Shown: positions 1 through 44,086 of the stretch, piece by piece
How positions within the stretch are numbered: position 1 is the first letter of the stretch
How the letters are laid out: the number at the start of each line of letters is the position of its first letter
DNA from: an uncultured archaeon
GTDB lineage: Archaea; Aenigmatarchaeota; Aenigmatarchaeia; CAZXUR01
Length of the DNA stretch: 44,086 nt
Reading direction: 5' to 3'
NCBI GenBank assembly: GCA_964644245.1
Contig: CAZXUR010000006.1
Coordinates: 1 to 44,086, forward strand
Position numbers and translations under genes: made by a program
Notes under the pieces: model-generated
What the model saw: the letters and a program-made list of their open reading frames with translations, nothing else
The model's database searches: none
What the model was told of the DNA's origin: nothing

Positions 1-1
1 A

Positions 2-763
2 ATTATAAGAAAGATTAAAGATAGAGATTCGGAAGTACTTGGTAAAATGGAAAAAGAAATGTATGGCGGTGGAGAGAAATTCTATCAACCATTAAAAGAA
101 TTCTTAAAGGACTATGCCCAGAAAGATCTAGAGAAAATACCTTACGGAGTTTATAGTGGACTGAAGAAAAATAAAATTTCTGGTATCTTTTTTTATCATA
201 AATACTTAGATGATTTTCATTTTTGGTATTTGTATGATGTAGATAATGATTCAATTATAACTAACAAAACTGAAATAATTGATTTTATATCCTGTAGAGA
301 AAATAAAAAAAGAAATATACCAAATTTCTTTGAAAGGGTATATAAAATAAATAAAGAGATAGTAAAAGAAATTGAAAAAACTTATAAAGAGCTCGAATTG
401 AGCCAGAAACAGGACTCAAGAGGAAAAGAGTTAAGTAAAAGTCGTGGTACAGTATTTGTAAATAAAATGATTGAAGATATAGAAGAGAGAATAGAATCAT
501 ATTTAGAAGATTTTCCAAACGACGATTCAATAGAGAAAGAATGGGAAAAAGTAGAGGATAAACTCTTATATGTGCCTCACACCAAAAAAAGATTACAAAA
601 ACTAAGAAAATTATGGAAAAAATATAAAAAAGATGAGGATTGGAAAAAATTAATGGAAGAAATAAGTAAATTTATGGAAGGGAAAGAACCTATAAAAAAG
701 AAGGAAATAAAACCGTTCAACAAAGAGTCATTGAAATTAATAACAATAGATTTCATTTCGTGA
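2..763 (+). CDS. hypothetical Lys/Glu-rich protein; 3' part of an ORF open to the left window edge
   Basis: The frame of the 47..763 ORF has no stop codon back to nt 2, so the gene is probably 5'-truncated by the window. No catalytic motif recognised. It ends 4 nt before 768..980. Confidence 0.5.
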   Translation: MIRKIKDRDSEVLGKMEKEMYGGGEKFYQPLKEFLKDYAQKDLEKIPYGVYSGLKKNKISGIFFYHKYLDDFHFWYLYDVDNDSIITNKTEIIDFISCRENKKRNIPNFFERVYKINKEIVKEIEKTYKELELSQKQDSRGKELSKSRGTVFVNKMIEDIEERIESYLEDFPNDDSIEKEWEKVEDKLLYVPHTKKRLQKLRKLWKKYKKDEDWKKLMEEISKFMEGKEPIKKKEIKPFNKESLKLITIDFIS

Positions 764-767
764 TATT

Positions 768-980
768 ATGGGAATAGCAGCTAAAAAGTTCGCCAAACAG
801 AAAGCAAGAATGTCTGTATTCCGTAAAGGTAAATCCCACCTCGATCAACGAGCCGAACAATTCGGCAAGTACCCAAAATGCAGAGGCCTATTCGAAGATT
901 GCCCTAAGGAAATCAAGGATCCTAAGAACCCACCCAAGGAATGTAGGAGTTGTCCTGAACTGCCTGGGAAGTATAGGTAA
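768..980 (+). CDS. small Cys-containing protein (70 aa); its C-terminus is the only intact in-frame copy of the island repeat
   Basis: ATG ORF. Two Cys pairs (KCRGLFEDC and ECRSC). Ends KNPPKECRSCPELPGKYR-stop. The last ~19 codons recur as start-less remnants five more times downstream. Confidence 0.55.
   Translation: MGIAAKKFAKQKARMSVFRKGKSHLDQRAEQFGKYPKCRGLFEDCPKEIKDPKNPPKECRSCPELPGKYR
924..980 (+). repeat. gene-end repeat copy 1 (in frame, end of 768..980): KNPPKECRSCPELPGKYR-stop
   Basis: aagaacccacccaaggaatgtaggagttgtcctgaactgcctgggaagtataggtaa. Confidence 0.9.
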
Positions 981-992
981 TTCTAAAAGAGA

Positions 993-1748
993 CTAAATTA
1001 TGGGAATCTGTGATAAAACGTTTGTATGAAGTAAGTAGAGAACGATCATAACTGCAAACGTTAAAACTGTTTTTGAATCTCTGCCCAATCTTTTAGAAGT
1101 TAACAAATCTGCCCATGTTAGAATAATCAAGAGAATGGTCAGAACGGCTATAACATAAGTAATTTTGTACATAGCATCGGTAAGAGTTAACATTCCTGCT
1201 TGTTGCATATTTGAAACACTAATCCATTGTTCGATTTTATCTCTCCATTCACCCTCCCATTTAGGTGTTGCTTCAAAATATCTTTTATAAATGTCGGAAT
1301 CCTGTTTTACTGATTCCTGACTGCAATCCAAAAATTCCAGCGGACTTGAAGAAGTTATTTGTATCTTGTAAGAACCTACAACATCAAAATCATATCTACT
1401 CTTCCAGTCAGGTCTAAGTCCTCTTTCGTATTTCGGAAAATAATAGTTTGATGCCCTGGGCTCGAGAAAAATATTATACGTCTTATTTTCTCCGATTGTC
1501 TCTCTATCTGGATTGAAAACTATGACGGTTATGGTGTTATTAATTGGTGTATCACCGAGATTAGTAAGAGTGATATTATAGTAAAACCAACCCCCAACAA
1601 AAAACTCCTTTTCACTAGTTCCAGAGATAACATCCAAGTCAATCTCAACACAATTATTACACCTCAAGCCTTGTTCAAGGCACGTATATTCTGCGAACGC
1701 CAAGCTAGGAAAAACAAGTAGGAATAATAAAATCAAAAACTTCTTCAT
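993..1748 (-). CDS. secreted / membrane-anchored protein (251 aa)
   Basis: N-terminal signal peptide MKKFLILLFLLVFPSLAFA. Two C-terminal hydrophobic helices. TATA-like gtttaaata lies between it and 1807..2112. Confidence 0.7.
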   Translation of the reverse strand: MKKFLILLFLLVFPSLAFAEYTCLEQGLRCNNCVEIDLDVISGTSEKEFFVGGWFYYNITLTNLGDTPINNTITVIVFNPDRETIGENKTYNIFLEPRASNYYFPKYERGLRPDWKSRYDFDVVGSYKIQITSSSPLEFLDCSQESVKQDSDIYKRYFEATPKWEGEWRDKIEQWISVSNMQQAGMLTLTDAMYKITYVIAVLTILLIILTWADLLTSKRLGRDSKTVLTFAVMIVLYLLHTNVLSQIPII

Positions 1749-1806
1749 GTATTAGAATGGGGGATCTAAAGTTTAAATATCTAATGGAAACTATATATTT
1801 CAGAAG

Positions 1807-2112
1807 TTACTTCACCCTCTTCCTTTTGAAAATAACATCCGCGACGGTCCTACCGTAAGACTTTCCTTTGGGTCTTATCGTAACAGTCTTCCCCCGTAGT
1901 CTGAAAAGCCTCTTCTTAACTAATCCGTAACCTCTTTCAGGAGCATCCATCCCAGCCATTCTGATAAACTGAGATCCTGCTACCCTCCTTCTAACCTTGA
2001 AGGTATCTCCATCTACTATACTTTGGACTTTTCTTCTAACAGACTTCCTTCTACGTTTAAGGGCAGCTATACTCAAAATAACATGGAAAACCGCATAAAC
2101 ATGTCGGTTCAC
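1807..2112 (-). CDS. small staphylococcal-nuclease (SNase/thermonuclease)-like protein with N-terminal hydrophobic segment
   Basis: VDGDTFKV, IRMAGMDAPE and SYGRTVADV match the SNase Ca-binding and catalytic motifs. At 101 aa it is shorter than typical SNase. Confidence 0.6.
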   Translation of the reverse strand: MNRHVYAVFHVILSIAALKRRRKSVRRKVQSIVDGDTFKVRRRVAGSQFIRMAGMDAPERGYGLVKKRLFRLRGKTVTIRPKGKSYGRTVADVIFKRKRVK

Positions 2113-2163
2113 GATTCGGCAGATGTCGTTAGAAATTAAAATTTCGGAGTAAATGCTGTAGAT

Positions 2164-2403
2164 ATGGGTATAAGAGACTTGCCGACTGTGATTATTGGCC
2201 TAGTAATAGTAGTTCTTGCTCTCGGATTTGGAACACGTATTTTGACTGAAATCGAGGAGACAAACGGTGAAGAAGTTCAAAATGTAACTCAGGGAGGCAT
2301 AAATACATTGAAGATATTTACACAATCCCCAGATACAATAATACTTGTATTCATTATCATAATAACAATTCTCGGTGGGTTGAAATATTTTGGAAAAATC
2401 TAA
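2164..2403 (+). CDS. small two-helix membrane protein (79 aa)
   Basis: Two hydrophobic stretches flank an acidic loop. AT-rich TATA-like tract gaaattaaaattt lies upstream. Confidence 0.5.
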   Translation: MGIRDLPTVIIGLVIVVLALGFGTRILTEIEETNGEEVQNVTQGGINTLKIFTQSPDTIILVFIIIITILGGLKYFGKI

Positions 2404-2417
2404 ATCTTCAAGACCTC

Positions 2418-2474
2418 AAGAACCCTCCTAAAGAATGCAGGAGTTGTCCTGAACTGCCTAAGAAGTATGGGTAA
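2418..2474 (+). repeat. gene-end repeat copy 2 (no start codon): KNPPKECRSCPELPKKYG-stop
   Basis: aagaaccctcctaaagaatgcaggagttgtcctgaactgcctaagaagtatgggtaa. Similarity to copy 1 extends back to about 2403, directly after the stop of 2164..2403. It is in a different frame from that ORF. Confidence 0.9.
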
Positions 2475-2547
2475 GTTTACCGGAAATAGCGGCAATGTGC
2501 ACTCGAAGAGTTTTAAAGTCTGAATCACTATAATGTACTAGGTAGAT

Positions 2548-3705
2548 ATGAGTATACAAAAGACTCTCATGCCCGATTCAAAGGCAGTCAGAGAGATAGG
2601 CGGTAAAAAAATTAATTTTCGAGAGGGAGTTTTCTGGATACAGAAACAGAGGCAGAAACATAGTCTCCATTACGTAACACCTTACCAGGCAAGTTTTGCA
2701 CCACAGATTCCTGAATTTTTCATCAGAAGATACTCGAGTCCAGGAGACATGGTTTTGGATCCTTTCTGTGGCAGGGGAACGGCAGTCCTGGAAGCAAACC
2801 AAAGCGATAGGACGGGTATAGGTATTGATGTATCACCTCTTGCTATAGAGATCGCTAAGGCAAAGTTAAGAAATGTTGAAATCGAAGAAGTAAAAAGAAG
2901 GTTGAAAGAAATAGATTTCTCAAAAGAAAAGAAAGAAGGATTCAAAAGATTCGAAGATATTTACCATCCTAAAACATACTCTCAGATAGTAAATCTAAAA
3001 GAACAGCTAAAGGTCGATAAAATAGATAATTTGATAAGGGCCGTTGTGTTGGGCAGGCTTCATGGGCATTCCCCGGGATTTTTTTCTGTATTCACATTCA
3101 ATGTGATCAGTCCTTCGCCTAAATCAATTAAGAAACAAAGCAAAAAACATGGAAGTAAGCCTGAGTTTAGGGACGTTGTACCAAGAATTTTAAAAAAGGC
3201 CAAAACTGTCCTTAAAGACAAAGTAAAAGAACAGAAAAAATCAAAAATATATAGAAAAGATTCCAGGAATCTTCCTCTAGATAGAAATTCCATTGACTTC
3301 ATAATAACCTCACCCCCGTTTCTTGACACAGTAAACTATATAGATGATAACTGGATCAGACTGTGGTTTTTAGATGTTGACATAGACAAACTAAGAAAAG
3401 AAATAGTTCAAACGAGTGATTTGAAGAAATATAAAAAATTCGTCATGAAAAGTATGAAAGAAATGAATAGAGTGCTGAAACCTGGTAAAAACTGTGTCAT
3501 AGAAGTTGGTGACGTGACACATAAGTCTAAGAAGCTCAATCTGGATGAAGTTGTAGTAAAATTGGCCGAAAAATCTGGATTTTCTGTGGAGGAGATACTA
3601 ATCAACTATATGTCTTCACCTAAAATATCAAAAGCCTTTGGAAAAGATTCTAAAGATGTGGGTACACAGACCAATCGTTGTGTAATCCTAAGGAAACCTT
3701 TATAA
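2548..3705 (+). CDS. SAM-dependent amino-methyltransferase, probably DNA N4-cytosine/N6-adenine type
   Basis: AdoMet motif VLDPFCGRGTAVLEA near the N-terminus and catalytic motif IV IITSPPF about 180 aa later (motif I before IV, long intervening region). TATA ttttaaag at ~2511. Confidence 0.75.
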   Translation: MSIQKTLMPDSKAVREIGGKKINFREGVFWIQKQRQKHSLHYVTPYQASFAPQIPEFFIRRYSSPGDMVLDPFCGRGTAVLEANQSDRTGIGIDVSPLAIEIAKAKLRNVEIEEVKRRLKEIDFSKEKKEGFKRFEDIYHPKTYSQIVNLKEQLKVDKIDNLIRAVVLGRLHGHSPGFFSVFTFNVISPSPKSIKKQSKKHGSKPEFRDVVPRILKKAKTVLKDKVKEQKKSKIYRKDSRNLPLDRNSIDFIITSPPFLDTVNYIDDNWIRLWFLDVDIDKLRKEIVQTSDLKKYKKFVMKSMKEMNRVLKPGKNCVIEVGDVTHKSKKLNLDEVVVKLAEKSGFSVEEILINYMSSPKISKAFGKDSKDVGTQTNRCVILRKPL

Positions 3706-3728
3706 GAATTATTCTCTGAATAACAGTC

Positions 3729-4361
3729 ATGACAAAAAAGGTTGAATTAAAAATACGTGACCCTAAGAACATATACCATGAAGTTGCTTTAGCACTAGCA
3801 CCCCATAGAAAGAAGAAGGAAGGCTCGATAGAATTCATTGTAGAAGGAAGCATAAAAAATCCAATAATAGGGATAAGGTACCCAGGAAAAAAGTTAGTGA
3901 AGAGGGAATTGAAGGTTAAAAGAAAAAATTCAGCTGAATGGGGAAATTTATATGATTTCTATGTAGTTCCGTATGTTGATGGTAAAGAAGAGAAAAAGGA
4001 AGACTTTACTTTTGAAAAAATATTAAAAGACTACGAAAAGAATAAAAGAAAAAGTGAAAAGTTTTGGAAATGTGTTGAAGAAATATATAAAGAAAATGTA
4101 CTCACAAGCAAACCTCCAAAGTTGCCTGGTATAGACTCAAAGTTGTTTCTGCTTGTATTGAAATGGCTGTGGATAGAAGAAGATTTCAATTATAAATATA
4201 ACTGGAAAGACGTAGAATCTCCGGTTAGGTATGTCTTGATAAGTAGAACTGATAATTTGATGAGTAAAGGTGCCGGAAGGGCAAAGTTTTTTTCTGCTAT
4301 GATTTTATTGAGATATGGGTTTACGTTTGATGAAGTAAAAAAAATAATTCCTTTATATTAA
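3729..4361 (+). CDS. hypothetical Lys-rich protein (210 aa); candidate partner (restriction endonuclease?) of the methyltransferase
   Basis: Starts 23 nt after the MTase stop on the same strand. No motif recognised. The function is suggested only by adjacency. Confidence 0.5.
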   Translation: MTKKVELKIRDPKNIYHEVALALAPHRKKKEGSIEFIVEGSIKNPIIGIRYPGKKLVKRELKVKRKNSAEWGNLYDFYVVPYVDGKEEKKEDFTFEKILKDYEKNKRKSEKFWKCVEEIYKENVLTSKPPKLPGIDSKLFLLVLKWLWIEEDFNYKYNWKDVESPVRYVLISRTDNLMSKGAGRAKFFSAMILLRYGFTFDEVKKIIPLY

Positions 4362-4408
4362 ACCCAGAGTGCAAAACGTGTCCGGAACTGCCGGGGAAGT
4401 ATAGGTAA
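4361..4408 (+). repeat. gene-end repeat copy 3 (no start codon): NPECKTCPELPGKYR-stop
   Basis: aacccagagtgcaaaacgtgtccggaactgccggggaagtataggtaa. Begins at the stop of 3729..4361, in the -1 frame relative to it. Confidence 0.9.
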
Positions 4409-4447
4409 CTGTTCTAATCAGTCTCCAAAAGAAAGAGTGGAAAATAA

Positions 4448-4906
4448 TCAGGCCTTCACAACGATTGTGTGGGCCAGCATGTCTCCGAGCCTCTGATTCT
4501 TTTTTGAAAACCATATCAACAAAACACCGATGAGATATAGGAGTTGGCCATCGATAATCCTCAGGAGATTCCTGATGAAGGCGTGCCACACGGATGGAGG
4601 GCCTTTCGCGTCTTCAGTCACGACCCTTATGCCTAACATCTTCTTTCCTGGGGTCTGGCCTGTCTTGCTCTCAAAGTATGTGAAATAGCCCCAAAACAAA
4701 AACAAAAACATCAGTGGTGTTATAAAAACAACGATAAATTCTTTGATTAATGTTACATTGGCTGAGCTTAGCAACAGCGTGGTAAAAAATGCTGTAAAGA
4801 AAATCGCGGTTATAACAAAACCAAGTATGAGAGCGAATATTATCATCATGTCGACTAAGAACGCTATGGCTCTGCTTCTGATTCTAGCATGTCTTATCTT
4901 TACCAC
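4448..4906 (-). CDS. RDD-family membrane protein
   Basis: Three hydrophobic helices plus ESKTGQTPGKKMLGIRVV and a C-terminal RLGD motif typical of RDD domains. Confidence 0.7.
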   Translation of the reverse strand: MVKIRHARIRSRAIAFLVDMMIIFALILGFVITAIFFTAFFTTLLLSSANVTLIKEFIVVFITPLMFLFLFWGYFTYFESKTGQTPGKKMLGIRVVTEDAKGPPSVWHAFIRNLLRIIDGQLLYLIGVLLIWFSKKNQRLGDMLAHTIVVKA

Positions 4907-4933
4907 ATTAGTAATTGTAAATTCTATATAAAT

Positions 4934-4966
4934 AGATGTCCTGAACTGCCTAAGAGGTATAGGTAA
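4934..4966 (+). repeat. gene-end repeat copy 4 (shortest): RCPELPKRYR-stop
   Basis: agatgtcctgaactgcctaagaggtataggtaa. It follows a minus-strand gene, so it cannot be the tail of the neighbouring ORF. Confidence 0.85.
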
Positions 4967-5102
4967 CTATGTCATGAGATATCGTTGTGTTTTCTCTTCA
5001 ATTCTCTCCATTTCTTTTCATCCAATATCATACATCATCTAAAACAATTTTGTATTCAAGGCACATATCTGTCTGCCACTCCCAGTAGTGGTGAAGGATA
5101 TA

Positions 5103-5114
5103 TTTATATAAATA
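5103..5114 (+). promoter_or_regulatory. TATA box of the precursor / radical-SAM / protease operon
   Basis: tttatataaata is centred ~26 nt upstream of the ATG at 5134 (leaderless-type spacing). A short hairpin ccact-cccagt-agtgg lies just upstream. Confidence 0.5.
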
Positions 5115-5133
5115 TAACTACGTTATCTGATGT

Positions 5134-5301
5134 ATGTCTAAGGCTTTGATCAAGCAGGAAGAGTTGGGGAGTCTGACTGAGATACAGAGAGAAGTAGTCG
5201 AAAGTGGGTTGGTAAAGAATAACAACGATTACACCGACATAAGCTGTTATAGCGATTACAGTAACTGGGGACAGTACAGCGACTACAGAGGCAATAAATA
5301 A
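5134..5301 (+). CDS. candidate RiPP precursor peptide (55 aa)
   Basis: Below the ORF-track cutoff; translated by hand as MSKALIKQEELGSLTEIQREVVESGLVKNNNDYTDISCYSDYSNWGQYSDYRGNK. TATA box upstream. The stop is 12 nt before the radical SAM start. Charged leader-like N-terminal half and aromatic-rich repetitive C-terminal half. Confidence 0.55.
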   Translation: MSKALIKQEELGSLTEIQREVVESGLVKNNNDYTDISCYSDYSNWGQYSDYRGNK

Positions 5302-5313
5302 AAAGTCAGACTT

Positions 5314-6402
5314 ATGCTAACTTGTATATTGAAGGTTACGGAAGATTGTAATCTCTCCTGCAAATACTGTTATGTTCCCGAAAACTCTCCCAAAGGAATA
5401 TTATCTTCCGAAACTCTTGAAGAAAGCCTAAAACAGGTCCTAAGAACTGAAGACGAGAGAGTTGACTTTATATGGCACGGAGGTGAACCGCTTCTTTCTG
5501 GTGCTGAACTTTATTTGGATGGAATGGAATATATGGAAGAATACAATGAAAATGATGCCATAATAAAAAATAAAATTCAAACCAATGGGACCCTCATAAA
5601 AGACGAACATGTTGATCTATTTGAGGACTACGATTTTGGTGTGGGCATAAGCCTTGACGGGCCAAAAGAAATTCAGGATTATCAAAGAATTCATCCCAAT
5701 GGCCGCGGTTCTTATGAGGAAGTGATGAACGGGATAAATAAACTTAAAGAAAGAGAAGTGGACTTTGGGATATTATCGGTCTTAACAAGAAAAGGTCTTG
5801 GAAAAGAAAAGGAAATATATGAAGAAATTAAATCACACACAGACCACGGAAAATTGAATTTCTTTCTTCCCGAAGGGCATGGAAGAAAATACGAAGACAG
5901 ACTCGGAATAGACAACAAAGATTTTTTCAAACTTTTTAGAAATTTTTATGAGTTGTGGAAAAATGAAGAAAATACTGACTTTCGTTTGAGTCCACTAGTG
6001 GAGATAGTCACCAGTTTTGTTTCTGAAAATAACGATAGAAAAAATTCTCTTTGTGCCTTTAACAATTCATGCCTCAGTAACGGATATATTTCTGTAAGTC
6101 CTCACGGCGATGTTTATCCTTGTGGGAGAGTCAGCGGGATTGAAAGGTATAAGCTCGGGAATGTTAACGAGAAAGAAAATTTGATAGAAAGAATAAGAAG
6201 AGAAGATTTGCCAGAAATGAATAGAAAAAGGAACGACTCAATAGAATCCTCCTGCGGTGATTGTAATTATCTAGAAATTTGTTATGGTGGCTGTGCCCAT
6301 GACTCCCAATACGAATATGAAGATTTAATTCACAGCACCCCTTACTGCAAAGGGAGAAAAGACTTGTTTAGACACATAGAGGGGGATATGAGAAGTGACT
6401 AA
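5314..6402 (+). CDS. radical SAM enzyme with full SPASM domain (peptide-modifying maturase type)
   Basis: CNLSCKYC (CxxxCxxC) at residues 12-19. GGEPLL. C-terminal SPASM pattern C-x11-G-x4-C followed by CGDCNYLEICYGGC (Cx2Cx5Cx3C) and a final Cys. No N-terminal RRE-like extension. Confidence 0.9.
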   Translation: MLTCILKVTEDCNLSCKYCYVPENSPKGILSSETLEESLKQVLRTEDERVDFIWHGGEPLLSGAELYLDGMEYMEEYNENDAIIKNKIQTNGTLIKDEHVDLFEDYDFGVGISLDGPKEIQDYQRIHPNGRGSYEEVMNGINKLKEREVDFGILSVLTRKGLGKEKEIYEEIKSHTDHGKLNFFLPEGHGRKYEDRLGIDNKDFFKLFRNFYELWKNEENTDFRLSPLVEIVTSFVSENNDRKNSLCAFNNSCLSNGYISVSPHGDVYPCGRVSGIERYKLGNVNEKENLIERIRREDLPEMNRKRNDSIESSCGDCNYLEICYGGCAHDSQYEYEDLIHSTPYCKGRKDLFRHIEGDMRSD

Positions 6403-6973
6403 CTGGTTAAAAGAGGGTGAACAGACCAAGATAACCCCGAAAATCAAGGAGATAGGTAAGAAACTACAGAAGAAGAGCCAGTATGATGCTCATTTGGTTC
6501 TCAATATTCTGGAATGGGTGAGGAAGAATATTCGCCTGGAAAGAAAAGAGGAAATTAAGAAAAAGTTATTCAGGAAAAGGACTTCTGACAAGATAATTAG
6601 AGATGGTTACGCCACCGGATGCACGGACCTTGCACTCGCATTTATACCCATAGCCAGGTCGTGCGATATACCCACCAAATACGTGGAGACAGTTAACAAA
6701 AAGTGGCTAAAAAAGGCAACGAAAGAGGTAAGCATGATCAAAAAAGGACAAATCAAAGGTCACGTGGTAGCAGAATGCAAAATCGGGAACAAATGGTACG
6801 TAGTGGATGTGGATTCGGGGACTGTGGTTATAAAAATAGAAAATACATCCTTCAATAGAAATTTTGAGGTAGTTGCTGAAGGTTTGGACAGCTGGGATCT
6901 CGGAGTGAAAAGCCTGCAGGATTTGAAAAATTTCTTTCAAAACAAGTTACAGGACGTGTCCGGAACTGCCTAA
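6395..6973 (+). CDS. transglutaminase-like cysteine protease (candidate leader peptidase)
   Basis: Cys-His-Asp core pattern: GYATGCTDLALAFIPIARSCDIP, GHVVAE, WYVVDVD. Overlaps the radical SAM gene by 8 nt. Confidence 0.65.
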   Translation: MTNWLKEGEQTKITPKIKEIGKKLQKKSQYDAHLVLNILEWVRKNIRLERKEEIKKKLFRKRTSDKIIRDGYATGCTDLALAFIPIARSCDIPTKYVETVNKKWLKKATKEVSMIKKGQIKGHVVAECKIGNKWYVVDVDSGTVVIKIENTSFNRNFEVVAEGLDSWDLGVKSLQDLKNFFQNKLQDVSGTA

Positions 6974-6986
6974 GAATTATGGGTAA
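6951..6986 (+). repeat. gene-end repeat copy 5: RTCPELPKNYG-stop
   Basis: aggacgtgtccggaactgcctaagaattatgggtaa. It overlaps the end of 6395..6973, which reads it in another frame (..VSGTA-stop). Confidence 0.9.
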
Positions 6987-6991
6987 AAACA

Positions 6992-7690
6992 TTATTTTTT
7001 AATTTCCTTCAGAATCAGGTCGACGAGTTTTTTCGTATCAGTGAAGTTGGTCATTGGTGTCTTCTCGAGGGCGAAGACACCCTTGAAGGAGCTGATGAAG
7101 TTATCCTTGCGTATGTCTCTCCTGATTTTGAGGAGGTTTGTTCTTAAGACAGTTGTATCTCCTCTCAAGACGTGTTTCACGGTTTTGTCGAAGTCTATCC
7201 CAGAACAGAGGGCGACTATGTCTCTGATATCCGTGAACCTGGCAGCATGCATCTTTACAGCAATCTGAAGTTCCTTCTCTGGTATCCTTACCAGGGCCTT
7301 GTCTTCGATCCCGGTTATCTCCTTTGTTATGGAGTTCTTCCAGAAGTAGCTGAAGCTCCATGAGGCATCCGTGTCCCTCGAGGTCAAGGCGTTTACCATC
7401 AGGTCGACCGTCACAGGGAACTCTGTCTTCGTGGTGTAAGACTCGAACCAGCCCTCGTATTCGCTCTCCAGCTCCCTGAAGTCTTTCTTCACAAAATTCA
7501 CCTTCTTGAGGACTTCCCTGAATTTTGGCATGGACTTGTCCTGGACGACTATGTCAGCATCCACCGAGAACCTGTGTTTGAAGGCTGAGACGGCGTAACC
7601 GCCTACCAAGATGAACTTAAGTTTCTTCTTTTGGAACTGATTGAGGACTCGGAAGATATTGCTCTCCCTGTCTATGAAAGCCTTAAACAT
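6992..7690 (-). CDS. nucleotidyltransferase-fold protein, AbiEii/DUF1814-like (tentative toxin)
   Basis: LVGGYAVSAFKHRFSVDADIVV fits the GG-x13-DxD minimal nucleotidyltransferase signature. 8-nt overlap with the upstream wHTH gene. Confidence 0.55.
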   Translation of the reverse strand: MFKAFIDRESNIFRVLNQFQKKKLKFILVGGYAVSAFKHRFSVDADIVVQDKSMPKFREVLKKVNFVKKDFRELESEYEGWFESYTTKTEFPVTVDLMVNALTSRDTDASWSFSYFWKNSITKEITGIEDKALVRIPEKELQIAVKMHAARFTDIRDIVALCSGIDFDKTVKHVLRGDTTVLRTNLLKIRRDIRKDNFISSFKGVFALEKTPMTNFTDTKKLVDLILKEIKK

Positions 7691-8336
7691 CTGAATTCTC
7701 CCTGTATTTGATCTTCAAACCCAAGCCGTACATCTCGTCCAACATTTCCAAGGCAGGCTGGAAGTTGTAGACATGTTTTTTCGCGAAGGCAACCGCGTCC
7801 TTCAAAGGCAAGACAGGTGTTTTGTCTATTGACTCTGATTTGATCTCAGAAACCGGGAACAAGAAGAAGTAAATGCCTGCCATCGGTTTGTCAGTCGTAT
7901 GTTTGATGGATAAATTAGAAAAGAACTTTCTCCACTTAGACAAATCCTTTTTCAAGACGTTTATGAAAATCGGATAGTTCTCTGCAGACCTGCCTATGTT
8001 GTAACCGCCTTTGGTCCATATGAAAATTGCATCAGTCGACGTGAAGCAGTAAGGTAATCCAATAAAATTCGGCAAGTCATAAGCGGTCTTCAAGGACAAG
8101 TGCTGCCCCAAAACGATTTTTATCAAAGAAAAGAACTTTTTGTAGATGTTGCTGTCCTTGTTAATTCTGACCCTGTTTCCTTCTCTGGTTAAAACACCCA
8201 ATTCTCTTAACTGTTCTACCCATTGGTACGTCCAGCCGTAGGAAATCTTTGTTTTTCTAGAAATTTCTCTAATCGAATCACCATCTCTTGCGGCCAACAA
8301 GATTTTCGCTGAATACGGATTAATGACCTCTATCAT
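7683..8336 (-). CDS. winged-helix DNA-binding protein, AbiEi-like (tentative antitoxin/regulator)
   Basis: N-terminal wHTH-like IREISRKTKISYGWTYQWVEQLRELGVLTREGNRVRIN plus a ~140 aa C-terminal domain. Operonic with 6992..7690. Confidence 0.55.
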   Translation of the reverse strand: MIEVINPYSAKILLAARDGDSIREISRKTKISYGWTYQWVEQLRELGVLTREGNRVRINKDSNIYKKFFSLIKIVLGQHLSLKTAYDLPNFIGLPYCFTSTDAIFIWTKGGYNIGRSAENYPIFINVLKKDLSKWRKFFSNLSIKHTTDKPMAGIYFFLFPVSEIKSESIDKTPVLPLKDAVAFAKKHVYNFQPALEMLDEMYGLGLKIKYRENSDV

Positions 8337-8359
8337 ATTATCATTATAGTGATAATTAG

Positions 8360-8366
8360 TTTAAAT
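8360..8366 (-). promoter_or_regulatory. TATA box for 7683..8336
   Basis: The minus strand reads catttaaac ~27 nt upstream of the ATG at 8336. Confidence 0.5.
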
Positions 8367-8490
8367 GTTTTTCGGTTGTACGTTGCCGTTATTACCGATA
8401 GAGTTCTGCGTTAACTTGCCAAATCATAAAAAGGTGAAAAACAAACCTCCTGAATGCAAAATCTGTCCGGAGTTGCCGGGAAGCATATAA
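8365..8490 (+). CDS. possible 41-aa ORF ending in repeat copy 6
   Basis: ATG at 8365, in frame with ..KNKPPECKICPELPGSI-stop. The ATG sits inside the divergent gene's TATA box, so expression is doubtful. Confidence 0.25.
   Translation: MFFGCTLPLLPIEFCVNLPNHKKVKNKPPECKICPELPGSI
8440..8490 (+). repeat. gene-end repeat copy 6 (most diverged): NKPPECKICPELPGSI-stop
   Basis: aacaaacctcctgaatgcaaaatctgtccggagttgccgggaagcatataa. Five silent differences from copy 1 within the six C-P-E-L-P-G codons. Confidence 0.8.
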
Positions 8491-8520
8491 TTACTTAACT
8501 CTCGACTTCTAGGCCCTTGT

Positions 8521-8649
8521 ATGAAGATGTTGTTCGTCTGTTCACAGGGCATGTACAGGAGCCCGACCGCTCGGGACTTATGGAAGCAATTGCATCCGGA
8601 GGATGAAGTAGAGTCGGTGGGCGTGCTGGCTGTGGACAATGATGATTAA
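8521..8649 (+). pseudogene. N-terminal fragment of a low-molecular-weight phosphatase / ArsC-like gene (42 codons)
   Basis: MKMLFVCSQGMYRSPTARDLW carries the C-x5-R-S P-loop of LMW-PTP/ArsC. The ORF stops after 42 aa, whereas full-length family members are ~150 aa. It lies at the island/core boundary. Confidence 0.4.
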
Positions 8650-8711
8650 GAAACATTCTCCAAAACAGAAATGTTTAAATATAATTAAATTATATTATTA
8701 GAGATGATTGT

Positions 8712-8927
8712 ATGAAGGAATTTGAGGCCAAGCCAAAGAAATGGGGCAATTCTTTAGGTGTCACCATACCCAAGGAAATCGTGGAAGAGGAAGGTGTGAG
8801 TACCGGAAAGAAGGTGAAGGTCTTCATCCTTGGCAGGAAGAAGGACGTCAAGGACGTGTTCGGGTCGTTGGAGTGGAGGAAACCAACTCAGAAAATTATG
8901 GACGAGATAGATAAAGGTTGGGAGTAA
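8712..8927 (+). CDS. vapB: AbrB/SpoVT-fold antitoxin (VapB type)
   Basis: KKWGNSLGVTIPKEIVEEEGV swapped-hairpin motif. TAATG overlap with the PIN gene. Confidence 0.8.
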   Translation: MKEFEAKPKKWGNSLGVTIPKEIVEEEGVSTGKKVKVFILGRKKDVKDVFGSLEWRKPTQKIMDEIDKGWE

Positions 8928-9289
8928 TGATTTACTTCTTCGATACGTACGCATTTATCGAGGTAATCAAAGGTAATCCGAGGTACGAGAAATACTTGGA
9001 AGTAGACAAGGTGACCACAAGACTGAATCTGATGGAGTTGTACTTTGCACTCCTGAGGGATTTCAACAGCAAGACGGCGGGCAAGTATTACGACTTCTTC
9101 TCAGTTTTTGCCATACCGGTCGAGGACTCGACTGTGAAAAAGGCGATGTTCTTCAAGTTGAAGAACAAGAGAGAGAAACTCAGCTACGTGGACTGTATCG
9201 GTTACATGATTGCCTTGGAGAACGGAATAAAGTTCTTGACTGGCGATGAAAAGTTTGAGGACAAAAAAGGCGTTGAATTCGTCAAGTAG
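8927..9289 (+). CDS. vapC: PIN-domain ribonuclease toxin (VapC type)
   Basis: MIYFFDTYAFIE (first acidic residue) and LSYVDCIGYMIALENGIKFLTGDEKF. The ATG at 8927 overlaps the vapB stop; the track start at 8918 is a TTG. Confidence 0.8.
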   Translation: MIYFFDTYAFIEVIKGNPRYEKYLEVDKVTTRLNLMELYFALLRDFNSKTAGKYYDFFSVFAIPVEDSTVKKAMFFKLKNKREKLSYVDCIGYMIALENGIKFLTGDEKFEDKKGVEFVK

Positions 9290-9292
9290 AAT

Positions 9293-9308
9293 TTTAAAAG
9301 ACTTTCAG
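9293..9308 (+). repeat. 16-nt perfect direct repeat, left copy (TTTAAAAGACTTTCAG)
   Basis: Identical to 9960..9975. Contains a TATA-like TTTAAAA. Confidence 0.8.
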
Positions 9309-9338
9309 AAACTGTCTGGGTTTGCCTGCTACGTAGAG

Positions 9339-9944
9339 TTAACTTCCTAGTTCCTTTTCTTCGAATTTCCTAAAATCTATCGGATCTCTATAGGGACATT
9401 CTTTGCACATAGCCATGTATTCTTCCGCGGCCTTGACTAAATGCTCGTTTCCTTCTGAGGAATCGTGTTTCTCTATGTCGACGAGGATATCATATTGGTC
9501 GTCCCTGCATGGATTTCTCAATGAATGTCTTTGGCCGGGAATCATACTCCTTCCGTACACACAGCAGTTTGTCATCAGTCCCCTTAAATCTCTCAACAGA
9601 TCTTCCTGATTCACGAGGAGGCTTCTATCCCCTTCAACAAGGCTGTGATTGTCGGCCAGATGTTCTACTATGTTTTTGAACCTTGAAATTCCAAGTCTGG
9701 TCCTGTCCCTATTCGTAATCTGAGAAACCTCTGAAAATTTCTCAAGCTCGGATAAAGCCAGGTCCAAATATTTTCTGCTGGGCATCTCCTTCTCGGGTAG
9801 AGACGGAATATGTTCTCTATCTGGATCCGGGACATAACTCATCAAACCCAACAAATACTTGCCTTCGATGATACCGGTTATTGAATTGAGCTCGTTAAGC
9901 AGACTTTCATCGATGTCGTGTCTGTTCGTCTTAAGCATAGACAA
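9339..9944 (-). CDS. hypothetical protein (201 aa) with Cys-containing C-terminal part
   Basis: Long ORF. No motif recognised. The Met at 9938 gives better spacing to the TATA at ~9960. Confidence 0.55.
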   Translation of the reverse strand: MSMLKTNRHDIDESLLNELNSITGIIEGKYLLGLMSYVPDPDREHIPSLPEKEMPSRKYLDLALSELEKFSEVSQITNRDRTRLGISRFKNIVEHLADNHSLVEGDRSLLVNQEDLLRDLRGLMTNCCVYGRSMIPGQRHSLRNPCRDDQYDILVDIEKHDSSEGNEHLVKAAEEYMAMCKECPYRDPIDFRKFEEKELGS

Positions 9945-9959
9945 GGGATAACAGTTAAG

Positions 9960-9975
9960 TTTAAAAGACTTTCAG
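9960..9975 (+). repeat. 16-nt perfect direct repeat, right copy (TTTAAAAGACTTTCAG)
   Basis: Identical to 9293..9308. Lies between 9339..9944 and 9972..10196. Confidence 0.8.
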
Positions 9976-10196
9976 GACTTTTTCAACCGGGCGTATCCTT
10001 CGACTGATTTGAGAAGGTGGCGGTCTTGAAGGTAAGATTCAAACGAATCGTCCTCTGTCTCGCGGAGTCTGTCGAGGAGCGTGTCCAGGACTTCCGAGTC
10101 TTCATGGTCCTCCAGAGTCCTGTTCAAGGCGTACTCCACGTTTGATTCGTAGTCACCACCCTTCCCGGCCTGGTTCAGGTACAGGCGGAAGGTCAT
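9972..10196 (-). CDS. hypothetical acidic protein (74 aa)
   Basis: ORF only. Same strand and immediately upstream of 9339..9944. Confidence 0.4.
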   Translation of the reverse strand: MTFRLYLNQAGKGGDYESNVEYALNRTLEDHEDSEVLDTLLDRLRETEDDSFESYLQDRHLLKSVEGYARLKKS

Positions 10197-10297
10197 GAGA
10201 ATGGTTATGGACTTCTCCTTGGAAGGGATAAGACTGATTGTTCCGGAAGGATAAAGGATTCAAACTAGTTTTATATATCACCTAAGGAACTATTCTT

Positions 10298-10567
10298 ATG
10301 ATAGAGATATTCGCAGCGGGTTTCCTGGGAGGTCTCATCCGCGGACTGGTAGGAATAACCAAGTACATGAGAGGGACTCCCACCAAGAAGAGGAATATCA
10401 GGCTCGAGTACATTGTACTGACTCTCTTGTCTGCAGGCGGTATGGGTCTTCTGGCAGGGGTGTTCATCGCTGAGGATGTGAAATTCGCACTTCTGGCCGG
10501 TTATGCGGGCAGCGACTTCATAGAAGGCCTGTTCAAAATCAAGATGAAGAGAAAGGACTGGGACTGA
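10298..10567 (+). CDS. small membrane protein (89 aa)
   Basis: Gly-rich hydrophobic helices. TATA gttttatatat upstream. 1-nt overlap with the next gene. Confidence 0.6.
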   Translation: MIEIFAAGFLGGLIRGLVGITKYMRGTPTKKRNIRLEYIVLTLLSAGGMGLLAGVFIAEDVKFALLAGYAGSDFIEGLFKIKMKRKDWD

Positions 10568-11049
10568 TGAAATGCCTGAAGTGGTCGGTCCTGTTGCTGG
10601 TGTTGTTGATGGCTCCGGTTGTTGTGGCTGACAACCAGACCATTTCTACAGACTTCCAAGGCGACTGTCAAGACTACATAGTGACCGTGTCTGCCGAGGG
10701 TTTTGAGAGCGGTTGTTACGACGTGAAGGTAGATTTGTTCGACTACGGTATGCGGGTAGGAGAGGTATACGACCAGAAGAAGGGCTGGAAGTCGAGTATG
10801 TACTATGTCAACGAAATACTCTGCGTTCCCGAAGAGAATCAAACGACTTTAAAGGTTAAGGCCAATTCGGACAAGAACCTGACCGGAGAGGTGAAGTTGA
10901 GAAGGGGCAGTAAAGTCTGGGAACAGGAAGTCACATTGATACAGGATTGTCCGGAGGCCGAGCCCGTGGACCCCGGAGAGTTCCTTGGGATGGTGACCGC
11001 GGTAGTGGTTATACTGGCTGCGGGTGTTTATTTCTACAAGAGACATTAG
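10567..11049 (+). CDS. secreted protein with C-terminal membrane anchor (160 aa)
   Basis: Signal peptide [22 protein letters not shown]-terminal helix [19 protein letters not shown]. Confidence 0.65.
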
Positions 11050-11348
11050 AACAGGACTGTTATCAGCAACAGGAACACAAACACCAGCAGGGCAAACAGG
11101 ACTTTGTTGGTATCGCTTGACCAAAGTTCCTTCAGCCGCTTGAAAGGAACGGGACCAGAACGCTTCATCTCCGGATAATCTTTCAAAGCCTTTTTGGTTT
11201 GCTTCCACTGCTTGTTTTTGTAGTCAGACAGACCGGGACAGTTGTGTGACTCGGGAAGACGATGTTCTGAGCAAAAGGTTTCTCCGCAGAACTTGCAGGT
11301 AAAATAGTCTATACTCAACTTTTTTCCGCACTGGCTGCATTTGACCAT
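11046..11348 (-). CDS. AN1-type zinc-finger protein with C-terminal transmembrane helix
   Basis: [29 protein letters not shown] matches the AN1 Cys/His spacing. Hydrophobic tail [18 protein letters not shown]. Confidence 0.75.
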
Positions 11349-11378
11349 AAGTATAGTCGGAAAGTAGATTTTTATAGG

Positions 11379-12143
11379 TTATAGGAGGCCCGTGCAGCGC
11401 CAGTTGATTTCAGCCTCTTCCGTGTCAGTGTGCACGACACAGGCAGGGTTGCAGCCCTCCTTCTCCAAGTCAAGGTCGAGCCACCAGGTTTTGGTCGTCG
11501 GGTTGCAAATAGCGGTTTCCTCCGTTTCTCCGCATTCGGACTCGGAGATTTCTTTTGCCCGGGAAAAAGACATTCCGTTGCAGGAACAGTCATCCGCGGG
11601 GGTCCAGTTGACACGGCACTCGCCGTCAATACACGCACACTCACCGCACCCACAGTCCATGGTTCCGGGAGCGCATTCTTCTGTGCAGAAGACGTCCGAA
11701 CAGTCCGGGGCCAGTGAAACGTGCACGCATTCGCTCGGGTGGCAGCATGTCGCTGCAACACAGTCCCCGTCCTCTTCACAACCGATAATCTCAGTGAATG
11801 TTCTTCCATCGGGGGTCGCACACTGTCGCGGGTAGGACTCCATCACCGGATATCCTGCGTCCACGCACTCCTGGAAGCTATTTATTACATCAGAAACGGC
11901 CTCGCACCGCCCGTCCACGCACTGGCAGGCCTCGGGTGCGGCACAGAAACACTCGCCTTGGGAAGTCCAGTCGTAGCCCTTGTTGAAGCAACCGCAGTTG
12001 CAGTCACCGGACTCGCCAAAAACCACGCAGTCCGCGTCTGAAGAGCATGCTTTGGGATTCTCAGGGGCCGTGGGCACCACCAAAAACGCGAACACCAGGG
12101 CAGCTGATATTATCAGCAAAGATAGCTTGTACTCTATTTTCAT
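11379..12143 (-). CDS. Cys-rich secreted protein (254 aa, ~32 Cys)
   Basis: N-terminal hydrophobic signal/anchor, then dense Cys spacing. The overlapping ORFs in other frames are shadows. Confidence 0.7.
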   Translation of the reverse strand: MKIEYKLSLLIISAALVFAFLVVPTAPENPKACSSDADCVVFGESGDCNCGCFNKGYDWTSQGECFCAAPEACQCVDGRCEAVSDVINSFQECVDAGYPVMESYPRQCATPDGRTFTEIIGCEEDGDCVAATCCHPSECVHVSLAPDCSDVFCTEECAPGTMDCGCGECACIDGECRVNWTPADDCSCNGMSFSRAKEISESECGETEETAICNPTTKTWWLDLDLEKEGCNPACVVHTDTEEAEINWRCTGLL

Positions 12144-12208
12144 GCGTGATATTTGAATTCTCAGCTTAAATATATATCAGGAATATTGGGTCTGGACCCT
12201 AATAGTTC

Positions 12209-12406
12209 TCATCGACCCCAGGATACCTTCTCCCAGCTCCTCTCATGGAAGTAGTAAATCACCAGCTTGACCACCACGTCCAGCAATCCCACGACTCCTG
12301 CCAATGCGAGACTTCCGGTGAAGAGGAGAATAAGAGCTACGGTGGTCAATGTGGCCACGACACGAAACGTTATGGTCTTGACAACGCTCCTCATGCGTGT
12401 TTCCAT
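12209..12406 (-). CDS. DUF2061-like small membrane protein
   Basis: KTITFRVVATL..YYFHERSWEKVSWG pattern. Confidence 0.6.
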   Translation of the reverse strand: METRMRSVVKTITFRVVATLTTVALILLFTGSLALAGVVGLLDVVVKLVIYYFHERSWEKVSWGR

Positions 12407-12428
12407 GCAAAATATTTGGGCCGGTCTC

Positions 12429-12740
12429 TTATAAAGTTTTTTGTCTTGGCGTGTACTGACCCAGGGCCTGACAGATTTCGCGATCCATGCAGTTCTCTGC
12501 GCAGGTTATCTCTGGGTTGGTTCGTTTGTTGTATCCGCACACGAATATGCCGCTCAGGTACCTCCAAAACCTGCCCCTGGTGACTCTCCGGTCGATGTGT
12601 TTTTCCAGGAGCCTTTCAGCAAGGAGCGGTTTTATCCCGCGGAGCTCGTCTGCATTCTCTTGCAGCCATTGCGGGAACTGCCGGTTGAACTCTCTCTCGA
12701 ATTTGATGGTCTCTCTTATGAGGGAAGGTTTCTCGTCCAT
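12429..12740 (-). CDS. hypothetical protein with C-terminal 4-Cys cluster (103 aa)
   Basis: ORF packed 8 nt downstream of the glycosylase gene. Cys pattern C-x12-C-x3-C-x5-C. Confidence 0.5.
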   Translation of the reverse strand: MDEKPSLIRETIKFEREFNRQFPQWLQENADELRGIKPLLAERLLEKHIDRRVTRGRFWRYLSGIFVCGYNKRTNPEITCAENCMDREICQALGQYTPRQKTL

Positions 12741-12748
12741 GGATAGGA

Positions 12749-13405
12749 TTAGTCACTGCCTTTAAACGTCTTCCCTGTGTCACAGTCCTCTCTCAGGGGA
12801 CATTCCCCGCAGAGGGGTTCCTTCTTGCAGTAGTTCTTGCCCAGTTCGACTATAAGAGCGTGGAACTGTTTGAAGACTTCAGGGTCCTTTCCCATCTTTG
12901 CCTCCACTATGCGGCGAATCAGCTCGTAGTCGTCTATGCGTGTCAGACCTAAACGGCGGAACACGCGTTTTGTATAGGCATCGACTATGAACACCGGGTG
13001 GTTTCCCTCGTATAGGAGCATGGAGTCGGCTGTCTCCAGTCCTATGCCCGGCAGTGAGAGCAGCTCTTTGCGGGCTTCTGGGAAAGGTTTGGAAAGTAGG
13101 GCAGACAGGTCTCCGTCATACTCGTCCATTAAGTACTGTGAGAACTTCTTGAGGCGCGAGGCCTTCTGCTTGTAGAAGCCCGAGGAGTGGATGTATTGCT
13201 GCAGTTTGTCCTCAGTCAGTTGTTCTAATTTCTCGGGAGAGAGCGCGTTGTGGTGCTTCAACTCGTACAAAGCGACTTCCACGTTCTTCCAGGAGGTCTG
13301 TTGCGTCAGCAGGGCGCCCACAGCCATCTCAAAACCCTGTCCGGGCCACCAGTCCTGTTTTCCGAAGTGTTTCAACAACTTCTGGTAGACTTCTCGGTAG
13401 GACAT
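12749..13405 (-). CDS. HhH-GPD DNA glycosylase (endonuclease III / MutY-Mig superfamily) with Fe-S cluster loop
   Basis: LLTQQTSW, helix-hairpin-helix LPGIGLETADSMLLY, VDAYTKRV (catalytic Asp), C-terminal CKKEPLCGECPLREDC (C-x6-C-x2-C-x5-C). The HhH lysine typical of bifunctional Nth is Glu here. Confidence 0.85.
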   Translation of the reverse strand: MSYREVYQKLLKHFGKQDWWPGQGFEMAVGALLTQQTSWKNVEVALYELKHHNALSPEKLEQLTEDKLQQYIHSSGFYKQKASRLKKFSQYLMDEYDGDLSALLSKPFPEARKELLSLPGIGLETADSMLLYEGNHPVFIVDAYTKRVFRRLGLTRIDDYELIRRIVEAKMGKDPEVFKQFHALIVELGKNYCKKEPLCGECPLREDCDTGKTFKGSD

Positions 13406-13436
13406 ACGAATATTCGGAGTGAGAATTTTAATTGTT

Positions 13437-13808
13437 TCAGAGACCGATGCTCATGTCATCCAAAGCACGGGAAAACCGGTCCTTGGGGATGAACAAGTAG
13501 TCACCCATATGGGGCAGTATGATATCAGAACTGTTCACCGTGAACATGCTTATGGGTACTGTCCGGCCTTTGTAGGTGATGTAAGGCCTGCACATCTGCT
13601 CGCCGTAAGCCAGGTATTTAGTGTTGGACTCCAAACAGTCGGCCTTGCCCCTGGACATACAGTCTTCCCTAAGAGAGTCCCCGTTTTGTATCCGGTACAG
13701 GGAAATTTCCTGTTCCTCGAGCTTTCTATAAATCTCTTTCAAGTCGTCTGACATCTGTAAAGGCTTCGGACAAGCCAAATATATACTTTTGGCGGTAAAA
13801 CTCGACAA
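13437..13808 (-). CDS. hypothetical protein (123 aa from TTG; 105 aa from the ATG at 13754)
   Basis: ORF packed between the MFS and glycosylase genes. No motif recognised. Confidence 0.5.
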   Translation of the reverse strand: MSSFTAKSIYLACPKPLQMSDDLKEIYRKLEEQEISLYRIQNGDSLREDCMSRGKADCLESNTKYLAYGEQMCRPYITYKGRTVPISMFTVNSSDIILPHMGDYLFIPKDRFSRALDDMSIGL

Positions 13809-13817
13809 ATGTTGAAC

Positions 13818-15155
13818 TTATTCTGTCTCCTCAGGCCCGAACAGACGTGAGATGAAGTGGTTGTAGGGCCTGGTGAAACGCATTAACGGTCCGGTGAGCC
13901 CGGTCCTTATCTGGGCGAGTATGACCTTGGTGGGCACGATTTCCTTGACCGGCTCCTCCAGGAACTTCCAGAAAAGGAATGCCGCGGTGAGTCTAAAGGC
14001 GAACGAGAGGAAGAACAGGATTTTCAGGTTGTACTCGTAGGAAGCGAAATAGTCGGCTATGTATCCGCCCATTAGCGGGGCGACTATGTTTGCCAGTCCC
14101 ACCACCGTCCAGAAAATCGCGGTGTAAGCGGGTCTCCTCCCGGAAGGGGAGATTTCCAGGAGATAGTTGAAAAGGGCAAGGTTGAATCCTCCCCACATGA
14201 CTCCTCCCAGCACGTTTATGGGTATCACGTGCGCGGGCTCTGAAGCGAACAGCCACAGGAAGGGGATGAGACTTATTCCGAATGAAGTGAGGACTATGAC
14301 CGAACGGTGGGAGAACTGGTCGCAGAGGCTGCCCCATTTCTTGAGTACCATGAGGGTGGACAGACCGGTGGTCACTGACAGGAGTGACAGCCACAGATAA
14401 GAGGCTTTGAGGTTCTCCAGCAACTGGACCACGAAGAAGGGTCCTGCCACCATCAGGCCGAACTGGAACAGGAAGTAGATTTTGAGGAACGTCCTGAACT
14501 TGTGGTTTCTCGATATGCGCCTGAAGTCGCGGAACACGTTCACCTCGTCCACGGGCTCAAACTTCAGTCTGGGTATCCTGTGGAAGGAGAGTGAGGAAAG
14601 CACTCCGAACAGGAGACCCAAAGAGAAGATGGTGACGAAACCGGTAAAATCGCCTTTGGAGAACAGGTCCAGGAACCAGCCGGCGCTGAAAGTGGCTATC
14701 ATGCCCGCGGCCGTGCACAGGTAGTTCCTCCTGGAGAAATAACTTCCCCGCTTGTCACCGGGCACCAGGTGACCCATGATGGATGCCCAGGCAGGTCCGG
14801 CGAGAGAGCCGATGGACGTGGAGAGTGTAACAAGGACTATCAGAACGGGCAAGGGACTCAGAGAAAGGAAAGGGAGCAGGAGTATGGGCAGCCAGAATAG
14901 TCTGGAAATCAGCGAAGTCAGGAACACCAGAAGTTTCCTGTCCCTTACCACTTCAGCCAGCCTGGCAGCGGGTATCTGTGCGGACGTCCAGAAGATGGAT
15001 GGCACTGAGGAGAGGAGACCGATGACTACGTTTGTGGCCCCCAAGGCCAAGGCAAATGGGGACAGGAAGTTGTTGCAGAGTGAGACCATGAGCGTTGCGA
15101 ACACGCCCTCCCTGGTCGCGTACTTCAGTCCTTTCTCCCTCTGTTTAGTTTTCAT
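13818..15155 (-). CDS. major facilitator superfamily transporter
   Basis: 445 aa with ~12 hydrophobic helices and a basic loop after TM2 (AEVVRDRK), MFS-like. Confidence 0.8.
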   Translation of the reverse strand: MKTKQREKGLKYATREGVFATLMVSLCNNFLSPFALALGATNVVIGLLSSVPSIFWTSAQIPAARLAEVVRDRKLLVFLTSLISRLFWLPILLLPFLSLSPLPVLIVLVTLSTSIGSLAGPAWASIMGHLVPGDKRGSYFSRRNYLCTAAGMIATFSAGWFLDLFSKGDFTGFVTIFSLGLLFGVLSSLSFHRIPRLKFEPVDEVNVFRDFRRISRNHKFRTFLKIYFLFQFGLMVAGPFFVVQLLENLKASYLWLSLLSVTTGLSTLMVLKKWGSLCDQFSHRSVIVLTSFGISLIPFLWLFASEPAHVIPINVLGGVMWGGFNLALFNYLLEISPSGRRPAYTAIFWTVVGLANIVAPLMGGYIADYFASYEYNLKILFFLSFAFRLTAAFLFWKFLEEPVKEIVPTKVILAQIRTGLTGPLMRFTRPYNHFISRLFGPEETE

Positions 15156-15227
15156 AGCCGTATAAGTTGCGACGCAAGTTTAAATAGTTGTTTTCCGGAC
15201 ATAGGAATATTAACTTTCTCGTCTAGT

Positions 15228-15938
15228 ATGGGCATGCGTGTGGGAACCTGCGGATGGAACTATCTGGAGCCAGAGAAATTTGGCATCAAGGACTGGAAGC
15301 AGCGCTACAGTCACAAGCTTCAGGCCTATGCGAAACTGTTCGACCTGGTGGAGGTCAACTCATCGTTCTACCGTGTTCCCCGACTGTTCACCGCCAAGAA
15401 GTGGAGAAAACTGGCGGACGGAGTCAATTCGGACTTCGAGTTCACGCTCAAGGTCAGCCGGAAAATCACACATCAGGACTCGTTCTCCACCGGCAAGTCT
15501 CTGGGGGTGTTCAAGCGTATCAGAGACGTCTGCAGACTTCTAGGAGTGGACAAAGTCCTGTTCCAGACTCCCACTTCCTTCGATAACATGCCTGAGAACG
15601 AGGAGAAGATGAGGAAGTTCTTCGGCGAGGCGGACAGGGAAGTGCATGGCTACGAACTGCGCCTTATATGGGAGCCCATGAGCAGTACCTGGCAGGAGAA
15701 TCCTCAGGAACTGCGCAGCCTCTGCAAAGAGTTTGACCTCATCCACTGCACCGACCCGTTCAAGTCTGACCCGGTGACCGGGGGTTTTTTCTACATGCGC
15801 TTACACGGACCACAGGAGTACACCCAAAAGGATTTAGAAGAACTGAGAAAAAAGATAAAGGATTACAAATCAAGAAACGTCTACGTGCTGTTCGACAACG
15901 AATCTATGTACAGGAACGCCGAACAGCTGAAGGGTTAG
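15228..15938 (+). CDS. DUF72 (UPF0759) family protein
   Basis: VGTCGWNY, YAKLFDLVEVNSSFY and FEFTLKVSRKITH are the DUF72 hallmarks. Confidence 0.85.
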   Translation: MGMRVGTCGWNYLEPEKFGIKDWKQRYSHKLQAYAKLFDLVEVNSSFYRVPRLFTAKKWRKLADGVNSDFEFTLKVSRKITHQDSFSTGKSLGVFKRIRDVCRLLGVDKVLFQTPTSFDNMPENEEKMRKFFGEADREVHGYELRLIWEPMSSTWQENPQELRSLCKEFDLIHCTDPFKSDPVTGGFFYMRLHGPQEYTQKDLEELRKKIKDYKSRNVYVLFDNESMYRNAEQLKG

Positions 15939-15979
15939 TCCCCCTCTTCTTCATCTTTGTCTTTACATCCTCCGCACAT
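15935..15979 (-). CDS. tiny ORF (14 aa, MCGGCKDKDEEEGD) behind a repeated promoter/SD module
   Basis: GGAGG lies 6 nt before the ATG. The promoter-like repeat is at 16015..16029. Confidence 0.2.
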   Translation of the reverse strand: MCGGCKDKDEEEGD

Positions 15980-16014
15980 GGTCTGCCTCCTTCCTCTTAA
16001 CTTGGTCCTTGTGT

Positions 16015-16029
16015 TAATAAAAGTTGGGG
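16015..16029 (-). promoter_or_regulatory. repeated promoter-like element CCCCAACTTTTATTA, copy A
   Basis: 15-nt exact match to 16194..16208. TATA-like TTTTATTA ~40 nt upstream of a Shine-Dalgarno plus tiny ORF. Confidence 0.4.
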
Positions 16030-16080
16030 TAAAAAAGTCAAAAAAATAAAAGGCCAAAACAGGGATCACAAGAAGTCACT

Positions 16081-16155
16081 TCACTTCTTTTTCTTCTGTT
16101 TTTTCTTTTTCTTCTTGTCTTCATCTTCATCCGATGTTATTCCAAATTTACCCAT
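16081..16155 (-). CDS. tiny ORF (24 aa, MGKFGITSDEDEDKKKKKKQKKKK) behind the second promoter/SD module
   Basis: GGGGTGA lies 4 nt before the ATG. The promoter-like repeat is at 16194..16208. Confidence 0.25.
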   Translation of the reverse strand: MGKFGITSDEDEDKKKKKKQKKKK

Positions 16156-16193
16156 TATCTCACCCCTTTCCTTTGGTGCTTGTATCTCCACAC

Positions 16194-16208
16194 TAATAAA
16201 AGTTGGGG
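16194..16208 (-). promoter_or_regulatory. repeated promoter-like element CCCCAACTTTTATTA, copy B
   Basis: Exact copy of 16015..16029, located 179 nt away, directly after the UDG stop. Confidence 0.4.
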
Positions 16209-16210
16209 GG

Positions 16211-16774
16211 TCAGAGCCAGTCCAGGACCTTCTTCAGTGTCTGGAAGTCCTTTTTCAATGTCTCCTTTTTCTTACCGTAGAACACCGCGGCTGGATGGTA
16301 CATGGGCAGGTACACACGCCCCTCGCAACGTATGATATTACCGTGAGCCTTTTTCATGGAACCTTTGTCCAGCAAGAGTCTGGTAGCAACTCCTCCCAGG
16401 GAGCATATGACTTTCGGGTCTATGGCAGAAATCTGTTTCTCCAGGTACTCCCGGCACTCCTGGATTTCGCCGGCTCTGGGGTTGCGGTTCTTGGGTGGCC
16501 TGCATTTGAGGACCGAGGTTATGTAAACGTCTTCCCTGCTCAGGCCTATGGACTCCAGCAGCTGCTCCAGTAGCTTGCCCGCGCGTCCCACGAACGGCCT
16601 GCCGGTCTCGTCTTCCCGTCTGCCCGGAGCCTCTCCTACCAGCATGACCTCTGCGTTTGGATTGCCTTCGCCGGGCACTGCTTTGGTCCTTGTCTGGTGC
16701 AGGGAGCAACGCTTGCAGTTGCGAATTCTCGCAGATACAGTCTCCAGAGACATGACAAGAATTGAGAGCAGCAC
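16211..16774 (-). CDS. udg: family 4 uracil-DNA glycosylase
   Basis: CKRCSLHQTRTKAVPGEGNPNAEVMLVGEAPGRREDETGRPFVGRAGKLL, plus the 4-Cys cluster residues typical of family 4 UDG. Confidence 0.85.
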   Translation of the reverse strand: MLLSILVMSLETVSARIRNCKRCSLHQTRTKAVPGEGNPNAEVMLVGEAPGRREDETGRPFVGRAGKLLEQLLESIGLSREDVYITSVLKCRPPKNRNPRAGEIQECREYLEKQISAIDPKVICSLGGVATRLLLDKGSMKKAHGNIIRCEGRVYLPMYHPAAVFYGKKKETLKKDFQTLKKVLDWL

Positions 16775-16782
16775 TTATAAAA

Positions 16783-16998
16783 TCAGCAGATGTATCCGAC
16801 GTTAGGCTTCTTGGTTTTCTCTTTAGGTTCTTCTTCCAGGGGCAGGACCACTTCCTCTTCCACGTCCCCGAAGTCGTCGTCCACTTCCAGGGAAACCAGT
16901 CTAGCCTTCTTTCCCTTAACTTTGAAAGTAGCAGTAACGCTTGAATCATCGAATAACATGGGAAGAACTTTCTCCAGTTTCTTGAGTTTCTTCTTCAT
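16783..16998 (-). CDS. hypothetical small charged protein (71 aa)
   Basis: ORF only. Sits 8 nt upstream of udg on the same strand. Confidence 0.4.
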   Translation of the reverse strand: MKKKLKKLEKVLPMLFDDSSVTATFKVKGKKARLVSLEVDDDFGDVEEEVVLPLEEEPKEKTKKPNVGYIC

Positions 16999-17076
16999 AT
17001 CAGAAGATATATCAAGAAACGATTTAAAGGTTTAAGGCTCTTTAAACTTTATATATTTCTTAGATGAATCTAGTTT

Positions 17077-17361
17077 ATGAGAGGGTCTCTTGCCATAAAC
17101 ACCGCGGCAAAGTTCGTGATAGCAGTGGCAGTAATCGCAGTTATCATGGGGCTCATTTATTACTACGGCATCTTGGAAATGGGCGGCCTGAAGGCTGACC
17201 AGGAAGCCAGGGAGGCCTGCGAGAAGCTGAAGACCAACTACGGATGCAATTACGACAGTTCTTACGCCAAAGATGAACTGACAAGTAAATGCATAGACGC
17301 CGGCTATGTGGATGAAAACGGGGAAGCTTTATTGGAAAGATGTTGTGCGTTGTACTGTTGA
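17077..17361 (+). CDS. small Cys-containing protein with N-terminal hydrophobic (pilin-like) segment
   Basis: MRGSLAINTAAKFVIAVAVIAVIMGLIYYYG followed by a Cys-containing soluble part. TATA ctttatatat upstream. Confidence 0.5.
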   Translation: MRGSLAINTAAKFVIAVAVIAVIMGLIYYYGILEMGGLKADQEAREACEKLKTNYGCNYDSSYAKDELTSKCIDAGYVDENGEALLERCCALYC

Positions 17362-17365
17362 TATT

Positions 17366-17665
17366 ATGAAAGGAGTAAGTTTGCCCATAAATGCGGTGGT
17401 TTTGTTAGTGCTGGCCATAATAGTGGTCGCTGCCAGCGCCATGTTCTTCATGGGCATAATAGGTCAGAGCAAAACAGAGATGGATAACGACCAGATACGC
17501 ACACTCTGCTGTACTAGGCTCACCTGCGAAGAGGAGAACTTCGCAGACATACTTTCCAGCTGCAAAATAGAAGGTTTGGATGAGGATGGGTTGAAAGGTG
17601 CTTTCGGTATCGGGGTTACTCCTGAAAACATCAAATCAGAGTGCGGGTGCGGGGGTTCTCCCTAA
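17366..17665 (+). CDS. small Cys-containing protein with N-terminal hydrophobic (pilin-like) segment; same architecture as 17077..17361
   Basis: The ATG at 17366 gives MKGVSLPINAVVLLVLAIIVVAASAMFFMGI. The track start at 17306 would overlap the previous gene. Confidence 0.5.
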   Translation: MKGVSLPINAVVLLVLAIIVVAASAMFFMGIIGQSKTEMDNDQIRTLCCTRLTCEEENFADILSSCKIEGLDEDGLKGAFGIGVTPENIKSECGCGGSP

Positions 17666-17811
17666 CCAAGTATGAAGAACCCGAAGTCCGCGGGGGTAAC
17701 TGTTCTTTTGGTAATAATCAGGAAGAGAAGATAGAGGATTATCAATATCAACAGGTACTTTATGATTATTCTCTCCACAGGCAGTTGTGTTTCTTTTTTC
17801 TTCTTGGCCAT
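17662..17811 (-). CDS. possible small membrane protein (49 aa)
   Basis: Hand-translated: MAKKKKETQLPVERIIIKYLLILIILYLLFLIITKR... TATA-like aaatttatat ~25 nt upstream. Confidence 0.35.
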   Translation of the reverse strand: MAKKKKETQLPVERIIIKYLLILIILYLLFLIITKRTVTPADFGFFILG

Positions 17812-17844
17812 ACGATTATTTGTCCGTACCCATATAAATTTTTA

Positions 17845-18270
17845 TCAGTCCACTGTCAAGTGAGAAAGATAGGCGAGAAAGGCAACTAGAAAGTAGGGTG
17901 TTCCCAGGAGAAGGAGCGGAGAGGACAGTACCAGGCCTGCCGGGAGGGAGTGGAAACGTCCCCTGTGCCTGGTAAAGGACAGGAGCAGGAGCAGGACTAG
18001 TGAAACCAGTGCTGAGGCGAGTACGTACACGCGGGAAGAAAAGTAGTAAATAGCAAGAAGCACCAAAGAAGAGGTCAGGAGCACACGTGTGAACAGTTTC
18101 TTGATTTTGGAGGAGGGGTTGTCCAGGTCGGGCAGGAGTGAGTAGAGGAGTGTGAGTGGCAAAAGGACTGCTGTCTGGGGCAATGTCAGGGCAGTCACCA
18201 GGTATTGGTACGCTTGGATGAATATGAGCAGGACCAACAGTCCCACCAGTAAGTGTCCTTGGTAACGCAT
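17845..18270 (-). CDS. DUF457/YdjM-like membrane-bound metal-dependent hydrolase
   Basis: MRYQGHLLVG..LLPDLDNPSSKI motif. Four hydrophobic helices. Confidence 0.55.
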   Translation of the reverse strand: MRYQGHLLVGLLVLLIFIQAYQYLVTALTLPQTAVLLPLTLLYSLLPDLDNPSSKIKKLFTRVLLTSSLVLLAIYYFSSRVYVLASALVSLVLLLLLSFTRHRGRFHSLPAGLVLSSPLLLLGTPYFLVAFLAYLSHLTVD

Positions 18271-18283
18271 ATATAAAGAATAA

Positions 18284-18391
18284 TCAGGAAGTTATAAAAC
18301 TTTCCTCGTCTTCCTCTTCAAGTCTGGCCCCGCATTCAGGACAGAAGTTGTAGTCAGAAGGGTAATCCTTCTTGCACTTGCCGCATTTCAT
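18284..18391 (-). CDS. possible zinc-ribbon peptide (35 aa)
   Basis: MKCGKCKKDYPSDYNFCPECGARLEEEDEE: CxxC-x12-CxxC. Confidence 0.4.
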   Translation of the reverse strand: MKCGKCKKDYPSDYNFCPECGARLEEEDEESFITS

Positions 18392-18456
18392 GTTCCTGAC
18401 TAGTATATGTGGGGAAAAGATTTAAGGTTATTCCGCACTAATAGTAGTGTGTTTTT

Positions 18457-19152
18457 ATGAAGGCAGTGATACTGGCAGGCGGAAAAGGCACCCGTTTGAG
18501 GCCGTTCACCTACTCGGTGCCCAAACCCCTGCTCCCCGTGCAGCAGAGACCAATCATGGAACATGTGATTCTGCACCTGAAAAGACACGAAGTCAAGGAC
18601 TTCATAGTCACGGTCGGCCATCTGGGTTACCAGATAAAAAACTACTTCGGGGACGGTGACGAACTGGGAATAGACATAAAGTACCTGGAAGAGGACAAGC
18701 CACAGGGCACTGCCGGATGCCTGGTGCCTTTGAAAAAAGAACTGAAAGACACATTCCTGGTCATGGCTGGGGACAACCTCACCAATCTGGATTTCCAGAA
18801 GTTCGTCCAGTTCCACCGGGACAAGCAAGCCCTGGCTTCTATAGTACTGACCAAGATAGAGGTGCCCATAGAGTACGGGATTGTGGAAACCGAACAGCAT
18901 ATCATAAAGGGATTCAAGGAAAAACCCACATACAAGTTTGACATGTCCACCATGATATACGCTTTGGAGCCCCAAGTGTTCGACTACATAAAACCGGGGG
19001 ACGATTTTGCGAAGGACATATTCCCGCAGCTGCTGGAGGACGACAAAAGGGTGTGCGGGTACAAGTTCGATGGGTTCTGGTCGGACGTTGGTAGACACGA
19101 AGACCTAAGAAAAGTAAATGGAATAAAAGAAAAAGGAAAGGAAAAAGGTTGA
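18457..19152 (+). CDS. sugar-1-phosphate nucleotidylyltransferase (NDP-sugar pyrophosphorylase)
   Basis: MKAVILAGGKGTRLRPFTYSVPKPLLPV signature. LVMAGDNL. Confidence 0.85.
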   Translation: MKAVILAGGKGTRLRPFTYSVPKPLLPVQQRPIMEHVILHLKRHEVKDFIVTVGHLGYQIKNYFGDGDELGIDIKYLEEDKPQGTAGCLVPLKKELKDTFLVMAGDNLTNLDFQKFVQFHRDKQALASIVLTKIEVPIEYGIVETEQHIIKGFKEKPTYKFDMSTMIYALEPQVFDYIKPGDDFAKDIFPQLLEDDKRVCGYKFDGFWSDVGRHEDLRKVNGIKEKGKEKG

Positions 19153-19159
19153 AAAGGGT

Positions 19160-19924
19160 TCAGACTAACTTCCGAAGTTCTTCTATTTTCTTTAGAGCCA
19201 TGTCAACTGCTTCGAAAAGCTCTTCTTTCTTGAAAAACCCGGATTTTGACTTTTGCATTGCGCAGAGTTTGCTTTCGGTGGAGCCCACGGTGAGTTTGGC
19301 AGTCACTGCCTTCTCTTCCTGTCTGGAAGGGTCCATCAAAAGATGGTTGTTGGCCTTGCAGACCGACACTTCCAGGGGCTTTTCCTTCAGCTTCAGGGGC
19401 TTTGTCTTCTCTCTGTCCACCGAATCGTCCTTCTTGACGTAGGTGGGCACTTTTGTCACGCTCAGCGCGCCCAGTACTGCCAGCGAACAGGCGTCCGTCA
19501 GATTTCCATCGTCGTTTATCACGGACACGTCTATGAACAGCATCCAGACCTTCTCTCCCTCTTCTAGACACAGGTCGGAGAAATCCACTGCTTTGGACTC
19601 TCGTACGGCTCTGTCCAATACCCTGGCCGCTTCCACGGCATCTTCCCTGGGATATCCCCTTTCGAACTCAGGGGATGCTATGGGAGAAAACTCCACATTC
19701 ACTATCAGTGCTCCTTCGTCGGGCGTGTCGGGATACGGTTCTCCGGTTCCCAGCTTCACTCCGCAAAGGACCTCTGTCTTGCCTATCTTTACCCTGCATG
19801 AACCTTCTGCATTGTCCAGTACGTCTTTCTCAACTTTGACTTCTCGGAACTCGTCCATCTTTCTGCCTCCCGGCCTCTCGCCGTTCTGGAGGTACTTTTC
19901 CACTCTCAAGTCATCTCTTATCAT
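19160..19924 (-). CDS. rrp42: exosome complex subunit Rrp42 (inactive RNase PH-like)
   Basis: RNase PH fold similarity and the conserved position after rrp41. 4-nt overlap with rrp41. Confidence 0.85.
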   Translation of the reverse strand: MIRDDLRVEKYLQNGERPGGRKMDEFREVKVEKDVLDNAEGSCRVKIGKTEVLCGVKLGTGEPYPDTPDEGALIVNVEFSPIASPEFERGYPREDAVEAARVLDRAVRESKAVDFSDLCLEEGEKVWMLFIDVSVINDDGNLTDACSLAVLGALSVTKVPTYVKKDDSVDREKTKPLKLKEKPLEVSVCKANNHLLMDPSRQEEKAVTAKLTVGSTESKLCAMQKSKSGFFKKEELFEAVDMALKKIEELRKLV

Positions 19925-20655
19925 TTGGACGCCTCCTCAGGAGTCTCCGCTTGGTACTTGGAAAGCAACGCTTTCTCTTGTATGTCTCTGATTTCCTTGC
20001 AGGCCTTTATGGCCATGTCAATTCCCTTCTTGAAACCTTTCACGTCTATCAGACCGTCCATCTGGACCAAGGAAATTTCCTTGTTCCTGTGGATGTAAGC
20101 TATTGGCAAATCCACTTCTCCTTCAGTATCTTCCTTGCCTGCCACATCCAGCACTATCTTTCCTTCGACCATGCCTACCGCGACTGAAGCCACCAAATCT
20201 CTCATGGCCACTCCCGCGTCCGCGAGTGCCAGCGAGGCTGCGTTTATGGCAGCGCATCTGGTGGAAGCGTCAGCCTGTATCACGTCTATGAACAGTTTGA
20301 TTCCTGCGTCAGGAAAGTCTTCCAGGTACAAAACCGGTGAAAGGGCTTCCCTTATCACCATGGATATCTCGGTTCCCCTTCTCGACCTTCCCGGCCTTAT
20401 CCGGTCTTCGGTGGAGAAAGGAAGCATCATGTACTTGGAGACCAAAACGCACTCGGTGGGTTCTCTGAGCCTTCTGGGGTGCAACACCAAAGGACCGTAC
20501 ACAGCAGCTATTACCTTGGTCTTTCCCATGGAAAATCGAGCTGAACCGGTCGCGTTGGGAATCACTCCCACTTCTGCTTCTATGGGCCTGAGTTCGGTCA
20601 GGCCTCTCCCGTCGATTCTTTCGTTATTCTTTATCTGTTTTTCCATCCTTATCAC
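19921..20655 (-). CDS. rrp41: exosome complex exonuclease Rrp41 (RNase PH)
   Basis: RIDGRGLTELRPIEAEVGVIPNATGSARFSMGKTKVIAAVYGP. Confidence 0.9.
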   Translation of the reverse strand: MIRMEKQIKNNERIDGRGLTELRPIEAEVGVIPNATGSARFSMGKTKVIAAVYGPLVLHPRRLREPTECVLVSKYMMLPFSTEDRIRPGRSRRGTEISMVIREALSPVLYLEDFPDAGIKLFIDVIQADASTRCAAINAASLALADAGVAMRDLVASVAVGMVEGKIVLDVAGKEDTEGEVDLPIAYIHRNKEISLVQMDGLIDVKGFKKGIDMAIKACKEIRDIQEKALLSKYQAETPEEASK

Positions 20656-21496
20656 CTTTTACTTTGAGAGAAACTTCCTTCTTCTCTGGCTCTATCACTT
20701 TCTCTGGTTTTCCTGATTCCTTGTCTCTGGACTTCTTCGGTTTCTTCTCGGGTTTCTTCTTGGACTTCTTCTCACTCTTCTTGCCCTTCTTTTCTTCTGT
20801 CTTGACCTTTTCCACGTCCACCCAGTCATCGAGTTTCTTGTCGATGTAACTGGTGAGGCCGGAAGTGTGTGATTTCTTCTCCACTTCCTTGACCGCCTTG
20901 ATGGAGGCTTCTTCGTCTCCGCCGGAGACCCATACAACTCCATTCTGTCCGACGATTATCTTGGAACCGGTCTTCTTCTTGATTACTTCTACCATGGAGC
21001 CGCCCTTGCCTATCACTCTGGGCACCTTGGAAGGGGTAATCGATATGATTTTTCCACCCTTCAGGGGCCTGCACATGCGGTCCCTCATGGAAAGTTTTAC
21101 CGAGAATTTCTTGGTCACCTTTGACACCTGTATGTACACGTAGTCTCCCACGTCGTAGTAATCAGACAAGTCTGCCGAGGAAAGGTCTACGTAGTCCTTC
21201 ACCACTTCGGACAGGGGCATCATGCCCAGTATGAACGAGTTTATGTCTGCCTGCCAGTGGTTGAAAGAAACCTCTTCCACACGGGCGATTATCTTGTCTC
21301 CCTTCCTGGGTTCGTAGACCCCGGAAAGGGGTATGACTCTACATCTCTTGTTCTTCATGTCAAAGATACCCACATGCTTGGAGTACACTTCGTTTTCCTT
21401 GTCGTTAGTTTCGATGTAAGTTCCTGGACCAGCAACCTCGTCAACTGCGAGGAGTGTTCCGGGTACAACTATTGTCTTCTCTGTTAACTTTAACAT
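20624..21496 (-). CDS. rrp4: exosome RNA-binding subunit Rrp4 (S1 + KH) with a ~60-aa Lys-rich C-terminal tail
   Basis: S1 and KH domain motifs (VIGKGGSMVEVIKKKTGSKIIVGQNG). The tail KKGKKSEKKSKKKPEKKPKK.. overlaps the rrp41 start by 32 nt. GGAGGA precedes the ATG. Confidence 0.85.
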   Translation of the reverse strand: MLKLTEKTIVVPGTLLAVDEVAGPGTYIETNDKENEVYSKHVGIFDMKNKRCRVIPLSGVYEPRKGDKIIARVEEVSFNHWQADINSFILGMMPLSEVVKDYVDLSSADLSDYYDVGDYVYIQVSKVTKKFSVKLSMRDRMCRPLKGGKIISITPSKVPRVIGKGGSMVEVIKKKTGSKIIVGQNGVVWVSGGDEEASIKAVKEVEKKSHTSGLTSYIDKKLDDWVDVEKVKTEEKKGKKSEKKSKKKPEKKPKKSRDKESGKPEKVIEPEKKEVSLKVKGDKDGKTDKE

Positions 21497-21520
21497 ATTA
21501 TCCTCCTTTTTATATCGTCA

Positions 21521-21554
21521 GGACCACTGGTATATACATAACAAACCGTGGTCC
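21521..21554. promoter_or_regulatory. 7-bp inverted repeat (GGACCAC..GTGGTCC) enclosing the TATA-like element upstream of rrp4
   Basis: Perfect 7-bp arms with a 20-nt loop tggtatatacataacaaacc. Lies 25-58 nt upstream of the rrp4 ATG. Confidence 0.35.
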
Positions 21555-21615
21555 CAGTTACGAAATGATGGGATAAACCCAGTTAAACTCAATGCCAAAC
21601 TATTTAAAGGCTTTC

Positions 21616-22305
21616 TCATTCCAACTCCTTGACTTGGGCTTCACCGTGTGTGACTGAGTTGATTTTGTCGTAAAAGTCAGACCTTGCGGCTGCCGACAGT
21701 TCCAGTTCACACTGATAGTCACCGTTGTTGAGCCAGTTCTCCTTTTGGGGGGTGAATTGCTTTATGATGCCATAGGCGGGTCCGGTGTACTTGGCAGGCA
21801 CTTTGACCGATATCCTGACCTTCTCAAATGACAGGGGGAGTATCTCGCGCAAGGCGTCCACCACTTCCTCGAACTGTCTTGATGCGGGTCTGGTGTCCAC
21901 GTGAACCCCTGCCTTGTCCATGGCCCTGAGTATGCGCTCAGGCGGGTGGGGAGTCTTGTTCCTGGGGTCCAGGGCGTTCCTGGATATCATGTTTGCCACC
22001 TGCTTTTTCCTCTGCTCCACCTGTTTTCTGCGTATCTCGGTAGGCACTTGCACGTCCCCTTTCGTGACGATGGCTCTGGCCACCTTCATCTTGTCTGCGG
22101 TGTTGAACACTCCTTCCAGTAGTTCGTTAGAACACTTCAGACCTTTCTGGGAATCCTTCCAGATTTCCTCTACCGCAAGCAGGTCATGCATAGAAACCTG
22201 TTTGCCGGCACGCATCTTAAGAGCGAGTTCAGGGTCCACCAGTACTTCAAATGTGTGTCCGTCCCTCTTAAGGCTGGCTATTACCGCCTTGTCAAGTTTA
22301 ACCAT
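21616..22305 (-). CDS. SBDS-family ribosome maturation protein
   Basis: VIASLKRDGHTFEVLVDPELALKMRAGK N-terminal FYSH domain. Conserved position between psmA and rrp4. Confidence 0.9.
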   Translation of the reverse strand: MVKLDKAVIASLKRDGHTFEVLVDPELALKMRAGKQVSMHDLLAVEEIWKDSQKGLKCSNELLEGVFNTADKMKVARAIVTKGDVQVPTEIRRKQVEQRKKQVANMISRNALDPRNKTPHPPERILRAMDKAGVHVDTRPASRQFEEVVDALREILPLSFEKVRISVKVPAKYTGPAYGIIKQFTPQKENWLNNGDYQCELELSAAARSDFYDKINSVTHGEAQVKELE

Positions 22306-22317
22306 CAGACCACCGGT

Positions 22318-23022
22318 TTAAGGAAGTGCTTTCTTGATTTCTTTGGGGCCAAAAGCCCTGAACTTGTCCTCGACCGCTGCTATCTCCACCGTCTTTACGT
22401 TCAGTTTTTTCTCTCCGGCCTTCAGCGCCTTGACAGCCAGCTTAACTGCGTCTTCCTGGGACAAACTCTGCTTGTACCCCTTCTTGAGCACTTTCTTGGC
22501 TGCAGAGGAACCCCTGCCCAGAGCGTGGGCGTACCATTCCTTCATGGTACCGGGAGGGTCTGTCTCGAATAGACGAGGACCCTTGTTGCATCCTCCTATG
22601 AGAAGCGAGACTCCGTAGGGCCTTATGCCAGCGTACTGTGTGTACATCTGGGCCCGGTCGGCAAGCTCTTTGACAAGAGAAGTGATTTGGATGGGCTCTC
22701 CGTAGGTTATGCGGTTGGTCTGTGCCTTGACCCTGGCATAGTCCACGATTACCCGTCCGTCAGCCACGATACCGCATGTGGCAGCACCGATGTGCTCGTC
22801 GATTTTGAACACCTTTTCCTGCTTGTCAGTAACGAACAAATCTGGGACCAGTTTGATGGCTGCGAGCAGTACTCCGTCAGAGTATCTCACGCCTACGGTA
22901 GTGGTTCCTTTGTCCACAGCTTGCTTCGCGTACTCTATTTGGAACAAACGTCCTTCAGGGGAAAACACAACCATAGCTCGGTCGTAACCCATCTGTTCAG
23001 GTAATTTCATCTCCATAATCAC
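22318..23022 (-). CDS. psmA: proteasome subunit alpha
   Basis: GYDRAMVVFSPEGRLFQIEYA. The start may be one of the internal Met codons (residues 3, 5 or 11). Confidence 0.9.
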   Translation of the reverse strand: MIMEMKLPEQMGYDRAMVVFSPEGRLFQIEYAKQAVDKGTTTVGVRYSDGVLLAAIKLVPDLFVTDKQEKVFKIDEHIGAATCGIVADGRVIVDYARVKAQTNRITYGEPIQITSLVKELADRAQMYTQYAGIRPYGVSLLIGGCNKGPRLFETDPPGTMKEWYAHALGRGSSAAKKVLKKGYKQSLSQEDAVKLAVKALKAGEKKLNVKTVEIAAVEDKFRAFGPKEIKKALP

Positions 23023-23331
23023 ACCCTTACAACTTTACCTCCTTATACTCACAAATATCAGATATACCTAATATAGGTGGAGAAGGTTTATATAGTTTGT
23101 CTAATCAGACGGTTCTTCGGGTAAGACGTCTTCTATTATGGACACACGTGCCATCCTCTGGTTCCGGGAACTTATGGATAGCCTTTTATTTAACCTCTAG
23201 ACAACTAAAACTCTTTCAGATTCTTCTGTGCCTTGAGGTTGGTAACGAGCAGAACACCGCATCCCACGTGTCCTCGGAGTCCTTCAAAGCCTTGCCCTCA
23301 GACGTCTCACACATTTGTCTTCTATCTTTTA

Positions 23332-25365
23332 TTAGTACTCCTGCCTCTTCCTATCCAGGAGCAGGCGTCTCTCTGTCCTGGTTATCTCCACGCTTGCCTC
23401 CTGATACTTCTTGGAACTGACCACCACCGAGTCCAGTCCCAGTTTGACGAATGTGTTTATGAGGTCCAAGCGGTCTCCGGGTATGAGGACTGCAGTGCTC
23501 ACGTTGCTCTTCCTGCACTGGCTCAGCGCGTACTCTATCTGGCGCAGGACAGAGGAATGGTCGGGTTTGTAAAGGTCGGAGGCCTGCGAGAGTTCCTTGT
23601 CGATGCCCAGTGTCAGCTGGGACAGTATATCAGGCCGGAAATACACGAAGTCTATGCCCTCCCCGCAGAACTGGTCTATGTTCAGTGCAGCGGCAGGCGT
23701 TTCCACCGACACTCCGAACTTCATGGTCAGGGGCAGGCCGATGCTCCTGGCGATTTCCTTGACACGTCTGAGTTCGTTCACATCTGATATGAACGGGAGC
23801 AGATAGTGGACGTTCTTGCGTCCCTGATGGTGGAGTGATTTGAGAACTTCCAGTTCCAGTTGCACCACACGGGAGAAATTCCGTCTTAGCCCGTGCCAGC
23901 CCAGCAGTGGGCCTTCGGACGCGTCCACCGACTTGTACCACAAAGGTTTGGAATCCACTTCCCTGGCAGCCTCAGCCAGTATCTGTGACAAACGCTGGGA
24001 GAACTCGTGGTCCCTGGCCTCTGCAAACAAATGGTAGGGGGAGTGGCTCAGTTCGAACACGAACCCGTCGCCCCTGGAGTCCAGGTAATCACCGGACCTA
24101 ACAAGCAGCTGGAGACGGGTGGCTGAGACTTCCTGCCTGGGGAAGTCCGGCTGGATATGTTCACGCCTTTCTGTGGTTTCTTCCTCTCTTAAATGGCTTA
24201 TTTGACCCTTATAGGCGTTTAAAATCACTCTTGAGCCTTCTTCTATCTTTGACTTTGCTTCAGGTATTATTAGTGCCGGTATTCCTTTCTTTCTAGCTTT
24301 AAACGCTTCCTTTGATAAAATAGAGCCCTTTTCTCCTATAACCGGTCCGTCCATGCTCTTCAGCCTTTCCACCACTTTTATCCCTTCCTCGGAGACCACT
24401 CCTTCGGCATATCCCGGAGACACTATTATACCCTTTGCCAGGACTTGTCCCCCGGCTTCCCTGTTCATCATTTTCACCGGATGGAGCGGGGTTGCCTGCA
24501 AAAGGAACACACGGTTCCTCTCTATGCCGAACTCAACGACATACGGCTTGCCTAAACGCGATTCTACCTTCTCGGCAAGTTTCCTCAACTTCTTGAGGTC
24601 TTTGTCCGACAGGACTTGCTTGTTGCGGTCATCCTCGTGCACCTTGACCCTGACCATTTCTCCCTTGCCGTCCCTCTTCACGCACCTGTTCTTCTCCTCC
24701 ACACGTTTCCTGACCGAGCCGTCCGACTTGTCGATTATGTAGTAGTCCGGCAGGGACAGGGCCTTGGTCACCGACTCCGGAAACCCGAAATTCGCTTCAA
24801 CGACCACCTTTGACGGGTCGTTGTTCACCGGGTTGGCGGTGGACATCACTCCGGACCTCTGGGCATCGCACATCTTCTGGACTATGACCGAGAAGTCCTC
24901 CTCGCTCACTGCCGAGACCCAGCACTTCTTCACCGCATCGACCAGTGACTTTTTCCCCTTTACATTCAGAGAATAGTCGTAATACCCAGGGTATTTCTCT
25001 CCGGACACACGCACTGCCACATACGGGCTTTCCTGCCCTGCTTTTATGAAATTGAGTGCTTCTCCGACCTTTTCCAGGTCCTTTGACATGTTTATCTCTT
25101 TATAGGCTTCGTAGACCTGGTTCTTGAGTTCGTCGGGCATCTCCTGCTCCCTGACTAGCGTCCTCACCAGAGGCATGTCGTTCCTCTCCAGTGCCTTCTC
25201 CACCTTATCGCTCAGTCCAGTGGTTTTGAGGAACTTTTCAAAGAAACCTTTGTCCAGCACGAAACCGTGGGGGACCAGTACCTCATCGAACATCTCTCCC
25301 AAAAACCTTGCCTTGTCACCAAGCTCTTTCTGGGCCCTGCCAACATTCTTGAGCCACAAAACCAT
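23332..25365 (-). CDS. PEP synthase / pyruvate phosphate dikinase-like protein with degenerate catalytic sites
   Basis: N-terminal PEP/pyruvate-binding (ATP-grasp) region, central swivel-domain-like segment, C-terminal PEP-utilizer TIM-barrel-like segment (FVYFRPDILSQLTLGIDK). Lys sits where the phospho-His is expected. Confidence 0.75.
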   Translation of the reverse strand: MVLWLKNVGRAQKELGDKARFLGEMFDEVLVPHGFVLDKGFFEKFLKTTGLSDKVEKALERNDMPLVRTLVREQEMPDELKNQVYEAYKEINMSKDLEKVGEALNFIKAGQESPYVAVRVSGEKYPGYYDYSLNVKGKKSLVDAVKKCWVSAVSEEDFSVIVQKMCDAQRSGVMSTANPVNNDPSKVVVEANFGFPESVTKALSLPDYYIIDKSDGSVRKRVEEKNRCVKRDGKGEMVRVKVHEDDRNKQVLSDKDLKKLRKLAEKVESRLGKPYVVEFGIERNRVFLLQATPLHPVKMMNREAGGQVLAKGIIVSPGYAEGVVSEEGIKVVERLKSMDGPVIGEKGSILSKEAFKARKKGIPALIIPEAKSKIEEGSRVILNAYKGQISHLREEETTERREHIQPDFPRQEVSATRLQLLVRSGDYLDSRGDGFVFELSHSPYHLFAEARDHEFSQRLSQILAEAAREVDSKPLWYKSVDASEGPLLGWHGLRRNFSRVVQLELEVLKSLHHQGRKNVHYLLPFISDVNELRRVKEIARSIGLPLTMKFGVSVETPAAALNIDQFCGEGIDFVYFRPDILSQLTLGIDKELSQASDLYKPDHSSVLRQIEYALSQCRKSNVSTAVLIPGDRLDLINTFVKLGLDSVVVSSKKYQEASVEITRTERRLLLDRKRQEY

Positions 25366-25373
25366 ACAACTAT

Positions 25374-25859
25374 TTAGTCGGGCAAACTTAAATTGTTGGC
25401 TATATCCCGAATGGCCTGGTCTATGTTGTGGGACTTGCTCTTCAGGACACTGGCTTTGACCTCTGACTCATTTCCCTGGAGACCCTTCTTCCTGACCCTG
25501 GACTCGATGCGCTTGAACAAATCGTCAAAGGAGTTGTAGGCGTTCAGTGCCGCGGCCAAAGCGTCCTTCTCATGGTTATTGGGATGTTCCAGCTCCAGTC
25601 CCCTCAGCAGTTCTTCCTTTTCCTTGACCCTCATGTCCTTCTCTGGCACGAACAAATAGGCGCCGAATGCAGAGGCTATCCTCCCCAACTTCCTGGAAGG
25701 TTTCTTCCTGTCAGTTGCCACCACCACCGGCTTACCGGTTTCCTCCAGATAGCTTATGATTTCATCCTGTGAAAAATTCCTCTTTGAAACCAGGGCCAGC
25801 AGGTTGCCGTCCATGTCCAGGAACGCCAGGGCAGAAGTGACGCCCAGGTCGATTCCCAC
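25374..25859 (-). CDS. DUF460-like RNase H-fold protein (161 aa)
   Basis: (L)IVGIDLGVTSALAFLDMDGNLLAL, PVVVATD and LFVPEKDMRVKEKEEL resemble the N-terminal nuclease-like part of archaeal DUF460. GTG start in the track. Confidence 0.55.
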   Translation of the reverse strand: MGIDLGVTSALAFLDMDGNLLALVSKRNFSQDEIISYLEETGKPVVVATDRKKPSRKLGRIASAFGAYLFVPEKDMRVKEKEELLRGLELEHPNNHEKDALAAALNAYNSFDDLFKRIESRVRKKGLQGNESEVKASVLKSKSHNIDQAIRDIANNLSLPD

Positions 25860-25879
25860 TATCAGATTCGTGCTACCAC

Positions 25880-26446
25880 CTATAGTCCCAGACGGTCTGA
25901 AACGGACTGAAGCGCCTCCAGAGACAGTTCGAAGAAATGCTTCCTGTCCAATCCGATTTTCTCACAGTACATGATCCGCTCACGGCTGCAGTTACGAGCA
26001 AAGTCCTTCTGTTTGAACTTCTTTTCTATGGTTTCCACACGGACCTCCTCCAGTTTCTTGGAAGGCATGACCAGTGCACAGGCTATCACCAGGCCTGACA
26101 AGGCATCGGCAGCCACCAGAGCCTTAGACTCCTTGGTCTCGGGCTCGACTCCGGTGTGTCCGAAGTTATGCGCTTTTATGGTAGTGATGACCCCTGGCTC
26201 CACTTTGTCTTTGAGAATGTCTTCTGCCACCAGTGTGTGCTTCTCCGGCTGGTCCTTGGTCTGGCTGTAGTCCACGTCGTGCACCAGTCCTGTAATACCC
26301 CACCTGTCCGGGTCTTGGCCAATCTCTTCAGCCAGTTTTCTCATGATGGCTTCCACCGCAAGCATGTGCTTTACCAGATTCTCCTCTTCCACTTTTTCCC
26401 TGACCAGCGAAAGTGCCTGTTCTCTCTGCATACTCTTAGTTGTCAA
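25880..26446 (-). CDS. HD-domain (HDIG) metal-dependent phosphohydrolase
   Basis: HMLAVEAIMRKLA...GLVHDVDY. Confidence 0.8.
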   Translation of the reverse strand: MTTKSMQREQALSLVREKVEEENLVKHMLAVEAIMRKLAEEIGQDPDRWGITGLVHDVDYSQTKDQPEKHTLVAEDILKDKVEPGVITTIKAHNFGHTGVEPETKESKALVAADALSGLVIACALVMPSKKLEEVRVETIEKKFKQKDFARNCSRERIMYCEKIGLDRKHFFELSLEALQSVSDRLGL

Positions 26447-26466
26447 AGAAGATTTAAGTAATTCAA

Positions 26467-27591
26467 TTACTCGATGAAGAACTGGAACTCAGACACTGTC
26501 CCTCCCCCACAGTAGTCCTCGAGCATCACGTAAATATCATTGGCCTCGCCGTACTTGAAAGCAGATGAAGCGGTTAGTTCGACCGGGGGTATGCACCATC
26601 CGGTGCCTCTGCAACCGTCGCAACCCCTCCACACTTCCTGCTCCGGACCAGAATCGTAACCGGTCGTCCCGCTGTAGTATATGAGGTCCTCGTTGACGTA
26701 GAAGTAGAAGTTGTCGTCTATGCATATGTAGCCGGACGTGCCCTCGGGGTCAGGAGCTCCGCTGGGGGCCTCTCCTTCCCCGCTTATGTAGAGCTTGTGC
26801 CCTACGAAAAGTTTGTTCATGGTCAGTTTGGTCCTCATCCATCCGTGGGCAAGACATTCCGGCGAACGGATACAATAGGCGTTCTCAAAACCGACCTGGT
26901 GGGGGTTGTCCGGAGGGTCGTGGGAGGAGCAGCACCCCGGCTGATTCCAGTCAGTCCTGCCGTCTACGCTGACCCAATTCAGGCCTCCGGAAGGAACGGA
27001 CGCCGGGCAGTTTCCCTGGTAAGAGCCCAAGAGGTTGTTGTTCTCGTTTGTCAGTGGGTCACCGCCGAACTCGGTCCTCTCCCATGTGCTGTAGGAATAA
27101 GAGGTCTGCCTGGACTCGTAGTTGCCCCATATGGAACCGCTTTCCTCTCTCTCCAGACCGTTCTTTGATATGTACTCCACCCTCACTTCCATGGAGTAAC
27201 AATCCCCTGCCCTTGCCTCGCAGTCTTCGGAGACGTTGCCCATGAACGCGATTTTATCGCCCTTTGAAACGCGGGGGTCGGCAATCCTGTCCATGTTCGC
27301 GTGGCCACACAACTTGTCCTTCGACCAGACGGAAACATTTTCTATGGTTATGGTCTCACTGACCTTGCCTTCCACGTATATGTAGAACTTGTTGGATAGA
27401 TAGGGGGAATCACTGGATATGACTATGAAGTCTGTTATGAACAGGTGTGGACTGTCATAATGCCCCTTGAGGCTGAACGTGCAGGGCGATATTATTCCCA
27501 GATTCCACAGTACGATGCCCACCATGGTCACTATGGCAATACTGAATCCGTATGTGGTCAGGAACTCCATGACTGCCTGTGCCTTTGCCAT
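26467..27591 (-). CDS. large archaeal type IV pilin-like surface protein (class III signal peptide)
   Basis: MAKAQAVMEFLTTYGFSIAIVTMVGIVLW matches the (K/R)(G/A)Q..ME(F/Y)L.TYG class III signal. Cys-rich 340-aa extracellular part. Confidence 0.7.
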   Translation of the reverse strand: MAKAQAVMEFLTTYGFSIAIVTMVGIVLWNLGIISPCTFSLKGHYDSPHLFITDFIVISSDSPYLSNKFYIYVEGKVSETITIENVSVWSKDKLCGHANMDRIADPRVSKGDKIAFMGNVSEDCEARAGDCYSMEVRVEYISKNGLEREESGSIWGNYESRQTSYSYSTWERTEFGGDPLTNENNNLLGSYQGNCPASVPSGGLNWVSVDGRTDWNQPGCCSSHDPPDNPHQVGFENAYCIRSPECLAHGWMRTKLTMNKLFVGHKLYISGEGEAPSGAPDPEGTSGYICIDDNFYFYVNEDLIYYSGTTGYDSGPEQEVWRGCDGCRGTGWCIPPVELTASSAFKYGEANDIYVMLEDYCGGGTVSEFQFFIE

Positions 27592-27665
27592 GTATAGACG
27601 TTTACCTTATGTGATATAAAAGCTTGAAAAACTATAAAATAAAAACTTTGACCACAATTATTAAC

Positions 27666-29186
27666 ATGCCCAAACCCATAGGAACGGTCATATCGACTCC
27701 TGATTCTCCCAGCTCACAGAAGTTCCGGTTCGTGGTCGACGGAAAGGTCAAGAAGTCCCAGTTCGTAAAAGTGTCCTCCGGAGGCAAGGTCATATCCAGG
27801 GTGGCAGACATGTTCAAGGCCAACCGATACTTCGAGCGGGCCGAGTCCGTCCAGCAGTTCGAGATGAACGACCTGCCCACGGAAAAGTGGGATTATATGG
27901 TAGCAGAGGCCGTGCCACTGGGCATATTCAGTTCAAAGGGTTCTTCCCGTCCCAACCATCCGGTGTCTCCGGGGGACAACGTCTACAACGCCTCCAAGAA
28001 GACATTGAAGGAGTTTCTGGGACTGGACAAGGACGGGCTGAATATAGGTGAACTGGACATCCACAACCATGCGGTAAAACTGAACATGACTCGCCTGTTC
28101 CAGAAGCACCTGGCCATAGTCGCACAGTCGGGAAGCGGCAAGTCTTACCTGGTAAAAGTGATGCTGGAGGAAATACTCAACCGGGAACCGGATTCGGGAC
28201 AGGTGGCAGCAGTGGTCATAGACCCGCACGGTGAATACAAATGCTTTGACGTGGACAAGAAGTTCCAGAACAAGACCAAGGTGATAAAGGGTGAGAACAT
28301 ACGGATATCACTCCCCCACATGTCTTCGGGCCTCTTGAGCGGATTGTTTCCAGACCTGAGTTCAGTCCAGAGACGGGAACTGATGAAATCCATGGCAGGA
28401 GTCAGGAGGGCCAGGCAGGGCAACGTGTTCGGTCTCAAGGAACTGGTCACCCAGATAAAGGAAGACGAATCCATGAGCCCCAAGACCAAGAACGTGCTTC
28501 TATCGGGGCTGGAGACTGCCAACCGCATGAAACTGCTGGACGTGTCTGACAACCCCTCTTTATCCCAACTGATAAAACAAGGGTGTCTGACGGTTATAGA
28601 CCTGAGCAATGTGTCCTCATTCCGCAAAAGACAGATAATAGTGGACTTCCTGTCCAGAAAACTGTTCTCAGCCCGGAGAAAGAAAATGATACCCCCTTAC
28701 GTCCTGTTCGTGGAGGAAGCCCACAACTTCGCCCCGGAGACAGCCAAGAAGAGGAATGCAGTGTCTAAAGGCGTACTGATAAAGCATGCCAGGGAAGGCA
28801 GGAAATTCAACGCATGCCTCTGCCTCGTTTCCCAGAGGCCCAAGTACCTGTCGACAACGGCGCTGTCACAGTGCAACACACAGATAATACTGAGAATCAC
28901 CAATCCCTACGACCTGGAGCACATAGGCAAGTCGTCAGAAGGACTGACCAAGGAGGTGCTCTCCACCATATCTTCACTGAGGACCGGCGAGGCAGTAGTG
29001 GTGGGGGAGGCAGTCAACTTCCCCATATTCCTCAATGTCAGGGAAAAGGAAGTGGGAGATGTGGAAGTGGGAATTCCCCTGGAGAAGGAAGCCAAAAGCT
29101 ACAGGACTGATAAGAAGAAGGAAGACAAGGACATGGACGCTTTCATGCCTCCGAAGACGGAGAGGTCGGGGTCCAAGACCGGTTGA
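27666..29186 (+). CDS. herA: HerA-type hexameric DNA translocase/helicase
   Basis: Walker A AQSGSGKSY, VIDPHGEY, Walker B LFVEEAHNF. The ATG at 27666 gives the typical MPKPIGTVIS start with a TATA ~25 nt upstream. Confidence 0.8.
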   Translation: MPKPIGTVISTPDSPSSQKFRFVVDGKVKKSQFVKVSSGGKVISRVADMFKANRYFERAESVQQFEMNDLPTEKWDYMVAEAVPLGIFSSKGSSRPNHPVSPGDNVYNASKKTLKEFLGLDKDGLNIGELDIHNHAVKLNMTRLFQKHLAIVAQSGSGKSYLVKVMLEEILNREPDSGQVAAVVIDPHGEYKCFDVDKKFQNKTKVIKGENIRISLPHMSSGLLSGLFPDLSSVQRRELMKSMAGVRRARQGNVFGLKELVTQIKEDESMSPKTKNVLLSGLETANRMKLLDVSDNPSLSQLIKQGCLTVIDLSNVSSFRKRQIIVDFLSRKLFSARRKKMIPPYVLFVEEAHNFAPETAKKRNAVSKGVLIKHAREGRKFNACLCLVSQRPKYLSTTALSQCNTQIILRITNPYDLEHIGKSSEGLTKEVLSTISSLRTGEAVVVGEAVNFPIFLNVREKEVGDVEVGIPLEKEAKSYRTDKKKEDKDMDAFMPPKTERSGSKTG

Positions 29187-29259
29187 GACAATTCGTGTAT
29201 ATTCTCAAACAGCGAAAAGTTTAAATACTCTAATAGTAACGACTGATTGGTGATAACAG

Positions 29260-29418
29260 ATGTCAGCAAACGAAAGTTACACTCAGAAGGGGGATACTGA
29301 GATAACTCCCCTGGAACGTCTCTACGGTCCGGGAGCCAAAATAGTCAACGGGATCCTAGTGGTGGGAGAAAACGAGGAAAACTACAAGACTTCGAAACCC
29401 AGTGACCCTCAATTTTAA
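29260..29418 (+). CDS. possible small protein (52 aa)
   Basis: Hand-translated: MSANESYTQKGDTEITPLERLYGPGAKIVNGILVVGENEENYKTSKPSDPQF. Consensus promoter aaagtttaaata ~30 nt upstream. Confidence 0.35.
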   Translation: MSANESYTQKGDTEITPLERLYGPGAKIVNGILVVGENEENYKTSKPSDPQF

Positions 29419-29420
29419 TT

Positions 29421-31763
29421 TTAAGCGCTCAGGGCTTCGACTTTGGTCGGGGCATCCTGAGCCTTATTTCTATTCAGTTTATAGAGAGAGCCAGTGACCG
29501 CTTCCTCCAAACGCTCTTCGTGAGTGATAACGAACACCTGGTCGACTATGTCGGACACCTTGGTTTTCAGTACCTTGGCGAACGACTGTATGGCGTTTAT
29601 GTCCAGGTTGTGAGTGGGTTCGTCCAGTATCAGCCACTTGAGGTTGGGCGCAAGTATGAGTGAGAAAGCAATCCTCAAACAGAGAGCCGCAGAAGTCCTC
29701 TCCCCTCCCGAGGCTACTCCTTCAACAGAGTTCCATTCACCGGACTTCAGTTGGAGCACGTAGTCGCCCTCCTGCACCGAAAGACGTATGGACTGGAAGT
29801 CGCTGTAGGGATACATCTCTGACCAAATTTCGTCCATGGTCTCGTTTATGGCCTCCACGAATTCCGAGCGCAGCTGTTCCTGGGTGTCCAGAAGTGCCTG
29901 GTTGAACTTGTTCAGGAAGTCTATGATATTTGACAAAGTGTTGACCTCGCCCGCCAGTTCCTTTAGGGAGGAGCGTCTTTTCTTGAGTTCCTGCAGACGC
30001 AGTTTCTTCTCCTTCAGCAGGTTTTCCATAGACTTGAGGGATTCCTTCATCTGACTGTTGTTGGCGATCAGTCCCTGCAGTTTCTGTCTCTTGGAGCGCA
30101 ACTCCTGGGGGTCGAACTCTATTGCCTCCAGGTTTTCCTTTATGCGCTGGGAACGCTTCATGTAAGCCCTTTTCTGCCCAATTTTCTCCTCCAGTTCCTT
30201 TCTGCGGCTCAGGAGCATCTGCATGTCTGACTTCCTGTCACTAAGGTCCTTCCTTTTTTCCTCCAGTTCCTCTATTTCCTTCCTCAGTCCGTCCATGCGT
30301 ACGTCCATGGAATTTCCTTTCTCCCTGAGCTCTTCCAGTTCGCTCTTCTTTTCCTCCAGGTCCAGTCCCTCCAGTCCTTTGAGCCTTTCCCTGAGCACTG
30401 TCAGCCTGTTCGTTTCTGCTTCCAGCCGCACCTTTTTAGCCCCCAGACTCCCTATCTTCTCTCTGGCGCTTTCTATGCCCCCTTCGGCCTCTTCTATACG
30501 TTGCTTGCGGTCACTCACCAACTCGCGCCTCTTCTCCTTCCCGAGAGGGGTGTCACAAACCGGGCACCGGTCGCCTGAGAGCTTGTCCAGACTGTCCCTC
30601 ATGCGGCTAATTATCAGGTTGTTCCTGCCCACTTCCTGTCTGAGTTCTTCCAATTTCTTCTCCACATTTTTCAGAGAGCCGGAGGGGTTCTTCTTCTCCA
30701 GTTCCCCCAATTCTTCCTTCAGTGACTGCCCTTCCTTCAACTTCTTCCGGGTCTCCTCTATCTGCTCTTCCTTCTGGTTGGCAAGTGCGAACAGCCTGGA
30801 ACCCTTGGACTGCAACGACTCCAACTTCTGTCTGTAAGACTTGAGCCTCTGCCGGTTCTTCTCCACCTTTTCCATCAATTCCGAATACTTCTCCTCCATC
30901 TTCTCCAGTTCCACGTCCGAGTACTTGCCCAGTGAATTCCTCAACTTCTTCTCTGCGTTCCTGGCCTCCTCCAGTCCGGTCCTGACACTGGCCATCTCGG
31001 TTTCCAGTTTCCTGACCTTATCGGCCCTCTCCTCCATGTCCTCCACGGACGAGCGGAGTTTCTCCAGTTTCTGTCTTCCCTGTTCCAGTTCCCTGCTCAG
31101 CTTTTCCCGGTCTTGTTCCAGTTTCCTGACATCTCTCTCCAGGTCGGGTATCTTCTTCAGGAACCCCTCCTCCTTGAGCCTTCCCATCTCATCCTTCTTG
31201 TCCTTCCTCCTCTGCCTGCACCGGTTGGTGAGTGACGAGGCAGACGACCTGGCCTTCTCGAACCTGTCCAGTCTCAGCAACTGGTCTATTTTCTCCATCC
31301 TCTGTCCTTTGGGTATGGTAAGAAAGTAGTCCAACTGGTTCTGTTCCGAATAAACGGCACGGGAGAACAGTTCATAGTCCACACTGAGTATCTCTTCAAC
31401 CGTCTCTGTCACCCTGGTGGCCTGCGGCGCCTCGAGCAACTTTCCACCCTGGCGTATCTCAGAATTGGTGGTTCCCTTGCCCCTTTCCACAGTCCTTGAT
31501 ATGGTGTATGTGTTGTCCATCTCCAAAGTCAGTTCGACTTCAGCCTTGTCCCTCCTCTTGGGCCTGTTCATTATGACCTGGTCTAGCTTGAGGTTTCTCT
31601 TCTGCAGGTCGGGAAAAGTGCCGAACAAGGCAAAGCATATGGCATCTAGGACTGATGACTTTCCGGAACCCATAATTCCCACCAGTACGTTGGTACCAGG
31701 GGAGAACCTGAACTCTGATTCCATGTGGCTCTTCCAGTTCTTCAGCACCAGTTTGGATATCAT
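29421..31763 (-). CDS. rad50: DNA double-strand break repair ATPase Rad50
   Basis: Walker A GIMGSGKSS, long coiled coil with zinc hook CPVC, signature SGGE, Walker B LILDEPT. Confidence 0.9.
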   Translation of the reverse strand: MISKLVLKNWKSHMESEFRFSPGTNVLVGIMGSGKSSVLDAICFALFGTFPDLQKRNLKLDQVIMNRPKRRDKAEVELTLEMDNTYTISRTVERGKGTTNSEIRQGGKLLEAPQATRVTETVEEILSVDYELFSRAVYSEQNQLDYFLTIPKGQRMEKIDQLLRLDRFEKARSSASSLTNRCRQRRKDKKDEMGRLKEEGFLKKIPDLERDVRKLEQDREKLSRELEQGRQKLEKLRSSVEDMEERADKVRKLETEMASVRTGLEEARNAEKKLRNSLGKYSDVELEKMEEKYSELMEKVEKNRQRLKSYRQKLESLQSKGSRLFALANQKEEQIEETRKKLKEGQSLKEELGELEKKNPSGSLKNVEKKLEELRQEVGRNNLIISRMRDSLDKLSGDRCPVCDTPLGKEKRRELVSDRKQRIEEAEGGIESAREKIGSLGAKKVRLEAETNRLTVLRERLKGLEGLDLEEKKSELEELREKGNSMDVRMDGLRKEIEELEEKRKDLSDRKSDMQMLLSRRKELEEKIGQKRAYMKRSQRIKENLEAIEFDPQELRSKRQKLQGLIANNSQMKESLKSMENLLKEKKLRLQELKKRRSSLKELAGEVNTLSNIIDFLNKFNQALLDTQEQLRSEFVEAINETMDEIWSEMYPYSDFQSIRLSVQEGDYVLQLKSGEWNSVEGVASGGERTSAALCLRIAFSLILAPNLKWLILDEPTHNLDINAIQSFAKVLKTKVSDIVDQVFVITHEERLEEAVTGSLYKLNRNKAQDAPTKVEALSA

Positions 31764-32986
31764 TTGAATCCCTTGAGGTCTTTTTGTCCGGAAGGCTTGA
31801 CGTCGGGCAGTTTCTTCCGTTTCTTCCTGACTATCTGAAGTTCGTCCTTCTCCAAATCCATGTCCTTGACCAGCTCCATGGCCCGGTCCATGCTTTCGTT
31901 GACCAGGGCGTCCACCAGTTCATCCACCTCGAATCCCAGCCTCTTCTCCAGAAGTTTGAGTCCCATCTCTTCCACGGACACCTTTTCCTCCCTCAGTTTC
32001 TGCAGCATCTCCACCTTCTCGGACTTCTCGATTTCCTTGCTCGCCGAGATGACGAAGTTTTCACGGTAACGGTCCAGGAGTTTGAGGTCCAGGGACTTCT
32101 TGCTCTTCAGCCTCAGCCTTACCAGGGGCTTGGGTTCCCCCTTGGGCAACGAATCCATATAATCCTCCACTTCAGACATGTCCTCCACCTCCATCTTCTG
32201 GTAGTGGACCTTCCTCTGGAAAGAGAGTTTGTTGAAGGACACCTTCCCGTTTTTCAGTGTCAGGAATCCCTTGGGCTTCTCCGACTCTATCTTGTTCATC
32301 TGTGTGGATATCAGCGAGCCGGGGAACACCAGTGTCCTGCCAGATGCCTCGGTCTTGTTGGACCAGTGGATGTGTCCGTCCACGACAAGGTCGAATCCCT
32401 GGGGCAGGTCCTCAATCTTCAGTGATGGGGGCTCCAGCGGCGAGTAGATGTAAGGGTCTATGGACTGGTGGAGGAGAAGGATGTTGTAGGCGTCTGCCAC
32501 CGGTTTCGGGTCCCACCTCTCCAGAACTTTCTTCGCGTACCTCTCCGGCACTCCTGACATGCCGTGGACCGCGTATTTTTTGCCGTTCACGTCGAACACG
32601 CAGGACTGGCAATTCAGATGTATGAGGAACCCGGCTATCTCCAGAGCCCTTATGGGGTTGAGCAGGTTCTTGCCCCTCCTCTCGTGGGTGCCGTGTATGG
32701 AGACCATAGGAATTCCCCTCAGTGCCAGTTTGTTGTTCATCTTTTTTCCTATCATCCTGACAAGGCGAGCGTCAGAACTCTCCATCAGCGGGGCGGAAAG
32801 GATTTCCATGGCCCTCGCCCACACCTCTGTCCTGGGCAGGCGTGAGTCGAACACGTCTCCGGCCACCAGTATGAGGTCGCCCTTCAGCGCGGTTTCCATG
32901 ACCTCCCTGACAGCCTTGAATGAATCGTCTTCCCTCTCCTTGCCGTAATCAAAACCAAAGTGGCAGTCAGAAAATATGGTTATCAT
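31760..32986 (-). CDS. mre11: DNA double-strand break repair nuclease Mre11
   Basis: Calcineurin-like phosphoesterase motifs SDCHFG, AGDVFD, HGTHE, VDGHIH. 4-nt overlap with rad50. Confidence 0.9.
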   Translation of the reverse strand: MITIFSDCHFGFDYGKEREDDSFKAVREVMETALKGDLILVAGDVFDSRLPRTEVWARAMEILSAPLMESSDARLVRMIGKKMNNKLALRGIPMVSIHGTHERRGKNLLNPIRALEIAGFLIHLNCQSCVFDVNGKKYAVHGMSGVPERYAKKVLERWDPKPVADAYNILLLHQSIDPYIYSPLEPPSLKIEDLPQGFDLVVDGHIHWSNKTEASGRTLVFPGSLISTQMNKIESEKPKGFLTLKNGKVSFNKLSFQRKVHYQKMEVEDMSEVEDYMDSLPKGEPKPLVRLRLKSKKSLDLKLLDRYRENFVISASKEIEKSEKVEMLQKLREEKVSVEEMGLKLLEKRLGFEVDELVDALVNESMDRAMELVKDMDLEKDELQIVRKKRKKLPDVKPSGQKDLKGFK

Positions 32987-33122
32987 AAGCTGTAGACAAC
33001 TATTGGTGGCAAAACTTTAATTGTATATAGTAATGGAGCAAAAAAATCTGAAAAAATACAACTATTGCCGAACTGTTTTGTGAATCTTTAAATAACTACC
33101 ATATTACTTAAAGTGATTAAAA

Positions 33123-33242
33123 ATGGATGAAATCGAGAGGATAAGAAAAGAAGTCGAGGAAGAGATGATTGAGGAAGAAAGCGAGATAGAAGTGGACGGC
33201 GAGCCAGAAGCAAACGAAATAGAAGACGACATATACGACTGA
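33123..33242 (+). CDS. possible small very acidic peptide (39 aa)
   Basis: MDEIERIRKEVEEEMIEEESEIEVDGEPEANEIEDDIYD. TATA ctttaaataa ~30 nt upstream. Confidence 0.3.
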   Translation: MDEIERIRKEVEEEMIEEESEIEVDGEPEANEIEDDIYD

Positions 33243-34403
33243 CTATTTCTTGACCGCAGTTATCCTCAAGTAAACGCTGCCTCCTGCCTCCTCGACCCTC
33301 GCGTATATCAGGCCCGGTCTTTTCATACCCTTTATCATCTTGTCTGAAGTTGCCAGAATCTTTCCCGTCCGGTCGTAGACCGTGTATCCGTGGTCACCGC
33401 TGAGGAATGTCTTTATGAACTTTACATGTCCCTCGATTATCACGTCCTTTCCCACTTGTTCTCTGGTGAGTTCGCTTATGGTTGTGTGGACCGGAGTCTC
33501 TCCCACAGGCCTCTTCATGGCTTTGGGTTTGGCCTCAGGCTTCTGGGGTGCCTTCTCTTCCTTCTCCTCGGTCGCCCCTTCCGGAGCCTTCAGGTATATG
33601 TTGGGCCTCTTGATGCGCATCAGTTTAGGCCTGAACTTTATGCTGGGCTTGGCAGCAGACCGCTTGTACTCCAACCGCCTGGTCTCTGAAGGAGGCTGAG
33701 CAGGACGGACTGCCCTGACCGGTCCTTCGGACCTCAGCGAATGCCCCAGTGGCTTGGGAGCAGAGGTCTCTTCCTTTATCCCCGCCAGCCTGACACTGGG
33801 AGGCGGAGAAGGGGGTGGCTTGCCCCGATTCTGGAAGTACTGGTAGACGTCTGGACTGTATTTGAAGAACAGGAACACGATTGTGGCTGCGATGACCACT
33901 CCTGCGAATATGGCTGGGTTTGCGATGGAAGTGGTCCCGGGGCACCCGTCCGGAGTGACTGCGAACTCCTTGGGACACGAGTCTATGTCGTCCTCCAGTC
34001 CGTCTCCATCGGTGTCCAGTTGGTTGAATGCCAGGACGTTGAACACTTCATGCCTCTGGTTGTAGTTCCCCATGTTGTCGTAGGCGTAAATCTTGTAACT
34101 GACTTCACCTGACTTGGAAGGGGTGAATGTGTACGTGTAGTGACCGTTCTGCTCCTGCATGAACCGGTCCTTGTCATGTATGTTTATCATGGCAAAGTCT
34201 ATGCCGTCCGGGTCCCTAATGTCCACGGATATGGTCACGTCCTGACCCTCTCCCTTGCCCCCATACACATAGGGCTCTGATATCGTTGGCTTTGAGTCCT
34301 CGGTCGCGTAGCCGGTCACACCGGGTGTGAAATCCAGCTGTGTGAGCACCACCATCAGCGCCAACACTAGGAAAACCAGGATGTGTTTCTCTCCTCTCTC
34401 CAT
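33243..34403 (-). CDS. single-pass membrane protein: extracellular Ig-like domain + DxDxDG Ca-binding repeat, TM, Pro/Lys-rich linker, C-terminal OB-fold-like domain
   Basis: Signal/anchor ILVFLVLALMVVL, DTDGDGLEDDIDSCP, TM IFAGVVIAATIVFLFF. The C-terminal ~75 aa is paralogous to the end of 34404..36245. Confidence 0.7.
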   Translation of the reverse strand: MERGEKHILVFLVLALMVVLTQLDFTPGVTGYATEDSKPTISEPYVYGGKGEGQDVTISVDIRDPDGIDFAMINIHDKDRFMQEQNGHYTYTFTPSKSGEVSYKIYAYDNMGNYNQRHEVFNVLAFNQLDTDGDGLEDDIDSCPKEFAVTPDGCPGTTSIANPAIFAGVVIAATIVFLFFKYSPDVYQYFQNRGKPPPSPPPSVRLAGIKEETSAPKPLGHSLRSEGPVRAVRPAQPPSETRRLEYKRSAAKPSIKFRPKLMRIKRPNIYLKAPEGATEEKEEKAPQKPEAKPKAMKRPVGETPVHTTISELTREQVGKDVIIEGHVKFIKTFLSGDHGYTVYDRTGKILATSDKMIKGMKRPGLIYARVEEAGGSVYLRITAVKK

Positions 34404-36245
34404 CTAAATCTCCTTGGTGTCTATTATCCTTAAGTATATCTTGCCTTTTATTTCCCTGACCTTGGCAAACACTATCATCGGCTCTTCCTTTATCTCGGTG
34501 GCGGACAGTGCGAATATCTTACCGCTCTTGTCGGACAAATAGTACCCGCGCTCATGGTGGTCGAAGGACTTGATAAACTTGGGTATGACTTTCAGGACTG
34601 CCTTCTTCCTCACTTTGCTGGAGTCTATGCGGGATATGTCTACTATCCTGTCCTTCAGATTTTCCGGAGTCCTGGCCTTGTCCAGTTCCCTCTCCAGGGC
34701 AGACCTCTCCTTTTCCACCGGACGTGATAGTATCCTCTGCCTCCTGGACCTCTGGCTCTCCTTCTCCTCTTCCCTCTCGCCCTTCCTCAACTCGGTCAGG
34801 AGGGCCTGCACGTTCACTTCCGGCTTCTTGGGCTTTTTCCCCTTCTTCTCAGAAGGCGGCAACTTCTTGCTCTCCCTGGTTATCCTTGCCTTGTATTTCC
34901 AGGCAACCAGTGCCAACACTACGAATACCCCAGCCAGTGCCACCGCACCAGTGGGAAAATCTGCTCCCTGTCCCTGTGGCTCGGTGGTGGTAGTCGGAGA
35001 GACCACCGTAAACCGACCGCTGATGGTATTTTCCTGACCGTTGCTGTCGGTCGCCCTTATCAGGTACGAGTAGGTGCCTGAATACTCAGGGGTGAATGTG
35101 TACGAATAAGTGTTTCCGTCCTTTGTCATTTCATGTTCCCCGTCCATGTCTATGACTACTTCGTCCACCCCGTCCTCGTCTTCCACCAACACTGACACGG
35201 TCACCGAGTCTCCCATGTCAACCGAGGAAGGCTCTCTGTGTGAAGAGAACTGGGGCGGCTCGGGCTCTTCCTCTTCCACATCGAACTGGTAGAAATTGCC
35301 GGAACGGTTGTCTATCGCCCTGTTTCCTTTGCTATCCCTCGACTCCACGTAGAAATAATATGTCTCTCCCTCCATGAGACCAGACAGTTTGACCGCGTGG
35401 CCCAACACGTCGTCCGAGTCCCGGTCAAGGGACAGGTCATCCTTGGAACGGCCGTACCACACCCTGGAATCGCTTTTCTCGTCAGTGGTCCACCGGACTA
35501 TGGAAAATGAGGTGTAGACGGTGACGTTCACACTGCTTATCTCAGGTGGCTGAGTGTCTTTGGTGTAAACCAGTGAGTCGTTGAGAGTGGTCTGGTTCCA
35601 TTCACCGGACAGAACCAGGTCATAAACACCGTCTGAAAGGCTCTTGGAATAACTGCCCTGTTCGGAGAGTCCAGAAGAGTTGGACCATTCCAAAGTCTGG
35701 TTACGGTAGATTCTGAGTGACGAAAACTGGTCCGGGTTGGTGAGTGTGTAAGAGAGGTTGACGGAAGAGTCCACGGTGGTGACATCAGAGATGGAAACTG
35801 AGGGGATGGGAACCGGAGGCTCAACGCATTCCACCACGCAGGACTGGTAGTCGTCCGCAGAGCCGCAGTTGCCTGAGTCCGCGGAAGAGGCTGCGTAACA
35901 GCTCAAGTTGAATGAATAGATACCAGGGGTGTCGGGGCAGACAAGTCTCACGGTCTCCGAGTGCCACGTACAGGGTGTAGAATTCTCCTCGTAAGTGCAG
36001 TTAACCTGTGTCGAATTCCTGCTCACGGTCCTGACTTCGTACGACTCGCTGGTTCCGGTCCCGTAGTACTGGTAACTGACATCGAACCCTTCACTGACGT
36101 TCGCCGTTCCAGGGCAGGAAAGGTCGGAGACGTTGCAGAACCCACAATCGTACGTCTGATAACCGGTAATGGGAAATGGCCCGTGCAGGAAAAGGAAGCC
36201 TCCCACAACCAGGAGTGACAGAAGCTCCAAAGGACTTATTCTCAT
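34404..36245 (-). CDS. single-pass membrane protein, larger paralogue: Cys-rich + FN3/Ig-like ectodomains, TM, Lys/Glu-rich linker, C-terminal OB-fold-like domain
   Basis: Signal LLSLLVVGGFLFL. FN3-like SIVRWTTDEKSDSRVWYG..YYFYVESRDSKGN. Ig-like domain alignable with 33243..34403. TM ALAGVFVVLALVAW. Its stop abuts the ATG of the next gene. Confidence 0.7.
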   Translation of the reverse strand: MRISPLELLSLLVVGGFLFLHGPFPITGYQTYDCGFCNVSDLSCPGTANVSEGFDVSYQYYGTGTSESYEVRTVSRNSTQVNCTYEENSTPCTWHSETVRLVCPDTPGIYSFNLSCYAASSADSGNCGSADDYQSCVVECVEPPVPIPSVSISDVTTVDSSVNLSYTLTNPDQFSSLRIYRNQTLEWSNSSGLSEQGSYSKSLSDGVYDLVLSGEWNQTTLNDSLVYTKDTQPPEISSVNVTVYTSFSIVRWTTDEKSDSRVWYGRSKDDLSLDRDSDDVLGHAVKLSGLMEGETYYFYVESRDSKGNRAIDNRSGNFYQFDVEEEEPEPPQFSSHREPSSVDMGDSVTVSVLVEDEDGVDEVVIDMDGEHEMTKDGNTYSYTFTPEYSGTYSYLIRATDSNGQENTISGRFTVVSPTTTTEPQGQGADFPTGAVALAGVFVVLALVAWKYKARITRESKKLPPSEKKGKKPKKPEVNVQALLTELRKGEREEEKESQRSRRQRILSRPVEKERSALERELDKARTPENLKDRIVDISRIDSSKVRKKAVLKVIPKFIKSFDHHERGYYLSDKSGKIFALSATEIKEEPMIVFAKVREIKGKIYLRIIDTKEI

Positions 36246-36361
36246 GTCAAAACCTCCAAAAACAGTCTAAAATGCAGACCAAACTAGACATTTCTCCACT
36301 TCCCGATGCTGTAAATCTATTCGTCCCCGTCTTATATATAGTTTGTTCAGAAAATAATCCC

Positions 36362-36889
36362 ATGCCCGGAAAGCCTTTTTGCCCCAAGTGCGGAAAGCAG
36401 ACAGAGAAATGGGGATTGTGCAAGGAATGCAAGAAAGGGGGTGTGAAAACCCTAGGGGTGAAAGTATGCACCAGGTGCAAACACTACATGGACAGGGGCG
36501 AGTGGAAACCTTACAAGTCTCTGGAAGCACTGGAGGAGGAATACTCCTCACGCGGTTTCAGGGTGAAGTTCAAAAAGGTGACGTGTGACCCCTGCAGCAA
36601 GTACGCGTCAGGCTACTACGAGGCGCTCATACAGCTGAGGGCAGACAATAAAAAAGCGGTCAGACATATACGAAAGAAACTGGAAGAACTGAGGAAGAAG
36701 GACAGGTACGCCTTCTACCGCATGAACCCCAAGAAAAACGGGGTTGATTTTGAAATAGGCTCTAAAGGAGCGACTAGGAGGGTGATTCGTTCCCTTTCCA
36801 CGTTTAATCTGAATGTCAAGAAAAGTAGCAGGATTGCAGGCATGAAGGACGGTAAAACCGTGACTAAAGACGTTTACGTCCTGAAATAA
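36362..36889 (+). CDS. short NMD3-like zinc-binding protein (175 aa)
   Basis: FCPKCGK..GLCKEC..CTRCKHY..W, then YYEALIQLR, resembles the NMD3 N-terminal region. The ATG at 36362 has TATA ttatatata ~25 nt upstream. Confidence 0.55.
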   Translation: MPGKPFCPKCGKQTEKWGLCKECKKGGVKTLGVKVCTRCKHYMDRGEWKPYKSLEALEEEYSSRGFRVKFKKVTCDPCSKYASGYYEALIQLRADNKKAVRHIRKKLEELRKKDRYAFYRMNPKKNGVDFEIGSKGATRRVIRSLSTFNLNVKKSSRIAGMKDGKTVTKDVYVLK

Positions 36890-37027
36890 TCACTTCTTCA
36901 TGTGTCCTTCGGCTCCGCAAAATCCACAGAACCACAATGTCTTCTTGCCTCCTGTGGTCTTCACCGTGGACTTGATCATTCTTCCTTTCTTACACTGGTT
37001 ACAGTGTTCTATGTCCTTTGTACTCAT
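36890..37027 (-). CDS. possible zinc-ribbon protein (45 aa)
   Basis: MSTKDIEHCNQCKKGRMIKSTVKTTGGKKTLWFCGFCGAEGHMKK: CxxC-x21-CxxC. Confidence 0.45.
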   Translation of the reverse strand: MSTKDIEHCNQCKKGRMIKSTVKTTGGKKTLWFCGFCGAEGHMKK

Positions 37028-37117
37028 TTGTAATTCCCCCTTGGTGATAACAGTATGTGTTTTATGGTATTTAAAGATTGTGGTGTTTGAGGAAAGTGTT
37101 TAAAAAGATTTCGGTGG

Positions 37118-38437
37118 TCACTTCAAACCGAACTGTTTCAAGAGCTTTCCTAACTGACTCCTCTTGAGCTTGCCGGGAGACATCTTCTTCATCATCTTCT
37201 TACTCCGCTTGAAGTACTTCACAAGCTCCCTGACGTCCGAAGGCTGAGTGCCGGAGCCCTCTGCTATGCGTTCGATGCGTGAATGGTTCAAGAGGTCCGG
37301 ATTCTGCTTTTCTTCCGGGGTCATGGACTTGACTATCACCAGCCATTTCTTCATCTTCTCTTCCTGCTCTTCCACGCTTCCTTCGGGCAGTTTACCGGCC
37401 AGTTTTCCCATGCCCGGAACCATATCGAGTACTTGCTTCATGGGTCCCATGGACTTCATGGATTCCATCTGCTTGGCAAAGTCCTCCAGATTGAACTCTC
37501 CGGTAACCATCTTTTCCGCCGCAGTGGTGTCCATGGTTTTGGCCTTTTGCAGCAGGCCTTCCAGGTCCCCAAAACCGAGCATCTTTGACACGAACCTCTC
37601 GGGGTCGTAGACTTCCAGGTCATCCATTTTTTCTCCCACGCCTATGAACTTTACCTTTGTGGCAGTGGCCTCGCAAGCGGTCAAAGCACCGCCTCCCTTG
37701 GCTGTGGAGTCCAGTTTGGTGACTATCACACCTGTGATTCCCACTGCCTCATGGAACTTCTCTGCTTGCTCCCTGGCAGCCTGTCCTATGTCCGCGGGTA
37801 TCACCAAATAACGCTCGTCCGGCTTCATGATACGGTCAAGAGACTTGATTTCCTCTATCATCTTGCCGTTCAGGGCGTTCCTCCCGGAAGAGTCGACTAT
37901 GACCACGTCCCTGCCTTTCATCTCCTTCAATCCTTCCTTCAGAACTTTGGAGGAGTCCTCGCTCTTCTCACCGTGTATGGGAACTGAAATTTTCCTGGCC
38001 AGCTGCCTCAGCTGGTCGTAAGCGGCCGGCCTGACCACGTCGCAGCATATAAGGCCTGGCTTGAGGTTGTTCTTCTGATAGTATCTCGCTAACTTGGCGG
38101 CAGTGGTGGTCTTTCCGCTCCCGAACAAGCCTATGAGAAGTATTTTCTTCTTTTTTAGTTCTACCTCAGCCTTTTCCTCTCCCAGGAACTTGGTGATTTC
38201 CTCGTACACGACCTTTATCAGGTGCTCTTTCTTGGTCAGACCCTTGGAAGGTTCCTTGAGAGCGCGCTTCTTTATCTTCTCAGTCAGTTCCAGTACCAGC
38301 TCCACGTTTACGTCAGCAGCCAGAAGAGCCCGCTGTATCTCTTTGGTCACCTCTTCCACCGCTTTCTTATCCACAGAGCCCAGACCAGTGATCCGGTCAA
38401 GTGCGCCCCTAAGGGATTTGGATAGTTTCTCAAGCAT
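37118..38437 (-). CDS. srp54: signal recognition particle protein SRP54
   Basis: N domain, G domain GLFGSGKTTTAAKLA, DTAGR-type SSGRN, Met-rich M domain. The ATG at 38437 has a TATA ~27 nt upstream. Confidence 0.9.
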   Translation of the reverse strand: MLEKLSKSLRGALDRITGLGSVDKKAVEEVTKEIQRALLAADVNVELVLELTEKIKKRALKEPSKGLTKKEHLIKVVYEEITKFLGEEKAEVELKKKKILLIGLFGSGKTTTAAKLARYYQKNNLKPGLICCDVVRPAAYDQLRQLARKISVPIHGEKSEDSSKVLKEGLKEMKGRDVVIVDSSGRNALNGKMIEEIKSLDRIMKPDERYLVIPADIGQAAREQAEKFHEAVGITGVIVTKLDSTAKGGGALTACEATATKVKFIGVGEKMDDLEVYDPERFVSKMLGFGDLEGLLQKAKTMDTTAAEKMVTGEFNLEDFAKQMESMKSMGPMKQVLDMVPGMGKLAGKLPEGSVEEQEEKMKKWLVIVKSMTPEEKQNPDLLNHSRIERIAEGSGTQPSDVRELVKYFKRSKKMMKKMSPGKLKRSQLGKLLKQFGLK

Positions 38438-38469
38438 AGGAATAATTGAAGTCAGAAGGTTTAAATATG

Positions 38470-38934
38470 CTACCAAAGGGAAGAAACGATTTCTTCCTTT
38501 CCTTCCTCACATACGAATACTTGCCACATCTTCCTGATGTCCTCTTCATCCGTGTCAAAGGAAGCTTCCATTCCGATGGTCCCGAAGAGTCCTTCGTCCA
38601 GTTTGAAATCTTCCGGAATCCTGAAGGAGTATTCGGTTGAATAAGTTTTCCCGGGTTTCACCAGAACATCTTCCTCCTTTTCACCAAAGCCGTATTCATC
38701 TTTTATGCGGAACGTACCTTGATACTGACGCTTGGACCTGTTTCTTATGCCCACTTCATATTCTAACAACTCGCCGGGGTTGAATTTATCATCCAAATCC
38801 GGGTCATCCACTTCCTTCAGTGACTGGAAGTAAAGGAATATTTCCCTCTGGTCGTAGTCTTTTCTGACTTTCGTACTTCGCTTCTTCTTTTTCTTACCGC
38901 CAAAAAACAGAAACATGATGTTACTCCCCGTCAA
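38470..38934 (-). CDS. hypothetical protein (about 148-154 aa)
   Basis: ORF between tfb and srp54. The Met at 38916 avoids overlap with the tfb stop. No motif recognised. Confidence 0.5.
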   Translation of the reverse strand: MTGSNIMFLFFGGKKKKKRSTKVRKDYDQREIFLYFQSLKEVDDPDLDDKFNPGELLEYEVGIRNRSKRQYQGTFRIKDEYGFGEKEEDVLVKPGKTYSTEYSFRIPEDFKLDEGLFGTIGMEASFDTDEEDIRKMWQVFVCEEGKEEIVSSLW

Positions 38935-40051
38935 TTTTTATATTTTTATCCTTTGTACCGGAAATCCTCTTGATAAGGGAGTCAGAATAACTGTACTCCT
39001 CCAGAAAGTCCTCCATAAAATTCGGATTCTCATTCCCGAAGGCAATCAAGTCCTTTCTCCTTTCCCTGATGGTGACTTCGGTCACACCCGAGGCTTCAGC
39101 CACTTCCTTTTGAGTGAGGTCTATCTCCTCCATCTTCTCCGGGATTTCCGTGAATTTCTGCGGATATTTGGACCCCAGAAAATCCTTCAGTTTCTTCTTT
39201 TCCAGGCAGGACACGTGATAAACCCCGCCTGCAGCTATTCCAGTGGGACTCTTTCCTGAAGTATCTTTGGTGCCATGATACTCTCCCAGAAACTTTTCGA
39301 TTTCTATCTGCAGAGGACCGGGAAGGCCGAGTTCAGAGGCAAACTTTGGCACGTACTTCAAGGGAGTATCAATCGGCACGTCCCTGTCCAGTTTACGGCC
39401 TATCTCCTTGTAATTTCCAACAATCTTGTTGTGGTCTATGGAAGTGTACTCCTCGAAGTTCCTGGGAGTGCATGGAATTCCCAGTTCACGGCAAGTCAGA
39501 TACATGACAGAAACAGCCACCTTCTCTATGCTCCTGCCTCTCATCTTCCCGTCTTCGATTACTTGTCTGTATGCATGGGCAGCATGTTCACGCACCTTGG
39601 GCGGAAGTTCCATGGCTGAAGCGAGTTGTCTCATGTATGTAAATGCCTTTACCATGTTCCTGTCCTTCGAGTCTTTCAGTCTCGAGCGCCGGTCCCACTT
39701 CCTCAGGCGATGCATATGTGACCTCTGCTTCGGCTTGAGGGGTCTTCCTCTTCCGTCAGTCCTTTTTCCTATCTCTGTGGAAAGCCCCCGGTCGTGGTAG
39801 GATTCTATCATGGGAAGGCCGGCCCTGTTTCTTTTCTCGTTTTGCTCTGCGTCAAAGGCAAGCCATTCAGGACCCGAATCCAGCAAATGGTCTTCCAGGA
39901 CCAGTCCGCAGTCTGAACAAACCAGTTCACTCCTCTCGGCATCCATATATATTGACTTAGAACCACAATCAGGACATCCGGGCCTTTTCCTCTCATCCAC
40001 TTCATAGTCAGATGACATAGAAGGAGATTTTGATTTAACTTTTAAAGACAT
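38921..40051 (-). CDS. tfb: transcription initiation factor TFB, long paralogue (376 aa)
   Basis: Zn ribbon CPDCGS..CSDCG, B-reader SGPEWLAFDAEQ, two cyclin repeats. Has an N-terminal extension, an insertion in repeat 2 and a ~45-aa C-terminal tail. Confidence 0.85.
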   Translation of the reverse strand: MSLKVKSKSPSMSSDYEVDERKRPGCPDCGSKSIYMDAERSELVCSDCGLVLEDHLLDSGPEWLAFDAEQNEKRNRAGLPMIESYHDRGLSTEIGKRTDGRGRPLKPKQRSHMHRLRKWDRRSRLKDSKDRNMVKAFTYMRQLASAMELPPKVREHAAHAYRQVIEDGKMRGRSIEKVAVSVMYLTCRELGIPCTPRNFEEYTSIDHNKIVGNYKEIGRKLDRDVPIDTPLKYVPKFASELGLPGPLQIEIEKFLGEYHGTKDTSGKSPTGIAAGGVYHVSCLEKKKLKDFLGSKYPQKFTEIPEKMEEIDLTQKEVAEASGVTEVTIRERRKDLIAFGNENPNFMEDFLEEYSYSDSLIKRISGTKDKNIKIDGE

Positions 40052-40075
40052 CGGACAGGAGAACGTTGATTGTCG

Positions 40076-41023
40076 TCAAACATCGATTCCCATGTTCTCT
40101 GCTATTTCCTTGTACCTGTTCCTGATCGTTACTTCGGTCACGTCCGCGACCTCGGCGACCGCTTTTTGTGTCACTCCCTTCCCGTCCTCAAGAACGCTGG
40201 CCATGTAAAGGACAGAAGCAGCAATCCCCTGGGGGCTCTTACCACTGGAAAGCCCTCTTTTTACCACCTCTTCAGCCATTCTTACCGCCTTCATGGAAAC
40301 GGAGTCATTCACCCCCAGTTCACACGCAAATCTGGGTATGTATTCCAAAGCGTTGGGAGGAGCTACCTTTATATTCAGTTTCTGGGTCAATAACCTGAAA
40401 GCCCTTCCCACGTCTTTCCTGTCGCACTTGGTCACATCAGCTATCTCGTCCAGTGTGCGTGGGATTCCACTCTGTCTGCAGGACGCGTACACCGCACCGG
40501 CAGCCACATCCTCGATGGACCTGCCTCTTAGGAGGTTGTTCTCAACTGTTTGTCTATACAGAAAGGCGCCCCTTTCCTTGACATATCGGGGCAGATGAAG
40601 CTGGCTGGATATCCTGTCTATCTCGTTGAGTGCGAAAGACAGGTTCCTATCCTTGGAATCCTGCACCTTCGAACGCTTGTCCCACTTCCTGAGACGGCGC
40701 ATACGTGTCCTGGTCTCTGGCTTGATGTTATTCCCGTATATGTCTCTATCACGATGGTCAATCATGGTGTAAAGTCCGCGGTCGTGCATGGTTTCTGTGG
40801 TGGGTGCCCCGACCCTGTTTCTTTTCTCCCTCTGCTCTGCGTTAAACGCGCGCCATTCGGGTCCCGGGTCCATGAGTCGGTCCTCTATCACCAGATCGCA
40901 CCCCGAACAAACCAACTCTCCGTGTCGGTAGTCCCTTTCCAGGACTCTGGAACCACATTCGGGACAATTGGTTTCTTCTCCAACGTCTATCCTCCTATCA
41001 AACTCATCTAGTGCAATGGACAT
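40076..41023 (-). CDS. tfb: transcription initiation factor TFB, canonical paralogue (315 aa)
   Basis: CPECGS..CSGCD, PGPEWRAFNAEQREKRNRVG, two cyclin repeats, C-terminal HTH VTEVTIRNRYKE. Confidence 0.9.
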   Translation of the reverse strand: MSIALDEFDRRIDVGEETNCPECGSRVLERDYRHGELVCSGCDLVIEDRLMDPGPEWRAFNAEQREKRNRVGAPTTETMHDRGLYTMIDHRDRDIYGNNIKPETRTRMRRLRKWDKRSKVQDSKDRNLSFALNEIDRISSQLHLPRYVKERGAFLYRQTVENNLLRGRSIEDVAAGAVYASCRQSGIPRTLDEIADVTKCDRKDVGRAFRLLTQKLNIKVAPPNALEYIPRFACELGVNDSVSMKAVRMAEEVVKRGLSSGKSPQGIAASVLYMASVLEDGKGVTQKAVAEVADVTEVTIRNRYKEIAENMGIDV

Positions 41024-41046
41024 AGAAAAGGTTGAGGATAAATGAT

Positions 41047-42009
41047 TTAAATTAATTTCCTGACGATTTTCTCCGGCTCAAAGACCTCCAGGTCCTCGTA
41101 GTCCTGACCGGTGCCCAGAAACAGTATGGGCTTTCCTATGACGTAGCCGACGGACAGGGCAGCACCGCCCTTTTCATTGACGTCTGCCTTGGTCAAAACA
41201 ACTGCGTCCACGCCCACTGACTTGTCAAAGGACTTGGCCTGCTCCACCGCATCGTTCCCGGTGAGCGAGTCAACCACCAGCACTTTCAAATCAGGCTTGT
41301 TGACCCTGATGATTTTCTCCAGTTCGTTCATCAGGTCTGTGTCTGCATGGCTCCTCCCAGCCGTGTCCGCAAGCACGATTCCGCCCTTTGATTCCACATA
41401 CTTTCTCGCGTCGAAGACCACGGCCGCAGCGTCAGAGCCGTACTTGTGCTTGACAATCTTGCAGTCCAGGTTGTCCGCGTGCACACCTAGTTGTTCAATA
41501 GCCGCAGTCCTGAATGTGTCAGCCGCAGCCAAGACCGGCTCCTTTCCATTCTTCTGCAGGAGTTTGGCGACTTTTGCGATGGTAGTTGTCTTCCCGCAGC
41601 CATTGAAGCCAACGAAGACGACAACAGATTTGTCATCGAGTTTGGTGATGTTCATGGTCTCCTGGGATAGGACGTCCAGCATGGCTTTTCTCAGCGTCTT
41701 CCTCACTTCTTCCTCGACATTGCCCCTCCTGACACTCTTCCCGGTCAATTCCTTCCTGACATCGTCTGCAATCTTGTCAGTCACTTCAAGTGCCACATCA
41801 TTCTCCATGAGCGCCAGTTTCAGCTGCTCCAAGAACTCGTCCATCTCTCCCGGCTTTATCTTCTTCTCTGTTACCTTCTTCTTTACTTTTTCTGCCAATC
41901 CGGGTTTCTTCTGCTTCTTTTTCCTTTTCTCCTTTTTGGGTTCAGTATCTTTCTTCTTCTTGAACTTGTCCACTACCGAGGAGAGTTTCTTCTTCAGGTT
42001 TCCGAACAT
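41047..42009 (-). CDS. ftsY: SRP receptor FtsY with Lys-rich N-terminal region
   Basis: GFNGCGKTTTIAKVA, DTAGR, TKADV. Confidence 0.9.
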   Translation of the reverse strand: MFGNLKKKLSSVVDKFKKKKDTEPKKEKRKKKQKKPGLAEKVKKKVTEKKIKPGEMDEFLEQLKLALMENDVALEVTDKIADDVRKELTGKSVRRGNVEEEVRKTLRKAMLDVLSQETMNITKLDDKSVVVFVGFNGCGKTTTIAKVAKLLQKNGKEPVLAAADTFRTAAIEQLGVHADNLDCKIVKHKYGSDAAAVVFDARKYVESKGGIVLADTAGRSHADTDLMNELEKIIRVNKPDLKVLVVDSLTGNDAVEQAKSFDKSVGVDAVVLTKADVNEKGGAALSVGYVIGKPILFLGTGQDYEDLEVFEPEKIVRKLI

Positions 42010-42040
42010 AGTTAGAATAAGTGGAAAGTTTTTTATATTG

Positions 42041-42442
42041 TTACTGGCTGGCCTTTTCCAGTTCCGGCCTCATTTTTTCCATTTCCTGAGTAATTGATTT
42101 CAAATTTTTACCCAGTTCCTTCAGGACTTTCTCCAGTTCCTCCGAACGCCCGTCGAGGATTCTCTTGGCTTCGGGGATGGTCTTCTTACAGGCCACTCCT
42201 GCGCCCAGTGAAGTCAGGATGTGCTCGGAGTCAGTCAGTTTGGCAAAGGCAAACGAACCGGAACCCAGGGGAGAGAATATTTCCTTCTTCCCCGACTCGG
42301 ATATGCCGTCCAAAGTTTCTTTGGTCTGGTCCAGTTCTGATTTCTTGTTCAGAATCTGCTTCTTCTCGGATTCAAGGGCTTCCAGCTGTCTCTGTAGCAT
42401 CTGGAACCTCATGAGCTTTGCTTGAATGTTCTCTTCGGCCAT
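42041..42442 (-). CDS. pfdA: prefoldin subunit alpha
   Basis: Coiled coil, then hairpin region FSPLGSGSFAFAKL..LTSLGAGVACKKTIPEA, then coiled coil. Conserved position next to ftsY. Confidence 0.8.
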   Translation of the reverse strand: MAEENIQAKLMRFQMLQRQLEALESEKKQILNKKSELDQTKETLDGISESGKKEIFSPLGSGSFAFAKLTDSEHILTSLGAGVACKKTIPEAKRILDGRSEELEKVLKELGKNLKSITQEMEKMRPELEKASQ

Positions 42443-42461
42443 ACCCTTAATTTACCGGAAG

Positions 42462-43109
42462 TTATATAAATCCCAAGGACTCGTCTATCCTGGCCAGTTC
42501 AGGGCCCCTGGTGGTCTCTGAGTAAAGGAAGCCGTTGGAGTTCGCAATTATAGCACTCTTCACGAAGAACGAACCCAGATTCACTGTTCCCATGTCACCT
42601 TCCACCCCCAGGACCTTTTCGAACAACTTGAACTCCTTGTCGGTCATATTGGGGCTGGCCAGGAATCCCTTGTTGGTGGCCACACACTGTGAGCCGATTA
42701 TCCTCGACCCTCCTATTCTCGTGACCTTCACAGGCACATCCAGGAACTTGCTTATGTCCTTCCTGTAGTCCTTCAGACAGTCTGAGACCAGACAGCCGTG
42801 GTCGTTGCACACCATCAGGTTTCCCAGGGCCGAGAAATTGGTATCCAGCTGGAGATGGTCCAAGTCCGGGATTTCATCCTTATTAGCGATCTTGGGCACC
42901 AGTATGCCTTGAGAGTTCCCATCAATGAATATTCCCAGGAAGTACAGGCTGTGAATGGTGGTCTGGAGCATCTTTACCTTCAGCACCTTCTTCAGGTCCT
43001 TCAACTGTTTCTTCCTCAAGAATCCAGGGACCAGTGCATACCCGTCAGTAGAGAGACCGTAAAGGCCGATGTTTGGGTCCTTCCTGAAGTTAGTCTGCAA
43101 CACATGCAT
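42462..43109 (-). CDS. eif6: translation initiation factor 6 (aIF6)
   Basis: NIGLYGLSTDGYALVP and five-fold repeat pattern. Conserved position. Confidence 0.9.
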   Translation of the reverse strand: MHVLQTNFRKDPNIGLYGLSTDGYALVPGFLRKKQLKDLKKVLKVKMLQTTIHSLYFLGIFIDGNSQGILVPKIANKDEIPDLDHLQLDTNFSALGNLMVCNDHGCLVSDCLKDYRKDISKFLDVPVKVTRIGGSRIIGSQCVATNKGFLASPNMTDKEFKLFEKVLGVEGDMGTVNLGSFFVKSAIIANSNGFLYSETTRGPELARIDESLGFI

Positions 43110-43113
43110 AGAA

Positions 43114-43362
43114 TCAACTTAGGCGTGGTTTTTTTAAATCTTCTATAGTCTCCATGAGCAGGTCTTCCCTGACATGATGGAAAGGGGTTTCGGTCAGCAC
43201 CAGTACCCGGCCATAACCGTCTCCATTCCCTTCCGGGATTATCTCAGAATTCACGCCTACCATCTGAAGCACTTTCCCCAAACGGTGGACGACCCTGGTT
43301 ATCTGGGTCTGATTGTAGTCCTTGCCCAGAAAGAAATATTCAGCGTCATTGTAGTTACTCAT
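43114..43362 (-). CDS. small hypothetical protein (82 aa), paralogue of 43355..43609
   Basis: The ATG at 43362 overlaps the upstream stop (ATGAGTAA). Shares the pattern h-h-h-(K/R)LG-x2-L-x3-G-x3-S-x-I, ...Y-(G/R)-x-hLVT and ...ED with its neighbour. Confidence 0.5.
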   Translation of the reverse strand: MSNYNDAEYFFLGKDYNQTQITRVVHRLGKVLQMVGVNSEIIPEGNGDGYGRVLVLTETPFHHVREDLLMETIEDLKKPRLS

Positions 43363-43609
43363 TGATACCACCCGATTCCGGCTCGTTCCTGAATTCGCTG
43401 ACCATGTCTTCAAGCATGAAGTCAGTTTCCTCATCCAGTTCGACTCCGGTCACCAGAAGCAGGCCCCTATAATTCTCTCCTGAATCGTTCTCGGTCACTA
43501 TGCAAGACCTCAATCCGATGTCTCTGAGAGTGGTACCCAGTTTATAGATAATGAAAGTTAGTTTAGAATCATCAGAGTCCCTGCCCAAATCCAAATGCTT
43601 GTAGAACAT
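43355..43609 (-). CDS. small hypothetical protein (84 aa), paralogue of 43114..43362
   Basis: ORF 4 nt after the L31e stop. Alignable with the downstream neighbour. Confidence 0.5.
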   Translation of the reverse strand: MFYKHLDLGRDSDDSKLTFIIYKLGTTLRDIGLRSCIVTENDSGENYRGLLLVTGVELDEETDFMLEDMVSEFRNEPESGGINE

Positions 43610-43613
43610 GATA

Positions 43614-44075
43614 TCACTTGTCCGGCGAGACTTTCTCCTTCCTGTTCTTTTGTGGCGTCTTTGTCTGGTCGCCAGAAGCCTTCTCTTTGCCTTCTATCTT
43701 GTCCTCCAATTCTTGTACCTTCTCTGACTTAGGACTTCCTCTCATGCCGGCAACCTTTTCCTTGAGTTTCTCTGCCATGCCTTTTTCCTCGATTTTCTTG
43801 GGCTTGAATTCCACGTACTCGTGCCCTTCCAATTCAGCTTTGACAATGTTCTTCCCATCCTTTTCCTCGGTCACTGCGAACACCCGCACACTGCGGGGCG
43901 GATTCTTGAGCCCGTTCTTCCACAGGTACTGGTTGAGGTTCTCGCCGATTTTAACACTTTCCGCGTCCATGTGTTTCTTCAGAAACTCCTTGACCATGTG
44001 TCCTGCATAATTGGCCCTAGAACTCCTGGACTTCTGGTAGGCTTTCTTCAGCGGGATGTTGTATATCTTTTCCAT
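43614..44075 (-). CDS. rpl31e: ribosomal protein L31e with Lys-rich C-terminal extension
   Basis: YNIPLKKAY..RANYAGHMVKEFLKKH..LNQYLWKNGLKNPPRSVRV. Confidence 0.85.
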   Translation of the reverse strand: MEKIYNIPLKKAYQKSRSSRANYAGHMVKEFLKKHMDAESVKIGENLNQYLWKNGLKNPPRSVRVFAVTEEKDGKNIVKAELEGHEYVEFKPKKIEEKGMAEKLKEKVAGMRGSPKSEKVQELEDKIEGKEKASGDQTKTPQKNRKEKVSPDK

Positions 44076-44086
44076 GCTATCACTTA

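Follow-up and report, generated by a model that had tools for sequence, protein, structure and literature searches.

We analyzed a window of 44,086 nt from an uncultured archaeon, which covers the entire contig CAZXUR010000006.1 (assembly GCA_964644245.1). At its left end, the gene of a small protein is followed by five small modules of accessory and defence genes, each bordered on the right by a further copy of the last codons of the small gene. From left to right, the features are the following (translations of the copies run up to the stop codon):

2..763, + strand: 3' part of an SNF2-type helicase gene, truncated by the contig end (GC 0.27, GC3 0.23)
768..980, + strand: intact small gene, 70 aa, the proposed insertion target (ORF; GC 0.45, GC3 0.44)
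924..980, + strand: copy 1, functional gene end ..KNPPKECRSCPELPGKYR, left/right allele type a1 (repeat search, translation)
981..2405, both strands: module 1, three ORFs (GC3 0.34)
993..1748, - strand: 251-aa membrane protein of module 1 (ORF)
1807..2112, - strand: 101-aa SNase-like protein of module 1 (match at 5e-05, below the curated cut-off)
2164..2403, + strand: 79-aa membrane protein of module 1 (ORF)
2406..2474, + strand: copy 2, 22-codon remnant LQDLKNPPKECRSCPELPKKYG, type a2 (tblastn E=4e-09)
2475..4360, + strand: module 2, restriction-modification-type unit of two genes (GC3 0.33)
2548..3705, + strand: N6/N4 DNA methyltransferase of module 2 (PF01555, 2.6e-22; MTase_II, 8e-80)
3729..4361, + strand: 210-aa methylase partner of module 2 (ORF; no family match)
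4361..4408, + strand: copy 3, remnant NPECKTCPELPGKYR, type b1 (E=4e-05)
4409..4933, - strand: module 3, lone RDD-family membrane protein gene at 4448..4906 (PF06271, 1.5e-26; GC3 0.52)
4934..4966, + strand: copy 4, shortest remnant (N)RCPELPKRYR, left type a, right type 2-like (repeat search, translation)
4967..6947, + strand: module 4, three ORFs (GC3 0.41)
5134..5301, + strand: 55-aa peptide of module 4 (ORF)
5314..6402, + strand: radical SAM/SPASM enzyme of module 4 (PF04055, 3e-22; PF13186, 9e-07)
6395..6973, + strand: transglutaminase-like protein of module 4 (PF01841, 8e-11)
6948..6986, + strand: copy 5, remnant YRTCPELPKNYG, type b2 (repeat search, translation)
6987..8427, - strand: module 5, two genes (GC3 0.61)
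6992..7690, - strand: nucleotidyltransferase of module 5 with weak AbiEii similarity (PF08843, 3e-04, and PADLOC AbiEii, 6e-06, both below curated cut-offs)
7683..8336, - strand: 217-aa HTH protein of module 5 (HTH_23/28)
8428..8490, + strand: copy 6, most divergent remnant KKVKNKPPECKICPELPGSI, with a different tail (E=8e-05)
8712..8927, + strand: MazE-type antitoxin, right of copy 6
8918..9289, + strand: PIN toxin, right of copy 6

The pattern TGTCCKGARYTGCC, allowing at most one mismatch, has exactly six matches in the 44 kb, all on the + strand (starting at 951, 2445, 4379, 4937, 6957 and 8464). Only 0.06 matches are expected by chance, and none of 100 shuffles reached six. The six copies reported by an earlier note on this DNA are therefore where it had placed them, and the search of the rest of the contig returned no seventh. 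Five of the six also cluster as a 37-nt repeat family with spacings of 1494, 1934, 558 and 2020 nt. The shared segments are 33-66 nt long and 63-89% identical, with longest exact runs of about 15-17 nt, and copies 1 and 2 can be aligned over 62 nt at 85% identity. In all six copies the similarity ends on the right at the stop codon, and its left limit differs by copy, from 10 to 22 codons before the stop, which fits element-borne mimics of a gene end of unequal length. Copy 1 is the only one that ends an intact ORF, as had been noted. The other five had been described as start-less; this does not strictly hold for copy 6 (in-frame translation KNKPPECKICPELPGSI), which lies within an ATG-started 41-aa ORF (8365..8490) lacking the first two cysteines of the small-protein family.

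Copies and cargo are tightly packed. Copy 2 begins 3 nt past the stop of the 79-aa gene in a different frame, copy 3 starts on the final base of the stop codon of the methylase partner, copy 4 (NRCPELPKRYR) adjoins the TATA-like box of the RDD gene, and the transglutaminase-like ORF terminates inside copy 5 in another frame. Distances of 0-170 nt separate the cargo genes from the copies beside them, a compactness that speaks against an origin of the modules from larger elements by random deletion. Module genes are found on both strands and have their own promoter regions. Among the module contents proposed earlier, the N6_N4 methylase, the RDD protein, the radical SAM and SPASM domains and the transglutaminase-like protein are clear, whereas the nuclease and AbiEii assignments fall below curated cut-offs, and the methylase partner and the membrane proteins of module 1 have no family match. 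To the left, the helicase fragment stops 5 nt before the small gene. It has no Pfam match itself and has 55 homologues (best 62% identity), many with Helicase_C (PF00271) and one named 'C-terminal helicase domain-containing protein, partial [Ca. Anstonellales archaeon]'.

The AT-rich island described previously was confirmed, with a GC content of 0.27-0.43 over positions 1-8490 against 0.50-0.51 past 10.3 kb. A transitional zone (0.43-0.45) extends from the right of copy 6 to about 10.28 kb, and copy 6 sits at the border with more core-like DNA; the six-copy search of the 44 kb detected no gene-end repeat flanking the MazE/PIN pair of this zone. GC3 rises with distance from the intact small gene (Spearman rho 0.79, P-value = 0.0003), from the helicase fragment through the five modules to 0.59 right of the array and 0.66-0.73 in the core, although not strictly monotonically, because module 3 exceeds module 4. 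This gradient suggests that the newest insertion lies nearest the intact gene and that the modules age rightward. The small gene has a GC3 lower than that of the core and a left neighbor that also looks foreign, which makes its status as 'host' gene insecure.

Coding-type divergence and mosaic alleles of the copies

Of the 23 alignment columns per codon position, 5 vary at first, 6 at second and 16 at third positions, and third positions are thus more often variable than the other two (16/23 against 11/46, P-value = 0.0005, Fisher test). Pairwise comparisons of the CPELPG stretch gave 29 silent and 21 replacement changes in frame, against 3/33 and 0/45 in the two other frames, and all four variable sites within CPELP are silent. 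The counts of the earlier note were also correct: copy 1 differs from copy 2 in six codons, four of them silently, from copy 3 by two changes in CPELPGKYR, both silent, and from copy 6 by five silent changes in CPELPG. The third-position bias and the silent CPELP sites indicate that each copy was formerly selected as a coding gene end. This supports the proposal that the copies diverged while being translated, rather than by local duplication and neutral decay.

The copies are furthermore mosaics of at least two left-half alleles (AGT TGT CCT and ACG TGT CCG) and at least two right-half alleles (GGG AAG TAT AGG and AAG AAx TAT GGG), which are found in all four combinations. Copy 5, for example, resembles copy 3 in its left half and copy 2 in its right half. 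Every crossover that can be inferred maps to the same short core, GAACTGCC. From copy to copy the tail switches back and forth (GKYR, KKYG, GKYR, KRYR, KNYG) and there are four-gamete conflicts as well, so that G<->K and R<->G would have had to revert repeatedly if one gene had evolved through these states. When left and right halves are paired anew across the modules, the types are a1, b2, a1 and b2, a coherence that is only suggestive since its chance is about 1 in 3. Taken from the alignments, these patterns argue that the gene ends were probably imported and recombined, and are not local duplicates that decayed.

A rare family of small four-cysteine proteins

The 70-aa protein is basic, has four cysteines (C38, C45, C59 and C62) and matches nothing in Pfam, NCBIfam or PDB. 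It belongs to a rare, unannotated family of about 14 members that share KYPxCxGxFxDCPxEIxDPKNPPxxCxxCP. The search for orthologues and for an uninterrupted locus, which the earlier note had called for, found both: in one distant lineage the gene is uninterrupted and bordered by a nitroreductase gene and the SecY operon. A methylase, specificity or restriction gene directly adjoins the small gene in 8 of the 11 other lineages. This restriction-modification neighbor is often upstream, with a gap of 0-200 nt, an arrangement that 3'-end integration alone leaves unexplained. In lineage L016 the order is methylase, restriction enzyme and small gene. L022 has a restriction gene behind the small gene and no detectable remnant past it, which counts against insertion at the gene end; in favor of it, L029 carries a 50-nt remnant of the 3' end of its own small gene (44/50 identical).

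Proposed build-up at a gene 3' end and its alternatives

The copies are in direct orientation, and the 5' part of the gene is attached to none but the leftmost, which is the layout expected of integration at a gene 3' end. We favor, with about an even chance of being right, a reading in which small modules devoid of an integrase accumulated in tandem at the 3' end of the small zinc-finger protein gene. Each module would have entered as a circle composed of cargo genes with their own promoters and one att-like segment that imitates the host gene over its final 10-22 codons. An exchange inside the conserved core TGTCC.GAACTGCC, the coding sequence of C-P-E-L-P, would join the 5' part of the host gene to the incoming gene end, keeping the protein intact, and would push the former gene end and all older modules rightward. 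Five rounds would leave the intact gene, five modules of increasing age with one remnant behind each, and copy 6 as the original gene tail next to the core chromosome. The circular intermediates would have recombined site-specifically rather than homologously, most likely through a trans-acting tyrosine-type integrase encoded outside the contig; we infer the identity, and even the existence, of this recombinase.

The serial site-specific capture put forward earlier is partly supported, by the single joined copy, the mosaics, the newest-first composition and a layout known from thaumarchaeal elements (PMC6563490); neither a recombinase nor a second array was found, nor a circular form or a polymorphism in module presence. 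As the earlier note had seen, the whole 44-kb contig contains no integrase or other recombinase. It also contains no tRNA and, even in permissive mode, no Rfam match. The sequences around the copies share no conserved arm-type motif and the core lacks clear dyad symmetry, which, with the missing recombinase, counts against the build-up. Pattern scans of a genome collection and of viral DNA for the modules, the array or attP-like sequences returned chance matches only, a metagenome scan with a four-protein alignment returned one already known locus only, viral protein scans had no match, and the collections hold no relatives at >=90% protein identity.

The same absence of recombinase, arm sites and dyad symmetry would be expected if no dedicated recombinase were involved, and circles looped out of arrays in related strains had been re-inserted into the gene 3' end by Campbell-type single crossovers. 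Homologous crossovers would explain the mosaic copies equally well, and segments of 33-66 nt are shared. We nevertheless consider this route unlikely: at 63-89% identity with exact runs of about 15-17 nt the copies are a poor substrate for homologous recombination, the crossovers all lie in one short core instead of being spread along the longer homology of copies 1 and 2, and the first circle with a gene end and no 5' part would still need an origin.

It is more doubtful that each module once had a full-length small gene at its right border, of which the 5' part was deleted. The frequent restriction-modification genes beside the small gene in other lineages, often directly upstream of it, fit such decayed paralogues, as do the gene order of L016, which parallels the succession of module 2 and copy 3, the intact small gene only 5 nt after the helicase gene, and the coding-type divergence. 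However, five independent deletions would be needed, each eliminating the promoter and 50-60 codons from the start of the gene, sparing the final 10-22 codons with their stop and ending flush against the cargo gene upstream, and the left/right mosaic would be left unexplained. Furthermore, modules 3 to 5 are not restriction-modification systems, and one lineage has the small gene in a housekeeping context with no such neighbor.

We give little credence to serial insertion with long target duplication, in which the remnants would be a time series of the end of one resident gene. Variable-length direct repeats of >30 bp are known around bacterial restriction-modification units without mobility genes (PMC2853133), much as at module 2; silent-biased change between time points would be expected of a selected gene, and the outermost copy 6 is the most divergent. 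Yet the alternating tails and four-gamete conflicts would require repeated two-nucleotide reversals in one lineage. The known duplications are also single and nearly identical (43-45 of 46 and 417 of 423 nt), whereas adjacent copies here are 63-89% identical, serial and mosaic, and the majority of modules are of other kinds than restriction-modification; no archaeal case passed the screen of that study (PMC2853133).

Integrons, also known in archaeal metagenome-assembled genomes, resemble the array in their tiny cassettes of one to three genes with a recurring site, in the newest-first order expected of insertion at attI and in a cargo enriched in defence and toxin-antitoxin genes (PMC9668308), but the integron-like platform raised earlier, whether classical or an attC cluster without integrase overlapping a coding-like motif, is extremely improbable and already contradicted, because attC sites are folded single strands and untranslated, cassettes mostly promoterless and co-oriented and IntI required (PMC9668308), whereas these repeats are translated up to a stop codon, have no attC-like fold (z-scores -0.10 to 0.66) or nearby inverted repeats, separate genes on both strands with their own promoter regions, and occur in a contig with neither IntI nor an Rfam match.

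Build-up at a gene 3' end has precedents. In streptococci, ICEs, IMEs and cis-mobilizable elements accrete site-specifically at the 3' ends of genes such as fda, rpsI and rpmG. There too, integrase-less elements bounded by att sites lie in tandem at the 3' end of the target gene and are mobilized in trans, but these systems are bacterial and conjugation-linked, and their arrays normally include an element with an integrase. The Tycheposon islands of Prochlorococcus follow the same push-along logic with partial tRNAs: one site is re-used, older elements are pushed inward and partial target copies separate defence and niche cargo (10.1101/2020.12.28.424599); their target is however a tRNA, here a protein gene, and they have their own tyrosine recombinases and replication genes, none of the former being seen here. 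Of 68 thaumarchaeal integrated elements, 14 are inserted 3'-distally in protein-coding genes, and in one case the target encodes a Zn-finger protein (PMC6563490). These elements likewise bring in replacement codons and a new stop codon, are flanked by direct repeats and form arrays by site re-use, but they are proviruses or plasmid-like or conjugative elements of 10-100 kb with an integrase and att sites of median 17 bp (PMC6563490), in contrast to five integrase-less modules of 0.5-2 kb with gene-end repeats of 33-66 nt and silent-site divergence. A tandem row of modules without an integrase, inserted at a protein gene's 3' end, would represent a variant of this known 3'-end integration, for which we propose both the mobility of the modules and the enzyme that may move them.

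The six gene-end copies and the island that they divide

The earlier note on this DNA had claimed six direct copies of a gene-end repeat, and this holds. Six occurrences of a 14-nt core (TGTCCKGARYTGCC), at 951, 2445, 4379, 4937, 6957 and 8464, are all on the + strand; 0.06 would be expected by chance, and the rest of the 44 kb has none. The gene-end repeat, matched by TGYCCNGARYTNCC, encodes the peptide C-P-E-L-P. The copies, all in direct orientation, and the features discussed with them are:

2..763: left-edge ORF, helicase fragment
768..980, + strand: small gene, encoding a four-cysteine protein of 70 aa
924-980, + strand: copy 1
2406-2474, + strand: copy 2
4361-4408, + strand: copy 3
4934-4966, + strand: copy 4
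6948-6986, + strand: copy 5
8428-8490, + strand: copy 6
8491-10280: transitional zone to the right of copy 6
38921-41023, minus strand: two neighbouring TFB (TFIIB) paralogues

The full gene is joined to copy 1 only. Read in the frame of that copy, all six give ..C-P-E-L-P-(G/K).., and four of them keep the upstream E-C-x-x. The point where similarity begins differs from copy to copy, 10 to 22 codons 5' of the stop, and in all six it ends at the stop codon. A repeat finder grouped five copies into one 37-nt family; for copies 1 and 2 it gave an extension to 62 nt with 85% identity. Copy 6 lies within an ORF of 41 aa that begins with ATG and has no counterpart to the front half of the protein. 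Every insert is flanked by direct repeats of the 3' end of the target, and the sole intact one is the copy joined to the 5' part of the gene. A scan of 200 nt to each side of the copies revealed no shared arm-type motifs. An assembly artefact was rejected, as exact runs common to the copies do not exceed about 17 nt. Because these runs are shorter than assembler k-mers, strain variants are not chainable through the copies.

The accessory gene sets between consecutive copies, modules 1 to 5, are very compact, with 0-170 nt between cargo genes and flanking copies, and copy 3 abuts the stop codon of the methylase partner gene. Of the 11 module genes, five are encoded by the minus strand; TATA-like boxes lie upstream of module genes. 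The transglutaminase-like ORF (6395-6973) receives its last six codons and stop (..VSGTA*) from copy 5, in a different frame. The protein collection includes five module proteins, each a singleton at 90% identity, and viral protein scans returned no match for the 210-aa partner or the HTH protein.

Gene content and third-position GC along the contig, from left to right
Helicase fragment: third-position GC 0.23
Module 1: two membrane proteins and a weak SNase-like protein (evidence weak); 0.34
Module 2: N6/N4 DNA methylase (clear) and a 210-aa partner of unknown family; 0.33
Module 3: RDD gene, the sole gene (clear); 0.52
Module 4: 55-aa peptide, radical SAM/SPASM enzyme and transglutaminase-like protein (enzymes clear); 0.41
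Module 5: nucleotidyltransferase with weak AbiEii similarity and HTH protein (evidence weak); 0.61
Genes to the right of copy 6: 0.59
Core genes: 0.66-0.73

The island, from position 1 to about 8.5 kb, has a GC content of 27-43%, and the remainder of the contig 50-51%. This remainder is ordinary archaeal chromosome, encoding two TFB genes, Rad50/Mre11/HerA, SRP54, FtsY and exosome subunits as well as a proteasome subunit, SBDS, prefoldin, eIF6 and L31e. The window, which is the entire contig of 44,086 nt from a metagenome-assembled NCBI genome, contains no tRNA genes and no Rfam matches, either at gathering thresholds or at E<=1. Third-position GC rises along the island, although not strictly monotonically (Spearman rho 0.79, p=0.0003, 16 genes). 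This trend fits an order in which the newest module lies beside the intact gene and older ones drift to host composition; different donors could give a similar trend.

To the right of copy 6, the transitional zone has a GC content of 0.43-0.45 and no bounding gene-end repeat. Its genes encode a MazE/PIN pair and a 201-aa protein whose match to a C2H2-type zinc finger is weak; a 74-aa ORF is also present. The zone may be older island DNA. Far from the island, the two TFB paralogues carry DNA repeats of 65-148 nt with 72-73% identity, spaced about 990-1056 nt apart, indicating a probable old tandem duplication.

Divergence and mosaic make-up of the copies

The claim that the copies differ mostly at silent sites was also borne out. 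Codon positions 1, 2 and 3 have 5, 6 and 16 variable columns out of 23, respectively (p=0.0005), and this third-position enrichment disappears in the two shifted frames of the alignment. Inside C-P-E-L-P all four variable sites are silent, and five silent changes within six codons separate copies 1 and 6. Such silent-biased variation implies that each copy was formerly selected as the end of a working gene. Judged by their sequences, the copies are not decayed products of local DNA duplication.

On either side of the conserved core the copies fall into distinct sequence types. The left half is of type a in copies 1, 2 and 4 (AGT/AGA TGT CCT) and of type b in copies 3 and 5 (ACG TGT CCG). The right half is of type 1 in copies 1 and 3 (GGG AAG TAT AGG) and of type 2 in copies 2 and 5 (AAG AAx TAT GGG), with copy 4 intermediate. 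All four left/right combinations are present in this small sample of five copies and six characters, which points to crossover inside the invariant GAACTGCC. The junction copies are hybrids of left and right halves, as expected if tandem accretion at a gene's 3' end joins element-derived to host-derived halves, again in a small sample. When the halves are re-paired across modules, as they would be in an excised circle, they give a1, b2, a1 and b2, a result with a chance of about one in three. A single gene that left successive 'fossils' is disfavoured, since it would need to have switched G/K and R/G back and forth.

The small-protein family and the helicase fragment in other lineages

A word-indexed protein search with the 70-aa protein returned only the protein itself. 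A full HMMER search against 1.84 billion representatives recovered a family of about 14 small proteins (60-117 aa) that share the motif KYPxCxGxFxDCPxEIxDPKNPPxxCxxCP, with all four cysteines invariant and variable tails C-terminal to CxxCP. The family has no match in Pfam, NCBIfam or PDB, and the AlphaFold2 model of the small protein is poor (mean pLDDT 57, N-terminal helix only). With a four-sequence family alignment, the sole match in a metagenome scan was a locus already known, and a viral scan with the family gave no match.

In eight of 11 other lineages a restriction-modification (R-M) gene directly adjoins the small gene (loci L016, L021, L022, L023/24, L025/26, L027/28, L031-33 and L034). 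These neighbours comprise DpnII, TaqI, N6_N4 and D12 methylases, Eco57I-type, TaqI_C and type I M/S genes, and lie upstream, downstream or divergent. One distant lineage has the small gene in an uninterrupted, housekeeping-type setting, flanked by a nitroreductase gene and the SecY/ribosomal operon, and the contigs of the remaining two are too short to judge. At L016 the small gene, flanked by a methylase/DpnII pair and a ParE toxin-antitoxin pair, likewise occupies an AT-rich stretch at a contig end. The adjacency to R-M genes implies that the family may be either a defence-island hotspot anchor or an R-M-linked accessory or regulatory gene.

Among 12 related contexts, gene-end repeats were found in only one, L029. 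There, just upstream of the small gene (496-792), a 50-nt inverted remnant of that gene's own 3' coding end lies at 395-460 on the minus strand (44/50 identical, with a 2-nt indel; translation KYFRPK/KRELPEFIRKMYEEGKG*). We read it as a second, independent gene-end remnant in the family. Loci L027 and L028 encode an identical small protein and diverge about 130 nt past its stop, inside the N-terminus of the next gene; as this strain divergence point lies away from the gene end, the lineage lends no support. That next gene has, by eye, a GGGP-synthase-like start in L028 and is truncated in L027.

The left-edge ORF (GC 0.27) codes for the C-terminal portion of a helicase of the SNF2 type. Most of its homologues are short proteins (142-437 aa); they come from DPANN archaea and Nitrospirota, the nearest (62% identity) being annotated in a Ca. 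Anstonellales (DPANN) assembly. In both contexts read, the window and the locus of this closest relative (L035), the helicase is cut by the contig end, and it has no match in the plasmid collection. These data suggest that the helicase gene is horizontally moving, and possibly multi-copy or strain-variable. L035 has neither the small gene nor synteny with the window. An Orc1/Cdc6 gene (L035:1724-2713) follows its helicase fragment at the contig start, so this island may be near a replication origin.

Origin and significance of the array

The earlier note had proposed serial capture into the 3' end of the small gene, and this inference has partial support. Layout, coding-type divergence and mosaic speak for this; against it, no recombinase domain, Phage_integrase included, is present in any ORF scanned within the window, where the contig ends 767 nt 5' of the small gene. 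We put at about even the chance that the layout reflects repeated integration into the 3'-distal part of the gene, each unit bringing a replacement gene end. An incoming unit would supply the new end of the small gene, and earlier gene ends would be left as remnants. Among integrated elements of thaumarchaea, 14 of 68 have the 3'-distal region of a protein gene as their target, in one case a Zn-finger gene; these elements supply a new stop codon and form arrays by re-use of one site (PMC6563490). Tycheposons follow a similar push-along island logic with partial tRNAs, whereas here the remnants are gene ends. Unusual here are the cassettes of 0.5-2 kb, the long, translated repeats diverged at silent sites, and five consecutive modules with no integrase in or near them within the window. 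A DNA pattern scan with TGTCCNGARYTGCCNRRRARNTAT gave 13 single matches in genome_contigs, all bacterial, and two in viral_contigs; both viral matches were inspected and neither extends. This negative is weak because the pattern fixes silent sites.

The same layout, with remnants of replaced gene ends, might have been produced by homologous recombination alone, which we consider unlikely. It is quite improbable that the remnants are decayed, module-borne paralogues of the small gene: its linkage to R-M genes suggests such an origin, but five tidy deletions would be required. We give little credence to serial long target duplication. In the published R-M cases the flanking repeats are identical at 43-45 of 46 positions (PMC2853133), whereas near-identical duplicates are lacking here, adjacent copies being 63-89% identical with silent-biased and mosaic differences.

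Xer/dif-type modules (IMEX, pdif) were rejected, as the core has no dyad symmetry by inspection and no stable fold; a Xer/dif site spans 28 bp, with two inverted binding arms and a 6-bp spacer, whereas all copies here are direct. A casposon or transposon was rejected as well, since module ends have no inverted repeats and Pfam reveals no Cas1 or transposase gene. One weak IS630-like HTH match (1e-03) scored 18 bits against a cut-off of 100.

A true integron, the alternative raised by the earlier note, has next to no chance of being correct, since there is no attC fold, both strands carry genes, the site itself is translated and IntI is absent from the window ORFs scanned. Folding the six copies as DNA, together with their flanks, gave z-scores of -0.10 to 0.66, and no inverted repeats were found at the copies; in integron arrays, by contrast, the attC site is an imperfect hairpin, and IntI with attI adjoins. 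Nor are the modules mostly promoterless, co-oriented cassettes, as is typical of integrons.

Beyond serial integration at the gene's 3' end, we tentatively raise a bolder possibility, which we regard as doubtful: a dedicated cassette-capture platform in archaea of the DPANN type. In it, a small zinc-finger gene adjoining R-M genes would offer its translated 3' end as a double-stranded, coding attachment site in the role of attI/attC, and an as yet unknown recombinase would line up self-expressed defence and accessory cassettes downstream of this end; the near-universal R-M adjacency in other lineages would be the footprint of the same system. The significance of that adjacency may equal that of the array. 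Incomplete 3' ends of a small conserved gene offer a search key for such islands and possibly for a new recombinase adjoining them. If the capture reading is right, it would show a way for very small archaeal genomes to gather and reshuffle defence genes with no need of integrons or tRNA targets, in cassette-sized units that carry their own promoters and include a replacement gene end.

Follow-up and report, generated by a model that had tools for sequence, protein, structure and literature searches.

What three closely packed genes accomplish together in a DPANN archaeon is the question raised by this locus. The window analysed here (the whole stretch of 44,086 nucleotides) had been described, in an original prediction made from the sequence, as holding a precursor, maturase and peptidase module which probably makes a multiply crosslinked Tyr/Trp peptide, and as far as computation reaches our results support that description. 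We regard the trio at 5134..6973 as a compact RiPP operon of the triceptide type, with a probability of roughly 0.7, in which the enzyme would most likely staple Tyr/Trp-x-Asp/Asn triplets into small rings. The sequence and its list of open reading frames place the three genes within 1.9 kb in the order precursor, maturase and transglutaminase-like gene, all on the forward strand (Table 1), and the cassette contains neither a transporter nor an immunity gene.

Table 1. Position and character of the genes, subregions and boundary repeats of the cassette.
Feature	Position	Strand	Description and basis
Precursor peptide gene	5134..5301	+	55 aa, MSKALIKQEELGSLTEIQREVVESGLVKNNNDYTDISCYSDYSNWGQYSDYRGNK; listed ORF
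Leader-like half	residues 1-31, nt 5134-5226	+	part of precursor
Core	residues 32-55, nt 5227-5298	+	triplets YTD, YSD, YSN, WGQ, YSD, YRG
TATA-like element, putative archaeal promoter of the cassette	5103-5110	+	TTTATATA; direct sequence reading, function from spacing only
Radical SAM/SPASM peptide maturase	5314..6402	+	362 aa, without RRE; Pfam, NCBIfam, PDB alignment
Transglutaminase-fold Cys/His/Asp protein, putative leader peptidase	6395..6973	+	192 aa, GTG start; PF01841 8e-11
Repeat copy 4, upstream cassette boundary	4930..4966	.	core TGTCCTGAACTGCCTAAGAGGTATAGGTAA; family D2
Repeat copy 5, downstream cassette boundary	6950..6986	.	CAGGACGTGTCCGGAACTGCCTAAGAATTATGGGTAA; overlaps end of transglutaminase-like ORF

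The 55-codon reading frame had been proposed to possess its own TATA box and to end 12 nt before the radical SAM gene; both are present, the latter gene starting with the ATG at 5314. Direct reading places the A/T-rich TATA-like element approximately 27 nt upstream of the peptide's ATG, a spacing which would suit a leaderless archaeal transcript. The protein collection also lists the exact 55-aa sequence among its called proteins, and searches with ten precursors returned no match to known precursor families in NCBIfam or Pfam. Within the core, the tiling of triplets reported earlier is evident, a YTD being followed by the contiguous series YSD-YSN-WGQ-YSD-YRG, and the aromatics Y33, Y39, Y42, W45, Y48 and Y51 all share one phase of three. 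Asp or Asn occupies the +2 position in only four of these six triplets. A motif scan of the peptide agreed with the earlier remark that C/S-x-P/A-x-R is absent from it. Among shuffles of the peptide, a period-3 run of five aromatics arises at a frequency of 7.5e-5; the same run length is reached in 6 of the 847 stop-to-stop segments of the window, so that the aromatic pattern in itself is no more than moderately unusual. The case draws its weight from the precursor's conservation in other loci.

The product of the second gene matches PF04055 (Radical_SAM, 3e-22) and PF13186 (SPASM, 9e-07). Both cysteine motifs attributed to it are in place, the CxxxCxxC of residues 12-19 as Cys 12, 16 and 19, and the complete SPASM motif as Cys 247, 253, 270, 314, 317, 323, 327 and 345. 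In an alignment to PDB 4K37, these eight auxiliary-cluster cysteines pair one-to-one with the eight of anSMEcpe, amounting to two full clusters, and Y-P-C270-G271-R272 falls on Y-P-C276-D277-F278 of that enzyme. As anticipated, there is no N-terminal extension and thus no RRE, an absence which is normal for this enzyme group and no peculiarity of the window. Profile searches of 5314..6402 against SPASM, anSME and cyclophane-maturase families had been recommended in the original prediction; in these the enzyme reached no curated NCBIfam cut-off of any named cyclophane maturase or anSME family. DynA (NF041298) scored best at 245.9 bits against a cut-off of 450, followed by anSME (TIGR03942) at 236.4 bits against 349.45. 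The named 3-CyFE profiles, which are sub-family models and not a model of the class, gave 168 bits against 310 for GrrM/OscB (TIGR04261), 152.3 against 445 for YhhB, 139.9 against 425 for AmcB, 120.7 against 370 for FxsB and 94.6 against 450 for XyeB (TIGR04496). The top matches, comprising these seven profiles and DarW, are all peptide cyclophane maturases or anSME. The closest solved structure is anSMEcpe, and by sequence the enzyme's clade lies nearer to it (268.8 bits with profile A3) than to ChlB (154 bits).

Comparison across loci offers a firmer footing. In each of the four closest homologues with sufficient flanking sequence, a short ORF rich in aromatic-x-Asp/Asn motifs adjoins the enzyme gene. 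Upstream and same-strand ORFs rich in Y/W-x-D/N were found beside the closest homologues L001 (55% identity; precursor ..FEWSDGDDFPWNDWGDWNDYTDIGSEY), L002 (44%; WGDWGDWSSDWVTDYAD..WSDWADWSADYIDYP) and L003 (39%; YYSDYSYSDYYKYSDHYADYDN), and at least 30 further loci, both bacterial and archaeal, also carry such an ORF. L001 shares the leader segment LIKQEELGSLTEIQRE of the window peptide (as LISEEELGRLTPIQEE), and its precursor is followed by the maturase and then by a transglutaminase-like gene with an equal 8-nt overlap. At L004, another close homologue (39% identity), no aromatic-x-Asp/Asn ORF was found. When small ORFs were scanned in 169 loci, 34 of 6498 held at least four [YWFH]-x-[DN] motifs in 30 aa, and 33 of the 34 lay on the enzyme's strand, mostly adjoining its gene. 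The residue at +2 in these cores was Asp in 147, Asn in 45 and Glu in 17 of 275 cases. Across about 33 precursors it is the aromatic residue and the Asp/Asn at +2 that are conserved, while +1 varies (G, S, D, T, N, A). The cores of the relatives are dominated by Y/W/H-x-D and most lack Cys; each peptide bears 4-9 motifs, with motif number and core length varying widely, and helix motifs of the (N-P)-x-[LV]-[RK]-E-[VIL] type recur in their leaders.

The glycine at the position of Asp277 distinguishes a class. Among 161 related loci, with classes assigned from a MAFFT alignment under fast settings and sulfatase signatures counted within 3 kb of the enzyme, those with Gly-Arg/Lys in place of Asp277 (C-G-R/K) numbered 29, of which 19 featured a peptide and none a sulfatase signature; of the 65 loci with canonical C-D-[FH]-[FY] anSMEs, none featured a peptide and 10 a sulfatase signature. 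The contrast in peptides between the two classes is pronounced (Fisher p = 5.6e-13). In an unbootstrapped neighbour-joining tree, the window enzyme falls in a clade of 44 leaves, 18 of them peptide-linked and none a canonical anSME. DynA is also the best-scoring curated profile for most of the peptide-linked relatives that were scanned. Two of the outcomes which, according to the original prediction, would speak against it are a short ORF not conserved beside homologous enzymes and an enzyme grouping firmly with sulfatase maturases; we find the ORF conserved, and the enzyme stands apart from those maturases.

The third gene overlaps the maturase gene by 8 nt, as had been noted, and the two are translationally coupled through this overlap. 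The Cys/His/Asp core ascribed to its product was likewise confirmed, with Cys76 and His123 invariant among eight homologues and Asp138 conserved in seven of the eight. An AF2 model of the protein has a pLDDT of 89, and the best PDB matches in a fold search of it are cysteine proteases and isopeptidases (3ISR, 3KD4, PeiP and LapG); a sequence search against the PDB gave chance-level matches only and no characterised peptidase. The gene is linked to maturase and precursor in the window and in L001, the closest enzyme homologue, where gene order and overlap are identical, while the linkage at L089 involves a different radical SAM enzyme. Linkage fails in L002 and L003 as well as in L085, L086 and L087, the last three being homologues of the transglutaminase-like protein with no radical SAM neighbour. 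By its fold, and with linkage in only 3 of 7 contexts, the protein is a putative protease which would most likely act in leader removal.

Taken as a pathway, the cassette may operate as follows. The 55-aa peptide would be translated, probably off a leaderless transcript, and its N-terminal amphipathic leader (..EELGSLTEIQREVV..) would be recognised by the RRE-less radical SAM/SPASM enzyme. The enzyme would then take a hydrogen from the C-beta of the +2 residue, mostly Asp or Asn, and join that carbon to the Tyr or Trp ring two residues upstream. Up to six three-residue cyclophanes could result, five of them tiled head to tail along YSD-YSN-WGQ-YSD-YRG, with each ring expected to cost the peptide 2 Da. 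The co-translated transglutaminase-fold cysteine hydrolase would most likely cut off the leader thereafter. In its DPANN producer, the finished peptide probably serves in antagonism or signalling.

The setting of the trio bears on how it may have arrived. Its host is an archaeon, probably one of the Aenigmatarchaeota, for whose placement an SRP54 homology search was used. As originally proposed, the trio lies between the fourth and fifth of the repeat copies: a repeat search with alignment of the copies found five copies of a repeat of approximately 37 nt in the window, and the last codons and stop of the transglutaminase-like ORF fall within copy 5. In the surrounding low-GC island the neighbouring cassettes are defence-like: one combines a type II DNA methyltransferase and its partner ORF, another an AbiEii-like nucleotidyltransferase and an HTH protein, and a third encodes MazE/PIN as a pair. 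The flanking repeats and low GC suggest that the trio is a mobile cassette. No recombinase domain was found in the ORFs flanking the array, the window beginning just 943 nt ahead of repeat copy 1, and the repeat core was absent from the first four related loci and from viral contigs. Folding six 91-nt repeat regions as single-stranded DNA produced no attC-type hairpin, the z-scores, from 0.05 to 1.34, showing no advantage over shuffled sequence, and repeat copy 4 translates in frame to ..CPELPKRYR*, with which the small ORF 768..980 terminates. Since the repeats lack hairpin potential, are conserved in sequence and read as the end of that ORF, we rejected their interpretation as integron attC sites. 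A broader and decidedly tentative proposal, which we consider possible though on balance doubtful, is that the trio is an exchangeable unit of an undescribed cassette-capture array in an Aenigmatarchaeota-like DPANN archaeon, and that its cargo comes from a large superfamily of aromatic-x-Asp/Asn cyclophane peptides which has yet to be curated. Growth of such an array would proceed through site-specific insertions at the 3' terminus of 768..980, a small four-Cys gene whose final 10-20 codons would be copied at the end of every unit, with no attC-type hairpin taking part. The superfamily's maturases would carry the Asp277-to-Gly change (C-G-R) as their mark, would occur across DPANN archaea, CPR bacteria, Bacteroidales and further groups, and would at present go under generic radical SAM or sulfatase-maturase-like labels.

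Other accounts of the trio deserve consideration, and the most substantial of them, which we hold to be unlikely, accepts the peptide as substrate but assigns the enzyme some radical chemistry other than an aromatic-to-C-beta cyclophane, such as formation of formylglycine or aminomalonate, beta-hydroxylation of Asp/Asn, a daropeptide-like ether, a dynobactin-like C-N link or epimerisation. There is precedent for the first of these, as a 3-CyFE is reported to have made formylglycine and aminomalonate in vitro in the hands of Ma et al. (in Angew Chem, 2021), and Ser is frequent at +1 of the window peptide. The enzyme moreover keeps the whole two-cluster architecture of the anSME type, resembling anSME more closely than ChlB, and its best HMM is DynA, whose product dynobactin has a C-N link beside a C-C link (PMC11002830). 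What the roughly 33 precursors conserve, however, is the aromatic residue and the Asp/Asn at +2, not the residue at +1, and Tyr-x-Asp and Trp-x-Asn/Asp cyclophanes are documented (PMC11002830). A daropeptide-like ether needs aromatics at i and i+2, where here they stand at i and i+3, and the lack of Cys in most family members argues against thioethers. That the enzyme is instead an anaerobic sulfatase-maturating enzyme, converting Cys or Ser of a sulfatase encoded elsewhere to formylglycine beside a merely fortuitous small ORF, has in its favour the second rank of TIGR03942 (236 bits) and anSMEcpe as best PDB match. Yet that score lies under the cut-off of 349, and Asp277 of anSMEcpe, reportedly proposed by Goldman et al. 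in 2013 as the catalytic base, is Gly271 here. The enzyme's clade lacks canonical anSMEs, its class showed none of the sulfatase signatures found beside the canonical enzymes, and a motif scan recovered no such signature anywhere in the 44-kb window. On these grounds of score, missing Asp277, clade placement and absent signatures, we rejected the sulfatase-maturase interpretation as largely refuted and very improbable.

The defence-like character of the neighbouring cassettes (methyltransferase, AbiEii-like, MazE/PIN) lends some appeal to the notion that the trio itself forms one of the island's defence or toxin modules, for instance a radical SAM effector with a protease, and not a pathway for a secreted natural product. 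We consider this improbable. PADLOC returned only a match of the generic radical SAM core to pVip (55.9 bits, residues 6-160) and nothing for the peptide or the transglutaminase-like protein, leading us to reject a known defence system, and relatives of the module occur in ordinary chromosomal contexts in other organisms, beside tRNA synthetases and UbiA. A RiPP can itself serve in conflict, such that this account and a RiPP pathway are not fully exclusive. PQQ and mycofactocin pathways likewise combine a radical SAM/SPASM enzyme, a short peptide and a peptidase, and with an equal gene set the window peptide might be thought the precursor of a small cofactor, excised by the hydrolase after a single crosslink. 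Here the 4-9 motif repeats per peptide are difficult to accommodate, as a motif number and core length that vary among relatives suit a peptide product and not one cofactor. The module also has no PqqD/RRE partner and no further tailoring enzymes, and resides within a low-GC accessory island, so that a cofactor precursor seems to us highly improbable.

If the triceptide-type reading of the operon holds, it has several implications. To our knowledge, few archaeal RiPPs have been characterised, and the literature that we consulted describes no triceptide made by a DPANN archaeon. Attachment to other archaea is the DPANN way of life, which makes a part in competition or host interaction conceivable for a small crosslinked peptide. 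That the module, inside a cassette bounded by repeats, has restriction-modification and toxin-antitoxin units as neighbours suggests that such peptide pathways travel as accessory cargo. For annotation, we offer the rule that an anSME-like radical SAM/SPASM protein with Gly-Arg/Lys at Asp277 and an adjoining aromatic-x-Asp/Asn peptide is a peptide maturase, which separates such proteins from true sulfatase maturases. Being self-contained and only 1.9 kb long, the cassette is also an easy target for heterologous expression.

Several known systems provide points of comparison. The window enzyme agrees with anSMEcpe (PDB 4K36-4K39) in its radical SAM core and in every one of the eight auxiliary-cluster cysteines; it differs in the Gly for Asp277, in having no sulfatase substrate in view and in belonging to a separate, peptide-linked clade. 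ChlB (PDB 9GM3/9GMC), the only solved triceptide synthase known to us, represents the second family among the enzyme's PDB matches. It acts on a YDR motif, according to the review literature. Its match is much weaker (136-154 bits), and in the alignment the cysteines of auxiliary cluster one, present in the window enzyme, are missing from it. The transglutaminase-like protein invites comparison with leader peptidases of RiPP pathways such as the lasso peptide B protein, which is transglutaminase-like or papain-like, and with LapG and PeiP, all of which share its Cys/His/Asp transglutaminase core; it has no sequence-level match to a characterised peptidase, and some of its homologues are encoded with no radical SAM gene nearby.

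Further comparisons concern the maturases of peptide cyclophanes. DynA, the best curated profile, is equal in length to the window enzyme and also without an RRE, but the match is one of 246 bits against 450, and the dynobactin core (WNSNVHSYRF), which carries one C-C ring and one C-N ring (PMC11002830), is unrelated and has no tiled aromatic-x-D array. GrrM/OscB and XyeB/XncB are also RRE-less radical SAM/SPASM enzymes of approximately 360-385 aa whose profiles can be aligned over their whole length with that of the window, and they act on repeated motifs to give Trp-to-Asn/Asp or Trp-to-Asn/Arg C-beta cyclophanes, the OscB product being joined from Trp C7 to Asn/Asp Cbeta and that of XncB from Trp C6 to Asn/Arg Cbeta (PMC11002830). 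Xenorceptide A2, for example, contains WVN cyclophanes. The window enzyme is nonetheless far below the cut-offs of both, stands beside a different precursor family and is without the Asp-protease or transporter set of the XYE systems. YxdA/YxdB (WP_226048651.1), likened here by motif and gene arrangement, likewise places a Tyr-x-Asp precursor beside a radical SAM/SPASM enzyme, and in the YxdB product Tyr C3 at position i is joined to the Asp Cbeta at i+2 (Sugiyama et al. JACS 2022, as summarised in PMC11002830); the window core has YTD, YSD and YSD. The window departs from that system in its DPANN host, in a transglutaminase-fold hydrolase as accessory gene and in the repeat-bounded cassette which houses the module. 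The triceptide analogy drawn in the original prediction is apt, the documented Tyr-Asp and Trp-Asn/Asp three-residue cyclophanes matching the aromatic and the Asp/Asn at +2 which the family conserves. Since Tyr-x-Asp and Trp-x-Asn/Asp cyclophanes are already known from YxdB, OscB and XncB, the cassette appears to add an archaeal member to an existing class, the triceptides.

The three genes, their motifs, the gene overlap and the aromatic triplets described in the original prediction are present as stated, and its interpretation, a precursor and maturase module yielding a crosslinked Tyr/Trp peptide, finds support in two sequence comparisons: conservation of the precursor and separation of the enzyme from the sulfatase maturases (anSME). 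The 55-aa peptide, whose ORF ends 12 nt before the radical SAM gene, is charged in its N-terminal half and carries a core at its C-terminal side, in which six aromatics (Y33, Y39, Y42, W45, Y48 and Y51) share a single phase of three within the triplets YTD, YSD, YSN, WGQ, YSD and YRG. A five-aromatic run at period 3 arose in 7.5e-5 of trials when the peptide was shuffled. As the same run length is reached by 6 of the 847 stop-to-stop segments in the window, the pattern alone is not decisive.

Features of the window
Feature	Position (nt)	Strand	Remarks
Low-GC island	1-8490		abuts core chromosome carrying informational genes
Repeat copy 1	944-980		3' end of ORF 768..980
Repeat copy 2	2438-2474		
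Type II N6/N4 DNA methyltransferase	2548-4361		PADLOC MTase_II, 266 bits; 210-aa partner, family unknown
Repeat copy 3	4372-4408		
Repeat copy 4	4930-4966		flanks trio upstream
A/T-rich TTTATATA	5103-5110		~27 nt before peptide ATG; read from sequence
Peptide gene	5134..5301	+	co-directional with the other two trio genes; ORF listing
Radical SAM gene	5314..6402	+	362 aa; Radical_SAM and SPASM; domain profile matches
Transglutaminase-like gene	6395..6973	+	192 aa, GTG start; Transglut_core; domain profile match
Repeat copy 5	6950-6986		flanks trio downstream
AbiEii-like nucleotidyltransferase, HTH protein	6992-8336		
Repeat copy 6	8437-8490		diverged
MazE-like/PIN toxin-antitoxin pair	8712-9289		
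374-aa ORF	26467-27591		adjoins DNA-repair cluster; no Pfam match
DNA-repair cluster	27624-32986	-/+	Rad50 (zinc hook) and Mre11-like phosphoesterase minus; HerA-type helicase plus
TFIIB/TFB paralogues	38921-41023	-	two, adjacent

Close homologues of the enzyme are rare: among ~5.8 billion proteins searched, the nearest showed 55, 44, 39 and 39% identity (loci L001 to L004), and the rest at most 38%. L001 has the identical three-gene order, including the 8-nt overlap of the transglutaminase-like and radical SAM genes, and its peptide, which ends in FEWSDGDDFPWNDWGDWNDYTDIGSEY, shares a leader with that of the window (LISEEELGRLTPIQEE versus LIKQEELGSLTEIQRE). The ORF immediately upstream of the L002 enzyme carries WGDWGDWSSDWVTDYAD...WSDWADWSADYIDYP, and L003 has a peptide ORF with ...YYSDYSYSDYYKYSDHYADYDNIHK. 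The expected short ORF thus adjoins the enzyme in these three relatives, though not in L004, where an aromatic-x-D/N ORF was looked for at the locus and none was found. A second, distinct peptide-maturase-like set, in which a 448-461-aa radical SAM/SPASM protein is accompanied by a Peptidase_MA_2 protein, occurs in L002 (767-2999, - strand), with a Cys-rich 74-aa ORF (..CYQCHGCDSTCACICQQCQQK), and in L089 (304-3155), with a homologue of the transglutaminase-like protein.

Scanning species-representative genomes and metagenomes added 160 loci with enzyme relatives at 24-37% identity. Across all loci, 34 of 6498 small ORFs held at least four [YWFH]-x-[DN] motifs within 30 residues; 33 of the 34 share the enzyme's strand, most directly before or after its gene. 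In the Pacearchaeota relatives L172 and L174 the precursor lies downstream instead. The precursors have in common an amphipathic leader motif of the NP-x-[LV]-[RK]-E-[VIL]-[IA] type, and in their cores the middle residue of the aromatic-x-D/N motif varies and the residue at +2 is Asp in 147, Asn in 45 and Glu in 17 of 275 cases. Examples include WGN x9 (L156), WxN x9 (Desulfospira, L071), CHTESPYSDGYGDAGYGDYSDA (L102, L104, L109), tandem copies of FQDFGYGDEYSEAPYNDYNDCHGDYYD (L096, L100) and HTDHTDYS (L119). Precursors with 7-9 tandem Trp-x-Asn repeats, e.g. AFPFWNNWMNWMNWRNWVNWNNWGNWVNW, lie 1.3-1.5 kb upstream of the enzyme, with genes intervening, in Desulfospira (L071 1566-1745) and other bacteria (L016 1262-1420, L156 903-1097). 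Two tandem Y-x-D-type precursor genes precede a single maturase in Bacteroidales and other metagenome loci (L096 1522-1895, L100 1551-1896, L006 2119-2994). Precursors with just one or two motifs (L097 1674-1874, L099 1228-1431, L092 1837-2160, L098 449-601) keep the C-termini ..YANVYKYAFF and ..YTEAYSGE-x-A, which suggests sub-families making one or two rings.

Among solved structures, the enzyme matches anSMEcpe best and next the triceptide synthase ChlB and CteB, and in alignment each of Cys 247, 253, 270, 314, 317, 323, 327 and 345 has a single counterpart in one of the two anSMEcpe auxiliary clusters. It reached none of the curated profile cut-offs, the best scores being 245.9 for DynA (cut-off 450), 236.4 for anSME (349) and 168 for GrrM/OscB (310); DynA preceded anSME in eight of nine relatives scanned with profiles, and the order was reversed in L008. 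Cys270-Gly271 sits opposite Cys276-Asp277 of anSMEcpe, where Asp277 was reportedly proposed by Goldman et al. in 2013 as the catalytic base. We sorted 161 related enzymes by the residue at this position and scored sulfatase signatures within 3 kb. An aromatic-x-D/N peptide lay near 19 of the 29 C-G-R/K loci (Gly-Arg/Lys at Asp277-Phe278), with a sulfatase signature at none, whereas the 65 canonical C-D-[FH]-[FY] loci had 0 and 10, respectively (Fisher p = 5.6e-13 for the peptide contrast); several more C-G-R loci show weaker precursors under relaxed criteria. In a neighbour-joining tree (no bootstrap), the window enzyme falls with L001-L004 in a 44-leaf clade with 18 peptide-linked members and zero canonical anSME; given also the sub-cut-off anSME score, it does not group firmly with sulfatase maturases. 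No sulfatase signature occurs anywhere in the window, and the peptide, as predicted, lacks the anSME target motif C/S-x-P/A-x-R. The predicted lack of an RRE (RiPP recognition element) likewise holds, since the radical SAM core begins at residue 12 (CxxxCxxC at 12-19). Such absence is normal for this enzyme group; the DynA, GrrM/OscB, YhhB, AmcB, FxsB and XyeB profiles each aligned with the enzyme from their first few positions.

The start of the transglutaminase-like gene is fixed by an N-terminal WLKEGEQTKITP kept in all homologues, of which only seven were found. Cys76 and His123 are invariant (8/8 sequences) and Asp138 is present in 7/8. The AlphaFold model is confident (pLDDT 89), and its nearest PDB folds are the putative cysteine proteases 3ISR (TM 0.61) and 3KD4, the pseudomurein endoisopeptidase PeiP, LapG and vasohibins; the match to crosslinking transglutaminases is poorer. 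A radical SAM gene adjoins it in the window, L001 and L089; the L089 enzyme is a different one, and a Peptidase_MA_2 protein is also there. The homologues in L085, L086 and L087 adjoin unrelated genes. For this sub-clade, a putative role in leader removal is therefore plausible.

The window is archaeal chromosome, with genes for two TFB, exosome subunits, SBDS, eIF6, SRP54, FtsY and Rad50/Mre11/HerA; among named relatives of its SRP54, the best matches all come from Candidatus Aenigmarchaeota/Aenigmatarchaeota MAGs (~60% identity). The long diverged direct repeats D3, D9 and D14 (~73% identity) stem from the TFIIB/TFB paralogues, and the 374-aa ORF could be NurA. GC is 37% over 1-8490 versus 51% over 10001-44086. 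Six copies of a 30-60 nt repeat bound five unrelated gene units: unknown membrane proteins, the methyltransferase with its partner ORF, an RDD protein, the RiPP trio, and the nucleotidyltransferase with its HTH protein. Translated in frame, the repeat gives (KNPPKEC-xx-)CPELP-xx-Y-x-stop, the last 10-20 codons of the 70-aa four-Cys ORF 768..980. A folding test found no hairpin potential in the repeats, and no recombinase was found among the window ORFs examined. The trio fills its unit exactly, as the final transglutaminase-like codons fall inside repeat copy 5. The arrangement suggests that units were inserted site-specifically, one after another, at the 3' end of ORF 768..980, and mobility of the cassette is a reasonable inference. 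The transglutaminase-like gene takes its last eight codons and its stop (6950-6973, ..QDVSGTA*) from copy 5, in a frame shifted by one from the repeat's own, and the L001 orthologue ends differently; this C-terminus may have been remodelled at a recombination junction. The methyltransferase, nucleotidyltransferase and toxin-antitoxin units around the cassette are defence-like.

YxdB joins Tyr C3 to Asp C-beta, OscB Trp C7 to Asn/Asp C-beta and XncB Trp C6 to Asn/Arg C-beta, each between residues i and i+2, and xenorceptide A2 contains a WVN cyclophane (PMC11002830 for the three enzymes). The positions so joined are the conserved positions of this precursor family. The parsimonious reading is that the product would be a multiply crosslinked triceptide (a peptide with three-residue cyclophanes), with up to six rings conceivable in the window peptide. 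A thioether product is unlikely, Cys being missing from most precursor relatives; other radical outcomes on the peptide are possible. Daropeptide-type ethers, which would require aromatics at i and i+2, do not fit the window peptide. Triceptides of the Tyr-x-Asp and Trp-x-Asn/Asp types have been characterised before, so the cassette probably adds another case of that class, notable for its DPANN host, compactness, putative transglutaminase-fold peptidase and cassette setting.
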